This document shows positions 1 through 64,000 of a stretch of 64,000 bases of DNA, one piece after another. Source of the stretch: Auanema rhodensis (lineage: Eukaryota; Animalia; Nematoda); assembly GCA_964057225.1 (NCBI GenBank), contig OZ059895.1, positions 1,178,001 through 1,242,000 on the forward strand, written 5' to 3'. The number at the start of each line of letters is the position of its first letter. The first letter of the stretch is position 1. The position numbers were made by a program, and so were the translations under genes. Below the pieces are notes generated by a model. The model saw only the letters and a list, made by a program, of their open reading frames with translations. It searched no databases and was not told where the DNA came from.

Positions 1-399
1 TTTCGTTGAATAACATTGTCCATCGTCTTTGCTTGAAAAATGGAATCTAAAAACATCTACTTTTTGCTAAATTATTTTGAAATTTTTCGAAAAAATTTTT
101 GTCAAAATGTTTTTGGAAGCAATGTTGAGTGTACATGGAAACTCAACATACACTAATGCATCATTTTTCAAACGATCATAACTAATTTTTGTATCAAGCG
201 TTTCTCAATGTAGTATAGTGCATTCGATGCGGATTTTTAAGCTGCGTCGTTCTGTGTTATCAGATTTGCGCTAGCTTAAAAATGCACCGAGATATCAACT
301 GATATAAGTTCACACTTATATCCTCGATTTTCACCCTGAAGAATTAATTTTTTCGTTGAATAACATTGTCCTTCGTCTTTGCCTTGAAAAAAGGAATCT

Positions 400-465
400 A
401 AAAACATCTACTTTTTGCTAAATTATTTTGAAATTTTTCGAAAAAATTTTTGTCAAAATGTTTTT
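400..465. repeat. A/T-tract quasi-palindrome containing TTTTTCGAAAAA (434-445), present in each monomer (representative copy)
   Basis: A 12-bp palindrome TTTTTCGAAAAA, flanked by TTTTGA/TCAAAA and outer AAAAACAT (400-407)/ATGTTTTT (458-465). Confidence 0.85.
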
Positions 466-472
466 GGAAGCA

Positions 473-500
473 ATGTTGAGTGTACATGGAAACTCAACAT
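473..500. repeat. 9-bp perfect inverted repeat with 10-nt loop, present in each monomer (representative copy)
   Basis: ATGTTGAGT-gtacatggaa-ACTCAACAT. Confidence 0.92.
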
Positions 501-583
501 ACACTAATGCATCATTTTTCAAACGATCATAACTAATTTTTGTATTAAGCGTTTCTCAATGTAGTATAGTGCATTCGATGCGG

Positions 584-634
584 ATTTTTAAGCTGCGTCG
601 ATCTGTGTTATCAGATTTGCGCTAGCTTAAAAAT
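584..634. repeat. 51-bp imperfect hairpin present in each monomer (representative copy)
   Basis: ATTTTTAAGCT (584-594) and AGCTTAAAAAT (624-634) are perfect 11-bp arms, with inner GCG/CGC and ATCTG/CAGAT pairing around a TGTTAT loop. Confidence 0.9.
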
Positions 635-651
635 GCACCGAGATATCAACT

Positions 652-673
652 GATATAAGTTCACACTTATATC
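652..673. repeat. 9-bp perfect inverted repeat with 4-nt loop, present in each monomer (representative copy)
   Basis: GATATAAGT-tcac-ACTTATATC. Confidence 0.92.
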
Positions 674-1989
674 CTCGATTTTCACCCTGAAGAATTAATT
701 TTTTCGTTGAATAACATTGTCCATCGTCTTTGCCTTGAAAAAAGGAATCTAAAAACATCTACTTTTTGCTAAATTATTTTGAAATTTTTCGAAAAAATTT
801 TTGTCAAAATGTTTTTGGAAGCAATGTTGAGTGTACATGGAAACTCAACATACACTAATGCATCATTTTTCAAACGATCATAACTAATTTTTGTATTAAG
901 CGTTTCTCAATGTAGTATAGTGCATTCGATGCGGATTTTTAAACTGCGTCGATCTGTGTTATCAAATTTGCGCTAGCTTAAAAATGCACCGAGATATCAA
1001 CTGATATGAGTTCACACATATATCCTCGATTTTCACCCTGAAGAATTAATTTTTTCGTTGAATAACAATGTCAATTGTCTTTGCCTTGAAAAAAAGAATC
1101 TAAAAACATCTACTTTTTGCTAAATTATTTTGAAATTTTTCGAAAAAATTTTTGTCAAAATGTTTTTGGAAGCAATGTTGAGTGTACATGGAAACTCAAC
1201 ATACACTAATGCATCATTTTTCAAACGATCATAACTAATTTCTGTATCAAGCGTTTCTCAATGTAGTATAGTGCATTCGATGCGGATTTTTAAACTGCGT
1301 CGATCTGTGTTATCAAATTTGCGCTAGCTTAAAAATGCACCGAGATATCAACTGATATGAGTTCACACTTATATCCTCGATTTTCACCCTGAAGAATTAA
1401 TTTTTCCGTTGAATAACATTGTCCATCGTCTTTGCCTTGAAAAAAGGAATCTAAAAACATCTACTTTTTGCTAAATTATTTTGAAATTTTTCGAAAAAAT
1501 TTTTGTCAAAATGTTTTTGGAAGCAATGTTGAGTGTACATGGAAACTCAACATACACTAATGCATCATTTTTCAAACGATCATAACTAATTTCTGTATCA
1601 AGCGTTTCTCAATGTAGTATAGTGCATTCGATGCGGATTTTTAAGCTGCGTCGATCTGTGTTATCAGATTTGCGCTAGCTTAAAAATGCACCGAGATATC
1701 AACTGATATAAGTTCACACTTATATCCTCGATTTTCACCCTGAAGAATTAATTTTTTCGTTGAATAACATTGTCCATCGTCTTTACCTTGAAAAAAGGAA
1801 TCTAAAAACATCTACTTTTTGCTAAATTATTCTGAAATTTTTCGAAAAAATTTTTGTCAAAATGTTTTTGGAAGCAATGTTGAGTGTACATGGAAACTCA
1901 ACATACACTAATGCATCATTTTTCAAACGATCATAACTAATTTTTGTATTAAGCGTTTCTCAATGTAGTATAGTGCATTCGATGCGGAT

Positions 1990-4900
1990 TTTTAAACTGC
2001 GTCGATCTGTGTTATCAAATTTGCGCTAGCTTAAAAATGCACCGAGATATCAACTGATATAAGTTCACACTTATATCCTCGATTTTCACCCTGAAGAATT
2101 AATTTTTTCGTTGAATAACAATGTCAATTGTCTTTGCCTTGAAAAAAAGAATCTAAAAACATCTACTTTTTGCTAAATTATTTTGAAATTTTTCGAAAAA
2201 ATTTTTGTCAAAATGTTTTTGGAAGCAATGTTGAGTGTACATGGAAACTCAACATACACTAATGCATCATTTTTCAAACGATCATAACTAATTTTTGTAT
2301 TAGGCGTTTTTCAATGTAGTATAGTGCATTCGATGCGGATTTTTAAGCTGCGTCGATCTGTGTTATCAGATTTGCGCTAGCTTAAAAATGCACCGAGATA
2401 TCAACTGATATAAGTTCACACTTATATCCTCGATTTTCACCCTGAAGAATTAAGTTTTTCGTTGAATAACATTGTCCATCGTCTTTACCTTGAAAAAAGG
2501 AATCTAAAAACATCTACTTTTTGCTAAATTATTCTGAAATTTTTCGAAAAAATTTTTGTCAAAATGTTTTTGGAAGCAATGTTGAGTGTACATGGAAACT
2601 CAACATACACTAATGCATCATTTTTCAAACGATCATAACTAATTTTTGTATTAAGCGTTTCTCAATGTAGTATAGTGCATTCGATGCGGATTTTTAAGCT
2701 GCGTCGATCTGTGTTATCAGATTTGAGCTAGCTTAAAAATGCACCGAGATATCAACTGATATAAGTTCACACTTATATCCTCGATTTTCACCCTGAAGAA
2801 TTAATTTTTTCGTTGAATAACATTGTCCATCGTCTTTACCTTGAAAAAAGGAATCTGAAAACATCTACTTTTTGCTAAATTATTCTGAAATTTTTCGAAA
2901 AAATTTTTGTCAAAATGTTTTTGGAAGCAATGTTGAGTGTACATGGAAACTCAACATACACTAATGCATCATTTTTCAAACGATCATAACTAATTTTTGT
3001 ATTAAGCGTTTCTCAATGTAGTATAGTGCATTCGATGCGGATTTTTAAGCTGCGTCGATCTGTGTTATCAAATTTGCGCTAGCTTAAAAATGCACCGAGA
3101 TATCAACTGATATAAGTTCACACTTATATCCTCGATTTTCACCCTGAAGAATTAATTTTTTCGTTGAATAACATTGTCCATCGTCTTTACCTTGAAAAAA
3201 GGAATCTAAAAACATCTACTTTTTGCTAAATTATTCTGAAATTTTTCGAAAAAAGTTTTGTCAAAATGTTTTTGGAAGCAATGTTGAGTGTACATGGAAA
3301 CTCAACATACACTAATGCATCATTTTTCAAACGATCATAACTAATTTTTGTATTAAGCGTTTCTCAATGTAGTATAGTGCATTCGATGCGGATTTTTAAG
3401 CTGCGTCGATCTGTGTTATCAAATTTGAGCTAGCTTAAAAATGCACCGAGATATCAACTGATATAAGTTCACACTTATATCCTCGATTTTCACCCTGAAG
3501 AATTAATTTTTTCGTTGAATAACATTGTCCATCGTCTTTGCCTTGAAAAAAGGAATCTAAAAACATCTACTTTTTGCTAAATTATTTTGAAATTTTTCGA
3601 AAAAATTTTTGTCAAAATGTTTTTGGAAGCAATGTTGAGTGTACATGGAAACTCAACATACACTAATGCATCATTTTTCAAACGATCATAACTAATTTTT
3701 GTATTAAGCGTTTCTCAATGTAGTATAGTGCATTCGATGCGGATTTTTAAACTGCGTCGATCTGTGTTATCAAATTTGCGCTAGCTTAAAAATGCACCGA
3801 GATATCAACTGATATAAGTTCACACTTATATCCTCGATTTTCACCCTGAAGAATTAATTTTTTCGTTGAATAACAATGTCAATTGTCTTTGCCTTGAAAA
3901 AAAGAATCTAAAAACATCTACTTTTTGCTAAATTATTTTGAAATTTTTCGAAAAAATTTTTGTCAAAATGTTTTTGGAAGCAATGTTGAGTGTACATGGA
4001 AACTCAACATACACTAATGCATCATTTTTCAAACGATCATAACTAATTTTTGTATTAAGCGTTTCTCAATGTAGTATAGTGCATTCGATGCGGATTTTTA
4101 AGCTGCGTCGATCTGTGTTATCAGATTTGAGCTAGCTTAAAAATGCACCGAGATATCAACTGATATAAGTTCACACTTATATCCTCGATTTTCACCCTGA
4201 AGAATTAATTTTTTCGTTGAATAACATTGTCCATCGTCTTTACCTTGAAAAAAGGAATCTGAAAACATCTACTTTTTGCTAAATTATTCTGAAATTTTTC
4301 GAAAAAATTTTTGTCAAAATGTTTTTGGAAGCAATGTTGAGTGTACATGGAAACTCAACATACACTAATGCATCATTTTTCAAACGATCATAACTAATTT
4401 TTGTATTAAGCGTTTCTCAATGTAGTATAGTGCATTCGATGCGGATTTTTAAGCTGCGTCGATCTGTGTTATCAGATTTGAGCTAGCTTAAAAATGCACC
4501 GAGATATCAACTGATATAAGTTCACACTTATATCCTCGATTTTCACCCTGAAGAATTAATTTTTTCGTTGAATAACATTGTCCATCGTCTTTACCTTGAA
4601 AAAAGGAATCTGAAAACATCTACTTTTTGCTAAATTATTCTGAAATTTTTCGAAAAAATTTTTGTCAAAATGTTTTTGGAAGCAATGTTGAGTGTACATG
4701 GAAACTCAACATACACTAATGCATCATTTTTCAAACGATCATAACTAATTTTTGTATTAAGCGTTTCTCAATGTAGTATAGTGCATTCGATGCGGATTTT
4801 TAAGCTGCGTCGATCTGTGTTATCAAATTTGCGCTAGCTTAAAAATGCACCGAGATATCAACTGATATAAGTTCACACTTATATCCTCGATTTTCACCCT

Positions 4901-6600
4901 GAAGAATTAATTTTTTCGTTGAATAACATTGTCCATCGTCTTTACCTTGAAAAAAGGAATCTAAAAACATCTACTTTTTGCTAAATTATTCTGAAATTTT
5001 TCGAAAAAAGTTTTGTCAAAATGTTTTTGGAAGCAATGTTGAGTGTACATGGAAACTCAACATACACTAATGCATCATTTTTCAAACGATCATAACTAAT
5101 TTTTGTATTAAGCGTTTCTCAATGTAGTATAGTGCATTCGATGCGGATTTTTAAGCTGCGTCGATCTGTGTTATCAAATTTGAGCTAGCTTAAAAATGCA
5201 CCGAGATATCAACTGATATAAGTTCACACTTATATCCTCGATTTTCACCCTGAAGAATTAATTTTTTCGTTGAATAACATTGTCCATCGTCTTTGCCTTG
5301 AAAAAAGGAATCTAAAAACATCTACTTTTTGCTAAATTATTTTGAAATTTTTCGAAAAAATTTTTGTCAAAATGTTTTTGGAAGCAATGTTGAGTGTACA
5401 TGGAAACTCAACATACACTAATGCATCATTTTTCAAACGATCATAACTAATTTTTGTATTAAGCGTTTCTCAATGTAGTATAGTGCATTCGATGCGGATT
5501 TTTAAACTGCGTCGATCTGTGTTATCAAATTTGCGCTAGCTTAAAAATGCACCGAGATATCAACTGATATAAGTTCACACTTATATCCTCGATTTTCACC
5601 CTGAAGAATTAATTTTTTCGTTGAATAACAATGTCAATTGTCTTTGCCTTGAAAAAAAGAATCTAAAAACATCTACTTTTTGCTAAATTATTTTGAAATT
5701 TTTCGAAAAAATTTTTGTCAAAATGTTTTTGGAAGCAATGTTGAGTGTACATGGAAACTCAACATACACTAATGCATCATTTTTCAAACGATCATAACTA
5801 ATTTTTGTATTAAGCGTTTCTCAATGTAGTATAGTGCATTCGATGCGGATTTTTAAGCTGCGTCGATCTGTGTTATCAGATTTGCGCTAGCTTAAAAATG
5901 CACCGAGATATCAACTGATATAAGTTCACACTTATATCCTCGATTTTCACCCTGAAGAATTAAGTTTTTCGTTGAATAACATTGTCCATCGTCTTTACCT
6001 TGAAAAAAGGAATCTAAAAACATCTACTTTTTGCTAAATTATTCTGAAATTTTTCGAAAAAATTTTTGTCAAAATGTTTTTGGAAGCAATGTTGAGTGTA
6101 CATGGAAACTCAACATACACTAATGCATCATTTTTCAAACGATCATAACTAATTTTTGTATTAAGCGTTTCTCAATGTAGTATAGTGCATTCGATGCGGA
6201 TTTTTAAGCTGCGTCGATCTGTGTTATCAGATTTGAGCTAGCTTAAAAATGCACCGAGATATCAACTGATATAAGTTCACACTTATATCCTCGATTTTCA
6301 CCCTGAAGAATTAATTTTTTCGTTGAATAACATTGTCCATCGTCTTTACCTTGAAAAAAGGAATCTGAAAACATCTACTTTTTGCTAAATTATTCTGAAA
6401 TTTTTCGAAAAAATTTTTGTCAAAATGTTTTTGGAAGCAATGTTGAGTGTACATGGAAACTCAACATACACTAATGCATCATTTTTCAAACGATCATAAC
6501 TAATTTTTGTATTAAGCGTTTCTCAATGTAGTATAGTGCATTCGATGCGGATTTTTAAGCTGCGTCGATCTGTGTTATCAAATTTGCGCTAGCTTAAAAA
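1990..6600 (+). repeat. Local 5-monomer (1755-bp) higher-order repeat, ~2.6 copies
   Basis: Variant AAACTGCG at ~1995, ~3750 and ~5505; ACAATGTCAATTG at ~2120, ~3875 and ~5630; AAAAGTTTTG at ~3255 and ~5010. Confidence 0.8.
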
Positions 6601-7269
6601 TGCACCGAGATATCAACTGATATAAGTTCACACTTATATCCTCGATTTTCACCCTGAAGAATTAATTTTTTCGTTGAATAACAATGTCCATCGTCTTTGC
6701 TTTGAAAAAAAGAATCTAAAAACATCTACTTTTTGCTAAATTATTTTGAAATTTTTCGAAAAAATTTTTGTCAAAATGTTTTTGGAAGCAATGTTGAGTG
6801 TACATGGAAACTCAACATACACTAATGCATCATTTTTCAAACGATCATAACTAATTTTTGTATTAAGCGTTTCTCAATGTAGTATAATGCATTCGATGCC
6901 GATTTTTAAGCTGGGTCGATCTGTGTTATCAGATTTGAGCTAGCTTAAAAATGCACCGAGATATCAACTGATATAAGTTCACACTTATATCCTCGATTTT
7001 CACCCTGAAGAATTAATTTTTTCGTTGAATAACAATGTCCATTGTCTTTGCCTTGAAAAAAAGAATCTAAAAACATCTACTTTTTGCTAAATTATTTTGA
7101 AATTTTTCGAAAAAATTTTTGTCAAAATGTTTTTGGAAGCAATGTTGAGTGTACATGGAAACTCAACATACACTAATGCATCATTTTTCAAACGATCATA
7201 ACTAATTTTTGTATTAAGCGTTTCTCAATGTAGTATAGTGCATTCGATGCGGATTTTTAAGCTGCGTCG

Positions 7270-10200
7270 ATCTGTGTTATCAGATTTGAGCTAGCTTAAA
7301 AATGCACCGAGATATCAACTGATATAAGTTCACACTTATATCCTCGATTTTCACCCTGAAGAATTAATTTTTTCGTTGAATAACATTGTCCATCGTCTTT
7401 ACCTTGAAAAAAGGAATCTAAAAACATCTACTTTTTGCTAAATTATTCTGAAATTTTTCGAAAAAATTTTTGTCAAAATGTTTTTGGAAGCAATGTTGAG
7501 TGTACATGGAAACTCAACATACACTAATGCATCATTTTTCAAACGATCATAACTAATTTTTGTATTAAGCGTTTCTCAATGTAGTATAGTGCATTCGATG
7601 CGGATTTTTAAGCTGCGTCGATCTGTGTTATCAAATTTGAGCTAGCTTAAAAATGCACCGAGATATCAACTGATATAAGTTCACACTTATATCCTCGATT
7701 TTCACCCTGAAGAATTAATTTTTTCGTTGAATAACATTGTCCATCGTCTTTACCTTGAAAAAAGGAATCTAAAAACATCTACTTTTTGCTAAATTATTCT
7801 GAAATTTTTCGAAAAAATTTTTGTCAAAATGTTTTTGGAAGCAATGTTGAGTGTACATGGAAACTCAACATACACTAATGCATCATTTTTCAAACGATCA
7901 TAACTAATTTTTGTATTAAGCGTTTCTCAATGTAGTATAGTGCATTCGATGCGGATTTTTAAGCTGGGTCGATCTGTGTTATCAGATTTGAGCTAGCTTA
8001 AAAATGCACCGAGATATCAACTGATATAAGTTCACACTTATATCCTCGATTTTCACCCTGAAGAATTAATTTTTTCGTTGAATAACATTGTCCATCGTCT
8101 TTACCTTGAAAAAAGGAATCTAAAAACATCTACTTTTTGCTAAATTATTCTGAAATTTTTCGAAAAAATTTTTGTCAAAATGTTTTTGGAAGCAATGTTG
8201 AGTGTACATGGAAACTCAACATACACTAATGCATCATTTTTCAAACGATCATAACTAATTTTTGTTTTAAGCGTTTCTCAATGTAGTATAGTGCATTCGA
8301 TGCGGATTTTTAAGCTGCGTCGATCTGTGTTATCAAATTTGCGCTAGCTTAAAAATGCACCGAGATATCAACTGATATAAGTTCACACTTATATCCTCGA
8401 TTTTCACCCTGAAGAATTAATTTTTTCGTTGAATAACAATGTCCATCGTCTTTGCTTTGAAAAAAAGAATCTAAAAACATCTACTTTTTGCTAAATTATT
8501 TTGAAATTTTTCGAAAAAATTTTTGTCAAAATGTTTTTGGAAGCAATGTTGAGTGTACATGGAAACTCAACATACACTAATGCATCATTTTTCAAACGAT
8601 CATAACTAATTTTTGTATTAAGCGTTTCTCAATGTAGTATAGTGCATTCGATGCGGATTTTTAAGCTGCGTCGATCTGTGTCATCAGATTTGAGTTAGCT
8701 TAAAAATGCACCGAGATATCAACTGATATAAGTTCACACTTATATCCTCGATTTTCACCCTGAAGAATTAATTTTTTCGTTGAATAACATTGTCCATCGT
8801 CTTTACCTTGAAAAAAGGAATCTAAAAACATCTACTTTTTGCTAAATTATTCTGAAATTTTTCGAAAAAATTTTTGTCAAAATGTTTTTGGAAGCAATGT
8901 TGAGTGTACATGGAAACTCAACATACACTAATGCATCATTTTTCAAACGATCATAACTAATTTTTGTATTAAGCGTTTCTCAATGTTGTATAGTGCATTC
9001 GATGCGGATTTTTAAGCTGCGTCGATCTGTGTTATCAGATTTGAGCTAGCTTAAAAATGCACCGAGATATCAACTGATATAAGTTCACACTTATATCCTC
9101 GATTTTCACCCTGAAGAATTAATTTTTTCGTTGAATAACATTGTCCATCGTCTTTACCTTGAAAAAAGGAATCTGAAAACATCTACTTTTTGCTAAATTA
9201 TTCTGAAATTTTTCGAAAAAATTTTTGTCAAAATGTTTTTGGAAGCAATGTTGAGTGTACATGGAAACTCAACATACACTAATGCATCATTTTTCAAACG
9301 ATCATAACTAATTTTTGTATTAAGCGTTTCTCAATGTAGTATAGTGCATTCGATGCGGATTTTTAAGCTGCGTCGATCTGTGTTATCAGATTTGCGCTAG
9401 CTTAAAAATGCACCGAGATATCAACTGATATAAGTTCACACTTATATCCTCGATTTTCACCCTGAAGAATTAATTTTTTCGTTGAATAACATTGTCCATC
9501 GTCTTTGCCTCGAAAAAAGGAATCTAAAAACATCTACTTTTTGCTAAATTATTCTGAAATTTTTCGAAAAAATTTTTGTCAAAATGTTTTTGGAAGCAAT
9601 GTTGAGTGTACATGGAAACTCAACATACACTAATGCATCATTTTTCAAACGATCATAACTAATTTTTGTATTAAGCGTTTCTCAATGTAGTATAGTGCAT
9701 TCGATGCGGATTTTTAAGCTGCGTCGATCTGTGTTATCAGATTTGCGCTAGCTTAAAAATGCACCGAGATATCAACTGATATAAGTTCACACTTATATCC
9801 TCGATTTTCACCCTGAAGAATTAATTTTTTCGTTGAATAACATTGTCCATCGTCTTTGCCTCGAAAAAAGGAATCTAAAAACATCTACTTTTTGCTAAAT
9901 TATTTTGAAATTTTTCGAAAAAATTTTTGTCAAAATGTTTTTGGAAGCAATGTTGAGTGTACATGGAAACTCAACATACACTAATGCATCATTTTTCAAA
10001 CGATCATAACTAATTTTTGTATTAAGCGTTTTTCAATGTAGTATAGTGCATTCGATGCGGATTTTTAAGCTGCGTCGATCTGTGTTATCAGATTTGCGCT
10101 AGCTTAAAAATGCACCGAGATATCAACTGATATAAGTTCACACTTATATCCTCGATTTTCACCCTGAAGAATTAATTTTTTCGTTGAATAACATTGTCCA

Positions 10201-13200
10201 TCGTCTTTGCCTCGAAAAAAGGAATCTAAAAACATCTACTTTTTGCTAAATTATTTTGAAATTTTTCGAAAAAATTTTTGTCAAAATGTTTTTGGAAGCA
10301 ATGTTGAGTGTACATGGAAACTCAACATACACTAATGCATCATTTTTCAAACGATCATAACTAATTTTTGTATTAAGCGTTTTTCAATGTAGTATAGTGC
10401 ATTCGATGCGGATTTTTAAGCTGCGTCGATCTGTGTTATCAGATTTGCGCTAGCTTAAAAATGCACCGAGATATCAACTGATATAAGTTCACACTTATAT
10501 CCTCGATTTTCACCCTGAAGAATTAATTTTTTCGTTGAATAACATTGTCCATCGTCTTTGCCTTGAAAAAAGGAATCTAAAAACATCTACTTTTTGCTAA
10601 ATTATTTTGAAATTTTTCGAAAAAATTTTTGTCAAAATGTTTTTGGAAGCAATGTTGAGTGTACATGGAAACTCAACATACACTAATGCATCATTTTTCA
10701 AACGATCATAACTAATTTTTGTATTAAGCGTTTCTCAATGTAGTATAGTGCATTCGATGCGGATTTTTAAGCTGCGTCGATCTGTGTTATCAAATTTGAG
10801 CTAGCTTAAAAATGCACCGAGATATCAACTGATATAAGTTCACACTTATATCCTCGATTTTCACCCTGAAGAATTAATTTTTTCGTTGAATAACATTGTC
10901 CATCGTCTTTACCTTGAAAAAAGGAATCTAAAAACATCTACTTTTTGCTAAATTATTCTGAAATTTTTCGAAAAAATTTTTGTCAAAATGTTTTTGGAAG
11001 CAATGTTGAGTGTACATGGAAACTCAACATACACTAATGCATCATTTTTCAAACGATCATAACTAATTTTTGTATTAAGCGTTTCTCAATGTAGTATAGT
11101 GCATTCGATGCGGATTTTTAAGCTGGGTCGATCTGTGTTATCAGATTTGAGCTAGCTTAAAAATGCACCGAGATATCAACTGATATAAGTTCACACTTAT
11201 ATCCTCGATTTTCACCCTGAAGAATTAATTTTTTCGTTGAATAACATTGTCCATCGTCTTTACCTTGAAAAAAGGAATCTAAAAACATCTACTTTTTGCT
11301 AAATTATTCTGAAATTTTTCGAAAAAATTTTTGTCAAAATGTTTTTGGAAGCAATGTTGAGTGTACATGGAAACTCAACATACACTAATGCATCATTTTT
11401 CAAACGATCATAACTAATTTTTGTATTAAGCGTTTCTCAATGTAGTATAGTGCATTCGATGCGGATTTTTAAGCTGCGTCGATCTGTGTTATCAAATTTG
11501 AGCTAGCTTAAAAATGCACCGAGATATCAACTGATATAAGTTCACACTTATATCCTCGATTTTCACCCTGAAGAATTAATTTTTTCGTTGAATAACATTG
11601 TCCATCGTCTTTACCTTGAAAAAAGGAATCTAAAAACATCTACTTTTTGCTAAATTATTCTGAAATTTTTCGAAAAAATTTTTGTCAAAATGTTTTTGGA
11701 AGCAATGTTGAGTGTACATGGAAACTCAACATACACTAATGCATCATTTTTCAAACGATCATAACTAATTTTTGTATTAAGCGTTTCTCAATGTAGTATA
11801 GTGCATTCGATGCGGATTTTTAAGCTGGGTCGATCTGTGTTATCAGATTTGAGCTAGCTTAAAAATGCACCGAGATATCAACTGATATAAGTTCACACTT
11901 ATATCCTCGATTTTCACCCTGAAGAATTAATTTTTTCGTTGAATAACATTGTCCATCGTCTTTACCTTGAAAAAAGGAATCTAAAAACATCTACTTTTTG
12001 CTAAATTATTCTGAAATTTTTCGAAAAAATTTTTGTCAAAATGTTTTTGGAAGCAATGTTGAGTGTACATGGAAACTCAACATACACTAATGCATCATTT
12101 TTCAAACGATCATAACTAATTTTTGTTTTAAGCGTTTCTCAATGTAGTATAGTGCATTCGATGCGGATTTTTAAGCTGCGTCGATCTGTGTTATCAAATT
12201 TGCGCTAGCTTAAAAATGCACCGAGATATCAACTGATATAAGTTCACACTTATATCCTCGATTTTCACCCTGAAGAATTAATTTTTTCGTTGAATAACAA
12301 TGTCCATCGTCTTTGCTTTGAAAAAAAGAATCTAAAAACATCTACTTTTTGCTAAATTATTTTGAAATTTTTCGAAAAAATTTTTGTCAAAATGTTTTTG
12401 GAAGCAATGTTGAGTGTACATGGAAACTCAACATACACTAATGCATCATTTTTCAAACGATCATAACTAATTTTTGTATTAAGCGTTTCTCAATGTAGTA
12501 TAGTGCATTCGATGCGGATTTTTAAGCTGCGTCGATCTGTGTCATCAGATTTGAGCTAGCTTAAAAATGCACCGAGATATCAACTGATATAAGTTCACAC
12601 TTATATCCTCGATTTTCACCCTGAAGAATTAATTTTTTCGTTGAATAACATTGTCCATCGTCTTTACCTTGAAAAAAGGAATCTAAAAACATCTACTTTT
12701 TGCTAAATTATTCTGAAATTTTTCGAAAAAATTTTTGTCAAAATGTTTTTGGAAGCAATGTTGAGTGTACATGGAAACTCAACATACACTAATGCATCAT
12801 TTTTCAAACGATCATAACTAATTTTTGTATTAAGCGTTTCTCAATGTTGTATAGTGCATTCGATGCGGATTTTTAAGCTGCGTCGATCTGTGTTATCAGA
12901 TTTGAGCTAGCTTAAAAATGCACCGAGATATCAACTGATATAAGTTCACACTTATATCCTCGATTTTCACCCTGAAGAATTAATTTTTTCGTTGAATAAC
13001 ATTGTCCATCGTCTTTACCTTGAAAAAAGGAATCTGAAAACATCTACTTTTTGCTAAATTATTCTGAAATTTTTCGAAAAAATTTTTGTCAAAATGTTTT
13101 TGGAAGCAATGTTGAGTGTACATGGAAACTCAACATACACTAATGCATCATTTTTCAAACGATCATAACTAATTTTTGTATTAAGCGTTTCTCAATGTAG

Positions 13201-14600
13201 TATAGTGCATTCGATGCGGATTTTTAAGCTGCGTCGATCTGTGTTATCAGATTTGCGCTAGCTTAAAAATGCACCGAGATATCAACTGATATAAGTTCAC
13301 ACTTATATCCTCGATTTTCACCCTGAAGAATTAATTTTTTCGTTGAATAACATTGTCCATCGTCTTTGCCTCGAAAAAAGGAATCTAAAAACATCTACTT
13401 TTTGCTAAATTATTCTGAAATTTTTCGAAAAAATTTTTGTCAAAATGTTTTTGGAAGCAATGTTGAGTGTACATGGAAACTCAACATACACTAATGCATC
13501 ATTTTTCAAACGATCATAACTAATTTTTGTATTAAGCGTTTCTCAATGTAGTATAGTGCATTCGATGCGGATTTTTAAGCTGCGTCGATCTGTGTTATCA
13601 GATTTGCGCTAGCTTAAAAATGCACCGAGATATCAACTGATATAAGTTCACACTTATATCCTCGATTTTCACCCTGAAGAATTAATTTTTTCGTTGAATA
13701 ACATTGTCCATCGTCTTTGCCTCGAAAAAAGGAATCTAAAAACATCTACTTTTTGCTAAATTATTTTGAAATTTTTCGAAAAAATTTTTGTCAAAATGTT
13801 TTTGGAAGCAATGTTGAGTGTACATGGAAACTCAACATACACTAATGCATCATTTTTCAAACGATCATAACTAATTTTTGTATTAAGCGTTTTTCAATGT
13901 AGTATAGTGCATTCGATGCGGATTTTTAAGCTGCGTCGATCTGTGTTATCAGATTTGCGCTAGCTTAAAAATGCACCGAGATATCAACTGATATAAGTTC
14001 ACACTTATATCCTCGATTTTCACCCTGAAGAATTAATTTTTTCGTTGAATAACATTGTCCATCGTCTTTGCCTCGAAAAAAGGAATCTAAAAACATCTAC
14101 TTTTTGCTAAATTATTTTGAAATTTTTCGAAAAAATTTTTGTCAAAATGTTTTTGGAAGCAATGTTGAGTGTACATGGAAACTCAACATACACTAATGCA
14201 TCATTTTTCAAACGATCATAACTAATTTTTGTATTAAGCGTTTTTCAATGTAGTATAGTGCATTCGATGCGGATTTTTAAGCTGCGTCGATCTGTGTTAT
14301 CAGATTTGCGCTAGCTTAAAAATGCACCGAGATATCAACTGATATAAGTTCACACTTATATCCTCGATTTTCACCCTGAAGAATTAATTTTTTCGTTGAA
14401 TAACATTGTCCATCGTCTTTGCCTTGAAAAAAGGAATCTAAAAACATCTACTTTTTGCTAAATTATTTTGAAATTTTTCGAAAAAATTTTTGTCAAAATG
14501 TTTTTGGAAGCAATGTTGAGTGTACATGGAAACTCAACATACACTAATGCATCATTTTTCAAACGATCATAACTAATTTTTGTATTAAGCGTTTCTCAAT
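7270..14600 (+). repeat. Tandem segmental duplication with offset 3861 bp (11 monomers)
   Basis: Rare variants recur at +3861: GGGTC 7967/11828, TGTTTT 8266/12127, GTCATC ~8682/~12543, ATGTTGTA ~8987/~12848. Confidence 0.88.
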
Positions 14601-17600
14601 GTAATATAGTGCATTCGATGCGGTATTTTAAGCTGCGTCGATCTGTGTTATCAGATTTGCGCTAGCTTAAAAATGCACCGATATATCAACTGATATAAGT
14701 TCACACTTATATCCTCGATTTTCACCCTGAAGAAATAATTTTTTCGTTGAATAACATTGTCCATCGTCTTTGCCTTGAAAAAAGGAATCTAAAAACATCT
14801 ACTTTTTGCTAAATTATTTTGAAATTTTTCGAAAAAATTTTTGTCAAAATGTTTTTGGAAGCAATGTTGAGTGTACATGGAAACTCAACATACACTAATG
14901 CATCATTTTTCAAACGATCATAACTAATTCTTGTATTAAGCGTTTCTCAATGTAGTATAGTGCATTCGATGCGGATTTTTAAGCTGCGTCGATCTGTGTT
15001 ATCAGATTTGCGCTAGCTTAAAAATGCACCGAGATATCAACTGATATAAGTTCACACTTATATCCTCGATTTTCACCCTGAAGAATTAATTTTTTCGTTG
15101 AATAACATTGTCCATCGTCTTTGCCTTGAAAAAAGGAATCTAAAAACATCTACTTTTTGCTAAATTATTTTGAAATTTTTCGAAAAAATTTTTGTCAAAA
15201 TGTTTTTGGAAGCAATGTTGAGTGTACATGGAAACTCAACATACACTAATGCATCATTTTTCAAACGATCATAACTAATTTTTGTATTAAGCGTTTCTCA
15301 ATGTAGTATAGTGCATTCGATGCGGATTTTTAAGCTGCGTCGATCTGTGTTATCAGATTTGCGCTAGCTTAAAAATGCACCGAGATATCAACTGATATAA
15401 GTTCACACTTATATCCTCGATTTTCACCCTGAAGAATTAATTTTTTCGTTGAATAACATTGTCCATCGTCTTTGCCTTGAAAAAGGGAATCTAAAAACAT
15501 CTACTTTTTGCTAAATTATTTTGAAATTTTTCGAAAAAATTTTTGTCAAAATGTTTTTGGAAGCAATGTTGAGTGTACATGGAAACTCAACATACACTAA
15601 TGCATCATTTTTCAAACGATCATAACTAATTTTTGTATTAAGCGTTTCTCAATGTAGTATAGTGCATTCGATGCGGATTTTTAAGCTGCGTCGATCTGTG
15701 TTATCAGATTTGCGCTAGCTTAAAAATGCACCGAGATATCAACTGATATAAGTTCACACTTATATCCTCGATTTTCACCCTGAAGAATTAATTTTTTCGT
15801 TGAATAACATTGTCCATCGTCTTTGCCTCGAAAAAAGGAATCTAAAAACATCTACTTTTTGCTAAATTATTTTGAAATTTTTCGAAAAAATTTTTGTCAA
15901 AATGTTTTTGGAAGCAATGTTGAGTGTACATGGAAACTCAACATACACTAATGCATCATTTTTCAAACGATCATAACTAATTTTTGTATTAAGCGTTTCT
16001 CAATGTAGTATAGTGCATTCGATGCGGATTTTTAAGCTGCGTCGATCTGTGTTATCAGATTTGCGCTAGCTTAAAAATGCACCGAGATATCAACTGATAT
16101 AAGTTCACACTTATATCCTCGATTTTCACCCTGAAGAATTAATTTTTTCGTTGAATAACATTGTCCATCGTCTTTGCCTTGAAAAAAGGAATCTAAAAAC
16201 ATCTACTTTTTGCTAAATTATTTTGAAATTTTTCGAAAAAATTTTTGTCAAAATGTTTTTGGAAGCAATGTTGAGTGTACATGGAAACTCAACATACACT
16301 AATGCATCATTTTTCAAACGATCATAACTAATTTTTGTATTAAGCGTTTCTCAATGTAGTATAGTGCATTCAATGCGGATTTTTAAGCTGCGTCGATCTG
16401 TGTTATCAGATTTGCGCTAGCTTAAAAATGCACCGAGATATCAACTGATATAAGTTCACACTTATATCCTCGATTTTCACCCTGAAGAATTAATTTTTTC
16501 GTTGAATAACATTGTCCATCGTCTTTGCCTCGAAAAAAGGAATCTAAAAACATCTACTTTTTGCTAAATTATTTTGAAATTTTTCGAAAAAATTTTTGTC
16601 AAAATGTTTTTGGAAGCAATGTTGAGTGTACATGGAAACTCAACATACACTAATGCATCATTTTTCAAACGATCATAACTAATTCTTGTATTAAGCGTTT
16701 CTCAATGTAGTATAGTGCATTCGATGCGGATTTTTAAGCTGCGTCGATCTGTGTTATCAGATTTGCGCTAGCTTAAAAATGCACCGAGATATCAACTGAT
16801 ATAAGTTCACACTTATATCCTCGATTTTCACCCTGAAGAATTAATTTTTTCGTTGAATAACATTGTCCATCGTCTTTGCCTTGAAAAAAGGAATCTAAAA
16901 ACATCTACTTTTTGCTAAATTATTTTGAAATTTTTCGAAAAAATTTTTGTCAAAATGTTTTTGGAAGCAATGTTGAGTGTACATGGAAACTCAACATACA
17001 CTAATGCATCATTTTTCAAACGATCATAACTAATTTTTGTATTAAGCGTTTCTCAATGTAGTATAGTGCATTCGATGCGGTATTTTAAGCTGCGTCGATC
17101 TGTGTTATCAGATTTGCGCTAGCTTAAAAATGCACCGATATATCAACTGATATAAGTTCACACTTATATCCTCGATTTTCACCCTGAAGAAATAATTTTT
17201 TCGTTGAATAACATTGTCCATCGTCTTTGCCTTGAAAAAAGGAATCTAAAAACATCTACTTTTTGCTAAATTATTTTGAAATTTTTCGAAAAAATTTTTG
17301 TCAAAATGTTTTTGGAAGCAATGTTGAGTGTACATGGAAACTCAACATACACTAATGCATCATTTTTCAAACGATCATAACTAATTCTTGTATTAAGCGT
17401 TTCTCAATGTAGTATAGTGCATTCGATGCGGATTTTTAAGCTGCGTCGATCTGTGTTATCAGATTTGCGCTAGCTTAAAAATGCACCGAGATATCAACTG
17501 ATATAAGTTCACACTTATATCCTCGATTTTCACCCTGAAGAATTAATTTTTTCGTTGAATAACATTGTCCATCGTCTTTGCCTTGAAAAAAGGAATCTAA

Positions 17601-20600
17601 AAACATCTACTTTTTGCTAAATTATTTTGAAATTTTTCGAAAAAATTTTTGTCAAAATGTTTTTGGAAGCAATGTTGAGTGTACATGGAAACTCAACATA
17701 CACTAATGCATCATTTTTTCAAACGATCATAACTAATTTTTGTATTAAGCGTTTCTCAATGTAGTATAGTGCATTCGATGCGGATTTTTAAGCTGCGTCG
17801 ATCTGTGTTATCAGATTTGCGCTAGCTTAAAAATGCACCGAGATATCAACTGATATAAGTTCACACTTATATCCTCGATTTTCACCCTGAAGAATTAATT
17901 TTTTCGTTGAATAACATTGTCCATCGTCTTTGCCTTGAAAAAAGGAATCTAAAAACATCTACTTTTTGCTAAATTATTTTGAAATTTTTCGAAAAAATTT
18001 TTGTCAAAATGTTTTTGGAAGCAATGTTGAGTGTACATGGAAACTCAACATACACTAATGCATCATTTTTCAAACGATCATAACTAATTTTTGTATTAAG
18101 CGTTTCTCAATGTAGTATAGTGCATTCGATGCGGATTTTTAAGCTGCGTCGATCTGTGTTATCAGATTTGCGCTAGCTTAAAAATGCACCGAGATATCAA
18201 CTTATATAAGTTCACACTTATATCCTCGATTTTCACCCTAAAGAATTAATTTTTTCGTTGAATAACATTGTCCATCGTCTTTGCCTTGAAAAAAGGAATC
18301 CAAAAACATTTACTTTTTGCTAAATTATATTGAAATTTTTCGAAAAAATTTTTGTCAAAATGTTTTTGGAAGCAATGTTGAGTGTACATGGAAACTCAAC
18401 ATACACTAATGCATCATTTTTCAAACGATCATAACTAATTTTTGTATTAAGCGTTTCTCAATGTAGTATAGTGCATTCAATGCGGATTTTTAAGCTGCGT
18501 CGATCTGTGTTATCAGATTTGCGCTAGCTTAAAAATGCACCGAGATATCAACTGATATAAGTTCACACTTATATCCTCGATTTTCACCCTGAAGAATTAA
18601 TTTTTTCGTTGAATAACATTGTCCATCGTCTTTGCCTCGAAAAAAGGAATCTAAAAACATCTACTTTTTGCTAAATTATTTTGAAATTTTTCGAAAAAAT
18701 TTTTGTCAAAATGTTTTTGGAAGCAATGTTGAGTGTACATGGAAACTCAACATACACTAATGCATCATTTTTCAAACGATCATAACTAATTCTTGTATTA
18801 AGCGTTTCTCAATGTAGTATAGTGCATTCGATGCGGATTTTTAAGCTGCGTCGATCTGTGTTATCAGATTTGCGCTAGCTTAAAAATGCACCGAGATATC
18901 AACTGATATAAGTTCACACTTATATCCTCGATTTTCACCCTGAAGAATTAATTTTTTCGTTGAATAACATTGTCCATCGTCTTTGCCTTGAAAAAAGGAA
19001 TCTAAAAACATCTACTTTTTGCTAAATTATTTTGAAATTTTTCGAAAAAATTTTTGTCAAAATGTTTTTGGAAGCAATGTTGAGTGTACATGGAAACTCA
19101 ACATACACTAATGCATCATTTTTCAAACGATCATAACTAATTTTTGTATTAAGCGTTTCTCAATGTAGTATAGTGCATTCGATGCGGTATTTTAAGCTGC
19201 GTCGATCTGTGTTATCAGATTTGCGCTAGCTTAAAAATGCACCGATATATCAACTGATATAAGTTCACACTTATATCCTCGATTTTCACCCTGAAGAAAT
19301 AATTTTTTCGTTGAATAACATTGTCCATCGTCTTTGCCTTGAAAAAAGGAATCTAAAAACATCTACTTTTTGCTAAATTATTTTGAAATTTTTCGAAAAA
19401 ATTTTTGTCAAAATGTTTTTGGAAGCAATGTTGAGTGTACATGGAAACTCAACATACACTAATGCATCATTTTTCAAACGATCATAACTAATTCTTGTAT
19501 TAAGCGTTTCTCAATGTAGTATAGTGCATTCGATGCGGATTTTTAAGCTGCGTCGATCTGTGTTATCAGATTTGCGCTAGCTTAAAAATGCACCGAGATA
19601 TCAACTGATATAAGTTCACACTTATATCCTCGATTTTCACCCTGAAGAATTAATTTTTTCGTTGAATAACATTGTCCATCGTCTTTGCCTTGAAAAAAGG
19701 AATCTAAAAACATCTACTTTTTGCTAAATTATTTTGAAATTTTTCGAAAAAATTTTTGTCAAAATGTTTTTGGAAGCAATGTTGAGTGTACATGGAAACT
19801 CAACATACACTAATGCATCATTTTTTCAAACGATCATAACTAATTTTTGTATTAAGCGTTTCTCAATGTAGTATAGTGCATTCGATGCGGATTTTTAAGC
19901 TGCGTCGATCTGTGTTATCAGATTTGCGCTAGCTTAAAAATGCACCGAGATATCAACTGATATAAGTTCACACTTATATCCTCGATTTTCACCCTGAAGA
20001 ATTAATTTTTTCGTTGAATAACATTGTCCATCGTCTTTGCCTTGAAAAAAGGAATCTAAAAACATCTACTTTTTGCTAAATTATTTTGAAATTTTTCGAA
20101 AAAATTTTTGTCAAAATGTTTTTGGAAGCAATGTTGAGTGTACATGGAAACTCAACATACACTAATGCATCATTTTTCAAACGATCATAACTAATTTTTG
20201 TATTAAGCGTTTCTCAATGTAGTATAGTGCATTCGATGCGGATTTTTAAGCTGCGTCGATCTGTGTTATCAGATTTGCGCTAGCTTAAAAATGCACCGAG
20301 ATATCAACTTATATAAGTTCACACTTATATCCTCGATTTTCACCCTAAAGAATTAATTTTTTCGTTGAATAACATTGTCCATCGTCTTTGCCTTGAAAAA
20401 AGGAATCCAAAAACATTTACTTTTTGCTAAATTATATTGAAATTTTTCGAAAAAATTTTTGTCAAAATGTTTTTGGAAGCAATGTTGAGTGTACATGGAA
20501 ACTCAACATACACTAATGCATCATTTTTCAAACGATCATAACTAATTCTTGTATTAAGCGTTTCTCAATGTAGTATAGTGCATTCGATGCGGATTTTTAA

Positions 20601-23600
20601 GCTGCGTCGATCTGTGTTATCAGATTTGCGCTAGCTTAAAAATGCACCGAGATATCAACTGATATAAGTTCACACTTATATCCTCGATTTTCACCCTGAA
20701 GAATTAATTTTTTTGTTGAATAACATTGTCCATCGTCTTTGCCTTGAAAAAAGGAATCCAAAAACATCTACTTTTTGCTAAATTATTTTGAAATTTTTCG
20801 AAAAAATTTTTGTCAAAATGTTTTTGGAAGCAATGTTGAGTGTACATGGAAACTCAACATACACTAATGCATCATTTTTCAAACGATCATAACTAATTTT
20901 TGTATTAAGCGTTTCTCAATGTAGTATAGTGCATTTGATGCGGATTTTTAAGCTGCGTCGATCTGTGTTATCAGATTTGCGCTAGCTTAAAAATGCACCG
21001 AGATATCAACTGATATAAGTTCACACTTATATCCTCGATTTTCACCCTGAAGAATTAATTTTTTCGTTGAATAACATTGTCCATCGTCTTTGCCTTGGAA
21101 AAAGGAATCTAAAAACATCTACTTTTTGCTAAATTATTTTGAAATTTTTCGAAAAAATTTTTGTCAAAATGTTTTTGGAAGCAATGTTGAGTGTACATGG
21201 AAACTCAACATACACTAATGCATCATTTTTCAAACGATCATAACTAATTTTTGTATTAAGCGTTTCTCAATGTAGTATAGTGCATTCGATGCGGTATTTT
21301 AAGCTGCGTCGATCTGTGTTATCAGATTTGCGCTAGCTTAAAAATGCACCGATATATCAACTTATATAAGTTCACACTTATATCCTCGATTTTCACCCTA
21401 AAGAATTAATTTTTTCGTTGAATAACATTGTCCATCGTCTTTGCCTTGAAAAAAGGAATCCAAAAACATCTACTTTTTGCTAAATTATTTTGAAATTTTT
21501 CGAAAAAATTTTTGTCAAAATGTTTTTGGAAGCAATGTTGAGTGTACATGGAAACTCAACATACACTAATGCATCATTTTTTCAAACGATCATAACTAAT
21601 TTTTGTATTAAGCGTTTCTCAATGTAGTATAGTGCATTCGATGCGGATTTTTAAGCTGCGTCGATCTGTGTTATCAGATTTGCGCTAGCTTAAAAATGCA
21701 CCGAGATATCAACTGATATAAGTTCACACTTATATCCTCGATTTTCACCCTGAAGAATTAATTTTTTCGTTGAATAACATTGTCCATCGTCTTTGCCTTG
21801 AAAAAAGGAATCTAAAAACATCTACTTTTTGCTAAATTATTTTGAAATTTTTCGAAAAAATTTTTGTCAAAATGTTTTTGGAAGCAATGTTGAGTGTACA
21901 TGGAAACTCAACATACACTAATGCATCATTTTTCAAACGATCATAACTAATTTTTGTATTAAGCGTTTCTCAATGTAATATAGTGCATTCGATGCGGTAT
22001 TTTAAGCTGCGTCGATCTGTGTTATCAGATTTGCGCTAGCTTAAAAATGCACCGATATATCAACTGATATAAGTTCACACTTATATCCTCGATTTTCACC
22101 CTGAAGAAATAATTTTTTCGTTGAATAACATTGTCCATCGTCTTTGCCTTGAAAAAAGGAATCTAAAAACATCTACTTTTTGCTAAATTATTTTGAAATT
22201 TTTCGAAAAAATTTTTGTCAAAATGTTTTTGGAAGCAATGTTGAGTGTACATGGAAACTCAACATACACTAATGCATCATTTTTCAAACGATCATAACTA
22301 ATTCTTGTATTAAGCGTTTCTCAATGTAGTATAGTGCATTCGATGCGGATTTTTAAGCTGCGTCGATCTGTGTTATCAGATTTGCGCTAGCTTAAAAATG
22401 CACCGAGATATCAACTGATATAAGTTCACACTTATATCCTCGATTTTCACCCTGAAGAATTAATTTTTTCGTTGAATAACATTGTCCATCGTCTTTGCCT
22501 TGAAAAAAGGAATCTAAAAACATCTACTTTTTGCTAAATTATTTTGAAATTTTTCGAAAAAATTTTTGTCAAAATGTTTTTGGAAGCAATGTTGAGTGTA
22601 CATGGAAACTCAACATACACTAATGCATCATTTTTCAAACGATCATAACTAATTTTTGTATTAAGCGTTTCTCAATGTAGTATAGTGCATTCGATGCGGA
22701 TTTTTAAGCTGCGTCGATCTGTGTTATCAGATTTGCGCTAGCTTAAAAATGCACCGAGATATCAACTGATATAAGTTCACACTTATATCCTCGATTTTCA
22801 CCCTGAAGAATTAATTTTTTCGTTGAATAACATTGTCCATCGTCTTTGCCTTGAAAAAGGGAATCTAAAAACATCTACTTTTTGCTAAATTATTTTGAAA
22901 TTTTTCGAAAAAATTTTTGTCAAAATGTTTTTGGAAGCAATGTTGAGTGTACATGGAAACTCAACATACACTAATGCATCATTTTTCAAACGATCATAAC
23001 TAATTTTTGTATTAAGCGTTTCTCAATGTAGTATAGTGCATTCGATGCGGATTTTTAAGCTGCGTCGATCTGTGTTATCAGATTTGCGCTAGCTTAAAAA
23101 TGCACCGAGATATCAACTGATATAAGTTCACACTTATATCCTCGATTTTCACCCTGAAGAATTAATTTTTTCGTTGAATAACATTGTCCATCGTCTTTGC
23201 CTCGAAAAAAGGAATCTAAAAACATCTACTTTTTGCTAAATTATTTTGAAATTTTTCGAAAAAATTTTTGTCAAAATGTTTTTGGAAGCAATGTTGAGTG
23301 TACATGGAAACTCAACATACACTAATGCATCATTTTTCAAACGATCATAACTAATTTTTGTATTAAGCGTTTCTCAATGTAGTATAGTGCATTCGATGCG
23401 GATTTTTAAGCTGCGTCGATCTGTGTTATCAGATTTGCGCTAGCTTAAAAATGCACCGAGATATCAACTGATATAAGTTCACACTTATATCCTCGATTTT
23501 CACCCTGAAGAATTAATTTTTTCGTTGAATAACATTGTCCATCGTCTTTGCCTTGAAAAAAGGAATCTAAAAACATCTACTTTTTGCTAAATTATTTTGA

Positions 23601-26600
23601 AATTTTTCGAAAAAATTTTTGTCAAAATGTTTTTGGAAGCAATGTTGAGTGTACATGGAAACTCAACATACACTAATGCATCATTTTTCAAACGATCATA
23701 ACTAATTTTTGTATTAAGCGTTTCTCAATGTAGTATAGTGCATTCGATGCGGATTTTTAAGCTGCGTCGATCTGTGTTATCAGATTTGCGCTAGCTTAAA
23801 AATGCACCGAGATATCAACTGATATAAGTTCACACTTATATCCTCGATTTTCACCCTGAAGAATTAATTTTTTCGTTGAATAACATTGTCCATCGTCTTT
23901 GCCTCGAAAAAAGGAATCTAAAAACATCTACTTTTTGCTAAATTATTTTGAAATTTTTCGAAAAAATTTTTGTCAAAATGTTTTTGGAAGCAATGTTGAG
24001 TGTACATGGAAACTCAACATACACTAATGCATCATTTTTCAAACGATCATAACTAATTCTTGTATTAAGCGTTTCTCAATGTAGTATAGTGCATTCGATG
24101 CGGATTTTTAAGCTGCGTCGATCTGTGTTATCAGATTTGCGCTAGCTTAAAAATGCACCGAGATATCAACTGATATAAGTTCACACTTATATCCTCGATT
24201 TTCACCCTGAAGAATTAATTTTTTCGTTGAATAACATTGTCCATCGTCTTTGCCTTGAAAAAAGGAATCTAAAAACATCTACTTTTTGCTAAATTATTTT
24301 GAAATTTTTCGAAAAAATTTTTGTCAAAATGTTTTTGGAAGCAATGTTGAGTGTACATGGAAACTCAACATACACTAATGCATCATTTTTCAAACGATCA
24401 TAACTAATTTTTGTATTAAGGGTTTCTCAATGTAGTATAGTGCATTCGATGCGGTATTTTAAGCTGCGTCGATCTGTGTTATCAGATTTGCGCTAGCTTA
24501 AAAATGCACCGATATATCAACTGATATAAGTTCACACTTATATCCTCGATTTTCACCCTGAAGAAATAATTTTTTCGTTGAATAACATTGTCCATCGTCT
24601 TTGCCTTGAAAAAAGGAATCTAAAAACATCTACTTTTTGCTAAATTATTTTGAAATTTTTCGAAAAAATTTTTGTCAAAATGTTTTTGGAAGCAATGTTG
24701 AGTGTACATGGAAACTCAACATACACTAATGCATCATTTTTCAAACGATCATAACTAATTCTTGTATTAAGCGTTTCTCAATGTAGTATAGTGCATTCGA
24801 TGCGGATTTTTAAGCTGCGTCGATCTGTGTTATCAGATTTGCGCTAGCTTAAAAATGCACCGAGATATCAACTGATATAAGTTCACACTTATATCCTCGA
24901 TTTTCACCCTGAAGAATTAATTTTTTCGTTGAATAACATTGTCCATCGTCTTTGCCTTGAAAAAAGGAATCTAAAAACATCTACTTTTTGCTAAATTATT
25001 TTGAAATTTTTCGAAAAAATTTTTGTCAAAATGTTTTTGGAAGCAATGTTGAGTGTACATGGAAACTCAACATACACTAATGCATCATTTTTCAAACGAT
25101 CATAACTAATTTTTGTATTAAGCGTTTCTCAATGTAGTATAGTGCATTCGATGCGGATTTTTAAGCTGCGTCGATCTGTGTTATCAGATTTGCGCTAGCT
25201 TAAAAATGCACCGAGATATCAACTGATATAAGTTCACACTTATATCCTCGATTTTCACCCTGAAGAATTAATTTTTTCGTTGAATAACATTGTCCATCGT
25301 CTTTGCCTTGAAAAAGGGAATCTAAAAACATCTACTTTTTGCTAAATTATTTTGAAATTTTTCGAAAAAATTTTTGTCAAAATGTTTTTGGAAGCAATGT
25401 TGAGTGTACATGGAAACTCAACATACACTAATGCATCATTTTTCAAACGATCATAACTAATTTTTGTATTAAGCGTTTCTCAATGTAGTATAGTGCATTC
25501 GATGCGGATTTTTAAGCTGCGTCGATCTGTGTTATCAGATTTGCGCTAGCTTAAAAATGCACCGAGATATCAACTGATATAAGTTCACACATATATCCTC
25601 GATTTTCACCCTGAAGAATTAATTTTTTCGTTGAATAACATTGTCCATCGTCTTTGCCTCGAAAAAAGGAATCTAAAAACATCTACTTTTTGCTAAATTA
25701 TTTTGAAATTTTTCGAAAAAATTTTTGTCAAAATGTTTTTGGAAGCAATGTTGAGTGTACATGGAAACTCAACATACACTAATGCATCATTTTTCAAACG
25801 ATCATAACTAATTTTTGTATTAAGCGTTTCTCAATGTAGTATAGTGCATTCGATGCGGATTTTTAAGCTGCGTCGATCTGTGTTATCAGATTTGCGCTAG
25901 CTTAAAAATGCACCGAGATATCAACTGATATAAGTTCACACTTATATCCTCGATTTTCACCCTGAAGAATTAATTTTTTCGTTGAATAACCTTGTCCATC
26001 GTCTTTGCCTTGAAAAAAGGAATCTAAAAACATCTACTTTTTGCTAAATTATTTTGAAATTTTTCGAAAAAATTTTTGTCAAAATGTTTTTGGAAGCAAT
26101 GTTGAGTGTACATGGAAACTCAACATACACTAATGCATCATTTTTCAAACGATCATAACTAATTTTTGTATTAAGCGTTTCTCAATGTAGTATAGTGCAT
26201 TCGATGCGGATTTTTAAGCTGCGTCGATCTGTGTTATCAGATTTGCGCTAGCTTAAAAATGCACCGAGATATCAACTGATATAAGTTCACACTTATATCC
26301 TCGATTTTCACCCTGAAGAATTAATTTTTTCGTTGAATAACATTGTCCATCGTCTTTGCCTCGAAAAAAGGAATCTAAAAACATCTACTTTTTGCTAAAT
26401 TATTTTGAAATTTTTCGAAAAAATTTTTGTCAAAATGTTTTTGGAAGCAATGTTGAGTGTACATGGAAACTCAACATACACTAATGCATCATTTTTCAAA
26501 CGATCATAACTAATTCTTGTATTAAGCGTTTCTCAATGTAGTATAGTGCATTCGATGCGGATTTTTAAGCTGCGTCGATCTGTGTTATCAGATTTGCGCT

Positions 26601-28425
26601 AGCTTAAAAATGCACCGAGATATCAACTGATATAAGTTCACACTTATATCCTCGATTTTCACCCTGAAGAATTAATTTTTTCGTTGAATAACATTGTCCA
26701 TCGTCTTTGCCTTGAAAAAAGGAATCTAAAAACATCTACTTTTTGCTAAATTATTTTGAAATTTTTCGAAAAAATTTTTGTCAAAATGTTTTTGGAAGCA
26801 ATGTTGAGTGTACATGGAAACTCAACATACACTAATGCATCATTTTTCAAACGATCATAACTAATTTTTGTATTAAGCGTTTCTCAATGTAGTATAGTGC
26901 ATTCGATGCGGTATTTTAAGCTGCGTCGATCTGTGTTATCAGATTTGCGCTAGCTTAAAAATGCACCGATATATCAACTGATATAAGTTCACACTTATAT
27001 CCTCGATTTTCACCCTGAAGAAATAATTTTTTCGTTGAATAACATTGTCCATCGTCTTTGCCTTGAAAAAAGGAATCTAAAAACATCTACTTTTTGCTAA
27101 ATTATTTTGAAATTTTTCGAAAAAATTTTTGTCAAAATGTTTTTGGAAGCAATGTTGAGTGTACATGGAAACTCAACATACACTAATGCATCATTTTTCA
27201 AACGATCATAACTAATTCTTGTATTAAGCGTTTCTCAATGTAGTATAGTGCATTCGATGCGGATTTTTAAGCTGCGTCGATCTGTGTTATCAGATTTGCG
27301 CTAGCTTAAAAATGCACCGAGATATCAACTGATATAAGTTCACACTTATATCCTCGATTTTCACCCTGAAGAATTAATTTTTTCGTTGAATAACATTGTC
27401 CATCGTCTTTGCCTTGAAAAAAGGAATCTAAAAACATCTACTTTTTGCTAAATTATTTTGAAATTTTTCGAAAAAATTTTTGTCAAAATGTTTTTGGAAG
27501 CAATGTTGAGTGTACATGGAAACTCAACATACACTAATGCATCATTTTTTCAAACGATCATAACTAATTTTTGTATTAAGCGTTTCTCAATGTAGTATAG
27601 TGCATTCGATGCGGATTTTTAAGCTGCGTCGATCTGTGTTATCAGATTTGCGCTAGCTTAAAAATGCACCGAGATATCAACTGATATAAGTTCACACTTA
27701 TATCCTCGATTTTCACCCTGAAGAATTAATTTTTTCGTTGAATAACATTGTCCATCGTCTTTGCCTTAAAAAAAGGAATCTAAAAACATCTACTTTTTGC
27801 TAAATTATTTTGAAATTTTTCGAAAAAATTTTTGTCAAAATGTTTTTGGAAGCAATGTTGAGTGTACATGGAAACTCAACATACACTAATGCATCATTTT
27901 TCAAACGATCATAACTAATTTTTGTATTAAGCGTTTCTCAATGTAGTATAGTGCATTCGATGCGGATTTTTAAGCTGCGTCGATCTGTGTTATCAGATTT
28001 GCGCTAGCTTAAAAATGCACCGAGATATCAACTTATATAAGTTCACACTTATATCCTCGATTTTCACCCTAAAGAATTAATTTTTTCGTTGAATAACATT
28101 GTCCATCGTCTTTGCCTTGAAAAAAGGAATCCAAAAACATTTACTTTTTGCTAAATTATATTGAAATTTTTCGAAAAAATTTTTGTCAAAATGTTTTTGG
28201 AAGCAATGTTGAGTGTACATGGAAACTCAACATACACTAATGCATCATTTTTCAAACGATCATAACTAATTCTTGTATTAAGCGTTTCTCAATGTAGTAT
28301 AGTGCATTCGATGCGGATTTTTAAGCTGCGTCGATCTGTGTTATCAGATTTGCGCTAGCTTAAAAATGCACCGAGATATCAACTGATATAAGTTCACACT
28401 TATATCCTCGATTTTCACCCTGAAG
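14600..28425 (+). repeat. Nested 6-, 7- and 21-monomer higher-order duplications
   Basis: 6-mer (2107 bp): TTCAATGC ~16372/~18479 and CCCTAAAG 18240/20347. 7-mer (2457 bp): AAAGGG 22859/25316 and GGTAT ~21998/24455/26912. 21-mer (7374 bp): GTAATA 14604/21978 and AAAGGG 15485/22859. Confidence 0.85.
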
Positions 28426-28445
28426 CTTAAAAATACACATCGATT
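28416..28445. other. Left strand-switch junction (convergent, forward to reverse)
   Basis: ...CACCCTGA[AG]CTTAAAAATACACATCG...: forward ends at monomer position 342, reverse starts at 244, with AG shared at 28424-28425. The join creates AAGCTT (HindIII) at 28423-28428, which is absent from the consensus monomer. Confidence 0.96.
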
Positions 28446-31400
28446 GCACTATACTACATTGAGAAACGCTTAATACAAAAATTAGTTATGATCGTTTGAA
28501 AAATGATGCATTAGTGTATGTTGAGTTTCCATGTACACTCAACATTGCTTCCAAAAACATTTTGACAAAAATTTTTTCGAAAAATTTCAGAATAATTTAG
28601 CAAAAAGTAGATGTTTTTAGATTCCTTTTTTCAAGGCAAAGACGATGGACAATGTTATTCAACGAAAAAATTAATTCTTCAGGATGAAAATCGAGGATAT
28701 AAGTGTGAACTTATATCAGTTGATATCTCGGTGCATTTTTAAGCTAGCTCAAATCTGATAACACAGATCGACGCAGCTTAAAAATCCGCATCGAATGCAC
28801 TATACTACATTGAGAAACGCTTAATACAAAAATTAGTTATGATCGTTTGAAAAATGATGCATTAGTGTATGTTGAGTTTCCATGTACACTCAACATTGCT
28901 TCCAAAAACATTTTGACAAAAATTTTTTCGAAAAATTTCAGAATAATTTAGCAAAAAGTAGATGTTTTTAGATTCCTTTTTTCAAGGCAAAGACGATGGA
29001 CAATGTTATTCAACGAAAAAATTAATTCTTCAGGGTGAAAATCGAGGATATAAGTGTGAACTTATATCAGTTGATATCTCGGTGCATTTTTAAGCTAGAG
29101 CAAATCTGATAACACAGAACGACGCAGCTTAAAAATCCGCATCGAATGCACTATACTACATTGAGAAACGCTTAATACAAAAATTAGTTATGATCGTTTG
29201 AAAAATGATGCATTAGTGTATGTTGAGTTTCCATGTACACTCAACATTGCTTCCAAAAACATTTTGACAAAAATTTTTTCGAAAAATTTCTAAATAATTT
29301 AGCAAAAAGTAGATGTTTTTAGATTCCTTTTTTCAAGGCAAAGACGATGGACAATGTTATTCAACGAAAAACTTAATTCTTCAGGGTGAAAATCGAGGAT
29401 ATAATTGTGAACTTATATCAGTTGATATCTCGGTGCATTTTTAAGCTAGCGCAAATCTGATAACACAGATCGACGCAGCTTAAAAATACACATCGATTGC
29501 ACTATACTACATTGAGAAACGCTTAATACAAAAATTAGTTATGATCGTTTGAAAAATGATGCATTAGTGTATGTTGAGTTTCCATGTACACTCAACATTG
29601 CTTCCAAAAACATTTTGACAAAAATTTTTTCGAAAAATTTCAGAATAATTTAGCAAAAAGTAGATGTTTTTAGATTCCTTTTTTCAAGGCAAAGACGATG
29701 GACAATGTTATTCAACGAAAAAATTAATTCTTCAGGGTGAAAATCGAGGATATAAGTGTGAACTTATATCAGTTGATATCTCGGTGCATTTTTAAGCTAG
29801 CGCAAATCTGATAACACAGAACGACGCAGCTTAAAAATCCGCATCGAATGCACTATACTACATTGAGAAACGCTTAATACAAAAATTAGTTATGATCGTT
29901 TGAAAAATGATGCATTAGTGTATGATGAGTTTCCATGTACACTCAACATTGCTTCCAAAAACATTTTGACAAAAATTTTTTCGAAAAATTTCAAAATAAT
30001 TTAGCAAAAAGTAGATGTTTTTAGATTCTTTTTTTCAAGGCAAAGACGATGGACAATGTTATTCAACGAAAAAATTAATTCTTCAGGGTGAAAATCGAGG
30101 ATATAAGTGTGAACTTATATCAGTTGATATCTCGGTGCATTTTTAAGCTAGCTCAAATCTGATAACACAGATCGACGCAGCTTAAAAATCCGCATCGAAT
30201 GCACTATACTACATTGAGAAACGCTTAATACAAAAATTAGTTATGATCGTTTGAAAAATGATGCATTAGTGTATGTTGAGTTTCCATGTACACTCAACAT
30301 TGCTTCCAAAAACATTTTGACAAAAATTTTTTCGAAAAATTTCAGAATAATTTAGCAAAAAGTAGATGTTTTTAGATTCCTTTTTTCAAGGCAAAGACGA
30401 TGGACAATGTTATTCAACGAAAAAATTAATTCTTCAGGGTGAAAATCGAGGATATAAGTGTGAACTTATATCAGTTGATATCTCGGTGCATTTTTAAGCT
30501 AGCGCAAATCTGATAACACAGAACGACGCAGCTTAAAAATCCGCATCGAATGCACTATACTACATTGAGAAACGCTTAATACAAAAATTAGTTATGATCG
30601 TTTGAAAAATGATGCATTAGTGTATGTTGAGTTTCCATGTACACTCAACATTGCTTCCAAAAACATTTTGACAAAAATTTTTTCGAAAAATTTCTAAATA
30701 ATTTAGCAAAAAGTAGATGTTTTTAGATTCCTTTTTTCAAGGCAAAGACGATGGACAATGTTATTCAACGAAAAACTTAATTCTTCAGGGTGAAAATCGA
30801 GGATATAATTGTGAACTTATATCAGTTGATATCTCGGTGCATTTTTAAGCTAGCGCAAATCTGATAACACAGATCGACGCAGCTTAAAAATACACATCGA
30901 TTGCACTATACTACATTGAGAAACGCTTAATACAAAAATTAGTTATGATCGTTTGAAAAATGATGCATTAGTGTATGTTGAGTTTCCATGTACACTCAAC
31001 ATTGCTTCCAAAAACATTTTGACAAAAATTTTTTCGAAAAATTTCAGAATAATTTAGCAAAAAGTAGATGTTTTTAGATTCTTTTTTTCAAAGCAAAGAC
31101 GATGGACATTGTTATTCAACGAAAAAATTAATTCTTCAGGGTGAAAATCGAGGATATAAGTGTGAACTTATATCAGTTGATATCTCGGTGCATTTTTAAG
31201 CTAGCGCAAATTTGATAACACAGATCGACGCAGCTTAAAAATCCGCATCGAATGCACTATACTACATTGAGAAACGCTTAATACAAAAATTAGTTATGAT
31301 CGTTTGAAAAATGATGCATTAGTGTATGTTGAGTTTCCATGTACACTCAACATTGCTTCCAAAAACATTTTGACAAAAATTTTTTCGAAAAATTTCAGAA

Positions 31401-34400
31401 TAATTTAGCAAAAAGTAGATGTTTTCAGATTCCTTTTTTCAAGGTAAAGACGATGGACAATGTTATTCAACGAAAAAATTAATTCTTCAGGGTGAAAATC
31501 GAGGATATAAGTGTGAACTTATATCAGTTGATATCTCGGTGCATTTTTAAGCTAGCTCAAATCTGATAACACAGATCGACGCAGCTTAAAAATCCGCATC
31601 GAATGCACTATACAACATTGAGAAACGCTTAATACAAAAATTAGTTATGATCGTTTGAAAAATGATGCATTAGTGTATGTTGAGTTTCCATGTACACTCA
31701 ACATTGCTTCCAAAAACATTTTGACAAAAATTTTTTCGAAAAATTTCAGAATAATTTAGCAAAAAGTAGATGTTTTTAGATTCCTTTTTTCAAGGTAAAG
31801 ACGATGGACAATGTTATTCAACGAAAAAATTAATTCTTCAGGGTGAAAATCGAGGATATAAGTGTGAACTTATATCAGTTGATATCTCGGTGCATTTTTA
31901 AGCTAGCGCAAATTTGATAACACAGATCGACGCAGCTTAAAAATCCGCATCGAATGCACTATACTACATTGAGAAACGCTTAAAACAAAAATTAGTTATG
32001 ATCGTTTGAAAAATGATGCATTAGTGTATGTTGAGTTTCCATGTACACTCAACATTGCTTCCAAAAACATTTTGACAAAAATTTTTTCGAAAAATTTCAG
32101 AATAATTTAGCAAAAAGTAGATGTTTTTAGATTCCTTTTTTCAAGGTAAAGACGATGGACAATGTTATTCAACGAAAAAATTAATTCTTCAGGGTGAAAA
32201 TCGAGGATATAAGTGTGAACTTATATCAGTTGATATCTCGGTGCATTTTTAAGCTAGCTCAAATCTGATAACACAGATCGACCCAGCTTAAAAATCCGCA
32301 TCGAATGCACTATACTACATTGAGAAACGCTTAATACAAAAATTAGTTATGATCGTTTGAAAAATGATGCATTAGTGTATGTTGAGTTTCCATGTACACT
32401 CAACATTGCTTCCAAAAACATTTTGACAAAAATTTTTTCGAAAAATTTCAAAATAATTTAGCAAAAAGTAGATGTTTTTAGATTCTTTTTTTCAAAGCAA
32501 AGACGATGGACATTGTTATTCAACGAAAAAATTAATTCTTCAGGGTGAAAATCGAGGATATAAGTGTGAACTTATATCAGTTGATATCTCGGTGCATTTT
32601 TAAGCTAGCGCAAATTTGATAACACAGATCGACGCAGCTTAAAAATCCGCATCGAATGCACTATACTACATTGAGAAACGCTTAAAACAAAAATTAGTTA
32701 TGATCGTTTGAAAAATGATGCATTAGTGTATGTTGAGTTTCCATGTACACTCAACATTGCTTCCAAAAACATTTTGACAAAAATTTTTTCGAAAAATTTC
32801 AGAATAATTTAGCAAAAAGTAGATGTTTTTAGATTCCTTTTTTCAAGGTAAAGACGATGGACAATGTTATTCAACGAAAAAATTAATTCTTCAGGGTGAA
32901 AATCGAGGATATAAGTGTGAACTTATATCAGTTGATATCTCGGTGCATTTTTAAGCTAGCTCAAATCTGATAACACAGATCGACCCAGCTTAAAAATCCG
33001 CATCGAATGCACTATACTACATTGAGAAACGCTTAATACAAAAATTAGTTATGATCGTTTGAAAAATGATGCATTAGTGTATGTTGAGTTTCCATGTACA
33101 CTCAACATTGCTTCCAAAAACATTTTGACAAAAATTTTTTCGAAAAATTTCAAAATAATTTAGCAAAAAGTAGATGTTTTTAGATTCTTTTTTTCAAAGC
33201 AAAGACGATGGACATTGTTATTCAACGAAAAAATTAATTCTTCAGGGTGAAAATCGAGGATATAAGTGTGAACTTATATCAGTTGATATCTCGGTGCATT
33301 TTTAAGCTAGCGCAAATCTGATAACACAGATCGACGCAGCTTAAAAATCCGCATCGAATGCACTATACTACATTGAGAAACGCTTAATACAAAAATTAGT
33401 TATGATCGTTTGAAAAATGATGCATTAGTGTATGTTGAGTTTCCATGTACACTCAACATTGCTTCCAAAAACATTTTGACAAAAATTTTTTCGAAAAATT
33501 TCAAAATAATTTAGCAAAAAGTAGATGTTTTTAGATTCCCTTTTTCAAGGCAAAGACGATGGACAATGTTATTCAACGAAAAAATTAATTCTTCAGGGTG
33601 AAAATCGAGGATATAAGTGTGAACTTATATCAGTTGATATCTCGGTGCATTTTTAAGCTAGCGCAAATCTGATAACACAGATCGACGCAGCTTAAAAATC
33701 CGCATCGAATGCACTATACTACATTGAGAAACGCTTAATACAAAAATTAGTTATGATCGTTTGAAAAATGATGCATTAGTGTATGTTGAGTTTCCATGTA
33801 CACTCAACATTGCTTCCAAAAACATTTTGACAAAAATTTTTTCGAAAAATTTCAAAATAATTTAGCAAAAAGTAGATGTTTTTAGATTCCTTTTTTCAAG
33901 GCAAAGACGATGGACAATGTTATTCAACGAAAAAATTAATTCTTCAGGGTGAAAATCGAGGATATAAGTGTGAACTTATATCAGTTGATATCTCGGTGCA
34001 TTTTTAAGCTAGCGCAAATCTGATAACACAGATCGACGCAGCTTAAAAATCCGCATCGAATGCACTATACTACATTGAGAAACGCTTAATACAAGAATTA
34101 GTTATGATCGTTTGAAAAATGATGCATTAGTGTATGTTGAGTTTCCATGTACACTCAACATTGCTTCCAAAAACATTTTGACAAAAATTTTTTCGAAAAA
34201 TTTCAAAATAATTTAGCAAAAAGTAGATGTTTTTAGATTCCTTTTTTCAAGGCAAAGACGATGGACAATGTTATTCAACGAAAAAATTATTTCTTCAGGG
34301 TGAAAATCGAGGATATAAGTGTGAACTTATATCAGTTGATATATCGGTGCATTTTTAAGCTAGCGCAAATCTGATAACACAGATCGACGCAGCTTAAAAT

Positions 34401-37400
34401 ACCGCATCGAATGCACTATATTACATTGAGAAACGCTTAATACAAAAATTAGTTATGATCGTTTGAAAAATGATGCATTAGTGTATGTTGAGTTTCCATG
34501 TACACTCAACATTGCTTCCAAAAACATTTTGACAAAAATTTTTTCGAAAAATTTCAAAATAATTTAGCAAAAAGTAGATGTTTTTAGATTCCTTTTTTCA
34601 AGGCAAAGACGATGGACAATGTTATTCAACGAAAAAATTAATTCTTCAGGGTGAAAATCGAGGATATAAGTGTGAACTTATATCAGTTGATATCTCGGTG
34701 CATTTTTAAGCTAGCGCAAATCTGATAACACAGATCGACGCAGCTTAAAAATCCGCATCGAATGCACTATACTACATTGAGAAACGCTTAATACAAAAAT
34801 TAGTTATGATCGTTTGAAAAAATGATGCATTAGTGTATGTTGAGTTTCCATGTACACTCAACATTGCTTCCAAAAACATTTTGACAAAAATTTTTTCGAA
34901 AAATTTCAAAATAATTTAGCAAAAAGTAGATGTTTTTGGATTCCTTTTTTCAAGGCAAAGACGATGGACAATGTTATTCAACGAAAAAATTAATTCTTTA
35001 GGGTGAAAATCGAGGATATAAGTGTGAACTTATATAAGTTGATATATCGGTGCATTTTTAAGCTAGCGCAAATCTGATAACACAGATCGACGCAGCTTAA
35101 AATACCGCATCGAATGCACTATACTACATTGAGAAACGCTTAATACAAAAATTAGTTATGATCGTTTGAAAAATGATGCATTAGTGTATGTTGAGTTTCC
35201 ATGTACACTCAACATTGCTTCCAAAAACATTTTGACAAAAATTTTTTCGAAAAATTTCAAAATAATTTAGCAAAAAGTAGATGTTTTTAGATTCCTTTTT
35301 CCAAGGCAAAGACGATGGACAATGTTATTCAACGAAAAAATTAATTCTTCAGGGTGAAAATCGAGGATATAAGTGTGAACTTATATCAGTTGATATCTCG
35401 GTGCATTTTTAAGCTAGCGCAAATCTGATAACACAGATCGACGCAGCTTAAAAATCCGCATCAAATGCACTATACTACATTGAGAAACGCTTAATACAAA
35501 AATTAGTTATGATCGTTTGAAAAATGATGCATTAGTGTATGTTGAGTTTCCATGTACACTCAACATTGCTTCCAAAAACATTTTGACAAAAATTTTTTCG
35601 AAAAATTTCAAAATAATTTAGCAAAAAGTAGATGTTTTTGGATTCCTTTTTTCAAGGCAAAGACGATGGACAATGTTATTCAACAAAAAAATTAATTCTT
35701 CAGGGTGAAAATCGAGGATATAAGTGTGAACTTATATCAGTTGATATCTCGGTGCATTTTTAAGCTAGCGCAAATCTGATAACACAGATCGACGCAGCTT
35801 AAAAATCCGCATCGAATGCACTATACTACATTGAGAAACGCTTAATACAAGAATTAGTTATGATCGTTTGAAAAATGATGCATTAGTGTATGTTGAGTTT
35901 CCATGTACACTCAACATTGCTTCCAAAAACATTTTGACAAAAATTTTTTCGAAAAATTTCAATATAATTTAGCAAAAAGTAAATGTTTTTGGATTCCTTT
36001 TTTCAAGGCAAAGACGATGGACAATGTTATTCAACGAAAAAATTAATTCTTTAGGGTGAAAATCGAGGATATAAGTGTGAACTTATATAAGTTGATATCT
36101 CGGTGCATTTTTAAGCTAGCGCAAATCTGATAACACAGATCGACGCAGCTTAAAAATCCGCATCGAATGCACTATACTACATTGAGAAACGCTTAATACA
36201 AAAATTAGTTATGATCGTTTGAAAAATGATGCATTAGTGTATGTTGAGTTTCCATGTACACTCAACATTGCTTCCAAAAACATTTTGACAAAAATTTTTT
36301 CGAAAAATTTCAAAATAATTTAGCAAAAAGTAGATGTTTTTAGATTCCTTTTTTCAAGGCAAAGACGATGGACAATGTTATTCAACGAAAAAATTAATTC
36401 TTCAGGGTGAAAATCGAGGATATAAGTGTGAACTTATATCAGTTGATATCTCGGTGCATTTTTAAGCTAGCGCAAATCTGATAACACAGATCGACGCAGC
36501 TTAAAAATCCGCATTGAATGCACTATACTACATTGAGAAACGCTTAATACAAAAATTAGTTATGATCGTTTGAAAAAATGATGCATTAGTGTATGTTGAG
36601 TTTCCATGTACACTCAACATTGCTTCCAAAAACATTTTGACAAAAATTTTTTCGAAAAATTTCAAAATAATTTAGCAAAAAGTAGATGTTTTTAGATTCC
36701 TTTTTTCAAGGCAAAGACGATGGACAATGTTATTCAACGAAAAAATTAATTCTTCAGGGTGAAAATCGAGGATATAAGTGTGAACTTATATCAGTTGATA
36801 TCTCGGTGCATTTTTAAGCTAGCGCAAATCTGATAACACAGATCGACGCAGCTTAAAAATCCGCATCGAATGCACTATACTACATTGAGAAACGCTTAAT
36901 ACAAGAATTAGTTATGATCGTTTGAAAAATGATGCATTAGTGTATGTTGAGTTTCCATGTACACTCAACATTGCTTCCAAAAACATTTTGACAAAAATTT
37001 TTTCGAAAAATTTCAAAATAATTTAGCAAAAAGTAGATGTTTTTAGATTCCTTTTTTCAAGGCAAAGACGATGGACAATGTTATTCAACGAAAAAATTAT
37101 TTCTTCAGGGTGAAAATCGAGGATATAAGTGTGAACTTATATCAGTTGATATATCGGTGCATTTTTAAGCTAGCGCAAATCTGATAACACAGATCGACGC
37201 AGCTTAAAATACCGCATCGAATGCACTATACTACATTGAGAAACGCTTAATACAAAAATTAGTTATGATCGTTTGAAAAATGATGCATTAGTGTATGTTG
37301 AGTTTCCATGTACACTCAACATTGCTTCCAAAAACATTTTGACAAAAATTTTTTCGAAAAATTTCAAAATAATTTAGCAAAAAGTAGATGTTTTTAGATT

Positions 37401-40400
37401 CCTTTTTTCAAGGCAAAGACGATGGACAATGTTATTCAACGAAAAAATTAATTCTTCAGGGTGAAAATCGAGGATATAAGTGTGAACTTATATCAGTTGA
37501 TATCTCGGTGCATTTTTAAGCTAGCGCAAATCTGATAACACAGATCGACGCAGCTTAAAAATCCGCATCGAATGCACTATACTACATTGAGAAACGCTTA
37601 ATACAAGAATTAGTTATGATCGTTTGAAAAATGATGCATTAGTGTATGTTGAGTTTCCATGTACACTCAACATTGCTTCCAAAAACATTTTGACAAAAAT
37701 TTTTTCGAAAAATTTCAAAATAATTTAGCAAAAAGTAGATGTTTTTAGATTCCTTTTTTCGAGGCAAAGACGATGGACAATGTTATTCAACGAAAAAATT
37801 AATTCTTCAGGGTGAAAATCGAGGATATAAGTGTGAACTTATATCAGTTGATATCTCGGTGCATTTTTAAGCTAGCGCAAATCTGATAACACAGATCGAC
37901 GCAGCTTAAAAATCCGCATCGAATGCACTATACTACATTGAGAAACGCTTAATACAAAAATTAGTTATGATCGTTAGAAAAATGATGCATTAGTGTATGT
38001 TGAGTTTCCATGTACACTCAACATTGCTTCCAAAAACATTTTGACAAAAATTTTTTCGAAAAATTTCAAAATAATTTAGCAAAAAGTAGATGTTTTTAGA
38101 TTTCTTTTTTCAAGGCAAAGACGATGGACAATGTTATTCAACGAAAAAATTAATTCTTCAGGGTGAAAATCGAGGATATAAGTGTGAACTTATATCAGTT
38201 GATATCTCGGTGCATTTTTAAGCTAGCGCAAATCTGATAACACAGATCGACGCAGCTTAAAAATCCGCATCGAATGCACTATACTACATTGAGAAACGCT
38301 TAATACAAAAATTAGTTATGATCGTTTGAAAAATGATGCATTAGTGTATGTTGAGTTTCCATGTACACTCAACATTGCTTCCAAAAACATTTTGACAAAA
38401 ATTTTTTCGAAAAATTTCAAAATAATTTAGCAAAAAGTAGATGTTTTTAGATTCCTTTTTTCGAGGCAAAGACGATGGACAATGTTATTCAACGAAAAAA
38501 TTAATTCTTCAGGGTGAAAATCGAGGATATAAGTGTGAACTTATATCAGTTGATATCTCGGTGCATTTTTAAGCTAGCGCAAATCTGATAACACAGATCG
38601 ACGCAGCTTAAAAATCCGCATCGAATGCACTATACTACATTGAGAAACGCTTAATACAAAAATTAGTTATGATCGTTTGAAAAATGATGCATTAGTGTAT
38701 GTTGAGTTTCCATGTACACTCAACATTGCTTCCAAAAACATTTTGACAAAAATTTTTTCGAAAAATTTCAAAATAATTTAGCAAAAAGTAGATGTTTTTA
38801 GATTTCCTTTTTCAAGGCAAAGACGATGGACAATGTTATTCAACGAAAAAATTAATTCTTCAGGGTGAAAATCGAGGATATAAGTGTGAACTTATATCAG
38901 TTGATATCTCGGTGCATTTTTAAGCTAGCGCAAATCTGATAACACAGATCGACGCAGCTTAAAAATCCGCATCGAATGCACTATACTACATTGAGAAACG
39001 CTTAATACAAAAATTAGTTATGATCGTTTGAAAAATGATGCATTAGTGTATGTTGAGTTTCCATGTACACTCAACATTGCTTCCAAAAACATTTTGACAA
39101 AAATTTTTTCGAAAAATTTCAAAATAATTTAGCAAAAAGTAGATGTTTTTAGATTCCTTTTTTCAAGGCAAAGACGATGGACAATGTTATTCAACGAAAA
39201 AATTAATTCTTCAGGGTGAAAATCGAGGATATAAGTGTGAACTTATATCAGTTGATATCTCGGTGCATTTTTAAGCTAGCGCAAATCTGATAACACAGAT
39301 CGACGCAGCTTAAAAATCCGCATCGAATGCACTATACTACATTGAGAAACGCTTAATACAAGAATTAGTTATGATCGTTTGAAAAATGATGCATTAGTGT
39401 ATGTTGAGTTTCCATGTACACTCAACATTGCTTCCAAAAACATTTTGACAAAAATTTTTTCGAAAAATTTCAAAATAATTTAGCAAAAAGTAGATGTTTT
39501 TAGATTCCTTTTTTCAAGGCAAAGACGATGGACAATGTTATTCAACGAAAAAATTATTTCTTCAGGGTGAAAATCGAGGATATAAGTGTGAACTTATATC
39601 AGTTGATATCTCGGTGCATTTTTAAGCTAGCGCAAATCTGATAACACAGATCGACGCAGCTTAAAAATCCGCGTCGAATGCACTATATTACATTGAGAAA
39701 CGCTTAATACAAGAATTAGTTATGATCGTTTGAAAAATGATGCATTAGTGTATGTTGAGTTTCCATGTACACTCAACATTGCTTCCAAAAACATTTTGAC
39801 AAAAATTTTTTCGAAAAATTTCAAAATAATTTAGCAAAAAGTAGATGTTTTTAGATTCCTTTTTTCAAGGCAAAGACGATGGACAATGTTATTCAACGAA
39901 AAAATTATTTCTTCAGGGTGAAAATCGAGGATATAAGTGTGAACTTATATCAGTTGATATATCGGTGCATTTTTAAGCTAGCGCAAATCTGATAACACAG
40001 ATCGACGCAGCTTAAAATACCGCATCGAATGCACTATATTACATTGAGAAACGCTTAATACAAAAATTAGTTATGATCGTTTGAAAAATGATGCATTAGT
40101 GTATGTTGAGTTTCCATGTACACTCAACATTGCTTCCAAAAACATTTTGACAAAAATTTTTTCGAAAAATTTCAAAATAATTTAGCAAAAAGTAGATGTT
40201 TTTAGATTCCTTTTTTCAAGGCAAAGACGATGGACAATGTTATTCAACGAAAAAATTAATTCTTCAGGGTGAAAATCGAGGATATAAGTGTGAACTTATA
40301 TCAGTTGATATCTCGGTGCATTTTTAAGCTAGCGCAAATCTGATAACACAAATCGACGCAGCTTAAAAATCCGCATCGAATGCACTATACTACATTGAGA

Positions 40401-43400
40401 AACGCTTAATACAAAAATTAGTTATGATCGTTTGAAAAATGATGCATTAGTGTATGTTGAGTTTCCATGTACACTCAACATTGCTTCCAAAAACATTTTG
40501 ACAAAAATTTTTTCGAAAAATTTCAAAATAATTTAGCAAAAAGTAGATGTTTTTGGATTCCTTTTTTCAAGGCAAAGACGATGGACAATGTTATTCAACG
40601 AAAAAATTAATTCTTCAGGGTGAAAATCGAGGATATAAGTGTGAACTTATATCAGTTGATATCTCGGTGCATTTTTAAGCTAGCGCAAATCTGATAACAC
40701 AGATCGACGCAGCTTAAAAATCCGCATCGAATGCACTATACTACATTGAGAAACGCTTAATACAAGAATTAGTTATGATCGTTTGAAAAATGATGCATTA
40801 GTGTATGTTGAGTTTCCATGTACACTCAACATTGCTTCCAAAAACATTTTGACAAAAATTTTTTCGAAAAATTTCAAAATAATTTAGCAAAAAGTAGATG
40901 TTTTTAGATTCCTTTTTTCAAGGCAAAGACGATGGACAATGTTATTCAACGAAAAAATTAATTCTTCAGGGTGAAAATCGAGGATATAAGTGTGAACTTA
41001 TATCAGTTGATATCTCGGTGCATTTTTAAGCTAGCGCAAATCTGATAACACAGATCGACGCAGCTTAAAAATCCGCATCGAATGCACTATACTACATTGA
41101 AAAACGCTTAATACAAAAATTAGTTATGATCGTTTGAAAAATGATGCATTAGTGTATGTTGAGTTTCCATGTACACTCAACATTGCTTCCAAAAACATTT
41201 TGACAAAAATTTTTTCGAAAAATTTCAAAATAATTTAGCAAAAAGTAGATGTTTTTAGATTCCTTTTTTCAAGGCAAAGACGATGGACAATGTTATTCAA
41301 CGAAAAAATTAATTCTTCAGGGTGAAAATCGAGGATATAAGTGTGAACTTATATCAGTTGATATCTCGGTGCATTTTTAAGCTAGCGCAAATCTGATAAC
41401 ACAGATCGACGCAGCTTAAAAATCCGCATCGAATGCACTATACTACATTGAGAAACGCTTAATACAAGAATTAGTTATGATCGTTTGAAAAATGATGCAT
41501 TAGTGTATGTTGAGTTTCCATGTACACTCAACATTGCTTCCAAAAACATTTTGACAAAATTTTTTTCGAAAAATTTCAAAATAATTTAGCAAAAAGTAGA
41601 TGTTTTTAGATTCCTTTTTTCAAGGCAAAGACGATGGACAATGTTATTCAACGAAAAAATTGATTCTTCAGGGTGAAAATCGAGGATATAAGTGTGAACT
41701 TATATCAGTTGATATCTCGGTGCATTTTTAAGCTAGCGCAAATCTGATAACACAGATCGACGCAGCTTAAAAATCCGCATCGAATGCACTATACTACATT
41801 GAAAAACGCTTAATACAAAAATTAGTTATGATCGTTTGAAAAATGATGCATTAGTGTATGTTGAGTTTCCATGTACACTCAACATTGCTTCCAAAAACAT
41901 TTTGACAAAAATTTTTTCGAAAAATTTCAAAATAATTTAGCAAAAAGTAGATGTTTTTAGATTCCTTTTTTCAAGGCAAAGACGATGGACAATGTTATTC
42001 AACGAAAAAATTAATTCTTCAGGGTGAAAATCGAGGATATAAGTGTGAACATATATCAGTTGATATCTCGGTGCATTTTTAAGCTAGCGCAAATCTGATA
42101 ACACAGATCGACGCAGCTTAAAAATCCGCATCGAATGCACTATACTACATCGAGAAACGCTTGATACAAAAATTAGTTATGATCGTTTGAAAAATGATGC
42201 ATTAGTGTATGTTGAGTTTCCATGTACACTCAACATTGCTTCCAAAAACATTTTGACAAAAATTTTTTCGAAAAATTTCAAAATAATTTAGCAAAAAGTA
42301 GATGTTTTTAGATTCCATTTTTCAAGGCAAAGACGATGGACGATGTTATTCAACAAAAAAATTAATTCTTCAGGGTGAAAATCGAGGATATAAGTGTGAA
42401 CTTATATCAGTTGATATCTCGGTGCATTTTTAAGCTGGCGCAAATCTGATAACACAGATCGACGCAGCTTAAAAATCCGCATCGAATGCACTATACTACA
42501 TTGAGAAACGCTTATTACACAATTTAGTTATGATTGTTTGAAAAATGATGCATTAGTGTATGTTGAGTTTCCATGTACACTCAACATTGCTTCCAAAAAC
42601 ATTTTGACAAAAATTTTTTCGAAAAATTTCAAAATAATTTAGCAAAAAGTAGATGTTTTTGGATTCCTTTTTTCAAGGCAAAGACGATGGACAATGTTAT
42701 TCAACGAAAAAATTAATTCTTCAGGGTGAAAATCGAGGATATAAGTGTAAACTTATATCAGTTGATATCTCGGTGCATTTTTAAGCTAGCGCAAATCTGA
42801 TAACACAGATCGACGCAGCTTAAAATACCGCATCGAATGCACTATACTACATGGAGAAACGCTTAATACAAAAATTAGTTATGATCGTTTGAAAAATGAT
42901 GCATTAGTGTATGTTGAGTTTCCATGTACACTCAACATTGCTTCCAAAAACATTTTGACAAAAATTTTTTCGAAAAATTTCAAAATAATTTAGCAAAAAG
43001 TAGATGTTTTTGGATTCCTTTTTTCAAGGCAAAGACGATGGACAATGTTATTCAACGAAAAAATTAATTCTTCAGGGTGAAAATCGAGGATATAAGTGTA
43101 AACTTATATCAGTTGATATCTCGGTGCATTTTTAAGCTAGCGCAAATCTGATAACACAGATCGACGCAGCTTAAAATACCGCATCGAATGCACTATACTA
43201 CATGGAGAAACGCTTAATACAAAAATTAGTTATGATCGTTTGAAAAATGATGCATTAGTGTATGTTGAGTTTCCATGTACACTCAACATTGCTTCCAAAA
43301 ACATTTTGACAAAAATTTTTTCGAAAAATTTCAAAATAATTTAGCAAAAAGTAGATGTTTTTAGATTCCTTTTTTCAAGGCAAAGACGATGGACAATGTT

Positions 43401-46400
43401 ATTCAACGAAAAAATTAATTCTTCAGGGTGAAAATCGAGGATATAAGTGTGAACATATATCAGTTGATATCTCGGTGCATTTTTAAGCTAGCGCAAATCT
43501 GATAACACAGATCGACGCAGCTTAAAAATCCGCATCGAATGCACTATACTACATCGAGAAACGCTTGATACAAAAATTAGTTATGATCGTTTGAAAAATG
43601 ATGCATTAGTGTATGTTGAGTTTCCATGTACACTCAACATTGCTTCCAAAAACATTTTGACAAAAATTTTTTCGAAAAATTTCAAAATAATTTAGCAAAA
43701 AGTAGATGTTTTTAGATTCCATTTTTCAAGGCAAAGACGATGGACGATGTTATTCAACAAAAAAATTAATTCTTCAGGGTGAAAATCGAGGATATAAGTG
43801 TGAACTTATATCAGTTGATATCTCGGTGCATTTTTAAGCTAGCGCAAATCTGATAACACAGATCGACGCAGCTTAAAAATCCGCATCGAATGCACTATAC
43901 TACATTGAGAAACGCTTATTACACAATTTAGTTATGATTGTTTGAAAAATGATGCATTAGTGTATGTTGAGTTTCCATGTACACTCAACATTGCTTCCAA
44001 AAACATTTTGACAAAAATTTTTTCGAAAAATTTCAAAATAATTTAGCAAAAAGTAGATGTTTTTGGATTCCTTTTTTCAAGGCAAAGACGATGGACAATG
44101 TTATTCAACGAAAAAATTAATTCTTCAGGGTGAAAATCGAGGATATAAGTGTAAACTTATATCAGTTGATATCTCGGTGCATTTTTAAGCTAGCGCAAAT
44201 CTGATAACACAGATCGACGCAGCTTAAAATACCGCATCGAATGCACTATACTACATGGAGAAACGCTTAATACAAAAATTAGTTATGATCGTTTGAAAAA
44301 TGATGCATTAGTGTATGTTGAGTTTCCATGTACACTCAACATTGCTTCCAAAAACATTTTGACAAAAATGTTTTCGAAAAATTTCAAAATAATTTAGCAA
44401 AAAGTAGATGTTTTTGGATTCCTTTTTTCAAGGCAAAGACGATGGACAATGTTATTCAACGAAAAAATTAATTCTTCAGGGTGAAAATCGAGGATATAAG
44501 TGTAAACTTATATCAGTTGATATCTCGGTGCATTTTTAAGCTAGCGCAAATCTGATAACACAGATCGACGCAGCTTAAAATACCGCATCGAATGCACTAT
44601 ACTACATGGAGAAACGCTTAATACAAAAATTAGTTATGATCGTTTGAAAAATGATGCATTAGTGTATGTTGAGTTTCCATGTACACTCAACATTGCTTCC
44701 AAAAACATTTTGACAAAAATTTTTTCGAAAAATTTCAAAATAATTTAGCAAAAAGTAGATGTTTTTAGATTCCTTTTTTCAAGGCAAAGACGATGGACAA
44801 GGTTATTCAACGAAAAAATTAATTCTTCAGGGTGAAAATCGAGGATATAAGTGTGAACTTATATCAGTTGATATCTCGGTGCATTTTTAAGCTAGCGCAA
44901 ATCTGATAACACATATCGACGCAGCTTAAAATACCGCATCGAATGCACTATACTACATGGAGAAACGCTTAATACAAAAATTAGTTATGATCGTTTGAAA
45001 AATGATGCATTAGTGTATGTTGAGTTTCCATGTACACTCAACATTGCTTCCAAAAACATTTTGACAAAAATGTTTTCGAAAAATTTCAAAATAATTTAGC
45101 AAAAAGTAGATGTTTTTGGATTCCTTTTTTCAAGGCAAAGACGATGGACAATGTTATTCAACGAAAAAATTAATTCTTCAGGGTGAAAATCGAGGATATA
45201 AGTGTAAACTTATATCAGTTGATATCTCGGTGCATTTTTAAGCTAGCGCAAATCTGATAACACAGATCGACGCAGCTTAAAATACCGCATCGAATGCACT
45301 ATACTACATGGAGAAACGCTTAATACAAAAATTAGTTATGATCGTTTGAAAAATGATGCATTAGTGTATGTTGAGTTTCCATGTACACTCAACATTGCTT
45401 CCAAAAACATTTTGACAAAAATTTTTTCGAAAAATTTCAAAATAATTTAGCAAAAAGTAGATGTTTTTAGATTCCTTTTTTCAAGGCAAAGACGATGGAC
45501 AAGGTTATTCAACGAAAAAATTAATTCTTCAGGGTGAAAATCGAGGATATAAGTGTGAACTTATATCAGTTGATATCTCGGTGCATTTTTAAGCTAGCGC
45601 AAATCTGATAACACAGATCGACGCAGCTTAAAAATCCGCATCGAATGCACTATACTACATTGAGAAACGCTTAATACAAAAATTAGTTATGATCGTTTGA
45701 AAAATGATGCATTAGTGTATGTTGAGTTTCCATGTACACTCAACATTGCTTCCAAAAACATTTTGACAAAAATTTTTTCGAAAAATTTCAAAATAATTTA
45801 GCAAAAAGTAGATGTTTTTAGATTCCTTTTTTCAAGGCAAAGACGATGGACAAGGTTATTCAACGAAAAAATTAATTCTTCAGGGTGAAAATCGAGGATA
45901 TAAGTGTGAACTTATATCAGTTGATATCTCGGTGCATTTTTAAGCTAGCGCAAATCTGATAACACAGATCGACGCAGCTTAAAAATCCGCATCGAATGCA
46001 CTATACTACATTGAGAAACGCTTAATACAAGAATTAGTTATGATCGTTTGAAAAATGATGCATTAGTGTATGTTGAGTTTCCATGTACACTCAACATTGC
46101 TTCCAAAAACATTTTAACAAAAATTTTTTCGAAAAATTTCAAAATAATTTAGCAAAAAGTAGATGTTTTTGGATTCCTTTTTTCAAGGCAAAGACGATGG
46201 ACAATGTTATTCAACGAAAAAATTAATTCTTCAGGGTGAAAATCGAGGATATAAGTGTGAACTTATATCAGTTGATATCTCGGTGCATTTTTAAGCTAGC
46301 GCAAATCTGATAACACAGATCGACGCAGCTTAAAAATCCGCATCGAATGCACTTTACTACATTGAGAAACGCTTAATACAAAAATTAGTTATGATCGTTT

Positions 46401-48469
46401 GAAAAATGATGCATTAGTGTATGTTGAGTTTCCATGTACACTCAACATTGCTTCCAAAAACATTTTGACAAAAATTTTTTCGAAAAATTTCAAAATAATT
46501 TAGCAAAAAGTAGATGTTTTTGGATTCCTTTTTTCAAGGCAAAGACGATGGACAATGTTATTCAACGAAAAAATTAATTCTTCAGGGTGAAAATCGAGGA
46601 TATAAGTGTGAACTTATATCAGTTGATATCTCGGTGCATTTTTAAGCTAGCGCAAATCTGATAACACAGATCGACGCAGCTTAAAAATCCGCATCGAATG
46701 CACTATACTACATTGAGAAACGCTTAATACAAAAATTAGTTATGATCGTTTGAAAAATGATGCATTAGTGTATGTTGAGTTTCCATGTACACTCAACATT
46801 GCTTCCAAAAACATTTTGACAAAAATTTTTTCGAAAAATTTCAAAATAATTTAGCAAAAAGTAGATGTTTTTAGATTCCTTTTTTCAAGGCAAAGACGAT
46901 GGACAATGTTATTCAACGAAAAAATTAATTCTTCAGGGTGAAAATCGAGGATATAAGTGTGAACTTATATCAGTTGATATCTCGGTGCATTTTTAAGCTA
47001 GCGCAAATCTGATAACACAGATCGACGCAGCTTAAAAATCCGCATCGAATGCACTATACTACATTGAGAAACGCTTAATACAAGAATTAGTTATGATCGT
47101 TTGAAAAATGATGCATTAGTGTATGTTGAGTTTCCATGTACACTCAACATTGCTTCCAAAAACATTTTGACAAAAATTTTTTCGAAAAATTTCAAAATAA
47201 TTTAGCAAAAACTAGATGTTTTTAGATTCCTTTTTTCAAGGCAAAGACGATGGACAATGTTATTCAACGAAAAAATTATTTCTTCAGGGTGAAAATCGAG
47301 GATATAAGTGTGAACTTATATCAGTTGATATATCGGTGCATTTTTAAGCTAGCGCAAATCTGATAACACAGATCGACGCAGCTTAAAATACCGCATCGAA
47401 TGCACTATACTACATTGAGAAACGCTTAATACAAAAATTAGTTATGATCGTTTGAAAAATGATGCATTAGTGTATGTTGAGTTTCCATGTACACTCAACA
47501 TTGCTTCCAAAAACATTTTGACAAAAATTTTTTCGAAAAATTTCAAAATAATTTAGCAAAAAGTAGATGTTTTTAGATTCCTTTTTTCAAGGCAAAGACG
47601 ATGGACAATGTTATTCAACGAAAAAATTAATTCTTCAGGGTGAAAATCGAGGATATAAGTGTGAACTTATATCAGTTGATATCTCGGTGCATTTTTAAGC
47701 TAGCGCAAATCTGATAACACAGATCGACGCAGCTTAAAAATCCGCATCGAATGCACTATACTACATTGAGAAACGCTTAATACAAAAATTAGTTATGATC
47801 GTTTGAAAAATGATGCATTAGTGTATGTTGAGTTTCCATGTACACTCAACATTGCTTCCAAAAACATTTTGACAAAAATTTTTTCGAAAAATTTCAAAAT
47901 AATTTAGCAAAAAGTAGATGTTTTTAGATTCCTTTTTTCAAGGCAAAGACGATGGACAATGTTATTCAACGAAAAAATTAATTCTTCAGGGTGAAAATCG
48001 AGGATATAAGTGTGAACTTATATCAGTTGATATCTCGGTGCATTTTTAAGCTAGCGCAAATCTGATAACACAGATCGACGCAGCTTAAAAATCCGCATCG
48101 AATGCACTATACTACATTGAGAAACGCTTAATACAAGAATTAGTTATGATCGTTTGAAAAATGATGCATTAGTGTATGTTGAGTTTCCATGTACACTCAA
48201 CATTGCTTCCAAAAACATTTTGACAAAAATTTTTTCGAAAAATTTCAAAATAATTTAGCAAAAAGTAGATGTTTTTAGATTCCTTTTTTCAAGGCAAAGA
48301 CGATGGACAATGTTATTCAACGAAAAAATTATTTCTTCAGGGTGAAAATCGAGGATATAAGTGTGAACTTATATCAGTTGATATATCGGTGCATTTTTAA
48401 GCTAGCGCAAATCTGATAACACAGATCGACGCAGCTTAAAATACCGCATCGAATGCACTATACTACATT
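28424..48469 (-). repeat. Satellite block R, reverse-complement orientation, ~57 monomers (20 kb)
   Basis: Reads GTTATTCAACGAAA..., the reverse complement of the monomer. AGCTTAAAA at 28424 and 48433 are 20009 bp apart = 57x351 + 2 (two +A insertions, ~34820 and ~36575). Confidence 0.98.
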
Positions 48470-48485
48470 CGAAAAAATTTTTGTC
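48449..48485. other. Right strand-switch junction (divergent, reverse to forward)
   Basis: ...CTATACTACA[TT]CGAAAAAATTTTTGTC...: reverse ends at monomer position 208, forward resumes at 87, with TT shared at 48468-48469. Confidence 0.96.
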
Positions 48486-51400
48486 AAAATGTTTTTGGAA
48501 GCAATGTTGAGTGTACATGGAAACTCAACATACACTAATGCATCATTTTTCAAACGATCATAACTAATTTTTGTATTAAGCGTTTCTCAATGTAGTATAG
48601 TGCATTCGATGCGGATTTTTAAGCTGCGTCGATCTGTGTTATCAGATTTGCGCTAGCTTAAAAATGCACCGATATATCAACTGATATAAGTTCACACTTA
48701 TATCCTCGATTTTCACCCTGAAGAAATAATTTTTTCGTTGAATAACATTGTCCATCGTCTTTGCCTTGAAAAAAGGAATCTAAAAACATCTACTTTTTGC
48801 TAAATTATTTTGAAATTTTTCGAAAAAATTTTTGTCAAAATGTTTTTGGAAGCAATGTTGAGTGTACATGGAAACTCAACATACACTAATGCATCATTTT
48901 TCAAACGATCATAACTAATTCTTGTATTAAGCGTTTCTCAATGTAGTATAGTGCATTCGATGCGGATTTTTAAGCTGCGTCGATCTGTGTTATCAGATTT
49001 GCGCTAGCTTAAAAATGCACCGAGATATCAACTGATATAAGTTCACACTTATATCCTCGATTTTCACCCTGAAGAATTAATTTTTTCGTTGAATAACATT
49101 GTCCATCGTCTTTGCCTTGAAAAAAGGAATCTAAAAACATCTACTTTTTGCTAAATTATTTTGAAATTTTTCGAAAAAATTTTTGTCAAAATGTTTTTGG
49201 AAGCAATGTTGAGTGTACATGGAAACTCAACATACACTAATGCATCATTTTTCAAACGATCATAACTAATTTTTGTATTAAGCGTTTCTCAATGTAGTAT
49301 AGTGCATTCGATGCGGATTTTTAAGCTGCGTCGATCTGTGTTATCAGATTTGCGCTAGCTTAAAAATGCACCGAGATATCAACTGATATAAGTTCACACT
49401 TATATCCTCGATTTTCACCCTGAAGAATTAATTTTTTCGTTGAATAACATTGTCCATCGTCTTTGCCTTGAAAAAAGGAATCTAAAAACATCTACTTTTT
49501 GCTAAATTATTTTGAAATTTTTCGAAAAAATTTTTGTCAAAATGTTTTTGGAAGCAATGTTGAGTGTACATGGAAACTCAACATACACTAATGCATCATT
49601 TTTCAAACGATCATAACTAATTTTTGTATTAAGCGTTTCTCAATGTAGTATAGTGCATTCGATGCGGATTTTTAAGCTGCGTCGATCTGTGTTATCAGAT
49701 TTGCGCTAGCTTAAAAATGCACCGATATATCAACTGATATAAGTTCACACTTATATCCTCGATTTTCACCCTGAAGAAATAATTTTTTCGTTGAATAACA
49801 TTGTCCATCGTCTTTGCCTTGAAAAAAGGAATCTAAAAACATCTACTTTTTGCTAAATTATTTTGAAATTTTTCGAAAAAATTTTTGTCAAAATGTTTTT
49901 GGAAGCAATGTTGAGTGTACATGGAAACTCAACATACACTAATGCATCATTTTTCAAACGATCATAACTAATTCTTGTATTAAGCGTTTCTCAATGTAGT
50001 ATAGTGCATTCGATGCGGATTTTTAAGCTGCGTCGATCTGTGTTATCAGATTTGCGCTAGCTTAAAAATGCACCGAGATATCAACTGATATAAGTTCACA
50101 CTTATATCCTCGATTTTCACCCTGAAGAATTAATTTTTTCGTTGAATAACATTGTCCATCGTCTTTGCCTTGAAAAAAGGAATCTAAAAACATCTACTTT
50201 TTGCTAAATTATTTTGAAATTTTTCGAAAAAATTTTTGTCAAAATGTTTTTGGAAGCAATGTTGAGTGTACATGGAAACTCAACATACACTAATGCATCA
50301 TTTTTCAAACGATCATAACTAATTTTTGTATTAAGCGTTTCTCAATGTAGTATAGTGCATTCGATGCGGATTTTTAAGCTGCGTCGATCTGTGTTATCAG
50401 ATTTGCGCTAGCTTAAAAATGCACCGAGATATCAACTGATATAAGTTCACACTTATATCCTCGATTTTCACCCTGAAGAATTAATTTTTTCGTTGAATAA
50501 CATTGTCCATCGTCTTTGCCTTGAAAAAAGGAATCTAAAAACATCTACTTTTTGCTAAATTATTTTGAAATTTTTCGAAAAAATTTTTGTCAAAATGTTT
50601 TTGGAAGCAATGTTGAGTGTACATGGAAACTCAACATACACTAATGCATCATTTTTCAAACGATCATAACTAATTTTTGTATTAAGCGTTTCTCAATGTA
50701 GTATAGTGCATTCGATGCGGTATTTTAAGCTGCGTCGATCTGTGTTATCAGATTTGCGCTAGCTTAAAAATGCACCGATATATCAACTGATATAAGTTCA
50801 CACTTATATCCTCGATTTTCACCCTGAAGAAATAATTTTTTCGTTGAATAACATTGTCCATCGTCTTTGCCTTGAAAAAAGGAATCTAAAAACATCTAGT
50901 TTTTGCTAAATTATTTTGAAATTTTTCGAAAAAATTTTTGTCAAAATGTTTTTGGAAGCAATGTTGAGTGTACATGGAAACTCAACATACACTAATGCAT
51001 CATTTTTCAAACGATCATAACTAATTCTTGTATTAAGCGTTTCTCAATGTAGTAAAGTGCATTCGATGCGGATTTTTAAGCTGCGTCGATCTGTGTTATC
51101 AGATTTGCGCTAGCTTAAAAATGCACCGAGATATCAACTGATATAAGTTCACACTTATATCCTCGATTTTCACCCTGAAGAATTAATTTTTTCGTTGAAT
51201 AACATTGTCCATCGTCTTTGCCTTGAAAAAAGGAATCTAAAAACATCTACTTTTTGCTAAATTATTTTGAAATTTTTCGAAAAAATTTTTGTCAAAATGT
51301 TTTTGGAAGCAATGTTGAGTGTACATGGAAACTCAACATACACTAATGCATCATTTTTCAAACGATCATAACTAATTTTTGTATTAAGCGTTTCTCAATG

Positions 51401-54400
51401 TAGTATAGTGCATTCGATGCGGATTTTTAAGCTGCGTCGATCTGTGTTATCAGATTTGCGCTAGCTTAAAAATGCACCGAGATATCAACTGATATAAGTT
51501 CACACTTATATCCTCGATTTTCACCCTGAAGAATTAATTTTTTCGTTGAATAACATTGTCCATCGTCTTTGCCTTGAAAAAAGGAATCCAAAAACATCTA
51601 CTTTTTGCTAAATTATTTTGAAATTTTTCGAAAAAATTTTTGTCAAAATGTTTTTGGAAGCAATGTTGAGTGTACATGGAAACTCAACATACACTAATGC
51701 ATCATTTTTCAAACGATCATAACTAATTTTTGTATTAAGCGTTTCTCAATGTAGTATAGTGCATTCGATGCGGATTTTTAAGCTGCGTCGATCTGTGTTA
51801 TCAGATTTGCGCTAGCTTAAAAATGCACCGAGATATCAACTGATATATGTTCACACTTATATCCTCGATTTTCACCCTGAAGAATTAATTTTTTCGTTGA
51901 ATAACATTGTCCATCGTCTTTGCCTTGAAAAAAGGAATCTAAAAACATCTACTTTTTGCTAAATTATTTTGAAATTTTTCGAAAAAATTTTTGTCAAAAT
52001 GTTTTTGGAAGCAATGTTGAGTGTACATGGAAACTCAACATACACTAATGCATCATTTTTCAAACGATCATAACTAATTTTTGTATTAAGCGTTTCTCAA
52101 TGTAGTATAGTGCATTCGATGCGGATTTTTAAGCTGCGTCGATCTGTGTTATCAGATTTGCGCTAGCTTAAAAATGCACCGAGATATCAACTGATATAAG
52201 TTCACACTTATATCCTCGATTTTCACCCTGAAGAATTAATTTTTTCGTTGAATAACATTGTCCATCGTCTTTGCCTTGAAAAAAGGAATCCAAAAACATC
52301 TACTTTTTGCTAAATTATTTTGAAATTTTTCGAAAAAATTTTTGTCAAAATGTTTTTGGAAGCAATGTTGAGTGTACATGGAAACTCAACATACACTAAT
52401 GCATCATTTTTCAAACGATCATAACTAATTTTTGTATTAAGCGTTTCTCAATGTAGTATAGTGCATTCGATGCGGATTTTTAAGCTGCGTCGATCTGTGT
52501 TATCAGATTTGCGCTAGCTTAAAAATGCACCGAGATATCAACTGATATAAGTTCACACTTATATCCTCGATTTTCACCCTGAAGAATTAATTTTTTCGTT
52601 GAATAACATTGTCCATCGTCTTTGCCTTGAAAAAAGGAATCTAAAAACATCTACTTTTTGCTAAATTATTTTGAAATTTTTCGAAAAAATTTTTGTCAAA
52701 ATGTTTTTGGAAGCAATGTTGAGTGTACATGGAAACTCAACATACACTAATGCATCATTTTTCAAACGATCATAACTAATTTTTGTATTAAGCGTTTCTC
52801 AATGTAGTATAGTGCATTCGACGCGGATTTTTAAGCTGCGTCGATCTGTGTTATCAGATTTGCGCTAGCTTAAAAATGCACCGAGATATCAACTGATATA
52901 AGTTCACACTTATATCCTCGATTTTCACCCTGAAGAATTAATTTTTTCGTTGAATAACATTGTCCATCGTCTTTGCCTTAAAAAAAGGAATCTAAAAACA
53001 TCTACTTTTTGCTAAATTATTTTGAAATTTTTCGAAAAAATTTTTGTCAAAATGTTTTTGGAAGCAATGTTGAGTGTACATGGAAACTCAACATACACTA
53101 ATGCATCATTTTTCAAACGATCATAACTAATTTTTGTATTAAGCGTTTCTCCATGTAGTATAGTGCATTCGATGCGGTATTTTAAGCTGCGTCGATCTGT
53201 GTTATCAGATTTGCGCTAGCTTAAAAATGCACCGAGATATCAACTGATATAAGTTCACACTTATATCCTCGATTTTCACCCTGAAGAATTAATTTTTTCG
53301 TTGAATAACATTGTCCATCGTCTTTGCCTTGAAAAAAGGAATCTAAAAACATCTACTTTTTGCTAAATTATTTTGAAATTTTTCGAAAAAATTTTTGTCA
53401 AAATGTTTTTGGAAGCAATGTTGAGTGTACATGGAAACTCAACATACACTAATGCATCATTTTTCAAACGATCATAACTAATTCTTGTATTAAGCGTTTC
53501 TCAATGTAGTATAGTGCATTCGATGCGGATTTTTAAGCTGCGTCGATCTGTGTTATCAGATTTGCGCTAGCTTAAAAATGCACCGAGATATCAACTGATA
53601 TAAGTTCACACTTATATCCTCGATTTTCACCCTGAAGAAATAATTTTTTCGTTGAATAACATTGTCCATCGTCTTTGCCTTGAAAAAAGGAATCTAAAAA
53701 CATCTAGTTTTTGCTAAATTATTTTGAAATTTTTCGAAAAAATTTTTGTCAAAATGTTTTTGGAAGCAATGTTGAGTGTACATGGAAACTCAACATACAC
53801 TAATGCATCATTTTTCAAACGATCATAACTAATTCTTGTATTAAGCGTTTCTCAATGTAGTATAGTGCATTCGATGCGGATTTTTAAGCTGCGTCGATCT
53901 GTGTTATCAGATTTGCGCTAGCTTAAAAATGCACCGAGATATCAACTGATATAAGTTCACACTTATATCCTCGATTTTCACCCTGAAGAATTAATTTTTT
54001 CGTTGAATAACATTGTCCATCGTCTTTGCCTTGAAAAAAGGAATCTAAAAACATCTACTTTTTGCTAAATTATTTTGAAATTTTTCGAAAAAATTTTTGT
54101 CAAAATGTTTTTGGAAGCAATGTTGAGTGTACATGGAAACTCAACATACACTAATGCATCATTTTTCAAACGATCATAACTAATTTTTGTATTAAGCGTT
54201 TCTCAATGTAGTATAGTGCATACGATGCGGATTTTTAAGCTGCGTCGATCTGTGTTATCAGATTTGCGCTAGCTTAAAAATGCACCGAGATATCAACTGA
54301 TATAAGTTCACACTTATATCCTCGATTTTCACCCTGAAGAATTAATTTTTTCGTTGAATAACATTGTCCATCGTCTTTGCCTTGAAAAAAGGAATCCAAA

Positions 54401-57400
54401 AACATCTACTTTTTGCTAAATTATTTTGAAATTTTTCGAAAAAATTTTTGTCAAAATGTTTTTGGAAGCAATGTTGAGTGTACATGGAAACTCAACATAC
54501 ACTAATGCATCATTTTTCAAACGATCATAACTAATTTTTGTATTAAGCGTTTCTCAATGTAGTATAGTGCATTCGATGCGGATTTTTAAGCTGCGTCGAT
54601 CTGTGTTATCAGATTTGCGCTAGCTTAAAAATGCACCGAGATATCAACTGATATATGTTCACACTTATATCCTCGATTTTCACCCTGAAGAATTAATTTT
54701 TTCGTTGAATAACATTGTCCATCGTCTTTGCCTTGAAAAAAGGAATCTAAAAACATCTACTTTTTGCTAAATTATTTTGAAATTTTTCGAAAAAATTTTT
54801 GTCAAAATGTTTTTGGAAGCAATGTTGAGTGTACATGGAAACTCAACATACACTAATGCATCATTTTTCAAACGATCATAACTAATTTTTGTATTAAGCG
54901 TTTCTCAATGTAGTATAGTGCATTCGATGCGGATTTTTAAGCTGCGTCGATCTGTGTTATCAGATTTGCGCTAGCTTAAAAATGCACCGAGATATCAACT
55001 GATATAAGTTCACACTTATATCCTCGATTTTCACCCTGAAGAATTAATTTTTTCGTTGAATAACATTGTCCATCGTCTTTGCCTTGAAAAAAGGAATCCA
55101 AAAACATCTACTTTTTGCTAAATTATTTTGAAATTTTTCGAAAAAATTTTTGTCAAAATGTTTTTGGAAGCAATGTTGAGTGTACATGGAAACTCAACAT
55201 ACACTAATGCATCATTTTTCAAACGATCATAACTAATTTTTGTATTAAGCGTTTCTCAATGTAGTATAGTGCATTCGATGCGGATTTTTAAGCTGCGTCG
55301 ATCTGTGTTATCAGATTTGCGCTAGCTTAAAAATGCACCGAGATATCAACTGATATATGTTCACACTTATATCCTCGATTTTCACCCTGAAGAATTAATT
55401 TTTTCGTTGAATAACATTGTCCATCGTCTTTGCCTTGAAAAAAGGAATCTAAAAACATCTACTTTTTGCTAAATTATTTTGAAATTTTTCGAAAAAATTT
55501 TTGTCAAAATGTTTTTGGAAGCAATGTTGAGTGTACATGGAAACTCAACATACACTAATGCATCATTTTTCAAACGATCATAACTAATTTTTGTATTAAG
55601 CGTTTCTCAATGTAGTATAGTGCATTCGATGCGGATTTTTAAGCTGCGTCGATCTGTGTTATCAGATTTGCGCTAGCTTAAAAATGCACCGAGATATCAA
55701 CTGATATAAGTTCACACTTATATCCTCGATTTTCACCCTGAAGAATTAATTTTTTCGTTGAATAACATTGTCCATCGTCTTTGCCTTGAAAAAAGGAATC
55801 CAAAAACATCTACTTTTTGCTAAATTATTTTGAAATTTTTCGAAAAAATTTTTGTCAAAATGTTTTTGGAAGCAATGTTGAGTGTACATGGAAACTCAAC
55901 ATACACTAATGCATCATTTTTCAAACGATCATAACTAATTTTTGTATTAAGCGTTTCTCAATGTAGTATAGTGCATACGATGCGGATTTTTAAGCTGCGT
56001 CGATCTGTGTTATCAGATTTGCGCTAGCTTAAAAATGCACCGAGATATCAACTGATATAAGTTCACACTTATATCCTCGATTTTCACCCTGAAGAATTAA
56101 TTTTTTCGTTGAATAACATTGTCCATCGTCTTTGCCTTGAAAAAAGGAATCCAAAAACATCTACTTTTTGCTAAATTATTTTGAAATTTTTCGAAAAAAT
56201 TTTTGTCAAAATGTTTTTGGAAGCAATGTTGAGTGTACATGGAAACTCAACATACACTAATGCATCATTTTTCAAACGATCATAACTAATTTTTGTATTA
56301 AGCGTTTCTCAATGTAGTATAGTGCATTCGATGCGGATTTTTAAGCTGCGTCGATCTGTGTTATCAGATTTGCGCTAGCTTAAAAATGCACCGAGATATC
56401 AACTGATATATGTTCACACTTATATCCTCGATTTTCACCCTGAAGAATTAATTTTTTCGTTGAATAACATTGTCCATCGTCTTTGCCTTGAAAAAAGGAA
56501 TCTAAAAACATCTACTTTTTGCTAAATTATTTTGAAATTTTTCGAAAAAATTTTTGTCAAAATGTTTTTGGAAGCAATGTTGAGTGTACATGGAAACTCA
56601 ACATACACTAATGCATCATTTTTCAAACGATCATAACTAATTTTTGTATTAAGCGTTTCTCAATGTAGTATAGTGCATTCGATGCGGATTTTTAAGCTGC
56701 GTCGATCTGTGTTATCAGATTTGCGCTAGCTTAAAAATGCACCGAGATATCAACTGATATAAGTTCACACTTATATCCTCGATTTTCACCCTGAAGAATT
56801 AATTTTTTCGTTGAATAACATTGTCCATCGTCTTTGCCTTGAAAAAAGGAATCCAAAAACATCTACTTTTTGCTAAATTATTTTGAAATTTTTCGAAAAA
56901 ATTTTTGTCAAAATGTTTTTGGAAGCAATGTTGAGTGTACATGGAAACTCAACATACACTAATGCATCATTTTTCAAACGATCATAACTAATTTTTGTAT
57001 TAAGCGTTTCTCAATGTAGTATAGTGCATTCGATGCGGATTTTTAAGCTGCGTCGATCTGTGTTATCAGATTTGCGCTAGCTTAAAAATGCACCGAGATA
57101 TCAACTGATATAAGTTCACACTTATATCCTCGATTTTCACCCTGAAGAATTAATTTTTTCGTTGAATAACATTGTCCATCGTCTTTGCCTTGAAAAAAGG
57201 AATCTAAAAACATCTACTTTTTGCTAAATTATTTTGAAATTTTTCGAAAAAATTTTTGTCAAAATGTTTTTGGAAGCAATGTTGAGTGTACATGGAAACT
57301 CAACATACACTAATGCATCATTTTTCAAACGATCATAACTAATTTTTGTATTAAGCGTTTCTCAATGTAGTATAGTGCATTCGACGCGGATTTTTAAGCT

Positions 57401-60400
57401 GCGTCGATCTGTGTTATCAGATTTGCGCTAGCTTAAAAATGCACCGAGATATCAACTGATATAAGTTCACACTTATATCCTCGATTTTCACCCTGAAGAA
57501 TTAATTTTTTCGTTGAATAACATTGTCCATCGTCTTTGCCTTAAAAAAAGGAATCTAAAAACATCTACTTTTTGCTAAATTATTTTGAAATTTTTCGAAA
57601 AAATTTTTGTCAAAATGTTTTTGGAAGCAATGTTGAGTGTACATGGAAACTCAACATACACTAATGCATCATTTTTCAAACGATCATAACTAATTTTTGT
57701 ATTAAGCGTTTCTCCATGTAGTATAGTGCATTCGATGCGGTATTTTAAGCTGCGTCGATCTGTGTTATCAGATTTGCGCTAGCTTAAAAATGCACCGAGA
57801 TATCAACTGATATAAGTTCACACTTATATCCTCGATTTTCACCCTGAAGAATTAATTTTTTCGTTGAATAACATTGTCCATCGTCTTTGCCTTGAAAAAA
57901 GGAATCTAAAAACATCTACTTTTTGCTAAATTATTTTGAAATTTTTCGAAAAAATTTTTGTCAAAATGTTTTTGGAAGCAATGTTGAGTGTACATGGAAA
58001 CTCAACATACACTAATGCATCATTTTTCAAACGATCATAACTAATTTTTGTATTAAGCGTTTCTCAATGTAGTATAGTGCATTCGATGCGGATTTTTAAG
58101 CTGCGTCGATCTGTGTTATCAGATTTGCGCTAGCTTAAAAATGCACCGAGATATCAACTGATATAAGTTCACACTTATATCCTCGATTTTCACCCTGAAG
58201 AATTAATTTTTGCGTTGAATAACATTGTCCATCGTCTTTGCCTTGAAAAAAGGAATCCAAAAACATCTACTTTTTGCTAAATTATTTTGAAATTTTTCGA
58301 AAAAATTTTTGTCAAAATGTTTTTGGAAGCAATGTTGAGTGTACATGGAAACTCAACATACACTAATGCATCATTTTTCAAACGATCATAACTAATTCTT
58401 GTATTAAGCGTTTCTCAATGTAGTATAGTGCATTCGATGCGGATTTTTAAGCTGCGTCGATCTGTGTTATCAGATTTGCGCTAGCTTAAAAATGCACCGA
58501 GATATCAACTGATATAAGTTCACACTTATATCCTCGATTTTCACCCTGAAGAATTAATTTTTTCGTTGAATAACCTTGTCCATCGTCTTTGCCTTGAAAA
58601 AAGGAATCTAAAAACATCTACTTTTTGCTAAATTATTTTGAAATTTTTCGAAAAAATTTTTGTCAAAATGTTTTTGGAAGCAATGTTGAGTGTACATGGA
58701 AACTCAACATACACTAATGCATCATTTTTCAAACGATCATAACTAATTTTTGTATTAAGCGTTTCTCCATGTAGTATAGTGCATTCGATGCGGTATTTTA
58801 AGCTGCGTCGATCTGTGTTATCAGATTTGCGCTAGCTTAAAAATGCACCGAGATATCAACTGATATAAGTTTACACTTATATCCTCGATTTTCACCCTGA
58901 AGAATTAATTTTTTCGTTGAATAACATTGTCCATCGTCTTTGCCTTGAAAAAAGGAATCCAAAAACATCTACTTTTTGCTAAATTATTTTGAAATTTTTC
59001 GAAAACATTTTTGTCAAAATGTTTTTGGAAGCAATGTTGAGTGTACATGGAAACTCAACATACACTAATGCATCATTTTTCAAACGATCATAACTAATTT
59101 TTGTATTAAGCGTTTCTCCATGTAGTATAGTGCATTCGATGCGGTATTTTAAGCTGCGTCGATATGTGTTATCAGATTTGCGCTAGCTTAAAAATGCACC
59201 GAGATATCAACTGATATAAGTTCACACTTATATCCTCGATTTTCACCCTGAAGAATTAATTTTTTCGTTGAATAACCTTGTCCATCGTCTTTGCCTTGAA
59301 AAAAGGAATCTAAAAACATCTACTTTTTGCTAAATTATTTTGAAATTTTTCGAAAAAATTTTTGTCAAAATGTTTTTGGAAGCAATGTTGAGTGTACATG
59401 GAAACTCAACATACACTAATGCATCATTTTTCAAACGATCATAACTAATTTTTGTATTAAGCGTTTCTCCATGTAGTATAGTGCATTCGATGCGGTATTT
59501 TAAGCTGCGTCGATCTGTGTTATCAGATTTGCGCTAGCTTAAAAATGCACCGAGATATCAACTGATATAAGTTTACACTTATATCCTCGATTTTCACCCT
59601 GAAGAATTAATTTTTTCGTTGAATAACATTGTCCATCGTCTTTGCCTTGAAAAAAGGAATCCAAAAACATCTACTTTTTGCTAAATTATTTTGAAATTTT
59701 TCGAAAAAATTTTTGTCAAAATGTTTTTGGAAGCAATGTTGAGTGTACATGGAAACTCAACATACACTAATGCATCATTTTTCAAACGATCATAACTAAT
59801 TTTTGTATTAAGCGTTTCTCCATGTAGTATAGTGCATTCGATGCGGTATTTTAAGCTGCGTCGATCTGTGTTATCAGATTTGCGCTAGCTTAAAAATGCA
59901 CCGAGATATCAACTGATATAAGTTTACACTTATATCCTCGATTTTCACCCTGAAGAATTAATTTTTTCGTTGAATAACATTGTCCATCGTCTTTGCCTTG
60001 AAAAAAGGAATCCAAAAACATCTCTTTTTTGCTAAATTATTTTGAAATTTTTCGAAAAAATTTTTGTCAAAATGTTTTTGGAAGCAATGTTGAGTGTACA
60101 TGGAAACTCAACATACACTAATGCATCATTTTTCAAACAATCATAACTAAATTGTGTAATAAGCGTTTCTCAATGTAGTATAGTGCATTCGATGCGGATT
60201 TTTAAGCTGCGTCGATCTGTGTTATCAGATTTGCGCTAGCTTAAAAATGCACCGAGATATCAACTGATATAAGTTCACACTTATATCCTCGATTTTCACC
60301 CTGAAGAATTAATTTTTTCGTTGAATAACCTTGTCCATCGTCTTTGCCTTGAAAAAAGGAATCTAAAAACATCTACTTTTTGCTAAATTATTTTGAAATT

Positions 60401-63400
60401 TTTCGAAAAAATTTTTGTCAAAATGTTTTTGGAAGCAATGTTGAGTGTACATGGAAACTCAACATACACTAATGCATCATTTTTCAAACGATCATAACTA
60501 ATTTTTGTATTAAGCGTTTCTCCATGTAGTATAGTGCATTCGATGCGGTATTTTAAGCTGCGTCGATCTGTGTTATCAGATTTGCGCTAGCTTAAAAATG
60601 CACCGAGATATCAACTGATATAAGTTTACACTTATATCCTCGATTTTCACCCTGAAGAATTAATTTTTTCGTTGAATAACATTGTCCATCGTCTTTGCCT
60701 TGAAAAAAGGAATCCAAAAACATCTACTTTTTGCTAAATTATTTTGAAATTTTTCGAAAACATTTTTGTCAAAATGTTTTTGGAAGCAATGTTGAGTGTA
60801 CATGGAAACTCAACATACACTAATGCATCATTTTTCAAACAATCATAACTAAATTGTGTAATAAGCGTTTCTCAATGTAGTATAGTGCATTCGATGCGGA
60901 TTTTTAAGCTGCGTCGATCTGTGTTATCAGATTTGCGCTAGCTTAAAAATGCACCGAGATATCAACTGATATAAGTTCACACTTATATCCTCGATTTTCA
61001 CCCTGAAGAATTAATTTTTTTGTTGAATAACATCGTCCATCGTCTTTGCCTTGAAAAATGGAATCTAAAAACATCTACTTTTTGCTAAATTATTTTGAAA
61101 TTTTTCGAAAAAATTTTTGTCAAAATGTTTTTGGAAGCAATGTTGAGTGTACATGGAAACTCAACATACACTAATGCATCATTTTTCAAACGATCATAAC
61201 TAATTTTTGTATCAAGCGTTTCTCGATGTAGTATAGTGCATTCGATGCGGATTTTTAAGCTGCGTCGATCTGTGTTATCAGATTTGCGCTAGCTTAAAAA
61301 TGCACCGAGATATCAACTGATATATGTTCACACTTATATCCTCGATTTTCACCCTGAAGAATTAATTTTTTCGTTGAATAACATTGTCCATCGTCTTTGC
61401 CTTGAAAAAAGGAATCTAAAAACATCTACTTTTTGCTAAATTATTTTGAAATTTTTCGAAAAAATTTTTGTCAAAATGTTTTTGGAAGCAATGTTGAGTG
61501 TACATGGAAACTCAACATACACTAATGCATCATTTTTCAAACGATCATAACTAATTTTTGTATTAAGCGTTTCTCCATGTAGTATAGTGCATTCGATGCG
61601 GTATTTTAAGCTGCGTCGATCTGTGTTATCAGATTTGCGCTAGCTTAAAAATGCACCGAGATATCAACTGATATAAGTTTACACTTATATCCTCGATTTT
61701 CACCCTGAAGAATTAATTTTTTCGTTGAATAACATTGTCCATCGTCTTTGCCTTGAAAAAAGGAATCCAAAAACATCTACTTTTTGCTAAATTATTTTGA
61801 AATTTTTCGAAAACATTTTTGTCAAAATGTTTTTGGAAGCAATGTTGAGTGTACATGGAAACTCAACATACACTAATGCATCATTTTTCAAACGATCATA
61901 ACTAATTTTTGTATTAAGCGTTTCTCCATGTAGTATAGTGCATTCGATGCGGTATTTTAAGCTGCGTCGATCTGTGTTATCAGATTTGCGCTAGCTTAAA
62001 AATGCACCGAGATATCAACTGATATAAGTTTACACTTATATCCTCGATTTTCACCCTGAAGAATTAATTTTTTCGTTGAATAACATTGTCCATCGTCTTT
62101 GCCTTGAAAAAAGGAATCCAAAAACATCTACTTTTTGCTAAATTATTTTGAAATTTTTCGAAAAAATTTTTGTCAAAATGTTTTTGGAAGCAATGTTGAG
62201 TGTACATGGAAACTCAACATACACTAATGCATCATTTTTCAAACAATCATAACTAAATTGTGTAATAAGCGTTTCTCAATGTAGTATAGTGCATTCGATG
62301 CGGATTTTTAAGCTGCGTCGATCTGTGTTATCAGATTTGCGCTAGCTTAAAAATGCACCGAGATATCAACTGATATAAGTTCACACTTATATCCTCGATT
62401 TTCACCCTGAAGAATTAATTTTTTTGTTGAATAACATCGTCCATCGTCTTTGCCTTGAAAAATGGAATCTAAAAACATCTACTTTTTGCTAAATTATTTT
62501 GAAATTTTTCGAAAAAATTTTTGTCAAAATGTTTTTGGAAGCAATGTTGAGTGTACATGGAAACTCAACATACACTAATGCATCATTTTTCAAACGATCA
62601 TAACTAATTTTTGTATCAAGCGTTTCTCGATGTAGTATAGTGCATTCGATGCGGATTTTTAAGCTGCGTCGATCTGTGTTATCAGATTTGCGCTAGCTTA
62701 AAAATGCACCGAGATATCAACTGATATATGTTCACACTTATATCCTCGATTTTCACCCTGAAGAATTAATTTTTTCGTTGAATAACATTGTCCATCGTCT
62801 TTGCCTTGAAAAAAGGAATCTAAAAACATCTACTTTTTGCTAAATTATTTTGAAATTTTTCGAAAAAATTTTTGTCAAAATGTTTTTGGAAGCAATGTTG
62901 AGTGTACATGGAAACTCAACATACACTAATGCATCATTTTTCAAACGATCATAACTAATTTTTGTATTAAGCGTTTCTCCATGTAGTATAGTGCATTCGA
63001 TGCGGTATTTTAAGCTGCGTCGATCTGTGTTATCAGATTTGCGCTAGCTTAAAAATGCACCGAGATATCAACTGATATAAGTTTACACTTATATCCTCGA
63101 TTTTCACCCTGAAGAATTAATTTTTTCGTTGAATAACATTGTCCATCGTCTTTGCCTTGAAAAAAGGAATCCAAAAACATCTACTTTTTGCTGAATTATT
63201 TTGAAATTTTTCGAAAAAATTTTTGTCAAAATGTTTTTGGAAGCAATGTTGAGTGTACATGGAAACTCAACATACACTAATGCATCATTTTTCAAACGAT
63301 CATAACTAATTTTTGTATTAAGCGTTTCTCCATGTAGTATAGTGCATTCGATGCGGTATTTTAAGCTGCGTCGATCTGTGTTATCAGATTTGCGCTAGCT

Positions 63401-64000
63401 TAAAAATGCACCGAGATATCAACTGATATAAGTTTACACTTATATCCTCGATTTTCACCCTGAAGAATTAATTTTTTCGTTGAATAACATTGTCCATCGT
63501 CTTTGCCTTGAAAAAAGGAATCCAAAAACATCTACTTTTTGCTAAATTATTTTGAAATTTTTCGAAAAAATTTTTGTCAAAATGTTTTTGGAAGCAATGT
63601 TGAGTGTACATGGAAACTCAACATACACTAATGCATCATTTTTCAAACAATCATAACTAAATTGTGTAATAAGCGTTTCTCAATGTAGTATAGTGCATTC
63701 GATGCGGATTTTTAAGCTGCGTCGATCTGTGTTATCAGATTTGCGCTAGCTTAAAAATGCACCGAGATATCAACTGATATAAGTTCACACTTATATCCTC
63801 GATTTTCACCCTGAAGAATTAATTTTTTTGTTGAATAACATCGTCCATCGTCTTTGCCTTGAAAAATGGAATCTAAAAACATCTACTTTTTGCTAAATTA
63901 TTTTGAAATTTTTCGAAAAAATTTTTGTCAAAATGTTTTTGGAAGCAATGTTGAGTGTACATGGAAACTCAACATACACTAATGCATCATTTTTCAAACG
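48468..64000 (+). repeat. Satellite block F2, forward orientation, ~44 monomers
   Basis: Anchor positions 48733 and 63826 are exactly 43x351 apart, so there is no net indel. Confidence 0.98.
60830..64000 (+). repeat. 4-monomer (1404-bp) higher-order repeat; inverted counterpart at ~42050-44800
   Basis: The multi-SNP variant AAACAATCATAACTAAATTGTGTAATAAG occurs at ~60841, ~62245 and ~63649. Its reverse complement occurs at ~42515 and ~43919, also 1404 bp apart. Confidence 0.88.

Follow-up and report, generated by a model that had tools for sequence, protein, structure and literature searches.

A reversed block in a 351-bp satellite array has the geometry of a fold-back inverted duplication at its right junction

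The window analysed here, the whole 64-kb stretch of DNA, was made up of a single AT-rich tandem repeat with a 351-bp unit (31% GC), in which a reversed block lies between two forward arrays. Judging from the sequence, this block is probably an inverted duplication with one fold-back junction on its right and one long-range join on its left, a reading to which we give a probability of roughly 0.58. The block was regarded as an inserted inverted duplication because of its geometry and the order of its haplotypes, from which we infer the mechanism.

The three arrays were a forward array at 1–28425 (F1; monomers 0–80), a reverse array at 28424–48469 (R), and a second forward array at 48468–64000 (F2; monomers 139–183), the end of which was cut by the window edge. 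The base skews switched sign together with the array orientation in F1, R, and F2. The window, which contained no N gaps, was split into 184 monomers by comparison with a consensus, and the question of haplotypes was answered by a variant matrix of these monomers, whose pairwise divergence was approximately 1.4–1.7% (about 98.5% alike). F1 was composed of haplotype domain A (1–14390) followed by domain B (14391–28425), the latter with a higher-order unit of about 15 monomers and tandem duplications inside. The unit length of 351 bp falls inside the range of 167–504 nt given for tandem-repeat units in the A. rhodense preprint (10.64898/2026.08.27.747507). None of the four published A. rhodense FISH probes matched the monomer (best, 16/28), a 25-mer from the monomer had no match in metagenome contigs, and a literature search on the 351-bp satellite found nothing relevant. 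The window contained no telomere repeats, and the surroundings of the left junction gave no hit to an Rfam RNA family.

At the left junction (28424–28425), which is tail-to-tail, monomer position 342 is joined to position 244 with a 2-bp microhomology (AG); at the right junction (48468–48469), which is head-to-head, position 208 is joined to position 87 with a 2-bp microhomology (TT). The right junction is a fold-back centre, and the left one is not a mirror centre. These breakpoints, named in the original prediction, are real and non-reciprocal in the assembled sequence. Microhomology of at least 2 bp is expected in 20% of random inverted joins on the monomer and is thus weak evidence alone. 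Non-reciprocal breakpoints alone are also compatible with an inversion accompanied by losses at the breakpoints, and the haplotypes must therefore decide. Stable folds at both junctions are a trivial outcome of any switch in a homogeneous satellite, and an orientation switch in a satellite that is 98.5% homogeneous is trivially an inverted repeat.

Fold-back geometry at the right junction was supported by the comparison of R with F2. R monomers 138–133 showed 3 differences from F2 monomers 142–147, the best of 116 positions (median, 23). The F2 monomers of this match begin at a distance of three monomers from the junction, and when the search was run in reverse, the match likewise ranked first of 53. 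The mirror arms had 0–2 differences per monomer over the first six monomers, and the exact arms measured 1,051 bp (47391–48441 and 48617–49667). As a whole, R monomers 120–138 (42008–48469, − strand) mirror F2, being collinear with monomers 142–148, 167–170, and 177–183 and skipping about 27 monomers; 19 R monomers thus stand opposite 45 F2 monomers in collinear arms of unequal length. The arms are separated by a spacer of 119 nt (48470–48588, + strand; monomer positions 89–207), and a hairpin formed here would have a 2-bp stem, which 20% of random joins reach, and a 119-nt loop. Between the innermost R monomer and its F2 partner, two neighbouring sites (234/235) differed. The match between R and F2 runs as far as monomer 183, which is truncated and closes the window, and the R monomers that follow the F2-matching part have variants that no other monomers of the window carry. 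Because the match stops exactly at the window end, an edge effect may account for what looks like a switch of donor at 42 kb.

In the variant matrix of the window, 25 variants were exclusive to F1 and R, 14 to R and F2, and 1 to F1 and F2. Within R, the F1-type variants were located at 28.4–42.0 kb and nearly all F2-type variants at 42.0–47.3 kb; this left/right segregation gave p<5e-5 by monomer permutation and p=0.043 by a stricter circular-shift test. The earlier claim that, in rare variants, the left part of R resembles F1 and the right part F2 was borne out by the 25 and 14 exclusive variants, respectively, and the sharing supports the view that R is a product of inverted copying that holds inverted copies of sequence from both flanks. 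The sole variant common to F1 and F2 and absent from R was 36A (27733–28083, 52945–53295, and 57508–57858), which sits in the penultimate F1 monomer, in line with a former adjacency of F1 and F2.

The left half of R is not one continuous copy of F1, because the domains follow each other as B then A when R is read, and as A then B when F1 is read. R monomers 81–88 (28424–31124, − strand; haplotype C) carried mainly private variants (224A, 231T, and 233T; 79A and 251T; 316A), and no donor for them was found within the window. The A-type monomers 89–94 (31125–33230, − strand) come after B in reading order and resemble F1 monomers 19–36 without being collinear with them, so that the monomers in 31.1–33.2 kb are F1-like in an order different from that of F1. 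R monomers 108–119 (37920–42007, − strand) comprised B-type monomers of greater divergence, along with a group in which 44A, 171T, 253T, 97A, and 346C were private; their donor was absent from the window and possibly lies just beyond 64000. In total, about 26 R monomers were without a donor in the window, which counts against the reading favoured here.

At the left junction, the mirror-copy test of a fold-back failed. The first 14 reversed monomers (R 81–94; 28424–33230) differed from their mirror partners by 6.07 differences each, which is the level of random F1–R pairs (5.67). The first reversed monomer carried foreign variants reaching as close as 11 nt to the junction, and the haplotype domains on the two sides of that junction are unrelated (variant similarity, 0.0). 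Of the two macro-palindromes that had been proposed to be centred on the junctions, the right one was confirmed as a mirror centre, with 1,051-bp exact arms in a mirror of unequal overall length, and the left one was unsupported (6.07 vs. 5.67 at random). The accompanying check, that R should be closer to the mirrored flank than to random monomers, gave the same division: it held on the right (3 differences vs. a median of 23) and failed for the first 14 monomers on the left.

Farther into R, a segment at 33216–37919 (− strand) was a 4,704-bp copy of F1 18480–23183 (+ strand; monomers 53–65) with one mismatch. This 4.7-kb inverted repeat consists of 3,299 bp and 1,404 bp of exact match on one diagonal with its centre at 28199.5, and no exact match in the window, direct or inverted, is longer than the 3,299-bp stretch. 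Between the arms lie 10,032 bp, and their centre is offset by 225 bp relative to the left junction, which is one monomer away from exact register; the chance of such centring by random placement was 4.3% (post hoc). The favoured model gives no account of this position, which counts against it. A flip of the spacer between the arms was rejected, since undoing it yields no mirror, as reasoned from the monomer variants. The inverted tract contains 1 event in 13.4 monomers and the R/F2 mirror about 7 in 17 (p=0.03–0.07); the tract looks somewhat younger than that mirror. As a tentative explanation, it may derive from arm-to-arm gene conversion younger than the fold-back, or the whole 20-kb block may be one repair product with at least five template switches. 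If conversion occurred, opposed subarrays would pair and homogenise each other like palindrome arms; if the block is one product, at least five template switches would have taken place among monomers on both sides of a break. This young, nearly centred inverted tract over an unrelated 10-kb spacer is the unusual detail of the locus and may record conversion between opposed arms.

The same tract bears on an alternative that is close to the original prediction and that we regard as unlikely, namely that R arose by a double fold-back, giving a full inverted triplication with mirror centres at both junctions, and was later eroded, with 10 kb at the left centre replaced or deleted and a secondary junction formed. 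The 3,299-bp inverted F1/R match centred 225 bp from the left junction (p=0.043) agrees with this history, and eroded palindromic junctions have been proposed as the usual end state of human inverted CNVs (10.1101/2023.09.19.558550). However, foreign variants come up to 11 nt from the left junction, 0 of the first 14 R monomers mirror F1, F1 has no copy of R at its end and lacks all 14 variants shared by R and F2, and the replacement would have to restore nearly exactly the length that was lost. An intact inverted triplication, which needs R in direct orientation on both flanks and two palindromic junctions, was rejected, as the end of F1 mismatches R.

An assembly artefact is improbable. Under this explanation, one or both junctions, or in-register joins within R, would come from a chimeric read or from a mis-join of near-identical reads, and the HiFi coverage of repeat regions is only about 29-fold if the genome is the A. 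rhodense assembly. Fold-back reads with a missed adapter give exact arms, whereas the arms here differ from the first monomer onwards and in copy number. Moreover, rare variants link R to both flanks, which would not be expected of a partner ligated at random from a multi-megabase array, no N gap is present, and comparable switches in Tribolium, the macro-dyad junctions, were confirmed in raw HiFi reads (PMC13081366).

Still less probable is a simple inversion with small breakpoint losses in an array that already carried a 20-kb direct macro-duplication. The end of F1 and the right end of R share haplotypes like neighbours (0.56–0.67), and non-reciprocal breakpoints are, by themselves, compatible with inversion plus deletions. 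Nevertheless, this history would require each of the two breaks to lie no more than three monomers from equivalent points of the macro-duplication. The right join, once restored, shows a similarity of 0.0, below 98% of ordinary boundaries, and R starts, at its right end, with a copy of the start of F2; this reading is largely refuted. The polarity of variants in R is the reverse of that predicted from a simple inversion of a locally homogenised array. Together with the copying of the first F2 monomers at the right end of R, this upheld the statement in the original prediction that the block is not a simple inversion. A balanced inversion was rejected on its non-reciprocal breakpoints (342|244 vs. 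208|87) and the restored right join (0.0), and an inversion by staggered breaks was rejected because the predicted duplicated pieces (208–342 and 87–244) carry different variants. A further reading, in which the block is a conserved inversion cassette that was amplified as in Tribolium macro-dyads and whose junctions spread as units and perhaps have a function, is highly improbable: a forward-reverse-forward satellite of tens of kilobases does resemble those macro-dyads, but each junction sequence occurs once in 64 kb, the left and right ones differ, and the junction monomers are ordinary, in contrast to the degenerate junction subunits of T. madens with thousands of copies (PMC13081366).

The flanks give an indication of the state before the event. 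The end of F1 and the start of F2 showed a haplotype sharing of 0.60–0.73, like ordinary neighbours (within-array median, about 0.6), and the left end of R shares no variant with either neighbour (0.0). For these reasons, R looks to have been inserted between F1 and F2, which would once have been contiguous or nearly so. Under such an insertion, the loss between F1 and F2 would amount to 95 bp plus whole monomers. A breakage-fusion-bridge-like origin, which had also been suggested, is disfavoured, as both flanks persist and look originally contiguous.

For the inverted duplication that we favour, the following course is proposed. Where F2 starts, a break or a stalled fork would leave a 3′ end that folds back on itself at a TT/AA inverted pair of 2 bp with a separation of 119 nt; alternatively, a leading strand would switch to the lagging template there. 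In either case, F2 would be copied onwards. In-register shifts between monomers, either of the new strand or by later unequal exchange or conversion, are proposed because the monomers are 98.5% alike; these would pass over parts of F2 and bring in 4.7 kb of F1, together with two domains that come from other places in the array. The far end of the new strand would then be joined to the end of F1 through the 2-bp AG/CT microhomology. The internal mosaic of R may have formed in the same event or later. The approximately 27 extra F2 monomers in the mirrored span and the differences at 234/235 count against this course in its simplest form, and several later or concurrent events are needed because of them.

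The structure belongs to known kinds, that is, foldback inversions, eroded inverted triplications, and satellite strand switches. Foldback-inversion GCRs in S. cerevisiae have a hairpin junction, consisting of a short stem and a loop, to which the right junction may correspond, and they share with the locus an inverted, duplicated arm as well as a further junction formed by homology or microhomology. Among the routes proposed for them is hairpin-primed synthesis that switches template, and those with loops longer than 15 nt are resolved by secondary homology- or microhomology-mediated joins (PMC7467729). In contrast to the yeast cases, the donor and acceptor here are one satellite, a switch made in register produces no junction and shows up only as a change of haplotype, the stem is only 2 bp, and the event is known from sequence and has no experimental origin.

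The forward-reverse-forward order is also a feature of ODIRA inverted triplications, and so is the interrupted inverted repeat of 2 bp, within 250 bp, on which the right junction falls; ODIRA junctions lie at inverted repeats of 2–14 bp, mostly 40–80 bp apart (PMC10766183). The 119-nt spacer exceeds that preferred distance, and unlike the flanks of an intact ODIRA triplication, F1 has no direct copy of R and none of the 14 variants shared by R and F2. In ODIRA derivatives, erosion of a palindromic junction would account for the left side observed here (10.1101/2023.09.19.558550). DUP-TRP/INV-DUP rearrangements resemble the locus in having two template switches, one junction with 1–9 bp of microhomology, and an inverted middle segment, and they require a junction in an inverted low-copy repeat (PMC11293582). 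This type was rejected, as neither junction lies in a pre-existing inverted low-copy repeat pair and both joins are out of register with 2-bp microhomology.

Among satellites, Tribolium macro-dyads consist of opposed multi-kilobase subarrays of one satellite, as here, but their inversion sites are conserved, present in thousands of copies, and located in (peri)centromeres (PMC13081366, PMC12581902), whereas the two junctions of the window are different and young, and each is present once in the 64 kb. In human satellites, more than 200 strand-switch breakpoints in HSat3 and beta satellite and a 1.7-Mb inversion in the chr1 HOR array have been described (10.1101/2021.07.12.452052). These resemble R as inverted blocks within homogeneous arrays; they were catalogued as inversions, while the monomer haplotypes here indicate duplication. 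Satellite strand switches are usually catalogued in this way without a mechanism, and the haplotypes of this locus point to a reverse block that is a copy-number gain by fold-back. Inverted duplication would thus contribute, beside unequal crossing-over, to the growth and mixing of satellite arrays. The value of the locus is that of a data point for a genome-wide survey and not of a new system.

Several smaller features of the satellite were also observed. The monomer contains four dyads, at positions 81–99, 123–150, 234–284, and 302–323 (for example, 431–449, 473–500, 584–634, and 652–673 in the window). Breakpoints 244 and 87–89, that is, 2 of 4, lie at inner stem edges of these dyads (p=0.04–0.2 depending on tolerance, post hoc), and a tie between the breakpoints and hairpin edges was discounted as support. 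R starts with AGCTTAAAAAT, the same letters as forward monomer positions 274–284, and a two-step switch through the dyad at 234–284 is therefore possible.

Exact direct matches of up to 2,218 bp were present in 1–28425 and 48470–64000 at offsets of 3, 5, 6, 7, 11, 13, and 21 monomers. The F1 and F2 ranges contained many young in-register tandem duplications of 2–21 monomers, about one per ten monomers, and copy-number change in this satellite outpaces point mutation. Monomers 52 (18253–18603) and 130 (45518–45868) were recombinant: their 5′ variants are of one type and their 3′ part is of another, which marks them as crossover points of in-register duplications. The first monomer (1–350) carried 42T and 196C, otherwise found in domain D, and 251T, otherwise found in domain C, hinting at C- and D-like domains upstream of the window.
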